DNA of 63,386 nucleotides, counting the filler, from Klebsormidium nitens (taxonomy: Eukaryota > Plantae > Klebsormidiophyceae), in assembly GCA_000708835.1 (NCBI GenBank). It is 4 parts of 4 records of this genome, joined end to end, with 100 filler letters (N's around TTAATTAATTAA, not from the genome) between each part and the next. Parts side by side here need not be neighbours in the genome. Positions count along the whole stretch, not along the records: positions 54,310 to 61,009 come from DF238339.1; 3 more parts are not named here. The stretch is one strand, 5' to 3'. Each line of letters starts with the position of its first letter. Position 1 is the stretch's first letter. A program made the position numbers and the translations under genes. The notes beneath the pieces are model-generated. The model searched no databases and was not told the DNA's origin. It worked only from the letters and a program-made list of their open reading frames with translations. This document shows positions 1-63,386 of this stretch, piece after piece.

Positions 1-516
1 CGCCGGCGCCATAGCGGCTGGCCTGTATTGAAGAGAATCTGTCCGCCGGTTCTTGGCAGGTACAGTGCAATGGTACGTATGCATATAGGTAAATGGGACC
101 ATTTGGCATTGCATTGTCACCACGTTGTACGTCGTACCCGGTACATGCTACAGACTGGACACTGGGTAGTGGTATTGCATGACAGTTGGTACCGTACGTC
201 CTATTAGGTGCATCATGCGCCCCTGCGAGTTAAGTAAATGCGTGCAGGCCCCAGGGAATGTGCCACATTGACGTAGCGGGCGCTGCCGGCTTTGGCTTAC
301 GGCAACTCAACAGGCTCTGACGCGGATCAGTGCAGCTTCATGCCAGAAGCACCGGCAGCCATTCAGATAGTCGCGGGCGCATTCACCCTTCAAGGCAATA
401 TGCAATTTTCAACGGTCCGTCACCTGCCAAAGTGGGGGGCAAGGTCACCAGCCGATGCCTCGCTCCGGGCGCCTCCACGGAACCTTGAACGACTGTTTAC
501 GACTAACTACCTACTA

Positions 517-859
517 AGAGTAGTCGATGGATTGCGGACGAATGTAATTTCGGACAGGCAAGAAATTTATCGAATTTCGGATGGCCTTATCGAATTTCGG
601 ACTCAGGGAACGACCCAGTTTCACAGACTGCGGTTTGGGGCTTGGTCGCTGGAGCTCCGATCGATTTGGTCGGCGCCGGAATCCGGCATCCCGGCATGCC
701 GACGAAAGTCCGTCGAGGTTCCCGTCACTCGGAACCCGAATTCCGCAGACTGCGAAACTGGAACTCTACTGAGTCCGAAATTCGATAAGGCCATCCGAAA
801 TTCGATAAATACTTTGCCTGTCCGAAATTCGAGTTGTCCGAAATTACATCGACTACTCT
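517..859. mobile_element. Foldback/MITE-like element with ~115-bp imperfect inverted arms (517-633 vs 743-859)
   Basis: Left arm AGAGTAGTCGATG...ATGTAATTTCGGACAGGCAAG...TTATCGAATTTCGGATGGCCTTATCGAATTTCGGACTCAG is the reverse complement of right arm CTGAGTCCGAAATTCGATAAGGCCATCCGAAATTCGATAA...CATCGACTACTCT. No coding capacity; TSD not resolved. Confidence 0.75.
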
Positions 860-1144
860 AGAGACAGTTTAGACTGGGTCACGACTCACGGGTGCACACT
901 GCACACTGCACCACAGTACCGTATCTCGTGGCCGGGACTTCACGCAGGCGTCGGTGTCTTGTCGGACGAGACCCCTGAGATTTTAGAGCACACGTTCACA
1001 CTGAACTGGCATCCAGAATGTCGCCTCTCGATTCTGCACGAAGACAAAGAGTGTGTGAAAGTGCCGCCAGTCGCCCATAGCGTACGGCCGAGCTTCTGAT
1101 CGCATGCGCTGAGCACAAGCTTCGTCTTGAAAGGGCCTCTCATC

Positions 1145-4100
1145 ATGGTGAGGACGACGATTGCGACCCGGAGCGAGAACGTCCAGTCTCGGCAGGCATC
1201 ATGTCGTAGACGATGCGTCCGATTGGAGGCGGTGAGAAACGAATTGTGAATTTCGTTGCCGCAGGGGTGTCAGAAGACTGCCGCCATGTTTAGCCTTGTG
1301 ATTGGCACTGTGGTGTGGGCCACATTGCCCCAGCACCGGGCGGCCACGCTCGCTGCGGGCACCGCATGGACGCTGGTCAAGGGAGTGCGGAACCACATTC
1401 GGGCGCGCAAGGCGGAGGACGGGGCCAGCTCCGTGGTGGATGAAGTCAGCACCGGCGTGGCACTGGAATGGCAGGACGTGCGCATGACGCTGCTGGACAA
1501 GAAGGGGCGCGCCAAGAAGCACATTCTGCGTGGCGTCAATGGGAAGGCCTCCCCCGGGCGACTGCTGGCTATCATGGGGCCCTCCGGTGAGCGCAGCATC
1601 TCCGATTTGCTCATGCTGCGATTGTAGCTGCAGAATTGTTGCAGCAATTTACCTTTGAGAAGCATCTGATTAAAGAAACAATGGCAAATTGCACCACAAA
1701 AGTCAAGGACAACATTCAGCACCAAACTCGAAAATTCAGCACAAAAGTCAAACTTTCAAACGGTAGAGAAAGCAACTTGAGCACTGTAAGCTTGAATAGC
1801 TTCCTTTTGTTGCCCAGTGTTGTGCGCAGCCTTGTTGCTTCTATCCCCCTGGAAGGACAAACATATTCTTAATATTGCCTGCGGCCAAAGCACTTAGTAC
1901 CCAGCACCAGTGCGTCACATCACATGATATGGTGGATGGAGGCTTTGAGGACTTTCGACAATCAATCCTACAAACAAAGTGCTTACCCATCCCAGTTGCA
2001 ATTGTATGAGTAGCATCAGGACCAAGCGGTCCCAGGACATGAAGAAAGGGGCACTGGGGTTTTTGTCGCAAATTTCAGTTCAGGAAGAAGAGCGTACGGA
2101 AACCTGTGCACCTGCATCTTGAGCGACAGTGTCCGGTTCCTGTATGCAGGGAGCGGGAAGACGTCGCTCCTGAATGCGTTGGCGGGCCAGACCCAGAAGG
2201 CGAAGCGGGTAAAGCTGGTGGGGTGCCTGTTGGTGAACGGCAAGGAGAGCGCCTCCCTCAAGGAGCACAAGGTGGCCTATGTGCGCCAGGACGACATCTT
2301 CTACTCGCAGCTGACGGTGAGGGGCGGAGCATGCCGAGAATGACCTCCTGAGGGGGTGCGAACAAAGAAACGGCCATGGCAACATGCGCTGTGAAACCGC
2401 TGGGCAAAACCTTCTTGCCCTTTGGAGAGGGGATGCGCTCTTCTTGGCAATTCTTCTTTCGCCTAATTGGACAGAATCTTGAAGGACGTGAACTTGCTCG
2501 ATTGCTTAACGGAATTTTCCGTGTTCCCGCCTTTCCTTATATTCGAGTGAAAACTGCTTATGTTACAACTCCCATTTTGAAGCCCACTGCCCATATTGGT
2601 CCTGTCACTCCCTGTCTGCAAACATCCAGAACTGACTTGAACACCCCTCAAATCTGATATGGGCCGTCCCTTCACTCCTATTACGCGCCTTGCAGGTGCG
2701 TGAGACGCTGCGCATGGCGGCCCAGCTGCAGCTGCCGCAGTCGCAGCCGGACGAGGAGAAGGATGCATACGTAGAGGAGCTCATTCTGCACCTGGGCCTC
2801 GTTGCGTGCGCGGACACCATCGTGGGTGACGACCGTCGCGTGCGCGGCATCAGTGGCGGGGAGCGCAAGCGCCTCAGCATCGCGTGCGAGCTCATCTCTA
2901 GCCCTAGCATCATCTTTGCCGACGAGCCCACCACAGGTGAGCCCCCACGCCCGACCCAGCCCTAGAAAGCAAGGGGCCACATGCGAGCCACATGTGCGGA
3001 GGCCCCATTGCGGAGGCCCCATTGCAGGCGCATCCCCTATCAAAGGCTTACTTCTGATCCTGCCCTGGAAATTCTTGGTAGCTTGCGACTCTATTTGAAG
3101 ATCGAAGCCGTTTGTTACAATGTCCAAAACCATCAGCTTTCAGATCCATTCTTCCGTAACGTACTTGTAACAACTGAACACTCGCTTTTCTTCGTCGATT
3201 GCAGGGCTCGACTCGTTCCAAGCCGAGAAGGTGGTGCGCACGCTGCAAAAGCTGGCCCGCGATGGCCACACTGTGGTGCGTAACTGCCACTGGTCGTCCA
3301 CAAGATGCACGTTGTTACGTTCCTGACATCACAAAGACCCCTGAACGGAGTGTCCTAAACCATCCTCTCGAGTTTTCCCCTCCCCCCCTCGCCCCTTCGA
3401 ACAGCTAATATTGCCTCTGGCGCTGTTAGCTTGACCGAAATACCCCCGCAGCTGTCGAGGCAGGTCTGGCTGAGGCCGTATGCACGCAGGAGATGCCGAG
3501 CCGGTGAGGTCGCCCATTATCTGTGGTCTTTACGGTCGTGCTTACCTCCTGAAAAGCAGAATCTGCATTCCAGGTGTGCAGCATCCACCAGCCACGTGGC
3601 AGCATCTTCCAGATGTTTGACGACCTGGTCCTGCTCGCTGACGGCCAGCTCGTGTACCAGGGCGCCGCCGAGGGCGCGCTGCCCTTCTTTGAGGAGCAGG
3701 GGTGAGGCGGACGGAGGCTCTCTCTCCCATTCAGAGCTGCCGGCTTACTTCGCTGCGGAGGTGCTTCTCCCGCTCGTTTGAGACGGCTGCCATGACTGTG
3801 TACAGTCTTGTAACATTCTTCGTTGGTGGGTCCCTTGCACGAATTTCTCCCAAACTAACGCCAATCAGACTACCGAATCTTGCAACTGCAGACCTGTGTG
3901 ACCGAAGCGCCCTTGTACAGTGCTAACCGTTTGGTTATCACCCTTGTCGAACCTTTTGCAGGCACAAATGCCCCGAGCGCTACAACCCGGCCGAGTTCTA
4001 TGCGGACCTCATCGCATACGACTTCTCCACCCCTGACCTGGAGGCGGCCAGCCGGCAGCGCGTGACGCAGCTCCAGCAGGCCTTCGTTAATTGGCACACG

Positions 4101-6787
4101 AAACACAGCGACAGCACCGCAGGGGCGGCGGCAGAGGACGGCAAGGAGGGGACGGAGAAGCCGCTGATCAAGCGCGCGAAGCAGGCGGTGGGGAAGCAGG
4201 GCAGCGGGTGGCGGACGCAGTTCCGGCTGCTGCTCGAGAGGTCCTGGCGGCAGGTCAGCGCGGGCCAGTCCGGGCTGCGCAGACAGCGGTCGATGCCGGG
4301 CAGAACCACCTGGAGCGGCCAAGATGGACACCTTGCAAAAAATAATTGGGGCTAACGATAACTGAGCGGATGTGCAGTCAAAGGACAACTTTGCTCGGTC
4401 GCGCCCTCGGCCGTCACCCCTCGTCCTTCTTACGAGGCATGTTCACGTGACTGCTCACGGCTGGGCTACAGCCAGGTGTGTGACGGTCCCTGGCCCGCTC
4501 GTCCCTGGCCCGCTGCTTGTCTGACGCTGGCCGGCGGTGTGCAGGTGACGCGCGACAAGACGACCAACGTCGTGCGCGGCGCCATGAACGTCACGTCGGC
4601 GCTCATCTTCGGGTCCATCTTTTGGCGGCTCGGCTTGAAGCAGTCCACCATCCAGGACAGGATGGGCCTCCTCCAGGTGCGCACGCACTCAAAGCCGTTG
4701 GACGCCTACTCGCACATGGCGAAGCAGAGCCTTTACTAACGTTCGTTTTGGCTCTTGTCGGGTTTCGCGGAAGTTGTTCATGGAAGTTCTGGTTACTTCA
4801 GACCTTGTCCTCCTTGCTGCCCGGTTAAGCCCGAAACTGACACCTTGGGGGTGCTGTTGCAGGTTGCTGCCGTAAACACCGCCATGGCCTCCCTCACAAA
4901 GACAATCAGTGAGCGTCCGTGCCTATCTTTGGTTTCCCCTGTGTTTTGCTCCTACACACCGTGCTTGGTCTTTTAACCTCAAACGCAGTTGTCTGCTACA
5001 GCCATACCGTAGGGACCTTTCTTGATCAGAGCAATTTGCCAGCACTAGCTCAGCGAAGAAAGCTGCCAAACTGCTCGGCCGGGAAAGCGCTCACACGACC
5101 GACAGAACGAAGAGGCTACACACAGCAGGGAAGAAGGCCGTCGATTTTAATCAGCCTTGGCCCGCAGCAGCCCGGTTGTCCGGCCTGCCTTGACCGAGTG
5201 TCCTGCTCGTGCAGACGCGTTCCCGCGCGAGCGCGACATTGTAAACCGCGAGCGCGCCAAGGGGCAGTACGGCGTGTCGCCCTACTTCGTGAGCAAGCTG
5301 GTGGCGGAGCTGCCCATCGCGGCGCTGTTCCCGCTCGGCTTCGGCTGCCTCCTCTACCCCATGGCAGGCCTCCACGCCGGGGCCGCCAGGTCAGCCGCGC
5401 ACCCGCATCTCAGATGCAGCAACAGCTTGGGCAGACGCATCTGATTGATCGCAATTTCTACTGGACTGGTCGGCAAAGTTTACCCCCATGCTGCGTCATA
5501 GAAAGACTTCTCGGGCCGACCAGTCAGCCGGGGAGATGCTCATCATGATCGACGGACTCCGTCTGTTTAAGACCCTTCAAAGGTTATTCGGCGACGCAAT
5601 GGAAGCGACTCTAATCAAGGATACCTGTGAAGGCTGGCTAGCTGTTGTGTAACACGTCAAGGGCAGCACAGACCAGGCCGCAGCCTCTGAGGTTGCAAAC
5701 CTTTTGCTCAGGTTGCTTGGTTCCGTGTATACCACTCGTGCGCCTTTTATCGGATTTATTTGCGCATCCGTTTCCCACGAGCAGTCCTTCTCCGCGCCCA
5801 CCCTCCTTCCTCCCTCCTCCGCGCAGGTTCGCCCAGTTCCTGGGCCTGGTCACTCTGGAGTCGTTCACCAGCAGCGCGCTGGGCCTGGCGCTCGGCTCGT
5901 TGTCGCCCACCACGGAGGCCGCGCTCGCGCTCGGGCCGTCCGTCATGGTCCTCTTCATCGTCTTCGGTCAGCACGCGCCGCCTCAGCACCGAGCGTAGCC
6001 ACATTACTCAAATTTGATAAGCGCATCAGTGTGTTCGTGAAGGAGCAACGGTTTTGTACTACGATCTCGATGCCCAGATTGCGGTCGCTCGTTAAAGTGG
6101 TTGACCTTTCTGAAGATGTGTGTCAAGCTGATTTGCACCGCTTCCTTGGTGGGAAGCTGCGTGTTTGCCGTTGCCTGCTGCCTCAGCATTGTGCACGGCT
6201 GGTCCCTGTGCAGGCGGATACTACATCAACCCGGACAATGCGCCGCGTGCGTTCCGCTGGATCCCGCGCGTGTCGCTCATCAAGTGGGCCTTCGAGGGTC
6301 TGTCCGTGAATGAGTTCCGCGGCCTTACCTTCGACGCGGCCGAGCCGGGCGACCAGGCCACCGGCGAGGGCGTGCTCAAGCGGCTCGGCTTTGGGGACTC
6401 CAGCATCCATGGGTGAGCCAAGTGGAAGAAAGGACCGGTCACCACGGCGCAGCTTTACGACCAATCGGCAGCACTTGCCTCGACATTTTTCTAGAGCAGG
6501 GGTCGTGAGGTTTTGAAGAGACACGACAACCTCGGTGGTCGATGTGAGTTGCGTGATTGTATGGGAAGATTGAGGTAGTTTGCACCAATTGGGAGAGCAT
6601 GTCACATTGCGTGACCGCGTGTCTCGGACGGCGTGTCTGCAGGGCCGCGTACCAGCAGGCGCGCCTGCTTGGCTTCTTCTACCTGCTGACCTTCTCCATT
6701 CTGAAGGACAAGGAGCCCAAGTTCCTGACGATGGAGGCCCCGCCCCCCAGGCTGGAAGAGTTGGACGCGGACTCCGTTAGGGCATGA
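1145..6787 (+). CDS. ABCG: ABCG (White/WBC family) half-size ABC transporter, NBD-TMD order, ABCG7-like
   Basis: GT-AG exons read by eye: 1145-1147 (ATG only; alternative start 1286), 1265-1586, 2150-2316, 2696-2936, 3205-3275, 3574-3701, 3962-4253, 4545-4676, 4863-4908, 5215-5389, 5827-5966, 6214-6412, 6643-6787. Motifs: Walker A GPSGSGKT, Q-loop YVRQDD, signature ISGGERKR, Walker B IFADEPTTGLD, H-loop SIHQP, NPAEF, AFPRERDIV and a hydrophobic TMD. Confidence 0.95.
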
Positions 6788-9700
6788 CGGGACATCGTCA
6801 ATCAATAGAGCAGCCTGCGGCGGTGATTCTGCCTTTGAGCGTTGCGGCTGAGAGAGGAGGTTGGCAACCAGATTGACGGGAAAACGAGAGAAAGACATGT
6901 TGAAACGGGGAGCAGTGCAATAAATGAGATGACGTTTTCTTGCTCAAGACGAGTACTGTAAGGCATAGTCGGGATCCTCACAGGTTACACGACATTGTAT
7001 TCTAGAACGACATGCGAGTCGGGTACGTCATGGTCGAAGCTAGTGGGTGGATCTTTTTGTTACATCGTGTCAGCTCTCGGATCACAACGGTGTACTTTCT
7101 CAGTTGACCCCATGTGCCTTGGATGCCAGTGAGACAGCTCCCGCGCTAGCTGTGCAGTTGGAGAGAACGAGATTCGGGCGGCATGCTTCACATGTGCATC
7201 TTTTGTAAGACGGCACCGCGCTGCAATTGAACATGTTGGCTGGTTGGCGAATCCGGAGTCTGGCCCGCGGGCATGCCTCGACCTCACGCGATCATTTGGG
7301 GAAGCTTCGATTAAGTATAGTCGGACATATAGTCACTGATGTTTGAGCCGCAGCATGGCTCAGTGGCGATGCATGTTGCACGCGGCACGTACTGCAAGCG
7401 TGAATTATGAGCATGACAAACAGTTGTCGCGCGATCCAGCGCAGCCACTTGTCGACTTGCATGACGGCCGATATCATATGGCGCACCGTGGGCGTTGAAC
7501 GGATCGGATTGCATGCGCATGCATGGTAGTCAAAAGTTGGTTGCGTATACACACAGACCGTCAGATCGATGTGATCAGTCGTTCCTTTCCGGACCACGAT
7601 ATATGCATTTGCGGACCACCCAGACGCCTATCGTGGGTGGCCGCCCTAGCCCGGCCCGATGCCCGATGATGTTTATTCTGATGCACAATATCGTAAGCTT
7701 GGGGTGCGTATCAGCATCCAACCCATTCGCACATGAAGCCAAATGGATCAAATATAAGGTTTTAGACTTCAAAAGTCATTTTTAGCCTTCTTAATTTACA
7801 GGGCAGTTACTCAGGATTAATTCTATGCATGGTGGTTCTGTCAAAAAGTACGATCGGTGTTGTCAGATCATGGGTCCCATGATCTTATACCACCCTGGTT
7901 CAATTTTGCAATTCAATGACGACACCATACATGCAGCAAAGCTGGACCGTCCAATCATGGCGGCTTGCCAGTTGGTGGATTGTAACGGCACACAATAAAT
8001 CATTCTTGGAGGCAGCTTTCTTTGTGAGAAAGTAGTGATAGTCAGCAAGTCATACACCCGTCACACAAGGCGAAGCTTTGCATTGCCCACTGAACGGGCG
8101 GCAATATTACTTGTGCAGACGAATCGTACTCCATCAGGTTCACGAGATTTTGTGGTGGCCGACTGAATAAAATCAGCAAGATGCAGGTCTTGAAAGGGAA
8201 CCAATTTGGGATCTGTGTGCCAAGTGCAATCAGACATGCGTTAAAGTCTACGGCGTATCGGCTGCGGAATGACACAGTACCATAGTAGCCAAGCACATGG
8301 CAAGCAAGAGGAACTTGAAAAGATGGGGCTCGATCGATTCTCTCATGACTCGTCGGACGCTAGAAGTGACTGTGGTGTTCGGAGGCAGGAGGGTGTTCGT
8401 GAGACTACTGGATGCCACTGACGTGGTTGCACCGAACCGCAGACGTACTTGGACGAAAATTTAGACAATTGGGTAAGTAGAAGTGGACAGAGTTCATAGC
8501 TTGCTCATTCGCCGAACCACTTGCGTATACAGGTCGAGCTACATGCAGTGGACGCCGGGCTGCATCAACCTGCATCGGTGACCAATAGTCGACTACCAGG
8601 ACAGAAGCGGGACGAAGGGGCGACGAAAGCATCCGTGTCCTTGCCAGAAAGCTTCAGGACTCAAGTTAAATGGATGTATGGCTGAGAGAACGTACCGTAG
8701 GAAGTTTGTTACTTGTATGTACGAATCGTGCCACGTTGATTGGCAACATATGCTGGTTGCAGTACCGGCGACCATACTTAAGTATGTGCTATAGGTTTGT
8801 GATTTACTCGCAGATTGTATCAAGCGTCCGCTACTACCGGGGTCGCGCTTCATGTAGGACTGCCGTAGGCATTTCAAGTGCCGCCGGACTCGATAAATGC
8901 TCGCGCAGACGATCAGACGCGCTAAACGCAGCGGTAGATGGCTTGGATACTTTTCCATCGACGGCTGAAGCTTCGTTCCCCTCCCGCAGCGCATGTCGTC
9001 ACCAAGCTCCAGCGCTGGTCTCGCGCATCCACATACCGGTATGAGCATGCCCATGGCCCACCTGCTACTGCAAACGTAGTGTCAGAGAGTCAGGGGTGGA
9101 AGCGGATAAGCTGCAGCTCCGCATATTGAACACGGACGCTGGAAAGCGAGGCCGCTGTCGCCAACCTCTCGCGAATGTTCGCCTGAAGGGGCAAGCAGCC
9201 AAATGGCAAAGCGCTTTCAGTGCTGTTGACGCAAAATGCTCCGTGCAGCTGTTGGTGAATGTACAAGCTATGAGAGCCTGGAGGCGAGGACGAGCCTGTG
9301 TTGGATCTTCTGCATCCAGATATACGCGTGACTTGGTTGACGTTCACAGGCTTGCCAGCAGAAACGTGCGCTGAGATTTGCGGCTGCCCATTAGGTTCAC
9401 ATACGACTCGATTAAACATGTCGACTCTCGACTCAGTATAGGCTGGTGACAACAGCAGCTGCTAGCTGGTTATGAAGGTTAGACAGCAGTACCAGCATGC
9501 ACTGCAATGCAGCTGGGGAAAAGTGTCACTGAGACTCCGTGCTTGGATCGAACCATGCTCTTCGTCCCCTTGAGGACAATGCCAATGAGTCTGGCACTCA
9601 ATCTGGTAGAAACGGGGTCCTCGTTATTCATTCTGGAGGATAGGGGTGGACTTGACTCGAGTTTGAAACCTTCAGACAAACGCCACACTGATTGCAGCAG

Positions 9701-9871
9701 AGAGCTCCTAAGGATACTGTGAGCGAAGAAAGGGAGTCTGTGAGAGACAGCTCAGGGGATACAGACTAGTTCTGTCGGTTGCTTGCACCGGCTGCATCGC
9801 GCCAGCTGTGCTCGCAACTATAGGCAGGTAGCACGGTGCTTCTCTCAGCTGCAGAAAAAGGGAACCCCACA

Positions 9872-12126
9872 ATGGCAGGCATGCAGCGCGCAATGACGAC
9901 CTTGCTGCTGCTTTGCTTGGTGGGTGCTGCCTTGCTTGGATCCGCGCACGCTGTTCCCAAGCTTCTGGAGGTGAGTGCCTCCCCATGCAGGCGCCCAACC
10001 TAGTTGCATGGCATCCCTTATTGGCTGCTCCAATCAGCGCAACACTTTTCCTTGAGTTCCCTCTTTCCCACAGCTCTGTCTAAATTCTCCCCAATTTTTC
10101 TCTGCTGCTCCAGAGCTCCGCCCACAACCCAATGCAGCTGAACCTGGCTCGTCATCACTTCGCCGATCACATTGCGCCCATCAGCTCTGGCTCCCTAGCC
10201 CCATCTGACCTGATGTATGCTTCCTTTTGCAGTCTCAACACGTTGGCGAGGCTGATGCACTTGGATCATTAGAGCCAAGCCCAGACAACGACTACTGGGA
10301 GGTAGGTGCATCCTCAACGGCAAACGGGCTCCGTCAGTCTCTGGCCAATGCCATTCTCCTTAACTCCTACTTTTGCTACCATCCTTGTCTTTGCTGCTGG
10401 GTTGTCAGCACTTCCGAGGTCCTGTCCAGCTTTGATGTTACAGAATTGCATCAAGTCGGCCTGTGGCTCTGCCCCTCTAACCTGCTCACTTTGTCGTACA
10501 GCGCCTGTCTGCGGAGGACGTGGAGAACGTGCTGGCGGACGACGACAGCTTTGACGCGCAGCTCTTCACATCTATCTTGGATGCCATCCAGCACAACAAG
10601 CTGCGCAGCCAGGCCGCCTTGGAGGAAGCCGCGCGCCATGCTCTTGAGGGGGGGCTCGTTCGCCACGGCCGTAAGATCAACGGCCAGGTCATCCGATCCG
10701 TGCTCCCCTCCACCGACGCTGAGGCAGCGCTGCTGGCGCACTCCAATGGGGGAGCCCAGCAGTCCGATTTGGACGCAGGCGAGAGCGCGAGCTCTGGGGA
10801 GTCGGTGCAGGTGCAGATGCGACTAGTTGTGGGTCACCTGCACCTGGAGATGCCGTGGGTGCACTGCATGTGGCACCACGTGAAGCAGCTGCTGGGCGGC
10901 CTCTGGACGACCCACGGCGCCGAGCCTGTGGCGGGGCCCAGGAGGCACAGCCTGACCAAGAGGCACGCCGCGGTGGCCAGCCCGTCCGCCCCTCACGAAG
11001 TTCAAGAGGTGAGCCTGATCTCCCATTTTAAATCTTCGTTTATTCCAAGCGATGGTGGGTGCTTTTGTGGTGAGGGCTCGAACAACCTCCGCCTGGAAGC
11101 CGGTTAAAGGTTTGGTCAGAGCCTCCTGAATCTGGTCATCGGATCTGCTCCTCAAGACTTCATTGCTAAGGCTGTAAACTGCCCACTGCGGCGTCCTGCA
11201 TCCTTGTGTCTCATCCATGCATACATAAGCTGCCTTCTAGTTCCTTCATCAAGATGTAGATTTGTTGCCGGATCCCGACTATATTCAGGCACGTTCTGCT
11301 CGTTTTGTCCCCAGTGCCTCACCCTGGACTCTTCCTCGTTCCAGCAGCTCGACCTGTTGACGCGCTCTGGCTTTGCGGACGAGGGCGACGCCGTCCTGGA
11401 CCTGCTCCACCAGTTCGACAGCGGCGACGGGGAGTCGGAGGAGCTGCCCCTGCAGCACGGGCCCGAGCTCAACATGCAGCATCTCAACCGCAAGGTCAAG
11501 ATCTCCGTAATGCGCATCCCTAGCCGGGAAGGTGAGGACGCTACGCCAAAACCCTCGGCTCTTAGGGACAGTGAGAAGAAAGACGTGCGTGACCCTGAAC
11601 CGCGGGCTTAGGAACAGACTTCAGCCACTCTATACAAATGTTCGGATGTCCTGGAGACCAACGGGATCCCCCTGTTGAACAGTGACTCGTGAGCGCCCAC
11701 ATTGGGTTTCTACGTTGCACTTACTAGCCATCAATTCTCCTTTTTCAAAGGTTTCGAAAAGGTACCAGCGTTTGGCTTGTCAGATCAAGGATGGGGGTCA
11801 GTTCGTCGCCCATCCCTTCGTACTCACAGTGACTGACCACACTTCGTCTTGTCCTGGCTGCAGGCCTTGCTCCCCGGTGGGCCCCCCGCTGGTGGACGGC
11901 CGTGAGCGGGCGCTGCGGCGTGCTGCTGTCCGTGACTTTGGTGCTGGTGTTCGTGGTGTCGGGGGCGATCCTGATCCTGTCCGCGCTGCAAGCAGAGGAG
12001 AAAGAGCAGTGCAAAAGCTGCCGGCACCGAGCTGCGGAGTCGGCAGACTGCTCGGGAGAGAGCGATGAAGGGAGCGACTCAGAGGTAGAGATCAAGAGGG
12101 TGGTGACGTACACGTTGCACCAATGA
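9872..12126 (+). CDS. Hypothetical type-I membrane protein (~374 aa): signal peptide, unknown ectodomain, C-terminal TM helix, short acidic tail
   Basis: Exons 9872-9970, 10233-10301, 10502-11008, 11345(or 11348)-11531 and 11864-12126 have consistent phases and GT-AG sites. N-terminus MAGMQRAMTTLLLLCLVGAALLGSAHA is signal-like; VLLSVTLVLVFVVSGAILILSAL is TM-like. No family recognised. Confidence 0.75.
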
Positions 12127-14398
12127 TTATATAAGATCCGAAAGAGCACTGATCATACGTGGCCCCCCTGGGGATCCAAGATTGGCGACCCAACTGGCGG
12201 CCATCTAGCGAGGCAGGAAGGGACCAGAGGGTTTCTCCAGCTCCGCGACAGGCGATTCGCGTGTGCTGTGTGCGTCAACGAGAGCAGTCTTAAGCAGCCA
12301 TGAGCATTCCCAAGCAACCTAACAAAAGTGTAATTAGCGAGGCCGTCATCCAGCTCGATGATGGGCAAAGTAGAGTCCCCGGAACATTTTAACATTTCAA
12401 CAAATGTATAGTCAAACACTAATCGCAAAAGTTTATAGAGTAACTCAAAGAATCAGAGCTAGTCATGAATATTGCTTCATTCGAGATTCACCCCACTGAT
12501 CTCGGACTAAAGCTGTAACAGCCACCAGATGATGTAGTTCTCAAGCTGAGCTGGGATGCGGGGTTGACTTGCGGCAATTTTCCAAGTTTGCCATGCCGGT
12601 GTGCAATATCTGCATCAACCTTCCAACATGAGTGATCGAGCTACTCGTAGGAACAAATAAAATCAATGTAGCGCGTGAATCAAAGATCGATACTGCTTCA
12701 CGATTACAAATCGACCGTCGCGCACCGATATACAGTGACCATACATGAGGCCCGATCAGGGCAGATGTTTTCCAGTATTAATGCGTGCACTGAGTGACGT
12801 TGTCCGATACGTGGCACCGCGGCTCATATTATTTTGAATCAAGTATTAGCTAGATCGATATATACTATTGGTATGTAGGACTCAAGTCGACTTCATTAAA
12901 GTAGTGCATGAAATATGCATGTTCATGAGTGTTCAACCCCATATGGCCGGACTGAGAAAAGCTGCATATCAGTACTCGAGCTTGCTTAATTGATACATAT
13001 AGTAGCAACAGATCCGGTTAGGTTTGATTGCACGTGAACAGTAACCCGGCAGCGTAAATATTGAAGGTGCAATGATACGGCCTCGTCTCAGTCTAGATCA
13101 CGCCACGCGGTCGATAGCCTGAAATGATGTGGAATTGATCAACTGCTTGATCACCGCATGGCCAGATTGATCGCGGCTGGCCCATCGGCCGCCGGCTCGA
13201 TATTGGCTTGCCTCTTCCTCTTAGGAAGAGGGAAACCCATGGAATGGGGCTTTTGGCCACTGTACGACGCCGCGGTGCGCGCCCGGCATTCGACCTGCTT
13301 GATTTGGCTCGGTTCGACGATAGAACGTACAGTGCTTGAACACACATTTGACCGTATAACGGTGCGAGATGTTTTGGACTGGGGCTCCCCGTGCGGCGCA
13401 GTTGCAGCTTACGAAGCGAGCACTCTGGTCCGAGCGTTGCATGGTGCCAGTCTCGAAGTCGGCCTTCGTGCATGTCTCGGTCTTCGACGTCGAAATTTTG
13501 CGCCCGCTCGGTTGGCTGTTTTCACGAGTACGAAATCTACACCGTAGAAAACAAAAATCGCCATTCGAAGCCGGCTGCGATTGTCAACCGTTGATTGCGG
13601 TTATAATCTAGGAAGAGGCAAGCCTTTGCCGTCGCACAGACGGCCATCCATGTAGTGACTCGGAGTAGGAGGCGCGCGGTCATGTGTGTGCAATATATCT
13701 ATAAGCGATCGCAAGCGGGCGTTGAGGTATCAAGCTAGGTTAGATGGTTTGTATATGGTCGGCCCGGGATCCATCCATTATTAGAGTAAAACTAGATTAG
13801 TTGTTGATATATATACGAGCCGATCAGAGGCTGCATAGGGCTTTTTGTTGCTTGTACATCAGACGTCTGAACTTGGTGTGGAGTCTTGTCTGCACCATGA
13901 CAAAGTTTGCCTGACCTGAGAATCAAGCAGTGGAATTTAATTTGTTGAACGTGCATGTACAAAGAGCTCCTTCATTGTTGAGCTAACCCTGAGTCCTCGC
14001 TAGATCAGTTGCTCGTCCCGGTCAAGGCGTCGAATCAATCACCGTTTGGTCTGATTAGTTTTCCTAGCTTATCCTCCCTGTCTCTTGAGTGACCCTTCGA
14101 ACGGCTTACAGGAAGTAAAAGGGCCAGCGTCATTATGGATACATTGAGCAGTTACGCTTACTCTCTGGTTATCAACTGTCAACAGCACCATTGGCGTGCT
14201 AAAAATCTAAAGAGACAGGTCGACGGAAACCCAGCACTCAATCGATCACAGGATCTGATCCGTCCATGCCAAGTGCATGCAAGATGTCCCAAGCCTCGTC
14301 AAAGCTCTGAGGTATTCAGGATCTCCCGTCTGTGATCTCTTTTTCAGTTAATCGAGTCAGTCAATATGCTACACACGCGGTACCGCACCAGTAGCGCA

Positions 14399-17300
14399 CT
14401 ATGGCCCCTCGTTTTCAAGGCGCAAATGCTGTGAAGCAACTTCCGGCGTCCACCAGCCCCGCCACCGGCCGAGCTTCCACGCACGAGCAGCCCACATCTC
14501 CTCCATATCCTACCCAGCCCACATCGAGACCCGGTTAGCCTAACCTTCTTCAGGCCGTTCTCTCGGCACTCCTAGTAGTTTCATTATGCAAGAGGCTTCC
14601 CTGAGCATGGCTCAATCCTCCTCAAGTCAAGCAGAGCTGGTTTGACCTTCACGAAAAGGGAGTCTAAACGCGGCGAAGGCAGCAACGAGCATCCGAATGA
14701 TTGCCTCCCAACATAACGAGAGTTCCAGGGAAAGCTTTGAGTGTGCACACGCGGCTAACCTGCATGGCGATGTTCCTGGTTTCGGGCACGCAAGCCGCAA
14801 CGAAGAGGACTGCCAGCACTGCGACGATGCCGAAAAGCGAGAAGGTGGCGGCGGTGCCGATGGCGGTGGTGAGCGACAGGAACGTCTGCGCCACCACCAG
14901 GTTGGACACCCAGTTGGCCGTCGCCGCCACGCCGCCCGCCGTGCCGCGGAAGCGCAGCGGGTAAATCTCTGCAACAGCAGGAGATGGCGCGCTCAGTCTC
15001 AGAACGAGAGTTCGTCATGCTGCCTCGCTCAAATCGAAAAGCTTCACCGAAGCCGTTGAGTGTTGGCAGCAGACTGCTTGTAGTAAGTGGTCAAAGTGGC
15101 GCTCAGAGAGGACCATCTTTCGTCTTCCAGAGGCTGTCCCACTGCAACGACGGCTTACCCGAATTGACGGCCCAGGGCACGGGCCCCATGCCCGGTGCGA
15201 ATGCCGCGATGTAGAGGCCCAGCCCGGCGAGCGACAGCCAGCCGTAGCGGTTGGGGCACCCGTGCGAGAACCAGGCGCGGCCGGCCCCCTCGCAGGCAGC
15301 ACCGGATGTCGAGTTGAGGACCAGGCAGCTGCCGGGCCACATCTGGACACATAAAAGAGAGGGTGAAGCTGATACGCGATGGAGAGGACACGGCTCGTGA
15401 TGCTGGAAGACGAGGTATACGATCCTTTGTAAGGCCGTGTTATGGTGTTGACGTCTCGGTTCCCAAGGGACTACTGACGTGCATGACATCAGGCGCAAAG
15501 TAAGTCACGCCCAAACACAACATTCCACACATGTTGCTCGAATGACGGGCCCTCGAGAGCCACGACACAGGCAGCTTCGAGCGGCGCCAATTCTCAGAAA
15601 CGACAGCAGTGCAGTGTTTGTGGTATCGTCTTACCTCGTCCCCTGAGGCCGCACAGAAGCCGCAGCTGGCCCCCAAGCAGCTCATGCAGCTGTCGTGGCC
15701 GCCCCCGGCCAGAGCCGCTTTCGGGAGCAGGGGACACTCCAGGCCGGGGTGCGGGGCAAAAGGCCCCGGGGCGACGGCGGGGGAGTCGTGGGCAGCCTGG
15801 TGGAACGAGAAGGCCAGCAAGGCCAGGGCGAGCGTGACGCCGGCCAGGCTGCACAGCACCAGCTTGCGGCGGCCGACGTGGTCGATCAGCAGGATGCCTG
15901 CACACATGCAAGTGGCACCGTGGGCAGGGCGCTCGAAATTCGACTGCAGGAACGGCTTGTGGACTACTCTAGATCAAGGTAGCTGCAGGTTAAAGAACTT
16001 TATACAGCAGAGACCGTCGAAAAAACATATCGGGGTAACACCATGCAATTGGTCCCTTTCAAACTTTCGCCAGAGAACAGCTCATCATACTTGTCACTTC
16101 TTCTGAGTTCGGCCTTGCACCCTTGCAAAGAGACCTGACACAATAGCCAAAGTCACTGCTTCCCGTTCACAAGGATGAGTTCGAACGGATGGCTTACCCG
16201 CAATGGTGCCGGCGGCGTTCATGGCCGCCACGACGAGCGAGAGCAGGAGTGCGGTCTGGTGCGAGGCGAAGCCGGCAAACTCGACGATGGTGGGGCTGTA
16301 GTACATCACCGTGTTGATCCCCACCAGCTGCTGGAACACCTGCACCGCACCCCACACAAAGCTGGCAGCCAGCACACGCGCACTCAGACACGCGGCCAGG
16401 CAGTCGTTGAGACAACTCCCATGCGCGGACTGAGCCACGAAGCACCGTTTCTCGCCCCCGCTTACCTGCAGGCCCACCCCGGCCAGCAGCGCGAGGCGCA
16501 TCTCGGTGGTGGCCACCATGTCCCAGAAGGAGGGGGCCGGCTCCGCGCTCACTTTCTCCGCAGCGGCCACCGCCTCCATGTGCTCCAGCTCCTCCTGAGC
16601 CTCCCCCACGCTGCGCATCCGCAGCAACGCCGCGCGCGCATCCTCCGCCCGGCCCTGCCTGGAGTTGGAAACGTGATTTCTCAAGGCATTCTGGAGGTAA
16701 AATCAAAGTTGATATGGCTCCAAGATCATCTTGTGAGCATCAGAGAAGCCTTTCTCGAGCTTTTTTGAAACGGTTAAGGAGGAGTAAATATGACCATGCC
16801 TTATTCTGAATCAACACAATCAGCTGACAATCTGACGGATTGATGACAAACTTTCTGGAAGCTGGAAGTGAAGGTAACAAATCGATGCTGGGATCCACAT
16901 GATCGCTTTCGTCTTTGAAACAGACAGGCAAACGGGAGGCCTCACATCAAGTTTACAAAAGGCCAGTATTTGGAGGTTGATGGCACAGTGGCTCTCCAGA
17001 ACACCACCTTCAGATCTCACTCTGCAAGTTTAAAAAACAACCCGTGCTGGCTCACCGGAAGAGCCAGCGCGGAGACTCCGGCAGGAAGAGCATGAGCAGC
17101 ATTTGCAGCAGCGCAGGCACCCCCGCGACGCCAAGCATCCAGCGCCAGGTTCCAGGGACAGTCGTGAAGAGGTAGTTGATGATGTACGAGATGAACTGGC
17201 CGGACGTGATCATCAGAACGTTCACACTGACCTGCAGAAGTAGCCAACACCAAGCGTCAAGGAAGTGCCTGTGCCAATAACGTCATCCAACTTGAAGTCA

Positions 17301-18343
17301 AAGGATTCCTGAAGCCTCCTTGACAATTTGTCTGCAAGCAATCTCGTGTTGATTGTGGCAAACTCAATATGAAGCCTAGCTTCATCCAGACAAAGCGGGA
17401 TTAGTTGTTTAGCAGCAAGCATGACCCCTAAAGGTGCCTCCGAATAGCCTCCGAAGGAAAGACTTTGTGGGGCTCGTTATGGACTTACCAGTGCTCCTCG
17501 AATGCTGGTCGGTGCTGCCTCAGCAATGTAGAGGGGAACCGTCATGCTGGCCACGCCCACCCCCATCCCCACCAGAACCCGCCCCACAATAAGGGCGAAT
17601 GGGGACTGAGCGGCCGCCATCGCCACCGCACCCATGAAGAATGAGATGTCTGCTGCCAGAATGGCAAACTTCCGCCCATACTTGTCATTCACATGCCCCC
17701 CAATAGATGCTCCCACCACCGCGCCCGCTATCGCCATGGACACAATGGTCTCTTGGAGCACGACGCTCTTCTCCACACTCGGAAAGTCATCGCGTATATA
17801 CAGGAGCGCTCCCGAAATGACCCCGGTGTCATACCTGCCACATGAGAGAGAGTGTTAGCGGCAGACAGCTCCACACAACCAAAAGTATACCCTGTGGGTT
17901 TGAAGCTCGGCAACTTTTTACAATTGCTAGGGTGGTGTTGATAGAGAGTCCAGGAGTCAGTTCAAGCTGCAGATTTCAAATCTGAATCCTCACTGCTGAG
18001 GTTAGGGAGTAATGGCGTGCCAGCTGATTCGGACAATCACTGACCCGAAAAGAAAGCCTCCCACCGATGCCGCAAGTGTCAATGCCAAGATGAATCCCGC
18101 CTGACTTGGCACCTGCAACTTCTTATCAGGCACAAGTTCTCTGTCCGCTCCCGGAGCTGTACTTGTCAAGAGGGCTCTTCCCTCCTGGCTGTGGGAAGAC
18201 TCGCAGCTTGCCTCCCCCGGCTGTCGTGCATCATTCTCCACATTGCTGTTAGACGGCGCACCTCCCTGCTGTTGCCAGCTCCTGTCCATTGCGCTGGCAT
18301 GGGCAGAGCCGCGGAAGGAAGGTGATGCAATCTTTTTGGCCAT
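14399..18343 (-). CDS. INT: Inositol/polyol:H+ symporter, MFS sugar-porter family (plant INT2/INT4 type)
   Basis: Minus-strand exons 18343-18045, 17834-17489, 17231-17056, 16658-16466, 16339-16198, 15897-15635, 15342-15159, 14968-14760 and 14509-14399 (last exon less certain). Motifs: [84 protein letters not shown], and an 8-Cys extracellular loop. Confidence 0.95.
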
Positions 18344-18940
18344 CGCCCAATGCGGTTCTGCATGAGGATGCGGCACACTTGCACGCCGGAGGGGATCCCT
18401 CACTCGCAGGCCAGCATTGAAACTAAAGAATGTAGGCCTTGAGAGGATGCTAAAGCATGCCGGTTCTTTCGCCAATTAAAGCGACCTCCATCATGGTTCC
18501 ATGGCAGCTTGGTGTGCTGGGCTGGTTACGCAATTGAGGTATCAAGGCGCTCGCTCTGGTGCCAGCTAAGACTCAGTGTCAGTGTCAGTCTGTTCAGTGT
18601 TGACTGGTCACTTCTTGACTCCTCAAAAGCACTCGAGGATCATGCATGAGTGGCATTGTCGGTACTGCATTGCCATTGGCATTGCCATCAGATGTCACTT
18701 TCCGCATTCGATGTTTTCATTCACTCCTTGACCTGAGGCTTGAGGGCGTTGGAAGAACGCATTGGGCCACGCCAAGTTGGACATGAGGAGGCGTTTGCTC
18801 TGCTTGCACCTCAAGCAAGTCCTGGCAACGAGGATTCAAGACCCATCAAGGACCATAGCATTGCCACCACTGCCAGCCTTTGACGCCACAGTTGACTAGG
18901 AAGCATTGTTCATTCCCAATTCTGAGTGGCGCTGCGGGAG
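18344..18940. promoter_or_regulatory. Short intergenic region between head-to-head INT and DUF1084 genes (candidate bidirectional promoter)
   Basis: About 600 bp separate the two divergent start codons. Contains CAGTGT x3 (~18574) and CATTG(C/G) repeats (~18669). Function is inferred from position only. Confidence 0.4.
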
Positions 18941-21900
18941 ATGAAAGGACTTGCTCAGCATTTGATGGCGGTCTTTTCTGCAACGGGGCACTGTTTCAGT
19001 CCAGACCTGGAAATAGTGTATGCTGTGATGACGGTTGTGGATGGGGCAATCTGTGCTGTAGCGGCAGTGCAGGTGAGTGCTCCACCTCAACTGCTGTTGC
19101 AGTGGTCAGGCTGTTGTTACAAGGTATCAGGTCCTAGGAGGCAGGGTCTGAAGCAGAAGGTCGCAATGTTACTTTTCAAAAACAATTCTGAGAGTTAACT
19201 GCAACATTGCATTCATGATGGGGCGGCTTGCAATGTGGTTGCTTATGCACTTCTATGGCGTGACCAGCACAAACCTTAAGGGTTTCGTGGTTCTTTGCAG
19301 TTTTTCCGGATACACTTCCAAATACGCAAGTGGACGAGGCAGAAAGTGTTCCATGCCATGGTGGCAGTAGCCAATTTTGGTGAGCGAAATCGTCCAATTC
19401 TGCTTACGACTTCTTCTTCAGCAATATTCACAAACATCTGCGGCGTGTTTCATTCGGTCTGTGCCTCAGGTCTGGTCCGAGTAGACCAGGGCCCACAAGC
19501 GTGCTTGCATCTTGAAACATCCTGGGTTGGCATGGTGCAGGTTACTGCCTCTACTTTTTGATCAACCCCCGGGCGGCCTGTGGTGGGTGGCCCTGTTGGA
19601 GGAACGTCTGTGGCTTCGTGCTACTGGGTGAGCTTGCCCCCGTGGCATCTGTCGCGCATTTTATTGGTTTCTCGGAAGAGTCAACCTGACTCGTCATTCA
19701 TTGTTGACACATGGGGGGGAAGTGTTTTGCTGTTGCAGTTATGAAAACTGAAACGTAAAAATGTCGGTACCAACTTTCGCAAGCTTCAAGGTCGATCAGG
19801 TGGTTTCAGCAGGCACCTGGTTCCGGCCTCCATTGCTTCCCGGTACTCTGTATGCGATGTGATGTATCATGTAGGACAGGTACATATTGCGTATGGGTCG
19901 CCGCACAAAGTACTCATAAAGGTGGATGGGCTCTGCAAGGCTCTTCCTCACCGCTCAGGCTTTCTGCTCTCAGCTCTTCCCTCTCATCACCACATCTCTG
20001 ACCGATTGTCTGGCGTCTTTGTGTGCAGCTGTCCCCCAGATCGTGTTTCTGGCAACGTTTCTGCTGCTGTTGTCATTCTGGGTTGATTTGGTATACCAAG
20101 CCAGGGACCTGGATGAAGAGGAGGAGGAAGAGGCCGACCACGTGGAGGACGGCCGGGGGGGAACCTCCGAGAGTGATAGCGGTCATTCTGGGGCATTCTT
20201 CTCACGGCAGCGATGGCGGCTCTGGTGGAAGAAGCTGCGGCCACGGGGCAGGAAAGCCGTCTTCGTGGGGGTGAGCAGCTTCATCGAATTGTGCCCTGCT
20301 GCTGTTTCTTTGAGTCGGTGGTGAAGTGCAGTTGCTTATCTGTTGCAGATGTCCGTGCTGGCTGGACGCAAGACCGCTTGTCTCTTCCACCATTTAGATT
20401 GTAGACTGCGAAGGCACCTCGACCTCAATGCTTGCCTTTTCGTGACGCAAATTCATCTTTCAGACGGGTCTCTGGCCGAATCAGGAAGATGCACCTCATG
20501 AAAAGTATGTCGAATCGCCCCTACTGTTGGGCCTTGTCCATTGCGCTCACTTCTTTTGGTCCCGCGCTCACCTGTCTCGCCAGTGGTGTGCAGGTTGTGG
20601 CAGTTATCTGCCTGCTCACCGCCGTTTTCGCCCTTCTCATATGGATTGGGATGGGCCACAATCCAATAAACTCAGTGGCAGTCGCCGAGGTACGCTTCCG
20701 AATCATCTTCCTCCTGCACCATCCTCCCTGCATACTTGTCGACTTGTTCTTTAGAAGCATTGCTTTGGGGGGTGTTGAGTTTGCCCTGTAGAAAGCCATT
20801 TTTGGGTTTAGCTGCCCTCTCGGTTGATCAACGGGCCTTGCTGTCAAAGCAATATTCAGTTTCAGGCTCCCTCTTTTGTGTTCGCTCACTTTGACCTCTG
20901 CGTCCCGTGCAGCTGTATGCGGACCTCTTTGCCACCCTGACGTTACTCTGCGGCGGTGGCCTGGCCATCTATGGTCTGCTCCTTTACAGCAAGATGCTCA
21001 GGGTCCAGTCCGGGCAGACGTCCGCAGACCTAGGCAAGGTGGGCGAAGCGACTCTTATGACTTTAATCCCGAGACATGCTTTTCTTCTGGCCATGCTTCC
21101 TTTCCGCAGACTGTCTTCTGGACCTTGGCAGCATCATTGCGGACAGATGCCTCGACATCGTGGTACATCGAGTCCTGCCTTTTTCGCCTTCACAAGCGAC
21201 GTCCTGGCAGGCCGTTGCTGATGCTGCTGACGTGCAGGTGGCGACGCTGGCCATCGTATGCCTCATCTGCTTCACCTTCCGCGCCCTGCTGGTCCTGGTC
21301 AACAACCTGCGGGTGAGCCTCCCGTCACCGGAAAGTTGGCCCCCCCTGGTCTCACTGCCGATGGCTGTAATAGCTACATGGCTGTTGGGGATGGCCTTGG
21401 CTCCACAGCTGGTTCGTAATGCACTACGTACTTAAACCTCTGCCCTTTTAACGCAGCTTACTACGTGGGTCAGGAGTCCAATATAGCCAGCTTGTCCTAG
21501 TCCGACTAGATCGTCCATTTGTCTCCAGGATGAGAGCAGCCAGGAGGGCACGGACCCCGCTAGCCCCCTCTACCCGCTGCTGACGCTCGCGTACTACGCC
21601 GTGGGAGAGAGCGTGCCGTCCATCTTCGTCCTGATCTGCCTTCGAGAGATGCCCGTCGGGGGCTCCAAGCAGCACCGGCGAAAAAGTTTCTCGTCTGGTC
21701 CTTCCTTAGAAGAGCCGTTGCTAGTTCCGGTGGCCAATGGGCTCCCCCCAGCCGATGCAGTGCAGCCTGCGGTGGCCCCCTGGAGTGTTGCTCCTCCCGT
21801 CCCCCCAAAGCCCGGCGACAAGGCTCACTCCGCGCCAACGTCCACTCTGGAGCATCCGAGGAGGGCGAAGGCGCATGCGTTGGGGTCGAAGCGGCCAATC

Positions 21901-22030
21901 AGTGAGCTTGGATGTTTGCATTTGCTTGTCGTCTCTGCTGAAGTTGACCGGTTCTGACTCGAAAAAGGCTTTCCTTGCAGACGCATTGTCGGCACACACG
22001 GAAGAACAAGGTGCAGCGGTACTTTGCTAA
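18941..22030 (+). CDS. DUF1084 / tobamovirus multiplication TOM1/THH1-like 7-TM protein
   Basis: Exons 18941-19072, 19301-19379, 19541-19627, 20029-20270, 20594-20689, 20913-21038, 21238-21312, possible micro-exon 21457-21468, 21529-21901 and 21981-22030 (or read-through stop at 21957). Motifs WTRQKVFH, PQIVFLATFLLLLSFWVDL, GGLAIYGLLL and YYAVGESVPSIFVL match my recollection of the family. Confidence 0.8.
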
Positions 22031-23538
22031 GTACCGCTGAAATGGCTTGGGGCATGCGACTCAGTAGACTATATGCTTGCATCAAGTCGCCGATTCTGCT
22101 CCTGATTGCTTCTGGGTGGTCTACTTGCAGGTAGAAGATAGTGAACAATGTTGTTCGTAAGAGAAAAGCTTGCTGATAGCAATGGGGCATCCTCAGATGT
22201 TTTGAGTCTTGGAACAAGGAGTCGAGTACAATAGACGCTGGCGAAACGGGATCCTCAAATCTGTAGAACTCCGGCAACCGGAAGCATCAACCATGTGGAG
22301 CCCCGTTCCAAGGAAAGTATGCAAGAGAAAAGTTCATATCGTCAAAGGAGGCTAAGATACTTGTAAATTAGTTCGTGTGGCACACCGTAGGTTTAACGAC
22401 TTTTTGCCAAAGTACCTCTTTGCTAATCATCCCCATACCGGATTGCAATATAAGAGTAAACATTTACCTTGACAGCTCCTGAACGCATTGATCTATAGAC
22501 TGATGTCAGAAGTGGTGATATTAACCAAGAAAAGCTTGGATCCTCTGGCCCGGTCACATTGTCAGATTGCCTGAATTTCTAAGCTTCACATTAATTCGAC
22601 AGACGTGAGTTGACCAAAGTTGAGTTGCGCATGCTTTGGAGCCACGTCGGCTGATCCCCCGCCTTTTGTGAAGTACCCGGTGCCCAAGATTATGCAGATA
22701 AGTGCGGCAAGCCAAAGCAAGCTTGCTAGTAGGTATGTCAGTGTCGCACATGTCTATGTATGTATTGGTAAATGGAGCATGGCCGGCATGTCATGCAGTC
22801 CTAGTTACGATTGAATGCACAAGTTTCAGATTTTTGAATGCACGCAGCACAATTCATGATTGGCGGCCCAATGACAAATGAAAAGCTCGAAACAGCTGAG
22901 CTTGAACTGGAATTGTCATGCATTGCTAGTAACTTAGCCGCATGCGGGATTTCAAGACCGTTTCCAGCAGATCGGTCCAGATCACCGGTTGTCAGTCGCC
23001 CATGGCAGGAAGCGCCCCAGCTATCCAGCTCTAGCGGATTGTGGTCACTGCATGCAAGCTCGCGATTTCAGGAACTAGCAGTGGAGATTCTACGATTCAC
23101 CGGATTTCTATATACCGTTAACGCCGTCAAACTTGGTACTTCGGGTCCTACCCCCTTTTTGGGTGGGTCGGTCGCTCGGGGAAAAATAATAATTATATTT
23201 TACTCACATTATGCTGATAAGGGGGGGAAATCCACAATTTCCGGGGCAAAAGCCAAAAAGATCAAACGATTTTCAGGTATCCGCATAAAAGTTGGTCTCC
23301 AAATCGAAGGGTCCAAGCCCAAAAGTGGATCTAATATTTATTATTTTTACTCCAAAATTCTTCGGGTCGATCGGGGACCGGAGACCGGGAATCAACTTCG
23401 AACCGCCTTAGTACGCCGAGAGAGGGTGCATTGGAATTTGTAGCAAGTTCAACAGTGCTGCCGGTGCCAATGGCAAGGACACACAAGTGCGAACTTGGGC
23501 CTACCAAATGAAGTTCGGTGTTAAATGAACGCTCGCGA

Positions 23539-23638
23539 NNNNNNNNNNNNNNNNNNNNNNNNNNNNNNNNNNNNNNNNNNNNTTAATTAATTAANNNNNN
23601 NNNNNNNNNNNNNNNNNNNNNNNNNNNNNNNNNNNNNN
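23539..23638. other. Assembly gap spacer (44 N + TTAATTAATTAA + 44 N); same spacer at 54210-54309 and 61010-61109; other N gaps at 25751-26709, 30090-31076, 40786-41425
   Basis: An identical 100-nt construct occurs three times; the 12-mer gives stops in all six frames. Confidence 0.97.
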
Positions 23639-24073
23639 GCTGAGGCGATCCCAAGGCGTGCTGAAAAGCTTCGCATGGTTTCCGCACATGTGAAGTAGAC
23701 AGGCAGCGTGTAAACCCTGTCCAACCGTCACATCGGTGCTGGGCGCGTGCGCGGCCGGCGTTCCGGCGCTGTTCAGCGGCGGCGGCGCGCTCGCTCCGGC
23801 GGAAGCGGAAGGAGTATTCTTCTTGTTCTGCCGTGTTTTGGGCTTCTCCAGGGACTCAGCAGGGGTCTTGGCGACTATTGCTTGAAGCCCTGAGGGATAC
23901 AAAGAGAGAAGTCTGCAGATATCCTTCGAACGAAGGTGCGCAGCGAGGAGGTTACTGCAATTGTTGTTTATTATGTGTTTTCTGATTGCATTAGAAAGTA
24001 CATATTTTCGGCCGAATGATAAAGGTCGAAAAGGAAGGAGTTTTTTGGTTAGCAGACTGTCAGCCTCGTGCAC
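23639..24073 (-). CDS. Hypothetical intronless ORF downstream of the HNH ORF, truncated by gap
   Basis: Open ~145 codons to the gap, on the same strand and with similar composition to the HNH ORF. No motif recognised. Confidence 0.3.
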
Positions 24074-24216
24074 GTGAGTGCACGAGCTGTAGAGTGAGAA
24101 AGAAAGTCCTGAGTTTTCGAGTTTTATGATTCGACGGAAAATTTGTGATTTCTAATGGCCCGCCACCACCCGTCCTATTGTTGCGTCGCAACTTAGGACC
24201 CATCAGAGATATAAGC

Positions 24217-25491
24217 CTATGTTCCATATCCTTTTGTGAGCGCTCCGAGAATTTCTGAGGTAATGAGATTGTTTCGCTCGCACGAGTGTAGCAATCTGAT
24301 GACGTCTTTGGTGGATTTAAAGTGAGAACCGGTGGGTTTCCCTGTGGAAGGCTTGTTAGCCATATTATCTGATTTACTGAGCCACCTGACATTATCGACG
24401 GTGTAATGCCGCAGAGGATCTTTCCGATCTAACTGAAATTGAGAAGAGGCATCAGTGGGCCATAATGGTAGCGCCCCGAGGAATAGGTCTGTGACGTAAG
24501 CAAACGTGAAATAAGCATATTTGTCTCTTTGGCTTGAGACTTTGCCTTTGGGAAGATAAAATCCTTTCCAGCCGAACGTCAGCCGGGTGGTGGCATAAGC
24601 AGGATCGAAGTGAACTCTGTTAATCAGGGACTCCCACTTCTCATAAGCGGGGTGATCAGTGTTTTTAACGATTTCTGAGCGGCCGTTTTTATAAGTTCGG
24701 AGTTTTAGCGGGCAGGATTTGTAGACAGGGGATTGGTATTTCAACAGACAGTTGTCGAGCTCATTTAGTTCATTTTGTAGGAACATTCTGAACTGTGAGA
24801 TGAGAGGAACCGCCGGGTTTTTGTAGATTTCCTGGTATGAAAACCTCGTGATTAGATGGTGAATTTCTGGTGGCAGAGTCTCCCGTTGTGAGAGCCCACC
24901 TGCTGGGGTGAGATTTAGGTCCGAATTTGAGATCGAAGTTACAGAGCGCGATTCAGATTGCGTGAAAAAGGGTTTTCTAAATCGTTTCGGCGCCTTTTTA
25001 AGAATTGACGCCCTTGGTGGGCAAGCCCCGCCGGGTGGGAGGCTTACAACTGCAGACGCATTTGTGACGACGCCGTTCGTCACGAAAGAGGAACCTACCG
25101 GAAATCTCATATAACACGTGAGAAAGAATGCGTGTTCGTCATTCTTTCGGACCAGTCCCAATGATTGCAATGACGACACATCGTTAGAGAATCGTGTGGT
25201 GGGTCGCGAATCAAATAGGTCGAGCATAATGTGATTACCGTCAAGTTCGCGTGGTCTACAAAACATAGTGGCGATTATGACTAGCAGTCCTTCAAGAGCT
25301 TTTTCTGAAGGAGCAGAGGCATTCAAGTCTAAAAGCAGTCTTGCCTCATGAGTCGTCTTGCAAGTTGCCGGTCTTGCCGAGAGCTTCGGGTGAGTGTGGA
25401 CATCAGTGTCGACATCAAGGGAAAGGCGAGAGAAAGACGACAGATTCCATGCAGAAGCGATTCGATGCGGCCGACCGGTCAGCTCGTACAC
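24217..25491 (-). CDS. Intronless ORF with a C-terminal phage-type HNH (beta-beta-alpha-Me) endonuclease-like domain
   Basis: aa ~280-380: HPAYEKWESLINRV...W...F...LGALP...QLDRKDPLRHYTVDNVRWLSKSDNMANK matches the phage homing-endonuclease pattern HPxYxxWxxMxxR...DRIDNxxxYxPxNxRWxxxxxQxxN. First in-frame ATG is at 25266. Confidence 0.65.
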   Translation of the reverse strand: MYELTGRPHRIASAWNLSSFSRLSLDVDTDVHTHPKLSARPATCKTTHEARLLLDLNASAPSEKALEGLLVIIATMFCRPRELDGNHIMLDLFDSRPTTRFSNDVSSLQSLGLVRKNDEHAFFLTCYMRFPVGSSFVTNGVVTNASAVVSLPPGGACPPRASILKKAPKRFRKPFFTQSESRSVTSISNSDLNLTPAGGLSQRETLPPEIHHLITRFSYQEIYKNPAVPLISQFRMFLQNELNELDNCLLKYQSPVYKSCPLKLRTYKNGRSEIVKNTDHPAYEKWESLINRVHFDPAYATTRLTFGWKGFYLPKGKVSSQRDKYAYFTFAYVTDLFLGALPLWPTDASSQFQLDRKDPLRHYTVDNVRWLSKSDNMANKPSTGKPTGSHFKSTKDVIRLLHSCERNNLITSEILGALTKGYGT

Positions 25492-28400
25492 ATGTCACTG
25501 CTGGCGGCCGGCCGGCTCCGGAGTCCGGAAGAGTTCTGCTTCGGCTCACTTTCGCAGCTAGCGCTAGCTGATCAAATTAGCGCAGGTTGTTTGTAGTACA
25601 GTCTCTGTACGGAGCGATCCTTTTTGTGTCGTCACTGCCTGCAGCCGGGATCGGACGTTACTCGCCGGCCCTACTAACTTGACGCGTGACAGGCAGACGC
25701 GGCTCGCGCCGATCTGATCAGTCGGCAACCTTGTCAGAAGAGTACTACGANNNNNNNNNNNNNNNNNNNNNNNNNNNNNNNNNNNNNNNNNNNNNNNNNN
25801 NNNNNNNNNNNNNNNNNNNNNNNNNNNNNNNNNNNNNNNNNNNNNNNNNNNNNNNNNNNNNNNNNNNNNNNNNNNNNNNNNNNNNNNNNNNNNNNNNNNN
25901 NNNNNNNNNNNNNNNNNNNNNNNNNNNNNNNNNNNNNNNNNNNNNNNNNNNNNNNNNNNNNNNNNNNNNNNNNNNNNNNNNNNNNNNNNNNNNNNNNNNN
26001 NNNNNNNNNNNNNNNNNNNNNNNNNNNNNNNNNNNNNNNNNNNNNNNNNNNNNNNNNNNNNNNNNNNNNNNNNNNNNNNNNNNNNNNNNNNNNNNNNNNN
26101 NNNNNNNNNNNNNNNNNNNNNNNNNNNNNNNNNNNNNNNNNNNNNNNNNNNNNNNNNNNNNNNNNNNNNNNNNNNNNNNNNNNNNNNNNNNNNNNNNNNN
26201 NNNNNNNNNNNNNNNNNNNNNNNNNNNNNNNNNNNNNNNNNNNNNNNNNNNNNNNNNNNNNNNNNNNNNNNNNNNNNNNNNNNNNNNNNNNNNNNNNNNN
26301 NNNNNNNNNNNNNNNNNNNNNNNNNNNNNNNNNNNNNNNNNNNNNNNNNNNNNNNNNNNNNNNNNNNNNNNNNNNNNNNNNNNNNNNNNNNNNNNNNNNN
26401 NNNNNNNNNNNNNNNNNNNNNNNNNNNNNNNNNNNNNNNNNNNNNNNNNNNNNNNNNNNNNNNNNNNNNNNNNNNNNNNNNNNNNNNNNNNNNNNNNNNN
26501 NNNNNNNNNNNNNNNNNNNNNNNNNNNNNNNNNNNNNNNNNNNNNNNNNNNNNNNNNNNNNNNNNNNNNNNNNNNNNNNNNNNNNNNNNNNNNNNNNNNN
26601 NNNNNNNNNNNNNNNNNNNNNNNNNNNNNNNNNNNNNNNNNNNNNNNNNNNNNNNNNNNNNNNNNNNNNNNNNNNNNNNNNNNNNNNNNNNNNNNNNNNN
26701 NNNNNNNNNTTGACGATAAGTCAGGGAGCGTACGTCTTCGTTGAGAGAACTCATTCGGAGAGAAACACGTACTTGCAAGCTATATCGCTTTGGGATCACA
26801 ATTTCTTGATCAGCATTGCCAGTGAAAGGCGTTTTCTCTTGCGCTCTGAAACCCATCCACTACAACCGCTGAGCCAGGTGGTAGCTGCGATTGAGCAGGT
26901 TGTTGCGGAACAGATCAACCTGGAACCCTCAGCATCTACCAAAGGAGGCCGGGAGAAGCAAGCGGGCAGCCACTTACTGCGCATGCCGAGCTTGAGGCAG
27001 GAACTCGTCACGGCTAAAGGTGAGTGCAATATCCCTCTGAAGCCGTCCGTAACGACTATCCGATTTTGGAAGGTGTGATCTGAACCCTCTCTTGAGCCTA
27101 GCTTGTCATAATGATATTGGTGTCAGGTTACAACCATCTTCAAATGTGGCCTGATCGTTAGCATTGTTCCACAGTTACCATGTGATGCTGTGTGCAGTGC
27201 CGTCTGGTAATCCAGGGGGGCTCGGGATCCTGAATTGCATCTCTTGTTGTCTCCTTCATTTTGGTGCGGAGACAATCTTGCGGATTTACTCTCTGAAACC
27301 CTCGCCAATTGATTTTGAAAGAAGAGAGACTTTGGTCCAGAAAGAACGACTCTCAGGTTTAACAAGGCTGGGGCCCCAACATGCCAATCGCTAATACCTG
27401 TGACTAATGTGTCCTACTAACATTTTCTTACGCCGTCCTTATGGGCCCTTCAGTGGCTCATGGAGCATTGCACCCAGCATTAGTCTACCAACTTAGTCAG
27501 GTGGATTGATCTACATCGTTGGATTGGTTAGTGCAAGTGCAAATCTTTGTCGTTTAGTTGCTTGAGTACTTTTGTCAACATTAAAGGTGTTGAGGGCTCA
27601 AGTGCTTGTTCAGAATTACCCCAATTTGTGCGCAGTGGGCCTTGCAGCCTCATTTGATGAGGGGTTTAATCAGAGGTCTGGTCCGCGTCTTTCTGCAGGT
27701 AATGAGATCCTTCGAATGCGTATTGGAGCCGCTAACACCTAAAGGATCCCTTAGTCATCTGAGTGATCCCTCAGTCACCACAAGAAGATCTGGGGCATAT
27801 CAGCGCGCCCCTTTCAATCCAGCTTAATTTGGTGAGCTGCACTTGGATGATGACACTTGTGCATGTAGTATTGTTCTACAGGACTGCGCAAGTACTGCCT
27901 TTGTAAGCTAAGGTTCAATTCACAGGTCAACTTTTTAAGGTCTTTTTGAAAACACAGAAACATAACATCAATCTGCGTGTACGTTATTTAGAGGTTTTAC
28001 TGGTCTGGTTTGGGGGTTGTATCTCAAAGTTGCAGATTCTGGGGCTTCCTCGCACAATTTTTGAGACAACCGGGAGCTCTGGCTTAATCAGCTTTCCTGC
28101 TGGCAGCAAAACTACTGCACATGAATCAGCCCACACAAAAGTCTGCCCTCTGGGAATAAAGCCGTAGGCTTTTGATCTGCAAGAAAAGCCTGTGAATACA
28201 ATCTTTGCATGTCAGGAATTCCCTTTACTGCTGAATGGTTGTGGTCTCAAGGTTTGCAGTTGCATTTGTATCTCCTAGTCTAAGTTCAGGTCTGTCCAGG
28301 ATCAAGGGCACAGCACCTTTTTTAAGCTTGCGTGAGCAGAAGTAGATCAACTTGAAGACATAGGTCTGTGCATATTGACCCGCTTTCCCGTTGCTGACCC

Positions 28401-29100
28401 ACATTGCAAACTCCTCTTCTTGTCACTTCTCAAAAATGGTTCTCACAAACTGGTTGCTCCCTCTGCTAGGCACATTCGCGATGGCTCCCCTTTCCGTGTG
28501 GCCCTGGCTGCTAGGACTATATGTTCTGGCTGCCTCGCTCAACCTTGCTTCAGCGCAAGGCCCGCCAACCGGTGAGTATGTTGGAGTTGTCTTGGAGAAA
28601 ATGGTGCTGATCATGTACTCAATTTACATTCTGCCAATTTGATGGTGGTCCAGACTAGGCTCTCAAACAATCTTGGTTGCGCAGTTTAGTACAAAAGCCT
28701 TCAAGTTGTAACCGATGAGGTGTAAGTAGGTTGTCTTACATGTGCGGCAAGAGAGCCTGCTGCAGAAGAATGATTGCATGTCCAACTCTGACACCCTTCT
28801 AACTAGTGTCAGCAATCTGAAGTGTCACGTGAATCCACTGAGCAATGTCTGCCTAGAAGCAGATAGGATGTGACCCCAGCATGGCCCTCTGAGTGATAGC
28901 ACATCAAAGCATTCTTTGAATTCCCTTCGCAGGAAGCCCACCAACATTGCAGGGGCCTCCGCCGACTACCCTCCCCGGAACCAGCCTTCCCTCCCCTCTG
29001 CAGCCCCCCCCTACAAACGTGCCTAGCACACCCCTGCCCACAACACCCCTGCCCACAACACCCCCGCCGACAACGCCCCCGCCGACACCCCCCTCGAGCA
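25350..29100 (+). repeat. Segmental duplication copy A (paralogous to ~51160-54209)
   Basis: Collinear shared blocks include GTCACTGCCTGCAGCCGGGATCGGACGT, ACCAAAGGAGGCCGGGAGAAGCAAGC, TGAATTGCATCTCTTGTTGTCTCCTTCAT and ATGGCTCCCCTTTCCGTGTGGCCCTGGCTGCTAGGA. Confidence 0.9.
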
Positions 29101-32100
29101 CAGCCTCAAGCGGGTCCCCGCCCCCTAAAGTCGAGCAAGCCCAACCCCCTCCTTTACTAGCCAAGTCCCCGCCTCCTGTGTCCCAATCTCCCCAGCCTAA
29201 ATCGTCCTCACCCCCTAGTCCTTTGCCGTCCAGTCCCTCTCCTTCTCCTCCCTTACCCAGCACTCCCCTCCCGACAAAGAGTGGCACTCCCCTCCCCACT
29301 AGCACCAGCGGCTCCCCCCCTCTGCAAGGTACCCCACCACCCAAGGCTGTGCCCTTATCGCCCCTACCAAAGTCACGTCGGCCCCCCCTCCGCAAGTCAA
29401 CGCCCCACCCTCAACCTCTCTCCCCTCTAAAAGGCCCCCTCCTGTCAACCCCGGACTTCCTGCATCTCCGCCCCCTAATACCAAGCCGCCGCCAAAATCC
29501 ACAAGTTCCACCCCTCCTCTCCTACCTAATGTTCCCCCCTCCTGGCGCGTCTCTTTCGTCTCCTCCCCCTGTCAAATCCTCCGCGGCCCCGCTCTCTCAG
29601 CCTCCCCCACTTCGAGCCAACCCGCCACCACTCGTGTCGTCTCCCCTGCCCAAAGTGCCCCCCCCTCAGAGCCCTGTGCCTTATTCCCCTCCCCCCACTG
29701 CATCTAAAAACCTGCCGCCACTTCGCAATTCTCCCCCTCTGGGCGGTCCCCCTCCTCCAAAAGTTGCGCTCTCTCAACCTCCCCCAGTGCAAGGTAGTCC
29801 ACCACCTAAAAATCCACCGCCCAAGGGTTCCCCGACGCAAAGTCCCGTGGCTTCATCTTTCCCGCCTCCACAAATGAAAAGCCCGCCCCCGGCGTTCAAC
29901 CCTCGTCCTAGACGGGCCCTTCCCCCTCCGAAAACCCCGTTGTCACAGCCCCCGGCCCCCAATGCAAACCCTCCACCTCAAACCAAAAATTCGCCCCCTC
30001 CGGTTAACCCTCCCCCCCGCAGCACTGCACCCCCTCCTAAAGCAAACCCGCCTCCCCAAACCAAAACCTCGCCCCCTCCAATTAACCCTNNNNNNNNNNN
30101 NNNNNNNNNNNNNNNNNNNNNNNNNNNNNNNNNNNNNNNNNNNNNNNNNNNNNNNNNNNNNNNNNNNNNNNNNNNNNNNNNNNNNNNNNNNNNNNNNNNN
30201 NNNNNNNNNNNNNNNNNNNNNNNNNNNNNNNNNNNNNNNNNNNNNNNNNNNNNNNNNNNNNNNNNNNNNNNNNNNNNNNNNNNNNNNNNNNNNNNNNNNN
30301 NNNNNNNNNNNNNNNNNNNNNNNNNNNNNNNNNNNNNNNNNNNNNNNNNNNNNNNNNNNNNNNNNNNNNNNNNNNNNNNNNNNNNNNNNNNNNNNNNNNN
30401 NNNNNNNNNNNNNNNNNNNNNNNNNNNNNNNNNNNNNNNNNNNNNNNNNNNNNNNNNNNNNNNNNNNNNNNNNNNNNNNNNNNNNNNNNNNNNNNNNNNN
30501 NNNNNNNNNNNNNNNNNNNNNNNNNNNNNNNNNNNNNNNNNNNNNNNNNNNNNNNNNNNNNNNNNNNNNNNNNNNNNNNNNNNNNNNNNNNNNNNNNNNN
30601 NNNNNNNNNNNNNNNNNNNNNNNNNNNNNNNNNNNNNNNNNNNNNNNNNNNNNNNNNNNNNNNNNNNNNNNNNNNNNNNNNNNNNNNNNNNNNNNNNNNN
30701 NNNNNNNNNNNNNNNNNNNNNNNNNNNNNNNNNNNNNNNNNNNNNNNNNNNNNNNNNNNNNNNNNNNNNNNNNNNNNNNNNNNNNNNNNNNNNNNNNNNN
30801 NNNNNNNNNNNNNNNNNNNNNNNNNNNNNNNNNNNNNNNNNNNNNNNNNNNNNNNNNNNNNNNNNNNNNNNNNNNNNNNNNNNNNNNNNNNNNNNNNNNN
30901 NNNNNNNNNNNNNNNNNNNNNNNNNNNNNNNNNNNNNNNNNNNNNNNNNNNNNNNNNNNNNNNNNNNNNNNNNNNNNNNNNNNNNNNNNNNNNNNNNNNN
31001 NNNNNNNNNNNNNNNNNNNNNNNNNNNNNNNNNNNNNNNNNNNNNNNNNNNNNNNNNNNNNNNNNNNNNNNNNNNNTTTCGCAACCTCCACCTCTCAAGG
31101 CGAACCCGCCTCCTCAAACAAGAAGTTCGCCGCCACCACTCAACCCTCCTCCTCGCGGCGCCCCTCCCCCCCCCAAAGCCGTACTTTCACCACCACCGCC
31201 CCCCAAAGAAAAGCCCGCCTCCTCCACTTCGTCCTCCGCCACCTCAGAGCCCCGTGCCTCCCCCACCAATCTCAAAACAAAACCCCCCATCACCGCCTCC
31301 ATTGAATCCTCCACCCTTGGTTCTCCCCGCGCCAAATCCACCCCCGCTGCGCCGTCCGCCACCTCCACCCCCTGTGAGGCGGTGCAGATCAACCGCTGAT
31401 TGCCCAGCGAACAAAGGTTGTTGCACCGAAGAGAGTACCGGCAAAGTCGATAAGTGTCTCTTTCAGGGGCACTATAGATATCGTCAAAAGGACTCCTTTC
31501 CTGAACATTATAAAACTTTCAAGGTGACGTTTCATTTTGTGCGTGTCCTTTTTAAAACCGAAGCGCCAAGTGGTATTGGAATATCTAGGTAATTCCTTTT
31601 AACGTTTGCCAGCTCGTTCATTTCGTACCGTTCGCAAACGTGTATCTTGTCACCCGCCCCTTTGTGACACGGGGTTACCATGTCCAATTTTTCATCAACG
31701 GCTGCATATGCAGCAAGCTGTGCTTCAAGCGGATACAGTAATACTACCCAGGCCTAGATTCAAGACCTACTGACTTGGTTCTGAGTAAGATTCACCGAGC
31801 TTAGATGCATCAGACCTTTCGGTGTTCCGCTTTCAATTATTGACAATCGCTCTTCTCATTGCTGTGGTCATTTTGAGTTCTCCTACCCTTCGTTGTATCA
31901 CAAGGGCTTAAATGAAGAGCATCGAAGTACTCTCTTTCTTGTACTCTCTTTCTCTTTCTTGAAAACGTTTTCACACCTTTTCAGGCGTTTGCACAAACGT
32001 GCCAGTACTGTCCAATGGTACCCAAGTTTGCAGAAGTTGCCTTCATTTCAACGGACCGACATGCCCTCCTGAGTTAGGAGTGTGCTGCGGCAACGGAGCG

Positions 32101-34819
32101 TGTAAAGCATCGACCAATGACTGCCCCTGTGAATACTCCTCGAATTATCTCCCCACGGATACTGTTGCACCGAATTTCATTCGCAAATCGAAGGTCAGTG
32201 ACTCAAATCTCCATGAGACAGACAACGAGCTTGCTTGCTAGCAGCACGACGTGTACGTGTTTCAGGAACATGATCTGCTGAATCCGCAGCGGCTTTTCTC
32301 CTCGGGTTACTGTTGCAGCTTCAAGAGCAGTCTTAGCAGGTTCTGGATCTTTCACTTTTGCAGTCATCCGTTAGGAAAGTGAGGGATGACGAAAGCAATT
32401 GCAAGAGCCTCAGAACATTGTTGTGCTTGCAGTTTGTGTACAAGACTGATCAATTCACGGTAGATGCTCTCTAAATGGATAGTTGCCACCAGATTGTTTC
32501 TCGTTCTTGGGCAGGTACGTGCACCGACACGCCATTCCTTTCGAACGGCACCCAGGCCTGTGCTAATTGTCATGATTTTTACGGCCTCTCTTGCCCCGAC
32601 GACAAGCCTTTCTGCTGCGGCACCGGACAGACGGTGCGCCGCAAACGAGAGCGCATGCAGCTGCCAATCCCACACAGAATGTCCATCTGGGTATTGTTGT
32701 ACTGGAGATTACGGCAAGGTTATAACCGGTAAGCGTTGGCACGGTTAGGCTCATTCTTGAAGATCAAGTCTATGACCAATTCTTGCGTGTCTGATCTTTG
32801 CCATCAAATGATCTGAGGTCGGCTTGCCGTACACATAGGTTCAAGGTGCAGGGTTCGACGATGACGCAATTGTCGCTCTTGTCTGGTTCCCAGAACTTAC
32901 TGCCCTTGTCTTCAAGAAAATCTCCTACCAGATGCTTTTATAAGCTTTTCCTCCCAGGTTGCAATAGCTCGTTGATGTCGGGTTTTCGTTCTATTGCGTT
33001 CATGTTATGAACAAACGGTGTCAGGACTTTACATATGACGCCCTCAAGCACTCGACCGGCACTGGCATCACGCGCTTCAGGCCCAAACTTGGCCCAATCA
33101 CGAGCTTCCGTGACGCTGAATGCGAGCTTCATTCCCCAAAGTGGTCTTGATTAACGGAAGACCCGGGCTGAGCCACCTTCCGCTCCTGCAGGTCATTGCA
33201 CAGACTCGCCCTTCGACAGCAGCGGTGCGCAGGTTTGTCCAGACTGTTACTATTACAATGGGATCTCCTGCCCGGCCGCCAAGAGGAGTTGTTGTAGCGT
33301 AACTGGAGCGTGTGTCGATGATGTGGCGGCCTGCCCCTGTTACTACAGCCAGTACTACTGCCCGTCGGGTTGTTGCACGGTCTACGACTACAATTACAAC
33401 TCCATTGGTGAGCCATGACCACTGTCCAACTTGGAGTTTCGATTTTTTGAATACACACATACCGATATCATGGTGACCTCAGCTTAATGGCACAACGCTT
33501 TTAGGACGTGATGCAGACTGGCGGCAGGCATGCAGAACCTGGTGGGGCATCGATTCTCTGGCAAAGCGTAGTGTGAGGCATGGCAACAGGCCGCGCAGCT
33601 CTAGTAGTGCTTTTGTGGAATTGGAAAATCTTGGTCAGTGACATATCGAATAGCGGCTACTGCCTCGTGCCCCTTGCTTCAGATCGACGGTGCGCGGTAA
33701 TGCTCTCTTCAACGGTGACTTTATTTTTCCATAGACGTTTAAGGGAAAGGTTGACGAGCTCTGTCAAGGCGTCGTGAGGAGAAGAGCCGAGTTTTTCGAC
33801 CCTTCTTTGTCGTAAGCCCGCCAGTTCCGGCCACTCGGTTTGCATTTGGAATGATCTTGGGTTGGTTTTTTCCTGCACTCCCTCTCTTGAGGGTAGGACT
33901 CGGAGGAACTGCCTCCGCATAGGAACCAGCACCCTAGGGCTGCTTATGAATCATTGAATGCTCACGCCGCTCCCATTGACTTTCTTGTCCAGGACACTGC
34001 TCGGCCACGGGCTTCTTCAGCAACGGCACCCAAGAATGCCCGAACTGTAACGACTTCAGAAACGGGATCAGCTGCCCGGCCAACAAGAAGGTGTGCTGCC
34101 CAAACGGGCAGTGCGCGGCGAGCAGTGCTGCCTGCACCTGCCAGGGTTCTAGTTTCTGTCCCGTCGGCTACTGCTGCACGGAAGATTACTCCGGCAGACT
34201 GGGTGAGTCGTGTCGTGGGCCTCCATCTGATTGGAATGTCTTCTTGAGATTGGCTACTGACCTGCCGTTGAATACGGGCGATGATGTGGCGGTTGGGACG
34301 CAGTTAATTGTATCTTGACTGACCCTTTGTACACCCTGGATCTAAGTTCCCAGCACCGTCTTTTCGTATCGGGGATCTGCCAATTTCCCTTGATAGTCCG
34401 AGAGCCTTTGTTCGCTCGCGGACCGAGTTGTAGTTGCTCACGTCAAGCGCCAAGCTTCAGGCAGCCACCCATGTCCCAAGCATTCCCGTTCAGAATGTTG
34501 CAGTGCAAATACTCGCTTGGGTTTGAATACGTCAGTTGGTGGTGCTCCATCACTCATAACATGACATTCTGGACCTTGGCTTTTCTGAAAGTGATCACCA
34601 GAATTTCTGCTTATTGTCCCGATCCAACACGATCCGTAACAGATACTTGTCCTTGCAGGGAAATGCACGAGCGCGCCCTTCAACAGTAACGGCAAGCAGG
34701 TGTGTCCAAACTGCAACAATTGGAACGGTGCCAACAACGGGGTGTATAGCCCCGCCGACAAAGGAACGTGCTGCTCATCGGGGGAGTGTGTCGCGTCACA
34801 AACCTCCTGCCCATCATAG
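28481..34819 (+). pseudogene. Chimeric extensin/HRGP-like secreted protein: signal peptide + Pro/Ser-rich rod + five exon-encoded Cys-rich modules; multiple lesions
   Basis: Exon 28481-28571 encodes MAPLSVWPWLLGLYVLAASLNLASAQ. Exon 28933-31449 is SPn/TPn-rich and spans a gap. Module exons: 31985-32193, 32515-32728, 33192-33407, 33993-34202 and 34659-34819 (stop). Lesions: donor ATAAGT at 31450, exon lengths 209 and 214 nt (frameshifts), extra C at 31199-31204. Confidence 0.8.
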
Positions 34820-36444
34820 CGTTGTTGAGTAGCTTCTAACCCCGCCCTACCTCCGCCAGGTTGCTTGATGGAGAGGATAAGGCCACGTAATAAAACTCCG
34901 ACACCTTGGATGGCTAGTGTCGAGGAGCGGATCGCAATGAACAAAGGATTTGTTATCGATATTGTTTTAGTTGAAGGTTCCTCTATTTCTTTCGTCCTGA
35001 ACTGCCACGTATCGCAAATCAAATTTCTTGCTCCGACCTGGTGCATACAATTATCCTGATGTCGTGCAGCACTAATCTGTATTGTCGTTGTGCACTTGCC
35101 CGGCCGTCGGTTGAGCCCACGTTGCTCTGTTCTTTGTCGCACCCTTTCACCTCATATTAATTGGCGTATCTTTGATACTGGTTGACCAATTTAGTACATC
35201 GTGTAATTGAATCTGGCATGCCGTGCTGGCCCCGGCGATCTTTGATTGAAATGTCAGTGTGGGCTATTGTTCGACGAGTCGGCCCGATGTCAAATTTCTA
35301 GTAGCACAATTAAGTAGAGGCGAGGCAATTGACGCGTCAGTGAGTCCGATCGAAGTTCGTACTTTGCATTTTCGCATTCAATTGACTAGCTCGTTTACCA
35401 ATATACTGAGAACTGGCAATTCATCAGTGACCATGTGACTCGATCCGTACGTGAAATATATGCATGACGTACTATACCATTGGGTGCCGCATGATACATT
35501 CATATACATGATACAGTAACTGCACTCATGCGAGACGCCTTATACTGCATGCTTCAAGGCTTGTGTACTAGGTCGACCAAATCATCAGGATCGATCGGTG
35601 ATTCGAGTCGATATCACTGGTGCTGTATAGCAATTTGTTCGGCGTTCAAGATTTTGTTGTTGGCCGCCGCGACGGCATGGTCAAATCATTGAATGAATTT
35701 GCGCCACCGTCACGCGGATCGAGTCGATCGGACTCACAGATGGACACTTCTCTTATAGCCCCATGGGGCGGAGTGCGGGTACATAGCAGTGTTAGTGCTG
35801 TTCGCAAGAACATGTTTCTACAGCAACAATAACTCTTCGACAACCTGAGAACCTACGGACCAAGAAACCAATCTCTTATTGCATCTGCACTATCGTGAAG
35901 CTAGCTAGTCAACGTTTGGATATCATCATCTACGGTAGGAGATGAAGACTACTCCTATAGCCTGGCCGGCAGATGCGTTGTCGCGCGTCAGTGTCAACAT
36001 TGCGAGTGATCGTGACAACACGGGCCCCTAAATGGTATATTTTCGTATATATAGGATACAGTATATACTTCTCATGGCCGCCCAATTCCTTTTCCGCCTG
36101 GCGCGCCGTCTTATGCAGCTATAGCCCCGCACTCTCGTTGCTGGTATCATGCTCCAGGCAGAGCCCGCTTCTTAATTCGCTGGGCGACCATTGTCAGCTG
36201 GGCTTGGTGCTGCCCGATACGCGCCGCGGAGACGCAATATCGATCCGAAGAAGCTACATGCGGGCCGGCAATGCCGGGGCGCCCGGACTGTGAGCTACGC
36301 AGTTAGCCGAGGAAAGCGGCCGCACAGCATAACCGTCTTGTGATCTAAGAGCACCCGGACCAGGTTCGGACGTCGATCCGCCACAAATCACAGAGGCAAC
36401 ACTGCAAGTCCCTCTGTTTAAGATTAACTGCACTGTGAGAAAGC

Positions 36445-36725
36445 ACTTTGCCTAAACCCTGCCTAAACCCTGCCATAAGACCTATTGGGGGTCGGCAGGT
36501 TTTAGGCCGGGTTATGCAAACATTAGGCATGCTTTAGGCATGCCGAATGGACCGGAAACGTGCTCGGAAGAAGACACGCAGATCGTTTGGCAGGGGTCAG
36601 GCAGACCTTAGGCTGACCTTAGGTTGGTGTTAGGATGTCTACATGATAATCTTTGTACATGCCTAGATGTTTGGGTTCTGGCCTAAAACTTCGTGCCTGA
36701 TGCTAGCCTAAAATCAGCCTAGTGT
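36445..36725. repeat. Degenerate cluster of CCTAAA/TTAGG motifs
   Basis: GCCTAAACCCT x2, TTTAGGC/TTAGG repeated, GCCTAAAA x2, in both orientations. Confidence 0.5.
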
Positions 36726-39700
36726 CGGCCTGATTACCGCTACAAAAGCAACCAGTCTAAACCAAAAGAGAGGCCGCAACGTATTCACCAACTGTCCTGA
36801 TATAGCCCCGACCTGCATCTCAATTGGCACGAAGCTCCGCAGTGTGAGTCCGCTGTAGAATGGGCGAAACAGGAACGGAGAGCGACCTGATAAGATGACA
36901 AACAAAAGGAAACCGTGAGCGCTTGAGCTGACTGCATATATTTGTTTCTGGACTAGGTGAACCGAGACAAGAGCAAGTGCGAGTGAAAGCGGGGAGAGTA
37001 AGCAAGAAGAGACTCAGTCTCTGATGCGGAACTCCCTGTTTCACCCGTCTCTTGGAAGCGAACTCCCGTTTTTGTGGATGTCTTTGTCACTAGAGGTTTA
37101 CGGAGTGCCGGATCATGTTGCGACCAAACGTATCGGCAGTTCTGGGCTCAACTCAAAGTGCGATTGCAGCAAAGTCAATAGCCGTTGATGGAGAATACTT
37201 CCAAGGAGGGAGCTTTGCAAATTGATGAGCAAAGCACGTAAGGAGCGCCGCCCACCTTCAGCTTCGCCACACATTCGCGGTCTGCTGGAGCAACGTGGCA
37301 TTACTTGCCGGGCCACTTGCGAGTCTTACGCTGTGCACAGCGACCTTTGCGGCCTATAGGCTCGCCTGTCTTCAGCGGCTCCTGTCATGCTGCTTCCACG
37401 CGTTGTGTAAGGTCGCTGCGAGATGGCCGGGACGTCAAAAGGGGTTCGGACGACAGCTTCGAGGGGGTGGAAGCTGCTAGTGTTTCAACGTCCGAGTTCC
37501 TGTTGGTTATCAAAAGAGTACGTGCCGGCATCAGAATGTGGGAGACTAGCTTGGCCGGGTTCAATACTTTGGCGACCTCACAGCTTCTCAATGACATGGG
37601 GTTGTAACCCAAATCGGACGCTTCAAAAGAGTCAAAAGGACAAAGTCGACTTGCAAGGATCTTTCAACTTGTCACCATTATAAGTGCGTTCTCGCTCTAC
37701 TATTCTAGTAAGCAATTTCACAATGCTCGAAGCCCAGCTAAGCCAGAAAAGAGGCTCTTGCATCCGGATCGAGCTATCCTGGTACGAAGCAGCAACACTC
37801 TAAGTCGAGAAACAATTTGAATTGGAAATGAGAGGGCAGGAAGCACACCGAAGATACAAGGAGTGACGTCACTAGCAACCTCCGGGATGATTTACCAATA
37901 CGACCGGCCCTTGTGCTTTTGACTGCCGGTTTACACCTCTCGAAATCAATTTTCATTTCCTTGATCGTTTTCAAATCAAACTCAGACCGTCTTGTCGAAA
38001 TTGTTCAGAACCGTACCGGTATTGCCCCCAGAATCGTACTCGGTATGTCCTAGCAGCTGCCACGTCAGCTCTCCGTTTGTACCACGCCCGCCTTGTGATC
38101 TCGTTCTGCTGCGGGGGATGGAGGGGGATGGTCGATCCGGTATTACCAGTCGGCTCGGACGCGCAGCGTGCTTTTGCGTACGCCACCGGGACCTGGGCCA
38201 CGGCCGCGCGCCTCTATTAGCCCGTCGACTGAGGTTGATCGCTCGCTCAGGCGCCGTACCAATCCTGCAGGAATAAATGAGCATTGGATTTGGTCCAGAG
38301 CGGATGACGTCGGAATCTGGGCCGAGGTGAACACGAATGAAGGACTTTGACAATAATTCCTCGTTTCGGGGACGCTCCGGATCTGTCTCAGGAGAACCTT
38401 GACTCGAGGACGCCTCAACTTCGAAGGGTGTCTTTAAGAGTTTCGGATCACCATGAAGGACCGCGCGCAACTTGAAGTCACCACAAAATGGGCTTTCAAG
38501 CAGGGTAAAGCAAAAGCACTGCCGTTCCTTCTGACCTGGAACGGCGAAGCACGCCGATGCAGATTTCGTTGGAGCTCAACTTCAGCTTGCTGACGGCGAG
38601 CTCAAAACAAGCGGCACAGCCGTGGCTTGCGGCAGCCAATGAGGACGCGGACCTTGTCGAGGTGCGAGACTCCGAGCTCTGTGCGGACGTCGGGGCGCGC
38701 GCGCGGGTTTGGCTTTGTCGACGTCCGTTTTGCTGCAGACGGCCAGGCCGGAGGAAAGCGTTAGAGCTAGCCGGACAGATCAGAACCTTATCTTTCAGAC
38801 AAGGAATTAGTGGGAAAGCCAGGGTTTGGCAGGCCTTAGAGGGTAGACTTGCTGTGAACGAGTCGCGGATGTTTTACATCTTTGCACGGAGTAGGTTTCC
38901 AATCTGTCAAAACACACAAAGGCGGCCGGAAATCCACTCGCAACGGCTGTCTAACTGAAAAGGTGCCGGCGAGTCTTTCTCAGAGTGTAAGTTTTCCGCA
39001 GGTCAGTGCTTCCGTTCGCCAGATTTGAAGCTGGTCGCCCAGCAGATTATGGATGTATGGAAGCCGTTGATTGATGGGAAGCAGGTTGGACGGTTTTCAA
39101 TAAGAAATAGAACCTAATAAGCGTGCTTCTCCGATCATTTTGAAGGCCGCTCTATGAGTACTTGGTTCCAACTTGTAACTTCTGTCAAGGTTCCGCGATT
39201 AGCAACGTCATCTTGCTAATGACAGGAGGGTCACGATGACGTCAGCGTTGGAAAGGAGGTTCACGCTCTTAGCACTGGTTGAGCCAATCTGAGCAATGGG
39301 TCCTATGTTTAGGATCCGCTATGGAAAATTGCGATGAATGTGATGGGGTTGTATTGAGCTCGACCCGTACCTTAATAGCTTCGGACGAATTGGTGTGATC
39401 GAAATCACGGGATGGCACCCGACCAAGAACTCAGTTCGTGCCGAAAGCGCTGGCCCCTAGAATCAAGACTCCCTTGTTTGAACCAAGGTGAAGGATCACA
39501 ATCCAACGTCACAGGGCATAGAGCAGAAGACAAAAGCCACATGACACTGTCAAAAGAGGCTCTGATACTCGGCTTCGGCGTTTTACTACGTCAGATCACT
39601 ACGGGGTTACTACGTCATCTTCCACGCTCTCGATCGGCCGGTGCTCCTTCCAAGGTGTCCTCTGCGGGCCGGATGGCGGGCCGGCGTTGTGGTCAGCGGG

Positions 39701-39968
39701 CAGTCTGCACTCGAAGGAGACTTTCCTTCTGCTCTGTTCTCCTGTTCGTTGCTTTTGGTCTGCCCAATCCCGAACCATTGCTGAAACCGGCCTCGCGCCC
39801 GTCCTCCCCGGGCCTTGAGGTAGAGGCGCTGCGCCTCTTGCTCCAATATTTGATCGATTGATTGCGATTGATTGGGCCAACATGTCAGATTCACGGGCTC
39901 GGCATATCGCCGCTTCAAAGTGCTAGCTCATTAGCTTCGACCAACTTCTTGTACCAGTGCTAGCTCAA

Positions 39969-40424
39969 GCCCCGGGTAGGCAACTATGGTCTTAAACCCT
40001 GCCAATGTTTTTGAAGTGAAACAATGTTTTTCCTTGTGATTCCTGGATAATCCAATATATTCGTCTATGTTTTCAAGAAGAGCTCGTTGCGAGCTTTCCA
40101 AAAACATCCTTGATTTTTAAATCTGCCCCCCCAAGGTTTTTCTAAACATCGACAAACATGTTTAAAACTTCAAAACATGTTTGTACATATCATCGGGCGA
40201 AGCCACGATTTTCTGAGGCCAATAAACATTATAAACAAACATGTTACATTGTTTAAAACACGGTTAAAACATGTTTAAACACGAAAAACATGTTTAAAGT
40301 TTAAACCATGTTTTTTGTGTTTATCCATGTTTAAACCGTGTTTATAACCATGTAGGGACCCACACTTTTCTGGGGGTCCTGCCGATCACGTGTACGTTTA
40401 AAACATGAGTTGCTTACCCGGGGC
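39969..40424. mobile_element. 456-bp MITE with 17-bp TIRs and 4-bp TCAA target-site duplication
   Basis: Left TIR GCCCCGGGTAGGCAACT; right TIR reverse complement GCCCCGGGTAAGCAACT (1 mismatch). TCAA flanks both ends (39965-39968, 40425-40428). AT-rich interior with many AAACATG/CATGTTT motifs. Confidence 0.85.
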
Positions 40425-41425
40425 TCAAGCTTGCTTGATTAGCATGACACTGACAGGCGCTTCCCAGTCCGCCTGATCCATCAAGAGAGAACCCGAGTAC
40501 CCTCGACGGGTTAGAGTCTTCCAGCATTCCGGCACTGCCATTTCTTTGGGACCAGAGGCAGTACTGGCAGCTCTCTTCCGCAGACGCCCCTTGATTGGTT
40601 CACCTCAAGCAGACGTCCATCCGCAGGCTTCTTGACCCCTTCTTGACCCGTCGGATAAATGGGTCGGAACCGGAAGCTGAGCCTTGCCAGGCTCGCGCTG
40701 CGCTCAAGTAAGCGGGCGCGGCCGCGCGCTCAATCGTACGTTGCGCCCGGCCGGCCAGGCCCGGCGGCGGGCCCCCGGGCCCGGCNNNNNNNNNNNNNNN
40801 NNNNNNNNNNNNNNNNNNNNNNNNNNNNNNNNNNNNNNNNNNNNNNNNNNNNNNNNNNNNNNNNNNNNNNNNNNNNNNNNNNNNNNNNNNNNNNNNNNNN
40901 NNNNNNNNNNNNNNNNNNNNNNNNNNNNNNNNNNNNNNNNNNNNNNNNNNNNNNNNNNNNNNNNNNNNNNNNNNNNNNNNNNNNNNNNNNNNNNNNNNNN
41001 NNNNNNNNNNNNNNNNNNNNNNNNNNNNNNNNNNNNNNNNNNNNNNNNNNNNNNNNNNNNNNNNNNNNNNNNNNNNNNNNNNNNNNNNNNNNNNNNNNNN
41101 NNNNNNNNNNNNNNNNNNNNNNNNNNNNNNNNNNNNNNNNNNNNNNNNNNNNNNNNNNNNNNNNNNNNNNNNNNNNNNNNNNNNNNNNNNNNNNNNNNNN
41201 NNNNNNNNNNNNNNNNNNNNNNNNNNNNNNNNNNNNNNNNNNNNNNNNNNNNNNNNNNNNNNNNNNNNNNNNNNNNNNNNNNNNNNNNNNNNNNNNNNNN
41301 NNNNNNNNNNNNNNNNNNNNNNNNNNNNNNNNNNNNNNNNNNNNNNNNNNNNNNNNNNNNNNNNNNNNNNNNNNNNNNNNNNNNNNNNNNNNNNNNNNNN
41401 NNNNNNNNNNNNNNNNNNNNNNNNN

Positions 41426-41640
41426 CATTCCGAATGCCCTATGTTCCCAGTCAGTTGGAGATTTTAAGGCTTATTTTTGCCGTTTTGGGGCTTCCGAGGA
41501 CCATCTTAGAATTATTTAACCTTTCCGAATTCCCAAGTTTCCGAATGAGAAATCCGAATTTCTGACTTTCCGAATGCAAATAGTTATTTATTTATTCGGA
41601 TTCATTACCTTGGACTACGGGGTACGGTATACTAAGTCAA
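41426..41640. repeat. Subterminal-type array of TCCGAAT motifs next to a gap (probable transposon end)
   Basis: TCCGAAT occurs five times in 41428-41575, plus an inverted ATTCGGA at 41594-41600. Confidence 0.5.
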
Positions 41641-43497
41641 GAGTCGAGACCTGGTCAGTGACTAACTCTAACCATAGGGTTACATCATTACATGCCATAT
41701 CGAGAGCGAGTAGCGGCGTCAGAGCCAAGGATTCAGGTCGCAGCAAGAAACGCTCCTCTGCTCAACCCTGCGGGTTTCACGGATGCCGTTTGGGTTGGCG
41801 GGAACTCGCACAATGCCAATGGCTTCGGCTGAGGCTTCAAAGTTCAGAGCAAATCATCTCGCCAGGAGTTCAAAGCTTCCCACATACAAGATCCACTTCT
41901 TTTGCAGAGCTGACCAAACGTGGAGGAAAGGGGGAAGAAGGAGCAATGCGCAGGCAAGCGCGATTGTATGTCCTGCTCATCTATAGTGGTCGCTCGTTCT
42001 GGAGGGCAGAAGCCAAGATTGACTCAAGGGTGCCAAAGGATGGTAGGGAATCATGCAGCATTGCAAAGCCTGCTTTCCATGAGAGAGAGTACTAAGTATC
42101 CAGCTGTAGATCCAAAAGGCGCTGATCCACCATGCCTTCATGCAAATGCATGCTGGTCTAGAATCAAAGTGATTGCTTAGAACGGAAGGTAGAAGACAGG
42201 GGGCTGCAAAGTCAATCTGGTCTGCATGGTGCAGGTGAACGCACAACAGCTTACGGAACCTTGTGCCTTTTCAGAAGAGCTTGCAAAGAGACATACGTAT
42301 CTTCTGTGTTCCTTGACGCTAAGCAGCTTGTTAAATTCACACGAATGAGAATATTTATCCAACTTGTATAATGCAATTAGAACTTGAACCAAATGCGACT
42401 TTGATGTAGATAATCACCACCACTTTACCATATAATTCACTATCTTCTACAAGGGTTGTATTCTGATGTGTACAAGCCTGCAGGGAAAAAACCATCGCGT
42501 CTCATAGGAAATTGTTCAGGCATTCTTAGTGCATCAATGCAGATTTTCCTTTGCATCACAAGTCCATCAGACTAGAGAAAGTCACAATGGAATTTGCAAC
42601 CTGGGCCTGGCACGGGGGCTCTGTCAGGAGAATATGTTTGATGCATCAAGTTGGCAAAGCCAGAAGTCACAACCGGGAACAATTGGTGTTTCATGAACCT
42701 GTCGTTGCTCTGTAGTCATGCTTTTGAAGTCCGGCCCTTACACTGTACTTGAAGTGGTTCCTGCTGATCTCCTACAGTGCTGCTACCCTCGACGAGGGGG
42801 ATTTGGAGGGGCGCAATGCAGCGTATACGGTCTTTTGAGAAAGACGCACACGATGCTGGGGAGCGAGCGGGATCCAGGCGGCATAGTCCCTGCCCATGTA
42901 AGCTGCTGACATCACTGTGCCTTCATCAATATTGAGATACTTTCGAGAAAGCCTTTCGATGGATCAGCATTCAGATGGTGAGATTGGCAGGAGAACATGG
43001 ATTCCTGATAAGCCATTGAGGACCCAAATCAACCATCGTCCAGATTGACTGTCCAGAAAAGGTCGTCCCCTTGACGTCAGATTTTCATGTCCTGAACTTA
43101 CAGCCAACTGGTTTTGCAAGGTTGGCTGAGCGTTCATCCATTCTGGCCAAATGGGGTCAGGATCCCTTTTGCTAAGTGAATGACTGTCTGACTTGTCCGC
43201 GGGAAGCTGATGCTCACGTCATTTGTAACCAGGCCATGCTAGGACACTGTATGGCACATCGACCCTGACCACTCGGAAAGGGCCCAATATCGCCAATCAC
43301 GGCCCCACTATTATCACCCTGCGTGCTAGACTTGTCCCTCAGCTGCTTGTAGCAGATTCAAGCACAGCTGCATTCTGAACAACCTGTGCCCTTCTTAGTG
43401 CATCATTCCCATAGTATTTCGCAGGCGCTGCCCCTCTTCTTGACCATTAAAGCTAAATGCATTTCGGAGACACCTGCTTCTCGGGTGCCGTTTACAG

Positions 43498-43626
43498 GAT
43501 CTATTTGAGCTGTTCGAGCAGCGGACGTTGGCAAGCCAGGAGCCGTCTCACGTGGTTGTACCCAACGAGACTGCCAAAGATCTGCTGGCGCCGGGGCGGC
43601 CGCTTGTGCTGCGGGACTGCGAGCAG
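43498..43626 (+). pseudogene. Orphan exon-like segment (43 codons, phase 0-0), unknown parent gene
   Basis: TTTACAG acceptor and CAG|GTGGGG donor flank an open frame DLFELFEQRTLASQEPSHVVVPNETAKDLLAPGRPLVLRDCEQ. Confidence 0.35.
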
Positions 43627-44103
43627 GTGGGGTGAAAACAAATGACCTGAAAAAACTCGCTACTCTCACTCCATTTTTGCGATGACGCCCCCTGCGCTGT
43701 GCGCCATGGTTCTCCCTTTTCAGGCCCGTTGGAGGGCCACATCCTTTAAACTAGTGGGATGGAACTGAACAAACCTCAATCGCGGTTAAAACAGGGCGTT
43801 TGTCAGCGGCAGTCCAACCTGAACCAAACACAAACTCCCTTCATTACATCGTCACCAGCCTTTCCCCATTGAAGGCTCTTTCCATGTGATGGTTCAAGCG
43901 GCCTAGCTCCATGAGCAGAGTTCGATTTTTCAAACCCAGCAAAACTTAAACATACGATGTAAGGTGCAGGTATAGCTGGGGTGCCAGACGCAACAGCGAC
44001 AGGGCCAATCTCTGCAAGCGGCTGCTCAACCGGGGAGTATGCTAGAGAGCGCATGAAAATGCAATATAGCGCGTTCAAACAAACCCTCGCTTTGTGTCTG
44101 CAG

Positions 44104-47041
44104 GCAGGGAGACGTCCATCCGGTGTTTACGGGCGTGCGGCGAGGTGACGCACGCGGGAGTGCACAGCGCCAACCGACTCGCCAGGTGACTCGCTTTCTG
44201 GAGGTTAGCCGCGTGGCCCGGGGGGCGACTTGCTCGCCTTCATTACCAGATTTCAACCAATTTTGAAGTTTGATTCAGATTATCAAGATTCTAAAAAGAG
44301 GGCTGAGCGTTTTTGTTTTCAAGCTGCTGATCAACGAGCCCAAGTCGCTCTTCGAAAGGTTGAGTCCTGGTTGAGATAGATCACTTTCTGCACCGCCCAC
44401 GTTGGCGTTTCTGCTCCAAACGCTAGTCGATCCCGTTTACACACCAATACTCTCTTAATCGTCAAAGGCAACTCGGCAGATGCTGACGTCATGTATCCTC
44501 TTGTGGTCGCAGGCGCTAGTGTTCGCGGAGTACGCGGTCCCCGTCGATCGGCCACGAGAAGCAGGCACGTGGTTTGGAGCCACGTGACTCCGACACGCCC
44601 GTCGATTCAAAACTATGGCCGGACAATGGGAGCGCCCGCATACGCGCAGCCCAAGGCGGACGTCCGAAATGGACGTGGTGCTGGAGGACACGCGGCGACA
44701 ACGCAAGCAGCCGCAGGAAATGATGTTCGATTACGTGAGCAATGCGGAATACGCTTCTTTCAGCCCTCGCTCTCGGTGCTAGGTCCTTGCTTTGCTCTTC
44801 TCTTCCCAGCGGCCCTCGCCCAATTTCGAACAGTGCTCTTTCCCCGCTGTTTTACGGGGGCCTTTGCCTTTCGTCCCTTGCGAGGAACGGAGCGGGGATG
44901 CATGTGTCTACTTTTTGGGCAAGCCTAAAGTGGCTAGTCAAGCACCTTCAACGTCGAGACAAAAGGCCCCCGATTTTTTGCATAGTCTCAAACGCAAGCG
45001 TGTTGATTAAGTCATTGGTCTTATTATTCCAGGTCGGCATCGTGCGCTCGACAGACCGGCTGTTCAAGGCCCTCAAACGAGCTGCGAAATGTGAGAACGG
45101 CGTGGGAGTCGCTCCTAGAAGAGCGGGGCTGGACTGCGGGCACTGTGGTGAGAAATTTGCAAACCGACTCTAAGCGCACAGCGTTTTGCCAAGCCAGTTC
45201 GGGAGCCTTGGACTGAATGATACGGTTGGAGCCAAGTTGCCACCTTATTGTGGTTATGTGGAATCGACATGGTGCGCTCCCTTTCGACGGAACCAGCCCA
45301 TGTCGGCAGTCATTGAATGGAGTTCGACGCGCGCCATCGGTATCTCGCTTCCTCGGAGATCTTGTTGAGCGCAGTCTGTGGATTCTGCATGGTTGCTACT
45401 CGATCATATTGGCCTAACAAGATCTTACTTTTGCCGTGCTCGCTCGACATGTGCTGGACGTGCGTTAAACTTCAAGAAGCCTCAACAGATGGGCCCCTTG
45501 AATCACGTGGCTAGCGTAGCTCATCTTAACCACCGGTTATTTGCAGAGCGTGGAGGTGGGCAATATGCGCAACCTGCGACGTCGCCAAGCCAACTGTGCA
45601 GAGCGCTCTGGTCAGGCGGGAGAGGCGTGGCCTGCACGTCACTACAGACCACCCCGAATACGTGAGTGCCACGTGTCCTTTCGCGGTCGACTGTGCAGAT
45701 TTTGGGTCATTCTGCGCGTTTCCGCCGCCTTCGTGCTTCTTTCTCTCGTACAAGTGGCACGTGGCGCTTAGTGGGGCTCCCTTAGTTTGAACAATTTGTC
45801 TTGCATCTGACGTTTGAGCGGTGAACAATATTTGGATAATCTGCCTCGTTCCATTCTGATGCATCTCACTGCCTCGAAGCTGAGTGAAGCTATCGCGGGC
45901 AGTATTCGAGGATGTTCTTCCGGCTGAGGGCTATGCTGGGCACGGTAATGCTCGCCGGTTTTCGAAACCGGCAGCGCACTTGACCGAAATTTGCAGAGGC
46001 TGTGACGCCCGTTTTGGAGAGTACCAGCTGCTAAATAGCTGCGGGCTTACGCCCTTGTCAACTCGCATCAGGACTCCGCTGACCAACTCGGCTTGTTAGC
46101 TTTACAGGCTGGCGAAAGGTTCATGCCGAAAACCGTTCCGAGGGAAGAGCTAGCGCCACGGGACGTCGGGCCCGAAGGTGAGAGAACGGTACACACACCA
46201 ATCTTGAGAGGGTTTGAAGAGGGGGTTGAAGAGAACCAAGATTGGCTCTCGAGGATGTTGCTTCGCTGATAGTCCGTTGTTGACTATGATGATTCTGTGG
46301 ATATCAAAATACCAATCAAAGCTGAGACAGTGTTGTCGGTGAAAGGCATGGTTCGCGTTGTCCCAGTGTTGGCCGCCGTGCTCACATCCCGTTGCTCTGC
46401 CTGCAGCAATAATTACCAGCTGAAGCAGCGCGGCGAGAAGTACGTCCTTTTGGCCTTCAGTCACAAGCCGTGCGGTGAGGTCAGCCGACAGCGCCCTGCT
46501 CGATAGTGATGTCAGCTGGTCGTCTGCCTTCAATTTTCCTGCTTCTCTACTACAAGAAGAGCCTGCCTCTGTCAAAGTAAAAGTTCCGGTTGCGTTGCTG
46601 ATCTTTTTCTGGCTAGTATCCCAGTTCATGCGCTTCTCTTCTTGAGTACTGCCATTGTTTTTCTTTTTTTGTTACTGCCACGATCAAAGGCTGCAAGTGC
46701 CACATTCAAAAGCTGTCTCTATCAGTGGATATGTCCCACTTTACTTGGGAAGTCGGTCATGCTGTCACGCTCTGTTTATCAAGAAGAGATCGTGATGTGC
46801 TGGTTTTCTGTCCCGTCTTCTCCAATCAAAGGTTTGCAAACCGCTTCCGTTTCGGGTACGATTCAAGCCCGTTCGCCGCAAATTGGGCCACGAAGTGGGA
46901 ACTATCTTTCTCTTTAATCATTCAGATCTCTTGGCGCAGTTTCCCAACATCGCTAAGGAGTGCCTCAAGTACGGCATCGACATCACCCGGGACGGCATCC
47001 CGGTCGTGCCCGCTGCGCAATACATGTGCGGCGGAATTCAG
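44104..47041 (+). pseudogene. nadB: L-aspartate oxidase pseudogene fragments, exon order permuted
   Basis: Exon remnants: 44104-44185 (ETSIRCLRACGEVTHAGVHSANRLAS), 44513-44734 (ALVFAEYAVP...QEMMFDY), 45033-45147 (VGIVRSTDRL...WESLLEERGW), 45547-45661 (SALVRRERRGLHVTTDHP), ~46380-46479 (QLKQRGEKYVLLAFSHKP), 46926-47041 (LAQFPNIAKECLKYGIDITRDGIPVVPAAQYMCGG). Frameshifts present; the conserved PAAH His is changed to Gln. Confidence 0.88.
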
Positions 47042-47639
47042 GTGCGTGCCACCCACAAACCCTTTTCCCGCTCATGGCTCTCCAATTCGCGGGCGGAAAC
47101 AAGATCCGCTAACGGAAGCAGAGACAAGATCAGCTGGGTTTCTGGGCTTACCTAACCGACAGGTGGCTTTTACATCCCCGGGCGGAAAAATAGCATCCCT
47201 TGTTCTCGTTTTCGTGGTCGTTGGCAGTGGCTTTCAACGATCTGGGCGTCAGGACAGTGATCACGTGAAAAAATCGTTTTATTCGCAGTGATTTCAAAGG
47301 TCTCCTGATTTTGCGTTTAACGTCATTGCACAGCCCCAGCTTGTGAGGCGGCTCCACTCCGTCTAAAGGTGGTGAAAGCCGACGGTCATCTCAGCTATGG
47401 GGGAGAAATGTGCGCCGAGTCAAGGAAATTCAGATCACTAGACGTCAACGTGAAGTCGCGTCTGGACTTCGAAGTGTCTATAAAGAGTGAGACGATGGAT
47501 CGACAGAAGTATGGCACAGTTTTTTCACTAAGAGCCTGAGACGTATCCTCGTACTGGTTTTGAAATGTGCAGATTCATGTGCTTTGCGACATCTTTGGTC
47601 AGATTCATACAATATCGCTTCCCGCAGCTAGCAACTCCT

Positions 47640-48790
47640 TCCTTCACTCGAAGCCCGTCGTCGTCAAATGCACCACGCACAAAGTCGCGACCTGCCGCTG
47701 CGTAACAGCCGCACCCAGCAATCCTCACCCCTGCACCCGGATTCTGACACCTGTCCCTTCTTCGATGTTGTCAGAACCACAGCAGCCAACTCGGCGACCG
47801 GCGGCCGCGCGCGGCGCTGCGGCAAAGCTGTCGCTGACGGGACCTGACGGGACCTGACGGGACCCGAGCGCGCGCTGACGGCATACGCGTGCACGGTCCC
47901 GCATCCTCAAGGGTGCGAACGTCAACAAAAGCCTGTTCGCGCTCCGCAGCTGCAACAGTGCGCTGGTCGACAAGAAGGGCCGCATGCCTTACAGCACCTG
48001 CAAGCTCATCGTCAGCTGCTCAAGGTGAGGCCGGAACGGTTTGGCGGAACATTCTGGGCGGAAGGTTCCCGTCAGATCAAAACCTTCATCCTTTTTTATC
48101 CTTTGGGCTGAAGTTCGATGGCTTGCTTGGCCGGTGCTAGTTATCTGGACTGTTTGGGATTCAAAGTCCGCTATGTTTCAGTGCCAAGCCTTCATAGTCA
48201 TTAAAACGCCCCTGCCCGGGCCCTGTCCTCAATGGGAGGTGTGAGATCTCCTATTCTATAGTTTGGACAGCGTGCATCAACGAACAGTTTTGGGATTGTC
48301 CCTTGCGCTATTATCTCAGCCGGTTGAGCATTCACTTCTCCCGGTCCGTTGGATCTGCGGCTTCTGCCAAACCTTGATTCTTCAAGACCCAGGAATTGTT
48401 CAATGCGTTTCAAAACCAAGAATATTGCCGACAGGTCCAGTCCAATTTCTGATCGTTTTTGACACTGCTGCTGGTGTCCATCAAGAACATTTAGAGGGCA
48501 GACCATGACAGTGCCTCCGTAATTGCATTCTTCAGTCGATCTGGAGATTTTTGATTTTATATAATCTTGGTGGACAGTGCCCATAGAGAATCTGTGTTTA
48601 CAGTGACGAATGGCGTTCCATGTAACAATTAGGGTTATTGGTATAAAAAGAGGCGGTCTTTCCAGGACTGGTTGGCCGGCGGCGCGTCAGACCGCCATGA
48701 TGGCGAACATCAGCCCCACGCACCAGCAGCCGAGCGGAGACCCAGGAAACGCTCCGTTGGACGGACCGCGCCAAGGAGACGCGGACCAAG
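47640..48790 (+). pseudogene. Kinesin motor-domain fragment (kinesin-8-like), frameshifted, with one retained intron
   Basis: KLSL..DLTGPERAL..KGANVNKSLFALRSCNSAL..MPYSTCKL..QLLK (donor at 48025), then exon 48666-48790 DWLAGG..TAMMANISPT..ETQETLRWTDRAKETRTK. Correspond to DLAGSER, EGANINxSL, PYRxSKLTxLLKDSL and TxMIANISP...ETxNTLxWADRAK. Confidence 0.85.
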
Positions 48791-50965
48791 GTGACGAGTC
48801 CCGTAACCAAATGCTCTTACGGTCTGCTCGATTTGATTTTGAAACGACTAGGGATCCGAGTTTCCTGGTTGCGGACATGAGATGACGTCCGAAAGTCTGT
48901 CCTCTTTGTCCGCTGAGCTTTCGTGGAAGAGACTGGGCATCAAGGTTCTTGGGAAAGATCGAGTAACAGGCCCGTCTACGGCTGTGGGTGCGAGCTCATT
49001 TGCATGTCATGTCTGTTTCATGTAACTCTGCGGGTTATCGTTGTTCATGTTGAAGGTTCGATAAAGGAAAACTTCGAGGCAGTAGGAGGAGGGGGACCGG
49101 CAAGACCTAACCCCGTCTGACTCCTGCTATTCCCGTCGCCTCACTTAAGAAGCGGTTCGCAAGGCAAGCACGTGGGAATTGGCCCTTCCAATCGAAGCGT
49201 TGCCTTTCGATCAGGCGCGCTTAATGTGCTTATTCTGTGACTTTGGTATGATACTGAGGGTAAATCTGTTGGACCCGAACAAAGTTCTGCTCCAGGGCCT
49301 ACAGAAAGCCTGGATGACGTCAGCGGATTTGGTGCCGCAGTTCTGACTGCCTTCGATTGCAAGCTCGTCTCAAGTGTGTTCGGCTGAATCGTTCTGCAGG
49401 CTAGGCCCGAAGCCCATAGAGTACATTCAAAGTGACTATACATGCATACGTCAGAACATGTAGAACACACGATTCTCTCTCTCACCTCTTCAACCAGTGG
49501 AACAAGCTAACGTCCGTGTCCACAGCTCCTTTGGCCGGCTGAAATTCAAAAATATTGACCGGATGCAATTCTGACGCTCGCGCATTCGTTCACCGCAGGC
49601 CCTCAAATGCTTGGACTAGCTGAGCAATGCGACAACGTCCCCCCGACTGGCGAGGAGCGCAGTCACAGCGTCTCGTTCATGGACCAAGAGAACGTGAGCC
49701 TGTGCGCACAACGATTTAAGAGCGGCCCGTTTGACTTAGGGGGATAGCGTGCGTATGGTGCCTGCATTGCAGATACAGCGAGTCCGCCGCCACTCTGTGT
49801 TCGGAATCCTTGTCAGTCCCACTCAGATAGGGACATGACATGAAACCAACGGCTTTGCTTTTGCCGCGTGTCGCTTATGTAGGAACGGGTTGAAGTCGGC
49901 CATTTGTCTTTGATGCAACGTCAGTCGATCGTCAATTTAATATTGCGTGACCTGACGGCTCAAAAGCTCCAGTATGAATATGAACGGCTCGCTGGGGCTA
50001 CTTTTTTGCTGCTCGATGCATGGTCTTATTGAACCTTCTTAAATTTTATTACTACTCTTTTCTCTTCTTTTTCCCCTTTCTTCCCCTTCACATGTAGGCT
50101 TTCTCTCTTGGCTGTGACTGGGACCGCACCTTGAAAAGTCGGTGTATCGTACCCATTTACCGGTAACCGTACCTACTACGCGTCAGCATGTGCTCAGCTA
50201 GGTTCCGACAGGGCCCTGCGCATGCGGCATTTGCGGCTGGGGTGCAAACTTTGCCCCAGGCACCTTCTGCGGCTCGGGGATCTATCCGGGGGCGCAGGGA
50301 CATTTCTCAGGGGCGCAATTGCCCCGGTAGTGGCAAGTGTTCCAGACTCTCTTCCGGTAGGTCCGTATTAAACCCTCGATTCTATTTGAAGGATATAATA
50401 GCCCCTATGAAGGGTAACTACTAACATCAACACTTAACGAGAAATCTAAACCCAAAGTCTACAGGCTCCGCACCCGTATCAAGTTATCAACCCTAACCCC
50501 CAAGCTAACCTGACCCGTCTTTTTTCAATACCGTTATGGTCCTGATTCCTTACCCTTCATATTACGATAATACGGATGAAACGGAATGGTAGAGCCAAAG
50601 GGCCGGAGACGCTGCTGCGCTCGGGGGCTTCCGCTCGGCGGCGCTCTGCCCCCCGTTGTGCGTCCCGCCCGCAGCCCTGCCCTGCGGCTTGTGTGCTTTT
50701 GCCAAGTGGCGCCTCAGGGTGCAATGTTGAGTTTCGACCAGGCTCTGCTATTATAATTGTGATCTTGGTTCATGAGTCACGGCGTTTGGATTCTGGGGGT
50801 CTTTTAGGTACACACTACCTACACAGCGGCAAAGAAGCGGGTGTGGTTTTGGTCAATTCGCCGAGAACCGAAGGTGTTGTTTTGCTCAAATTTACTGCGC
50901 TACTCCGGGGGTTACCTTCTGAAGGCAAAAGTGGTCCCGTGCGACGGTCAAATCGTACATAGCTG

Positions 50966-51008
50966 CTAGCAAAAGTTTACTTCTTCACCACGCTGTGGAG
51001 CGTGGTGA
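50966..51008 (-). other. 10-bp-stem hairpin followed 15 nt later by CTAG on the minus strand (Helitron-3'-end-like)
   Basis: TCACCACGCT-GTGG-AGCGTGGTGA at 50985-51008; CTAG at 50966-50969. The flanking base is C rather than the expected T. Confidence 0.3.
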
Positions 51009-51159
51009 CGAATTATGCACCGAATTGGAATTGCACTGCGGTGTTTTTGCTGACGTATGACCGTACGAGTCGGCGAATTGGAAACCACACCCATGTTTTT
51101 TTGGCGACGGCGGCACCGCAACCTCTGCTATACCGTCGCTCGAAACCAAAAACTAAGGT

Positions 51160-54100
51160 CCAGCTGTCGTCACGGTCTTGCCGGTTTTGTGCCGAGAGCG
51201 TCGGTTCAGTGTTGACATCAATGTCGACATCAGGGAAAAGGCGAGAGAAATACCGGTATGGAAAGATTCCGAAAGCAACCCGATCGCCGAGCGGTCGGCT
51301 CGTACACGTGCGGTACATCGTTGGCGGCCGGCCGGCTCCGGTTTTCTCTTCGGCTCACGATCTTGGATTGATTCGCAGCTAGTACCCAGTGCTAATTAAA
51401 TGAGCAGGTTGTTTGTAGTAAGCTGATCTCTGTACGTCTAGCGATTCTTTTGTCGTCACTGCCTGCAGCCGGGATCGGACGTCACTCGCCGGTGGCAGAA
51501 ACCGTGACGCGTAACAACTTGAAGAATGCAGCTCGCGTATACCAGCTCGCGTTCACCTGATCAGTCGACTGCCGCAGATGATGGGTGTCAGTCAGGACTC
51601 AGCATCCTTGTGAGAAGAGTAGTAAATCAGGGGGCGCATCGTACTTCTTTCGTCAAGAAAACTCCTTAGAGAGAAACGTGCTAGCCAGCTCTATTGCTTT
51701 GGGATCACCACATTTTCTTGGTCAGCATCGCCGGTGGAAGGCGGCTTTGCTTGCGCACTGAAAGGATAACCGCTGAGCTGGGTGGTAGCTGGAAATGAGC
51801 AGGTTATTGGGGAACAGATCAATCCGGAATTCTCAGCATCTACCAAAGGAGGCCGGGAGAAGCAAGCAGGCAGCCACTTCTGGCGCATGCCGAGCTTGAG
51901 GCAAGGATTTCTCATCCGCAAAGGTAGTGCAAATCCCAGGGCTCTGAAGATTGTCTGTAGCTATCATCGTCTTGGAAGGTGTAAGTTAAACTCTGCCTAG
52001 TCGAGCCTTGTCGGTGTGGTTTCAGGTTACAAGTTGTTTCCAATCATGGCCTGATCTTTGACATTGTTTCCTCAGCGCTGTTATGGGATGCTGTGTGCAT
52101 GAGTGCCGTCTGAGAATCAAGGCGGGCTCAGAATCCTGAATTGCATCTCTTGTTGTCTCCTTCATCTTGGTGCGGAGTCAATCTTGCGGTTCTACCCCTT
52201 GGAACCCTCACCAAGTGAATCTCAAAAGAAAAGAGATGTATGCGGGTTCAGAAAGTACAACTTTCAGGTTTAACAAGGCTGGAGCCCTAACATGCCAGGC
52301 GCCAATACCAGACGTGACTTTTGTGTCTTAATCATTTTCATACGTTTCCTTATTGGCCCTTCAGTGGCTCATGCAGCATTGCACCCAGCATCACTCTAGT
52401 ACCAAACTTATTAAGTGGAGTGATCTACGGTGTTGGATTGAAGTGCAATCTTTGTTGGTCAGTTGCTTGATTACCATCGCCTTCAAAATTAGCTTGTTGA
52501 GGGCTCAAATGCTTGTTCAAAATTGCCCCAATTTGTGCGCAGGCATTGAAGCCTCATTGATTGAGGCGTTTAATCAGAGCTCTGCTCCGCGTGTTTCTGC
52601 AGGTAACGAGATTCTATCAGTGCGTATTGGAGCCGTTAACACCCAAGGGATCCCTCAGTCACTCAGGGGATCCCTCAGTCACCACAAGAAGAATTGGGGC
52701 ATATCAGCGCACCCCTTTGAATCCAGCTTGCTTTGGTGAGCTGCACTTGACTGGCGACACCCGTGCATGAGCTTTTGTACCGCAGGAATGCGCAAGTACT
52801 GCCGCTAGGCAAGCTGAGGTTGAATCTACCGTTTATGCTCTTGTTGAGAACAAAGACAGATTTTTAGTCTTTTTGAGAAAACAGAAGGATAAGTACTTGT
52901 ATGCTTCCAGGAGTTCTACTGATGAGGTTTGCGGATTGCGTCTCATGGTTGCAGTTTGTTGTCGCTTTCTCTCACAATCTTGCGACAACTGGGAGCTCTG
53001 GCTTGGTCAGCTTTCCTGCTGGCAGCAGATTGAACCAACCGACACAGAAGTCTGCCTTTTGCAATTCAAGTCTTAGGCTTACACTCTGCGAAATCAGCCT
53101 GTCGATACAATCTTTGCATCTACGAAACTGCCATTGCTCCTGAATGGTTGTGTCTCTAGGCTTGCAAATGCAATCCTGTCTTCGGGTTTAAGTTCGGGTT
53201 CAATTAATAAGATTGAGGGTACAGTGCCTATTGTAAGGTTGCCTGAGCAGAAGTAGATCAATTCGAGGACAAAGGCCTGTACCAATCAACCTGCTTTCCG
53301 GTTGCTGACGCACGTCGCAAACTCCTGTTGTTGTTACTGTTCGGACATGGTTCTCACAACTCAGTTGCTCCTCTTTCGTAGGCTCACCCGCAATGGCTCC
53401 CCTTTCCGTGTGGCCCTGGCTGCTAGGAGTATATGTTCTGGCCGCCACGCTCAACCTCGCTTCAGCGCAAGGCCCGCCAACAGGTGAGTATGTTGAATTT
53501 GTCTTGCACAACCTGGCGCTAATTATGTAATCAGTTCAAATATTGCCAATCTGATGGTGGGACAGGCTAGGCTCTCAAACAATCTTGGTAGCGAGATCCA
53601 GTCCTTATGCTTTGCAACTTATGGGTTGTAAGTAGGCTGACTTACAAGTGCGGTCAAGAGAACCTTCATGATTGCGTGTCAATCTTTGTCTCTGTGTTAA
53701 GTGTCAGCAATTTGAAGTGTCACTGAGTCCATTGAGCAGTCTCCAATCTAGTTGAGCTGCGTCAGTCATTTTTCCTTCCTGTGTCATTGACTGGATTCGC
53801 AAAACATTGTCTGCTTAAGAGCAAGTGTGTTCTCTTCTAAAGAGACTACCAGTTCTGACCCCCAGCAATGCCTTCTGAGTGACAGCGCATCAAAGCATTC
53901 TTTGAGTTCACTTCGCAGGACGCCCACCAACATTGCAGGGGCCTCCGCCAACTACCCTCCCCGTGACTCCCACTCCCCAGGGGACCAGCCTTCCCTCCCC
54001 TCTGCAGCCCCCCCCTACAAACGTGCCTACAACACCCCCGCCTACGACACCCCCGCCACCCCCGCCTACGACACCCCGCCTACGACACCCCGCCTACAAC

Positions 54101-54209
54101 ACCCCGCCTACAACACCCCTGCCGACAACAACCCCCAGCCGACAACACCCCAACCCACAACCCCCAGCCGACAACACCCCTGCCTACAACCCCGCAGCCG
54201 ACAACCCCC
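51160..54209 (+). repeat. Segmental duplication copy B, carrying the upstream region and first two exons of the extensin-like gene
   Basis: Collinear with ~25350-29100. Exon 53393-53483 encodes MAPLSVWPWLLGVYVLAATLNLASAQGPPT; exon from 53919 expands into a ~15-nt TTPPP repeat (ACAACACCCCCGCCT-like, ~54030-54209) that ends at a gap. Confidence 0.9.
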
Positions 54210-54721
54210 NNNNNNNNNNNNNNNNNNNNNNNNNNNNNNNNNNNNNNNNNNNNTTAATTAATTAANNNNNNNNNNNNNNNNNNNNNNNNNNNNNNNNNNN
54301 NNNNNNNNNGGATCGGTATGACCACATCTGGCATGATGGCAAGAGGTGCGTGATGATCCAGAAGGGTAAGCGTCATTTGACCTTGCATAGCCCTGCTCTT
54401 CCTCGTGATCAACCTGAACACAACCAGCCTAGGCCCGGCCCGAAAGTAAAAGATACGAGTTCCGTCGGCGGCAAAATTAAATTTCGGCCGACTCTGGGTA
54501 CTTCCGCGCGCTGGGTACTTCGATAATCGATAATTTTCGAAATCGAATATATTCCAGACTGCGACAGTTCGACACACTCATAAAAAGTCGTAAATTTGAC
54601 TTAGCCGAATTCCGAACATCGCGAAATTCCCCGGGCACGAGTAAATTTGTGCCCGGAAGTAGAATGAAGCTCATGTTCTAAAACCGACCACATACCATGT
54701 CACGCTCGGTGAATCAGGCTA

Positions 54722-54778
54722 GCTAGCTATTGTAGACTCATGGTCTCCAAGCTAGCCATTGTAGACTCATGGTCTCCA
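54722..54778. repeat. 29-bp tandem duplication near the left end of the transposon
   Basis: GCTAGC(T/C)ATTGTAGACTCATGGTCTCCA x2. Confidence 0.9.
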
Positions 54779-55055
54779 GTGAAAATTGAATACATGTATA
54801 AGGAGAATAAATTGTGTTCTCAATATGTGCATATGTATGCGACACAAAATGCATATTGCGCGTAATGCATTGCATGCAGTCAGCGAGTGCTTCAGTGTGA
54901 GTCCAAATTCAATGAAATGAATATGTATATAAGAGTGCAATAAATGATTTGAAAATAATTCATTGGATACAATGTAATGTGACTGTGTATCTAGAGTCCG
55001 GCCATTCAAAGAAGCTTTGTGCAACCCTAGCCAGCCATGTCTGATCTTGGCGCCT

Positions 55056-58000
55056 ATGGAGCATCTGAGCTGGGCTGGTGCTAAGCGCCCACGCTCCGGA
55101 TCCGCCGAGTTGTCTGTCCAGCAGAAGGGGGACGTCCTGAAACGAAAGAAATCCGAAATAGCTTCAGCTGCACTTCGCGAACCAGGGGGTAGATTCGCTT
55201 CTACATCTAACAAAATCCAACCTCAACGCCCAGTTGCTGTACGCAGAGCAAGGGAAGCAGAAGTTGTTCAGCAACGTTTTGATAGTTATATTGCTGAAAA
55301 TCAGGCTGTGATAGCAGCATTGAAAGCAGGTCATAGTGAGCAGCTAGAGAATCTGCAAACGAAAATCTTGCAGCTGACCAAACAAGTCTCATCCCTGAGA
55401 GTCAAATTGTCTTATGCGCAGCGCAAAGGCACATCTGGTATACAGATTGCTGGGCTTGTAGGTCGTAGAAAATTGGTTGGCGGTAACAGTAAACCCACAC
55501 AGGTCAAGTTGGCAGGCACCATTGAATCTCTGTTCACATTGGTGTTTGCAAACCCCGCAACCCGCAAATCCGCCCTTTACCAGCACTACCTAAGACATCA
55601 GTCTGACTATGAACTAATCACAGATGCTGCTTTGAACGATCAGGCTGCATTCCAGAGATGCTGTTCTGCCCATCCTGAATGGTTGCAACCCTATCAACAG
55701 GCTGTTGTTAAAGCTATCGAGGACGCCTGGACTTTAGATCAGTGTTTGGCTGCGCAGATCCATTGCAAGATCGGGCACTCTGAAAAGTGGCAGTTTTTGA
55801 TCAATCTTCTGAGCAAAACCTACAACTCGGTAGAGAAGCAGTGGGTTCGCAGGAAGATTTTGGGGAAAGGAAGTAAGGTTTACCTGCCTCTCCTCAAATC
55901 CAAGAACCAGGTCAACGCGCACCGCGCAGCCCTCCATGCCATCATCCCTTTGATCCAGAACGAGGATGGCACCGCCTGCTGGACCGAGTTGCCGCAGCAG
56001 ATCGTCGAGGCTGTGAGGCTCGACCGGGAAAGGGGGTACCTGCGCAGCAATCGAGAGCTTCTCAGAGACTTTCTCTGGCTGCACTGGGGCGGCGATGCAG
56101 CGGGGTGGCTTCGAGGAACTTCTCACAGCATATGGGGGTTTAAGCTCCTCGGGAACAACCGGGTCGTCACCCATTCTCCCAAAGATATGCGGGTAGCCTT
56201 GACCTTCGAGGGGAAAGACAAGTACTCCACCTACTTGGAGTACTTGCAGCCATTCCTAGAGCCCATGCAAACCATGACCACCGAGGGGCTCCAGGTAGAA
56301 AACACCCACTACACAGTGAACCAAACCCTCGGCGCAGACTACGTGCTGATGAGCGAGCTCCTTGGCCATTCCGGAGCGTCAAGTTTAACCGGGTGTTGCT
56401 TCTGCGAGGAGCACAAGGACAACTACGGCAAGACGCACGTGGTTAACGGACGGAGAGTTCCCCTCACAGCCACCCCCCGAACCACCGAGAGCATGGCTGC
56501 AGCTGCGCACCGCCCCTGGACCACAGGCCCTGGCGTTGAGTGCCCCTACTGCCACGAGCAATTCCCCAACCAGGAAGCAGTGGACGCGTCCCAACCCCCC
56601 CAAACCAAGGGGGAAACCAAGAAGTTCCAGCAATCGCATGCGGGAATGAGGTTCGGCACCCCTCCAATCTTCCGATTCCCAATCAGCGCCTACGCAATCT
56701 GCATCCTCCATCTCCTCCTGCGCCTCATGGCGATCACTTTCCACCAAACCATCGCCGTCAACCTCAACACCCCAGAGAAAACGGACGCAGTCAACGCACT
56801 CATCAAAGCCCTCCACTTGGGATGCAAGAAACTCGAGCAGAGAACGGCGAGCGGGGACAAGAAGAAAGATACCACTGACATCAACTTCATCGGAAGGTGG
56901 GTGGGCCTTACTTTTGTGCTGTGTGCATTCTGCGTCTGCGTCTGCTCCCTTGCTCCGGTGCTCCGCGCGTCTTCTCCTCCCTCCTTTGCTGCTCCCCTTC
57001 TGCTCCATGCTCCTGCTCCCTGCTACTCCATGCTCCATGCTGTCTCCTTCTGGTCCGTGCTTGCCATCTAATCATCTTTCTACGCCTAGTCCTACTTTTT
57101 TACCTGCAATCAAAAAGAAACAAACAAGCATATTACTAATGTCTTGCAGAGAAGCTCGCGTGCTCCTGCATCCAACCGCGTACAACGCGTTCCTGGACAT
57201 CGCCATCACAGAGCCCAGCAAGCGGGATGACGCAAGGATCATCTGGGACAACCTCGCGGCTCTAGAGCTACGCTGAGGTGCTCCGCCCCCTCCACAACCC
57301 TGGCGACGACGACGAACGGGAGGCCAAAAGCATCGTGGTCCAAGACAGGGCGGTGGCGTACGTGCACAGCTTCAGCTCGCAGCTAGGGGCGGACCTCGCC
57401 ACCCTCTACATGCATCTGGGGATGGTGCACGTACCTGACATGGTGCGCCGCTTCGCGATCAACTTCAGCGACATGTCACAGCAGTTTGTCGAGCACAAGC
57501 TGAAAGAGGGGAAGACAGATATGCAGCTGTTTACCAACAAGCGGTTGGTAGACGAACGGCAGCAGAAGGGGCGCAACTTGCAAGTGATGGCGAAGGGCAG
57601 GGAACGGCTAGCCCTAGAGCAAACGGTCGCAATGCCGCTCAGCAGAAATGAGAGGCGGTTTATCGGGGACGGAGAGAAGGTTGCAGAGCAGGCGATCGAG
57701 AGAGCTGAGAGGAGGGGCCAGCTGCCAAGCCGGAGCAAAGCACAGCTCGAGAGCAAACTCGAGAAGTTGGGTCCGGATCATATTGCCCGGGTCTACACCG
57801 GGTACGTAGAAATCGTGGAGAAACTTGCCTTTGCCGACTCGGAGGAGTCTCCCGGGGAGCAGAGCAGCGCTCGCTTGAGGGTCGAGTCGGAGAACCGGAC
57901 GCCGGGGGGATTGGAGGGCCTCGGCGGGGACTCCCACCAGGGAGAGGAGGCCGGGTTGGAGGAACCCGCCGCAGCTGGCGTGGGGGAAAGCAACGGGCCG

Positions 58001-58273
58001 GCGAGAGGCGAGGGTGGGGGCGAGGGCAGAGGCGGGGGCGCGGGGGCGAGGGACGCAGAAGGGGTGGCAGAGAGGGGCAGGGGGAGGGGCACGAGCACGG
58101 GCACGGGGAGGGGCGCCGAGGGCAGGGGCGCGGGAAGGGGGCCGCTGGAAGGGGCGCTGGCGCTGGAAGGGGGGGCGCTGGCGGTGGAAGAAGGGGCAGA
58201 GGCCGCGCGGGGAGAATCTCCGCTTCTGCAAGGCCAATTTAGAGTTAGAAAAATAGCCTTAGACAACAAGTAG
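55056..58273 (+). CDS. RAG1/Transib-like DDE transposase; one intron (56897-57149) and a +1 frameshift at ~57262-57266
   Basis: Ordered motifs: WGGDAAG (D at 56094), FEGKDKYSTY, LGADYVLMSELLG (D at 56337), GCCFC (CxxC, 56394-56405), ICILHLL, NFIGR|EAR across the splice, TLYMHLGMVHVPD (HxxxxH, from 57413), SQQFVEHK (E at 57491). Order and spacing match the RAG1 core. Intron has AG|GTGGGT, a TACTAAT branch point and TTGCAG. Confidence 0.82.
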
Positions 58274-58598
58274 ACAATCAAGACAATCAAGAAGCAATCA
58301 GGATTGAACATGTTGACAGGAAACATTGTTTGACATTAGAAGGTGGCATTGTAATCCACCTTCTGGATTGAAGTAGAGAGTGCTGTCCGTCATTGTTGTC
58401 TTTGTTGTCACGTGCTGCCCCCTACGTGCACACTCCTACTCACAGTGCATGCGCCCTACAAACCGGTACTGAGTATGTCCGCACGCAGACGTCTTCAGGT
58501 TATGCATGCACTCTATGGGGTGTGCACTAAAAGGGGGCCAATCACGTTGTTGCAATATGTTGACGGACGTTGCACTCTTGACTTCCATGAACAGCACT

Positions 58599-58669
58599 TT
58601 GATGCAAACAATGGCAATGCAATAGCTAGCTTGATGCAAACAATGGCAATGCAATAGCTAGCTTGATGC
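58599..58669. repeat. 32-bp tandem duplication between the convergent 3' ends
   Basis: TTGATGCAAACAATGGCAATGCAATAGCTAGC x2, plus a partial third copy. Confidence 0.9.
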
Positions 58670-59699
58670 TGTACAAGACATATGCAAGGCAACGTAGCCC
58701 TGCACGCTCACCTTCTTCATTTGGCAGATCGTGCCAACCATCTTCCACACCCCCAGCCTGCATCTGAGCTGCTTGCTGGCGTCTTCTCTCTTCCTGCGGC
58801 CTTGGTTCTGGCCGGGGCATGACAATGTGTTCGTCTCTCATACTTCGCTCAGACCGCGCGTCCCGAGCGGCTTGATCACTTTCATATTCAGATTTGAGAA
58901 TAGCCTCTGAAGCCTCAACCATTTCTGGTGAAACTGCCATCTCCAGATCCTGCAACTCGAGCACACTATCCCTGATCCACTTTTCAACAAAGTCCCACCC
59001 CTGCGCAGGTTCTATCATGTCTTCTGCCTTGCTGATGACTCCAGCAACAGTCATCTTCACCCAGCCATAGACGAAATGGACCCTTGCCCCCGAAGCTTTG
59101 CTATACGTATGGGTGACCTCAATGGGAGGAACGACCACCAAAACTTCCCCTGTGGGGAGAAGCTTGCAGCAACCATTGCCTCTTTTCTCATTGACCAGAT
59201 TAAAAGCACAAAACTCAAGAACCCCCCTGGTTGTTTCCAAAATCCTGACGTGAGTCTCTACAGTGCTTGTCTTTACAGCAGCCTGCTCCCAATCTTCTGA
59301 AAAGATGGCTTCGAAAGCTGGGAGAGGAACAAAAGGCTGTGTGCTCCAGAGAACGCCGGAATGGTTGGTGCCTCCCAACCGCCAGAAGATCTTCCTTCTC
59401 CAGAACGAAGCAATGTCCCGAGCATCATAGAGACACGCAAACTTGCTTGGACCTGCTTCTGTCAGATGGGAGTTGAGGTATTTGACCTGACACTGGGGAC
59501 ACTTCCTTGAAGCCCCCGCAAGCTTCTTTCCGTCCACAGGGCAAAAGGCAAAGGCTCTCCCACTCAGCTCTTTCAGAACAAGACCAAGACGCTTGTCAGC
59601 AAGCTCTTTAAGCTCAACTTTAGTTTTCTTGGGGCGCCGCTGATGGTCATCAGCAAAGCTGGGTTCCTTTCTCCTGCGCCTTTCCAACCCGCCTGCCAT
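58626..59699 (-). CDS. Unknown protein (~357 aa) encoded convergently inside the transposon
   Basis: Long open frame from ATG 59699. Basic N-terminus (RRRRK, RRPKK), Cys cluster CPVDGKKLAGASRKCPQC, aromatic-rich core and acidic C-terminus. Possible donor at 58711 and a 5'-UTR acceptor near 59728. Confidence 0.65.
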   Translation of the reverse strand: MAGGLERRRRKEPSFADDHQRRPKKTKVELKELADKRLGLVLKELSGRAFAFCPVDGKKLAGASRKCPQCQVKYLNSHLTEAGPSKFACLYDARDIASFWRRKIFWRLGGTNHSGVLWSTQPFVPLPAFEAIFSEDWEQAAVKTSTVETHVRILETTRGVLEFCAFNLVNEKRGNGCCKLLPTGEVLVVVPPIEVTHTYSKASGARVHFVYGWVKMTVAGVISKAEDMIEPAQGWDFVEKWIRDSVLELQDLEMAVSPEMVEASEAILKSEYESDQAARDARSERSMRDEHIVMPRPEPRPQEERRRQQAAQMQAGGVEDGWHDLPNEEGERAGLRCLAYVLYSIKLAIALPLFASS

Positions 59700-61109
59700 G
59701 CTCACACAGAGACTTCAAAAAGAACACCTGCAAGCAAAAGCAATACAGGGTTAGCAAGATAATGAGAGAAACGTGCCTTGCTGACGCCCACAGATCACAA
59801 AACAAAGTTAGCAAGTTGATGAGAGAGAGAGTCGCTGGCCCAGCACCCAAAAGAAAACTCAAAACAAAAACAGTGCCATTGCATGATTTCTTGACCAGCC
59901 AACCCCCGACCCCTCTAGCTTTCTTTCAAACCATCAACCAAAACCCTGAAGCATATGTTTGGAGACAAAAGTACTGCCAAGAGCAGTCAGACTGCATATC
60001 AGTCGAAAGACTGGCACCATTTTCTTTCTGAATCAATAAAGAGCAGAAGACCCTTCACCGCGCTCACGCAACGACAGCGAGCATCCTATCAATCCACACC
60101 GAGCAACATGAGCAAGCAGCCAGCACAGGAGCAGCAAGCACAGAAGCCAAAACCAGGCAAAAAGAGCGGACAAGTATTGCAACCCTACCCTTACCTCACT
60201 GTGATTAGATGAAATGCATCTTTCTGCTGTGGTTCTTCAGGCACCTACCCTTTTCGTCCCTATCTTTCTGACTCATCAAAGAACCGACTCGACAAGGAAA
60301 CTGACGTATGGCAGGACATCCAGAAGCTTCTGTTCATGCACAAGAAACTGATGTGACAATGGCACGGAAGCATGGGACCATGTGTTCTGCCAGGCTCCAA
60401 TGCTTGAAATAAACATGCATCGTCTGCATGTTTCGCTCACCTCAGGTCTTGCCTAGAAGCCACAGCCCTTGGAATCTAGGCAAAAGCTCCGGTGAAAACC
60501 TCAGTCGTATCGTCAAGATTGCATGGCGCAGCGCACAGCTTGCAGGTGAATTCCGGTTCCGGAAGACCACATCAATCTGATGTTGGTGATCCTGACCCCT
60601 GCCATGCACCCTGCCAGCCTCTGACAGGTTGGACAGCCACGCAACACCATGCACGACCCAGATCGGCGGCCCACAGTCGGCGACACAGCAAATCCAATGG
60701 TCAAGCTTCGCTGTTTGAAAAATCGGCGGCTAGTTTGCAGCCGCAGGGCGCCTGCCGCCATAAGTTTCAAATTCAAAATAGCTCCTCCAAAGAGGGGCGC
60801 TGAACAGTGACCTTCTTCCTGCTCGAATTCGGCCTATCATTTATCGTGATTTTTGCCGAATTAATTAATTCAACGCCCCAGATTCGCCGACGGCGGCGAT
60901 CTTGGCATCCTACGGTTCTAGCGCGACTGATCACTTTGCCCCTAGGCTGGTTGTGAAGGCGACACTAAAGGATTTGTGTTGTCTGTGAAGCAGTGAAGCG
61001 GCTGGTGCGNNNNNNNNNNNNNNNNNNNNNNNNNNNNNNNNNNNNNNNNNNNNTTAATTAATTAANNNNNNNNNNNNNNNNNNNNNNNNNNNNNNNNNNN
61101 NNNNNNNNN

Positions 61110-62880
61110 TTGCGACGGGCCTTCCCTCTTTGGCACAAAATACAGCAGGAGATATACTTGGTAACATCCTCAGTCAAAGAAGGCCACCAAAACAAACGAC
61201 CAACGGCCTGTTTAACTTTGCCTATCCCATAGTGTCTCGCGCAGTAAGTGTCGTGATACTCAGAGATAACCTTTCTGCGCAGCTCAACGTCATCAGGGAC
61301 CACTATTCGGGATTCCCTTTTAAAGACAAAACCTTCCCAGGTGGTACTCAGCTGGTTTGAGTCCGCCCAGTTTGCATCTCGCTGGATTTTCTCAGACAAC
61401 TCCCGACTGCCTTCAATAAGGGGCTTGAGCAAGGAAGGACTCAAGTCAAAAGTCGGACTAGAAACACTTGGGTCACCACGAGCAGAAGCAGTCTGGCCGG
61501 ACACACTTCTGTTCTGGAACATTCTCCGGTTTGGTTTCGCTAAAGCAGCAGCAGCGAATACTGCACCAGAAGGCTGAGCCTTATCAGAGTCAACGCTCTG
61601 CAGCTGACTGGCAGTCACATTCCCCCCTGCTTAACGCATCAGCTACATTTCGTTCGCCTGTAAGGTATTCCCACTTAAACACCCCAAAGCGCTGAATGAA
61701 TTCTGACCAACGTGCTTGTCGCCGTGACAGACTAGGTTGCGTCTGGAAGAAACTGTTCGGCACGTGGTCTGTGAACACCGTAAATTGAGCTCCTTTCAGA
61801 TAGCACCGCCACACTCGCAAAGCATGAACAACAGCCAGCATCTCCTTCTCTGTAACTGTATAATTAAGCTCTGCCGAGTTTAACTTGCGAGATTCAAATG
61901 CAATAGGATACCCCTCTTGCAACAAGATCGAAACAAGACCATAGTCAGAAGCATCCGTAATAACTTCATAGGGCTTCTTCTCATCAGGAGTCCTAAGCAA
62001 CGGAGCTTCAGCTAGACTATGTTTAAGCTTCTCAAAAGCATCCTGACACCGTCCAGTCCAATCCCAGCCAACATATTTTTTCGTCAAGTTCGTCAATGGC
62101 ACTGCTATGGAAGAGTAGTGATCAATGAACTTGCGAAAATAGTTACACAGACCCAAGAACGACCGAACATCGTGAACGTTCTTAGGCACGGGCCAAAACT
62201 GAACAGCACTAACTTTCTTGGATCTGGACGAATGCCCTGAGCATTAACAATGTGCCCAGGTACTGAATCTCAGCCTGAGCAAACTTGGACTTTGCCTTTG
62301 TCATGTAAAACAGCTCGCGACGCAAAACATCCAGGACAAGACGCACGTGCGCTTGATGCTCCTTTTCTGACTTTGAGAATATCAAAATATCATCCAGATA
62401 CATCACAACAAACCTCTTCAGATAAGGTGCAAAGATTGCGTTCATCACAGTCTGAAACGTCGCCGGAGCATTCGTCAGACCCTCAATCAGGACCTTAAAT
62501 TGAAAGTGTCCAAAAGGCGTACGGAAAGCAGTCTTCGGACGATCTTCCTCAGAGATTAGAATCTGATGATAACCAGACGTCAGATCCAAAGAGGTAAAAT
62601 ACTGCGAGCCACTCACAGCATCCAACAGATCGTCAATACGTGGAATCGTACCTGTAGCGATTCTTAATGGTTATCGAGTTTCCAGGCCGATAATCAACAC
62701 ACAACCGAAGACCTCGACCATTAGGCTTAGGGACAAACAACACATGTGCATCATACGGGGATTGAGATACTTCCAGAATTCCCGCTTGCAATAACGCAGT
62801 GACCTGTTTTTCCAACTCACGATAATCCAACGGAGAAATATCGTCAATGATCGTGAGATGCCAATGCAGCTCGGCCTGGT
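61110..62880 (-). mobile_element. Degenerate Ty3/Gypsy LTR-retrotransposon pol (RT, RNase H, integrase Zn finger)
   Basis: SPYDAHVLFVPK..LRLCVDYR, LDLTSGYHQI..KTAFRTPFGHFQFKV..GLTNAPATFQ, MYLDDILIFS, VRSFLGLCNYFRKFI, ITDASDYG, EKEMLAVVHAL, TDH, HDTYCARHYG..WWPSL..CILCQ. Split over several frames. Confidence 0.95.
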
Positions 62881-62891
62881 TGAAATATCGG

Positions 62892-63386
62892 ATGATGAGA
62901 GCGCAACGCAAGAGCCCGAATCGCGGGGAGCCGCAGGCGGGGGAAGGCAAAGCGTTGGGACCGGCGGGAGGGCCAACTGCGGATGGGGACGAGGCCCTAG
63001 GAGCTGGAGGAGCGGCCGCCGGCGCAGTCTTCGCGTACTTAGACGAGGTCTACAAGGTGCGCGGGGCTCAAACAAGGAGAGTGGGCCCGGTGCAGAACCC
63101 GAGAGCGGCCCTGGTCCCGCACGTTGTGGAAGTCGACGAGGCGGGCCGGCGCGCGCTACCCCCAGGCTGGAGGTACAGGGAAGGGGGGAATCAGGTGGTA
63201 CACGCGGGCGCCCTCAGTTTTGATGGACGGCACTGGCGCGGCAAAGAAGAGTGGGAGATCCAGGACAGGGCGGACGCGCACATGGCGCTGGAGTTGCAGC
63301 GGGAGTGGCCACAATGGGTGCGCTTTGACGGGGCAGTTGCAGAGACAGCGACCCCTACCGCCGCCGGACCAGAACGAAACTCTGCT
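62892..63386 (+). CDS. Hypothetical open frame running off the window end
   Basis: Stop-free frame from ATG 62892 to the end (..AVFAYLDEVYKVR..LPPGWRYREGG..WRGKEEWEIQDRADAHMALELQREWPQW..). GC-rich and unrelated to the adjacent Gypsy sequence. Confidence 0.3.
   Translation, partial: MMRAQRKSPNRGEPQAGEGKALGPAGGPTADGDEALGAGGAAAGAVFAYLDEVYKVRGAQTRRVGPVQNPRAALVPHVVEVDEAGRRALPPGWRYREGGNQVVHAGALSFDGRHWRGKEEWEIQDRADAHMALELQREWPQWVRFDGAVAETATPTAAGPERNSA

What the first reader, a model, noticed from the sequence alone, without database searches (positions are those of the whole stretch)
54419..60955. Complete two-gene RAG1/Transib-like transposon in an apparently algal genome
Seen: perfect CAC-initiated TIRs enclosing a spliced transposase with GGD / EGKD / GADY..CxxC / LH / GREAR / TxYxHxxxxHVP / SxQxxEH in order. 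Established: the RAG1 core uses D600, D708 and E962 with Zn ligands C727, C730, H937 and H942. Recalled RAG1 segments GYDEKLVREVEG..YICTLC and TNYFHKTLAHVPEI..SEGNESGNK align by eye with GADYVLMSELLG..TGCCFC and TLYMHLGMVHVPDM..SQQFVEHKLK. Transib and ProtoRAG are described mainly from animals. Inference: an undescribed RAG1-like transposon family in the green lineage, with a ProtoRAG-like tail-to-tail layout. CxxC/LH/HxxxH motifs are shared by the wider CMC clade (CACTA, Mirage, Chapaev), so the exact placement is open.
Basis: partly seen in the sequence, partly recalled or inferred. Interest (0 to 1): 0.92.

Follow-up and report, generated by a model that had tools for sequence, protein, structure and literature searches.

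The report
RAG1-fold two-gene transposon in Klebsormidium
This 6.5-kb piece is a cut-and-paste DNA transposon of the green alga Klebsormidium nitens whose transposase has the same overall fold and catalytic and zinc-binding residues as the immune-system recombinase RAG1, but that fold is shared by a whole known transposon clade, the partner gene is not RAG2-like, and this particular copy carries a frameshift.

Summary
The piece is a whole 6.7-kb scaffold of Klebsormidium nitens. Perfect 15-bp CAC…GTG inverted repeats enclose a spliced transposase gene and a convergent second gene. The same ends bound five other, diverged copies.

- **Homology:** the transposase is a true remote homologue of RAG1. 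A family profile hits RAG1 at E=2e-14, a green-algal-only profile at 1.4e-4. An AlphaFold model (pLDDT 87) superposes on mouse RAG1 460–1007 at Z=24.6. D, D, E, CxxC and HxxxxH align.
- **"Complete" is overstated:** a 4-nt insertion (57262–57265) breaks the frame before the ZnH2/E module. An intact copy lies on scaffold DF237217.1.
- **"Transib/ProtoRAG-like" is only partly supported:** the target duplication looks like 2 bp, never 5. The TIR is short. The partner protein is neither a Kelch propeller nor any known fold.
- **Fold does not discriminate:** CACTA (Transposase_21) models match the fold about as well as RAG1 does.

It belongs in the published "CMCT" clade (CACTA–Mirage–Chapaev–Transib). 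Sequence signals lean towards the Chapaev/RAG1 side. No Pfam family covers it. Identity with the moss "Lanisha" lineage could not be tested.

Verdict: a new variant of a known kind, moderately interesting.

The parts
54419..60955 (+). Whole transposon (6537 bp), one copy of a multi-copy, multi-subfamily K. nitens family
   Evidence: TIRs. Equivalent elements at L001 9048-16255, L005 8248-14533 and L003 2151-8306, with partial copies in L002 and L004.
54417..54418 (.). Left copy of the putative 2-bp target-site duplication (AA)
   Evidence: Flanks read ..ctgAA|CAC and GTG|AAggc... L001 has TC|..|TC. L005 has GC/GG and L003 TC/GT. No 3- or 5-bp duplication in any copy.
60956..60957 (.). Right copy of the putative 2-bp target-site duplication (AA)
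54419..54433 (+). Left terminal inverted repeat CACAACCAGCCTAGG
   Evidence: I8, 100% complementary. Identical at L001 9048, L004 9353 and L005 8248.
60941..60955 (-). Right terminal inverted repeat (reverse complement of the left one)
   Evidence: Identical at the right end of L002, with one mismatch each in L001, L003 and L005.
54494..54521 (+). Two subterminal direct repeats CTGGGTACTTC (54494-54504 and 54511-54521). Present at all five left ends and absent from right ends. Candidate protein-binding sites.
   Evidence: Alignment of ends. The binding role is inferred.
60904..60915 (-). Right-end-specific conserved subterminal motif (CCGTAGGATGCC on the minus strand)
   Evidence: CCGTnGGAT / CGTnCGAT-like at all five right ends. 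The ends are asymmetric beyond the 15-bp TIR.
55056..56896 (+). Transposase exon 1. Contains a coiled-coil/basic N-terminus, a helical DNA-binding region, the RNase H-like domain with D347 (56094-56096) and D428 (56337-56339), CxxC (56394-56396 and 56403-56405), an extra C2H2-like site (H 56508, C 56541, C 56550, H 56637) and the CILH histidine (56709-56711).
   Evidence: HMM alignment to RAG1 D600/D708/C727/C730.
56897..57149 (+). Intron (GT..AG, 253 nt) of the transposase gene
   Evidence: Sequence. The joined reading ..INFIGR|EARVLLHP.. equals P0001, P0004 and P0006. All copies show the same two-block tblastn pattern.
57150..57261 (+). Transposase exon 2, the part still in frame with exon 1
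   Evidence: tblastn of P0001 residues 604-652.
57262..57265 (+). 4-nt insertion CTAG (making the palindrome GCTCTAGAGC). It shifts the frame and gives a stop at 57274-57276.
   Evidence: DNA contigs of runs X1 and X2 (one sample, possibly the assembly's own) cover it with 0 differences.
57266..58273 (+). Rest of transposase exon 2, in the +1 frame. Contains HxxxxH (57413-57415 and 57428-57430), catalytic E (57491-57493), a C-terminal helical region and a G/A/R-rich low-complexity tail.
   Evidence: Aligned to RAG1 H937/H942/E962.
58712..59705 (-). ORF2, main exon. A conserved accessory protein with a basic N-terminus, an FCPxDG..KCPxC motif and an alpha/beta core of unknown fold. Not RAG2-like.
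   Evidence: homologues 34-78% identical, no Pfam. AF2 model. No credible structural match. dN/dS 0.08. RNA-library contigs with 0 differences.
58226..58711 (-). GT..AG intron at the 3' end of ORF2. The acceptor lies inside the 3' end of the transposase coding region, so the two transcripts overlap tail to tail.
   Evidence: Joint 58225/58712 in an RNA-library contig. Ends GTGAGC..TTGCAG on the minus strand.

Best explanation
What it is. This is a cut-and-paste DDE transposon of the streptophyte alga Klebsormidium nitens. It belongs to the CMCT clade of eukaryotic DNA transposons (CACTA/EnSpm-Mirage-Chapaev-Transib, the clade RAG1 came from). It forms a green-algal lineage that no current Pfam model covers.

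The transposase. It is about 900 aa and encoded by two exons. It has the full RAG1-type core: a dimerisation/DNA-binding helical module, a pre-RNase H module and an RNase H domain carrying D and D. A CxxC and an HxxxxH presumably hold one zinc together. The catalytic E sits on the last helix, followed by a C-terminal domain. An extra C2H2-like site is also present.

How it most likely works (inferred by analogy with RAG1/Transib).
1. A transposase multimer pairs the two ends.
2. It nicks next to the terminal CAC and releases the element.
3. It reinserts with a 2-bp stagger.

End structure. Only the outer 15 bp are inverted repeats. Left and right ends carry different conserved subterminal motifs, so the ends are functionally distinct.

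ORF2. A second, convergently transcribed gene encodes a conserved protein of unknown fold. It is probably an accessory DNA-binding or regulatory factor. It is not a RAG2 homologue.

This copy. It is structurally whole, but its transposase is broken by a 4-nt insertion before the ZnH2/E module. It could move only in trans. An intact copy on DF237217.1 is the likely autonomous source.
For: Shown:
- TIRs and multiple bounded copies.
- 2-bp flank identity in the two copies with the best-preserved TIRs.
- The two-gene convergent layout in all six copies.
- dN/dS of about 0.1 for both genes between subfamilies.
- The 84-sequence family profile hits RAG1 at 2e-14, BbRAG1L at 3e-11 and HzTransib at 0.05. 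D/D/CxxC/HxxxxH/E align to RAG1 D600/D708/C727/C730/H937/H942/E962.
- The green-algal-only profile still hits RAG1 at 1.4e-4.
- AF2 model: pLDDT 87.4, pTM 0.81.
- The Foldseek top 49 PDB hits are all RAG1, RAG1L or HzTransib.
- VIA-align Z is 24.6 over mouse RAG1 460-1007 and 21.1 for HzTransib, against 12.8 for the P element.
- Clade-wide features (C(2)C, H(3-4)H, CA..TG termini, 2-5 bp TSD) are as published for CMCT (PMC12730594).
- ORF2 is covered by RNA-library contigs and is spliced.
- The frameshift.

Inferred: the nick/hairpin chemistry, the zinc sharing, the role of ORF2 and of the subterminal motifs, and trans-mobilisation.
Against: - No direct evidence of current mobility: no empty sites or polymorphic insertions were examined.
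- The TSD is perfect in only 2 of 4 complete copies (GC/GG and TC/GT in the other two). The 2-bp figure rests on p of about 0.02 (my estimate).
- K. nitens-only profiles do not reach RAG1 by HMMER. The link needs intermediate sequences or structure.
- Placement inside CMCT rests on weak sub-threshold Pfam hits. DUF1280 was hit by 13 of 46 relatives, mostly via a roughly 40-residue motif. RAG1 was hit by 2 of 46.
- No phylogeny with reference CACTA, Mirage, Chapaev or Transib sequences could be built.
- Sense transcription of the transposase was not shown.
Confidence: 0.85

Rival explanations
1. It is a true member of the Transib superfamily in the broad Kapitonov-Koonin sense (Transib, TransibSU/RAG, Chapaev, Chapaev3). 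That would make it a green-lineage sister of the RAG1/Transib/Chapaev branch rather than of CACTA/Mirage.
For: - The only known families hit at sequence level are RAG1 and DUF1280 (Chapaev). Transposase_21 and DUF1258 are never hit.
- The profile hit to RAG1 is strong (2e-14) and survives restriction to green-algal sequences (1.4e-4).
- The close environmental relative P0074 hits Pfam RAG1 at 8e-4.
- Spacing is similar: D2 to CxxC is 19 residues in both, and HxxxxH to E is 21 against 20 in RAG1 (RAG1 numbering as established).
- The terminal CACAA matches the Transib CACAATG in 5 of 7 positions (the Transib consensus is from my own knowledge).
- Kapitonov & Koonin place Chapaev inside Transib (PMC4411706).
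Against: - The TSD is not 5 bp.
- There is no Chapa/RING zinc-finger N-terminus. The P0001 N-terminus has a single Cys in its first 140 residues.
- All Pfam hits are below the gathering threshold and cover short motifs.
- HzTransib itself is hit only at E=0.05.
- CACTA models fit the fold equally well.
- No tree was built.
Confidence: 0.35
2. It is a member of, or sister to, the Lanisha lineage described from the moss Ceratodon purpureus (GenBank MT647524). If so, it is an already named streptophyte CMCT superfamily.
For: - Lanisha is a streptophyte cut-and-paste lineage with EnSpm-like similarity. It is placed in CMCT with uncertain position (PMC8245031; PMC12730594).
- Klebsormidium is also a streptophyte.
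- The best ESM-Atlas structural neighbour is an unannotated cluster whose only labelled members are Streptophyta (TM 0.67).
Against: - No Lanisha sequence, TIR or TSD was available to any tool here.
- The named nearest relatives found are prasinophyte green algae (Pterosperma, Cymbomonas). The rest are unlabelled environmental eukaryotes, and none is a moss.
Confidence: 0.25
3. It is an ordinary, divergent CACTA/EnSpm element. The transposase would be TnpD-like, ORF2 would play the TnpA role, and the resemblance to RAG1 would be no more than any CACTA element has.
For: - CAC termini, subterminal short direct repeats, a two-protein organisation and a plant-lineage host.
- ESM-Atlas Transposase_21 clusters match the model with TM 0.56-0.58 over 489-520 residues.
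- A 2-bp TSD is within the CMC range of 2-4 bp (preprint 10.64898/2026.08.26.747230).
Against: - No Transposase_21 hit, even at E<=1, in P0001 and five close homologues or in the 46-member set of P0001 plus distant relatives.
- The termini are CACAA, not CACTA.
- ORF2 is on the opposite strand and is not produced by alternative splicing of one transcript.
- Sequence profiles reach RAG1 directly, which I would not expect of CACTA profiles (my expectation, not tested here).
Confidence: 0.15
4. It is a ProtoRAG-like element in which ORF2 is a highly diverged RAG2 counterpart.
For: - Convergent two-gene layout conserved in all copies.
- Both genes are under purifying selection.
Against: - The ORF2 model is alpha/beta (two long beta-hairpin sheets plus helices), not a six-bladed propeller.
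- There is no PHD finger.
- No PDB hit at E<=0.001, and no RAG2 or Kelch protein among the listed PDB or AFDB hits.
- No Pfam domain was found.
- The ORF2 model is only moderately confident: pLDDT 63 overall and 70-92 in the core.
Confidence: 0.03

Closest known systems
CMCT clade of DDE transposons (EnSpm/CACTA, Mirage, Chapaev, Transib, Plavaka, ESTA, Lanisha; Kojima 2025, PMC12730594)
   Same: [quoted passage not shown]
- 5'-CA..TG-3' termini.
- Short TSD within the 2-5 bp range.
- RAG1-type multi-domain core fold.
   Different: - Not covered by any Pfam model of the named lineages.
- Has its own conserved convergent accessory gene.
- Has an extra C2H2-like site inside the zinc module.
- Ends are asymmetric beyond 15 bp.
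RAG1 core / BbRAG1L (ProtoRAG) / HzTransib (solved structures 6xnx, 6b40, 6pqx)
   Same: - Whole core superposes: Z 24.6, 22.1 and 21.1, with 424-470 aligned residues.
- The catalytic D, D, E and the C, C, H, H zinc ligands align.
- The element terminus starts with CAC.
- Genes are arranged tail to tail, as in ProtoRAG.
   Different: - About 12% identity.
- 2-bp rather than 5-bp target duplication.
- 15-bp TIR without a demonstrable heptamer-spacer-nonamer.
- No RING or Chapa N-terminal zinc fingers.
- The partner protein is not RAG2-like.
- The host is a green alga.
Chapaev transposases (Pfam DUF1280, PF06918; Majorek 2014, PMC3985635)
   Same: - It is the only transposase Pfam family that recurs in relatives: 13 of 46 plus P0014.
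- It is the best-fitting ESM-Atlas structural neighbour carrying a Pfam family: TM 0.72 by hit, rmsd 3.3 A.
   Different: - All hits are below the gathering score and mostly limited to about 40 residues around the second D.
- No Chapa domain.
- Chapaev is described from animals.
CACTA/En-Spm (Transposase_21) of plants
   Same: - CAC termini, subterminal repeats, two proteins and a plant-lineage host.
- Comparable global fold similarity: TM 0.56-0.58.
   Different: - No Transposase_21 match.
- CACAA rather than CACTA termini.
- The second gene is on the opposite strand and unrelated to any annotated domain.
Lanisha (Ceratodon purpureus; Repbase Reports 2020, GenBank MT647524)
   Same: - Streptophyte host.
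- CMCT-type transposase of uncertain position.
   Different: Unknown. No sequence was accessible, so identity or difference could not be tested.

Membership tests
CMCT clade (Kojima 2025) | [quoted passage not shown] | tested here: met
   D347, D428, C447/C450, H552, HxxxxH and E are found in order. They are invariant or nearly invariant across 84 relatives.
CMCT clade (Kojima 2025) | 5'-CA..TG-3' termini and 2-5 bp TSD | tested here: met
   CAC...GTG termini in all copies. 2-bp flank identity in 2 of 4 complete copies and 1 of 2 bases in a third.
Transib superfamily (strict sense) | 5-bp target-site duplication | tested here: not met
   The 5-bp flanks are CTGAA/AAGGC, GGCTC/TCCAA and TTGGC/GGGTT. 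None matches. A recent preprint reports Transib relatives with 3-bp or TA TSDs, so this feature is not absolute.
Transib superfamily (strict sense) | RAG1-core-like transposase recognisable by sequence | tested here: inconclusive
   - The family profile hits RAG1 at 2e-14 but HzTransib only at 0.05.
- The K. nitens protein itself hits no RAG1 Pfam model.
- K. nitens-only profiles do not reach RAG1.
Transib superfamily (strict sense) | Long (~38 bp) TIR with RSS-like heptamer CACAATG and an A-rich nonamer (from my own knowledge of Kapitonov & Jurka 2005) | tested here: not met
   The TIR is 15 bp. The first 5 of 7 bases match the heptamer. Beyond 15 bp the two ends carry different motifs.
Transib superfamily (strict sense) | Phylogenetic placement inside the Transib clade | not testable with these tools
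   No reference Transib, Chapaev, EnSpm or Mirage sequences could be loaded.
ProtoRAG / RAG-like transposon | RAG2-like partner (Kelch beta-propeller with or without PHD) encoded convergently | tested here: not met
   The convergent layout is met. ORF2 is alpha/beta. It has no Pfam domain, no PDB hit at E<=0.001, and no RAG2 or Kelch protein among the PDB or AFDB hits.
Chapaev | Match to DUF1280 (PF06918) at the gathering score | tested here: not met
   The best hit in the K. nitens clade is 14.1 bits against a 25-bit cut-off (P0014). The best hit among relatives is 23.2 bits (P0097).
Chapaev | N-terminal Chapa zinc-finger domain (Kapitonov & Koonin 2015) | tested here: not met
   The P0001 N-terminus (residues 1-140) is basic/coiled-coil with a single Cys. 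The AF2 model shows helices only.
CACTA / EnSpm | Match to Transposase_21 (PF02992); CACTA termini; 3-bp TSD | tested here: not met
   No hit at E<=1 in P0001 and five close homologues or in the 46-member relative set. Termini are CACAA. No 3-bp duplication.
Mirage | Match to DUF1258 (PF06869); 2-bp TSD | tested here: not met
   There is no DUF1258 hit. The 2-bp TSD alone agrees.
Lanisha | Sequence similarity to the MT647524 transposase; shared termini and TSD | not testable with these tools
The papers held give no TIR or TSD details.

The most novel reading that the evidence does not exclude
The element represents a superfamily-level green-algal and protist lineage that branches on the RAG1/Transib/Chapaev side of the CMCT clade. 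It carries its own obligatory partner protein of a previously unseen fold. If so, the RAG1-type core would be an ancient, pan-eukaryotic transposase design. The arrangement 'transposase plus convergent accessory gene' would have arisen more than once, with ORF2 a functional analogue, not a homologue, of RAG2.
Probability: 0.3. Interest if true: 0.7.

Novelty: new variant of a known kind. Interest (0 to 1): 0.55.

Why it matters
RAG1's ancestry is usually discussed within animals (Transib, ProtoRAG, Chapaev).

- **Wider range:** this streptophyte-alga family reaches RAG1 by profile sequence search. Its predicted core superposes on RAG1 from the dimerisation domain to the C-terminal domain. Its relatives occur in prasinophytes and in many unlabelled environmental eukaryotes. 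This widens the known range of the RAG1-type transposase design.
- **Experimental handle:** the intact paralogue gives an apparently complete two-gene element for biochemical comparison. Open questions include the hairpin mechanism, the determinants of stagger length (2 bp against 5 bp) and the use of asymmetric ends.
- **New protein family:** the conserved partner protein has no known fold or domain, and its role is open.
- **Annotation:** about 400 representative proteins now labelled 'hypothetical' can be called CMCT-type transposases.

The limit on the importance is this: the kinship of CACTA, Chapaev and Transib with RAG1 is already published, and plants are full of CACTA elements.

Tried and rejected
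- **Direct family and structure look-ups:** Pfam on the window's own pieces and on close homologues gave nothing. phmmer and K. nitens-only profiles against PDB sequences gave nothing relevant. The RAG1 link appears only with broader profiles or with structure.
- **More full-length homologues:** a word-based search with the C-terminal region found only K. nitens proteins. In other organisms the second exon is evidently called as a separate short gene.
- **ORF2 as RAG2 or a zinc-finger protein:** the ESM-Atlas feature search gave zf-MYND leads at 0.82 with low recognition. This was treated as noise. The fold searches gave nothing credible.
- **Fold as a discriminator:** I expected the fold search to separate RAG1/Transib from CACTA. 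It does not.
- **Lanisha:** the papers held give no sequence, TIR or TSD, and no supplements are held.
- **Taxonomy of distant relatives:** cluster look-ups returned mostly unlabelled metagenome or transcriptome contigs.
- **Longer TSDs:** 3-bp and 5-bp duplications are rejected in all copies. A GGTTGG shared by both flanks of L005, offset by one base, is unexplained and absent elsewhere.
- **ORF2 C-terminus:** reading the spliced ORF2 on into its second exon gives a roughly 190-aa Pro-rich extension antisense to the transposase tail. I do not regard this as established coding sequence.

Full report
**1. What is in the sequence**

The piece 54310-61009 is the complete 6700-bp scaffold of Klebsormidium nitens that carries KFL_013900010. 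That NCBI protein (P0002) is 100% identical to the window's translation and sits on a 6700-bp contig.

A perfect 15-bp inverted repeat, CACAACCAGCCTAGG, lies at 54419-54433 and 60941-60955 (pair I8). By my estimate about 0.02 such pairs would arise by chance in 6.7 kb.

Between the repeats lie two convergent genes.

- The plus-strand gene starts at the ATG at 55056 and runs to 56896. It has a GT..AG intron at 56897-57149 and continues at 57150.
- The joined reading ..INFIGR|EARVLLHP.. is exactly that of the intact paralogues P0001, P0004 and P0006.

**2. This copy is broken**

tblastn of the intact paralogue P0001 aligns residues 604-652 to 57115-57261 in one frame. Residues 653-885 align to 57266-57979 in the next frame. 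Four extra bases, CTAG at 57262-57265, form the palindrome GCTCTAGAGC. They shift the frame and produce a stop at 57274-57276.

The stop lies upstream of the HxxxxH motif and the catalytic E. Contigs of DNA runs X1 and X2 (one sample of the same organism, possibly the assembly's own) cover 56846-57353 and 57241-57510 with no differences. The insertion is therefore reproduced outside the assembly, although this is not independent support.

NCBI's gene model avoided the problem with an artificial intron (P0002). 'Complete' therefore applies to the element's architecture, not to its transposase.

**3. It is a multi-copy, long-lived transposon family**

The same 15-mer, exact or with one mismatch at most ends, bounds equivalent elements on other scaffolds:

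| Locus | Element | Note |
|---|---|---|
| L001 (DF237217.1) | 9048-16255 | transposase and ORF2 both uninterrupted apart from the intron |
| L005 | 8248-14533 | complete element |
| L003 | 2151-8306 | left end (11/15 match) confirmed by subterminal motifs |
| L002 | right end only | truncated at the scaffold edge |
| L004 | left end only | truncated at the scaffold edge |

Every copy has the same layout: transposase exon 1, intron, exon 2, then ORF2 on the opposite strand.

The copies are diverged subfamilies. Transposase identity to P0001 is 58-69%, and L004 is about 91-93% identical to the window. Between copies, dN/dS is about 0.10 for transposase exon 1 and 0.08 for ORF2. Both proteins have therefore been under purifying selection while the family diversified.

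**4. Ends and target sites**

Beyond the 15-bp TIR the two ends differ.

- All five left ends carry two CTGGGTACTTC repeats. In the window these are at 54494-54504 and 54511-54521.
- All five right ends carry a CCGTnGGAT-like motif about 45 bp in.

Flanks of the four complete copies:

| Copy | Left flank | Right flank |
|---|---|---|
| window | AA | AA |
| L001 | TC | TC |
| L005 | GC | GG |
| L003 | TC | GT |

The two copies with the best-preserved TIRs have a perfect 2-bp duplication. By my estimate, two or more perfect matches in four has a chance probability of about 0.02. No copy has a 3-bp or 5-bp duplication.

**5. What the transposase is**

Direct searches give nothing. There is no Pfam family and no PDB sequence hit.

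An exhaustive profile search found 426 representative proteins at E<=1e-3.

- The nearest named relatives outside Klebsormidium are prasinophyte green algae, Pterosperma and Cymbomonas.
- The remainder come from unlabelled metagenome or transcriptome contigs.
- Across 84 relatives the nearly invariant positions include the second catalytic D, two CxxC pairs and histidines. In the 46-sequence alignment the first D and both histidines of HxxxxH are nearly invariant too, and SxQxxE stands in the consensus.

Profile searches against PDB sequences then reach RAG1.

| Profile | Hit | E-value |
|---|---|---|
| 84 sequences (A5) | zebrafish and mouse RAG1 | 2e-14 |
| 84 sequences (A5) | amphioxus RAG1L | 3e-11 |
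| 84 sequences (A5) | HzTransib | 0.05 |
| green-algal clade plus closest environmental relatives (A8) | RAG1 | 1.4e-4 |

The A5 match has two stretches that put the family's residues on those of RAG1:

- sgDaag aligns with SCDGMG.
- GGDlkf aligns with GYDEKM.
- ypCplC aligns with YICTLC.
- YlHllvaHlp aligns with YLHKTLAHVP.
- sqglEh aligns with SEGNES.

In established RAG1 numbering these are D600, D708, C727, C730, H937, H942 and E962.

An AlphaFold2 model of P0001 residues 130-850 is confident: pLDDT 87.4 and pTM 0.81.

- The 49 best Foldseek PDB hits are all RAG1, RAG1L or HzTransib, with E from 1e-11 to 2e-4. The next hit, the P element, is at 0.06.
- VIA-align gives Z 24.6 over mouse RAG1 460-1007, with 467 residues aligned at 3.9 A.
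- It gives Z 22.1 for BbRAG1L, 21.1 for HzTransib residues 21-487, 12.8 for the P element and about 8 for Hermes.

The whole core matches, from the dimerisation/DNA-binding module to the C-terminal domain, not just the RNase H fold.

**6. Why this does not make it 'a Transib'**

The RAG1-type core is a property of the whole CMCT clade.

- He also notes that HHpred takes fungal ESTA transposases to RAG1.
- In the ESM-Atlas fold search, three CACTA clusters carrying Transposase_21 match the model with TM-by-query 0.56-0.58.
- RAG1 and Transib-like clusters score 0.59, and a DUF1280 (Chapaev) cluster scores 0.57. Fold alone cannot place the family.

At sequence level the only known families that ever appear are DUF1280 and RAG1.

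- DUF1280 equals Chapaev according to Majorek 2014 (PMC3985635).
- DUF1280 was hit by 13 of 46 relatives, with a best score of 23.2 bits against a cut-off of 25. The hits mostly cover about 40 residues around the second D.
- RAG1 was hit by 2 of 46. P0074, a close relative, hits the ZnH2/E region at 8e-4.
- Transposase_21, DUF1258, KDZ and Plavaka are never hit.

This leans towards the Chapaev/RAG1 side but is weak. Several specific hallmarks fail:

- There is no 5-bp TSD.
- There is no long RSS-like TIR.
- There is no Chapa/RING N-terminus.
- No Pfam match reaches the gathering score.

**7. The second gene**

ORF2 (58712-59705, minus strand) has homologues at 34-78% identity, none with a Pfam domain.

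- It has a basic N-terminus, an FCPxDG..KCPxC motif and a conserved core.
- Its AF2 model has pLDDT 63 overall and 70-92 in the core. It is alpha/beta, not a propeller.
- Foldseek finds no PDB hit at E<=0.001. In AFDB it finds only weak matches to uncharacterised proteins, with TM below 0.5.
- It is therefore not RAG2-like. Only the orientation resembles ProtoRAG.
- RNA-library contigs identical to this copy cover ORF2. They show a GT..AG intron at 58226-58711 whose acceptor lies inside the 3' end of the transposase coding region.

I infer that ORF2 is an accessory DNA-binding or regulatory factor, by analogy with TnpA of En/Spm or the Myb-like protein of PIF/Harbinger. This is not shown.

**8. 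Mechanism**

Shown:

- a DDE/zinc catalytic core of the RAG1 type;
- defined ends beginning with CAC;
- a short target duplication;
- two genes under selection;
- several diverged subfamilies retaining the same termini.

Inferred:

- paired-end cleavage next to CAC, with a hairpin intermediate as in RAG/Transib;
- a 2-bp staggered integration;
- recognition of the asymmetric ends through the subterminal motifs;
- dependence of this frameshifted copy on transposase from an intact copy such as the one on DF237217.1.

**9. Novelty**

The kind is known: a CMCT cut-and-paste transposon. The lineage appears undescribed in the literature I could search. No Pfam model covers it, and its partner gene has no known relatives.

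It may coincide with, or be sister to, the moss lineage Lanisha, which I could not test. I rate it a new variant of a known kind, of moderate interest.

The 'Transib/ProtoRAG' framing and the 0.92 score overstate the case.

Noticed in passing
window 55031-57055 (minus strand): One contig from an RNA library (run X7, record 18) joins 55031-55135, 55883-36 and 56909-57055. In full, the middle block is 55883-56036. The skipped stretches end CT..AC on the plus strand, which is GT..AG on the minus strand. This suggests a spliced antisense transcript across transposase exon 1 and its intron. It could be read-through from ORF2 or a regulatory antisense RNA. Depth is only about 3.
   Followed up: partly
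window 57262-57265: The frameshifting 4-nt insertion CTAG creates the perfect palindrome GCTCTAGAGC. It could be the footprint of another element's excision or a small duplication.
   Followed up: no
window 56508-56639: The transposase has a second, nearly invariant H..CxxC..H set (H485, C496, C499, H528) inside the zinc module. In profile searches it resembles a classical C2H2 finger (Aart and designed zinc fingers). It may be an additional zinc site not present in RAG1.
   Followed up: partly
window 54721-54778 and 58599-58662: A 29-nt tandem duplication lies upstream of the transposase start. A perfect 32-nt tandem duplication lies inside the ORF2 3' intron. The two pairs are about 71% reverse-complementary to each other and share AGCTAGC..ATTG (D6, D8, I1-I4).
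   Followed up: no
window 57950-58200: The transposase C-terminal tail is a G/A/R-rich low-complexity repeat (GGGGCGAGGGC-type units, families D1, D4 and D5). The antisense frame is open and Pro-rich, and the spliced ORF2 transcript would read through it.
   Followed up: partly
L001 2487-4770 and 5436-8342: Next to the intact copy on DF237217.1 lie two genes. One has a D5_N domain (primase-helicase N-terminus, typical of large DNA viruses and related elements). The other has a weak KDZ transposase match. This may be another mobile-element or viral insertion cluster.
   Followed up: no
L005 8240-8247 and 14534-14541: Both flanks of the L005 copy contain GGTTGG, offset by one base (..acGGTTGGc|CAC and GTG|gGGTTGGgg..). 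This is not seen at other copies and is unexplained.
   Followed up: no
AFDB cluster hits: The closest AlphaFold-DB fold clusters to the transposase are uncharacterised proteins. They include entries annotated only as 'Zinc finger PHD-type', 'SAP domain', 'BTB domain', 'CBS domain' or 'Phosphotransferase'. These look like unannotated CMCT-type transposases or domesticated derivatives.
   Followed up: no
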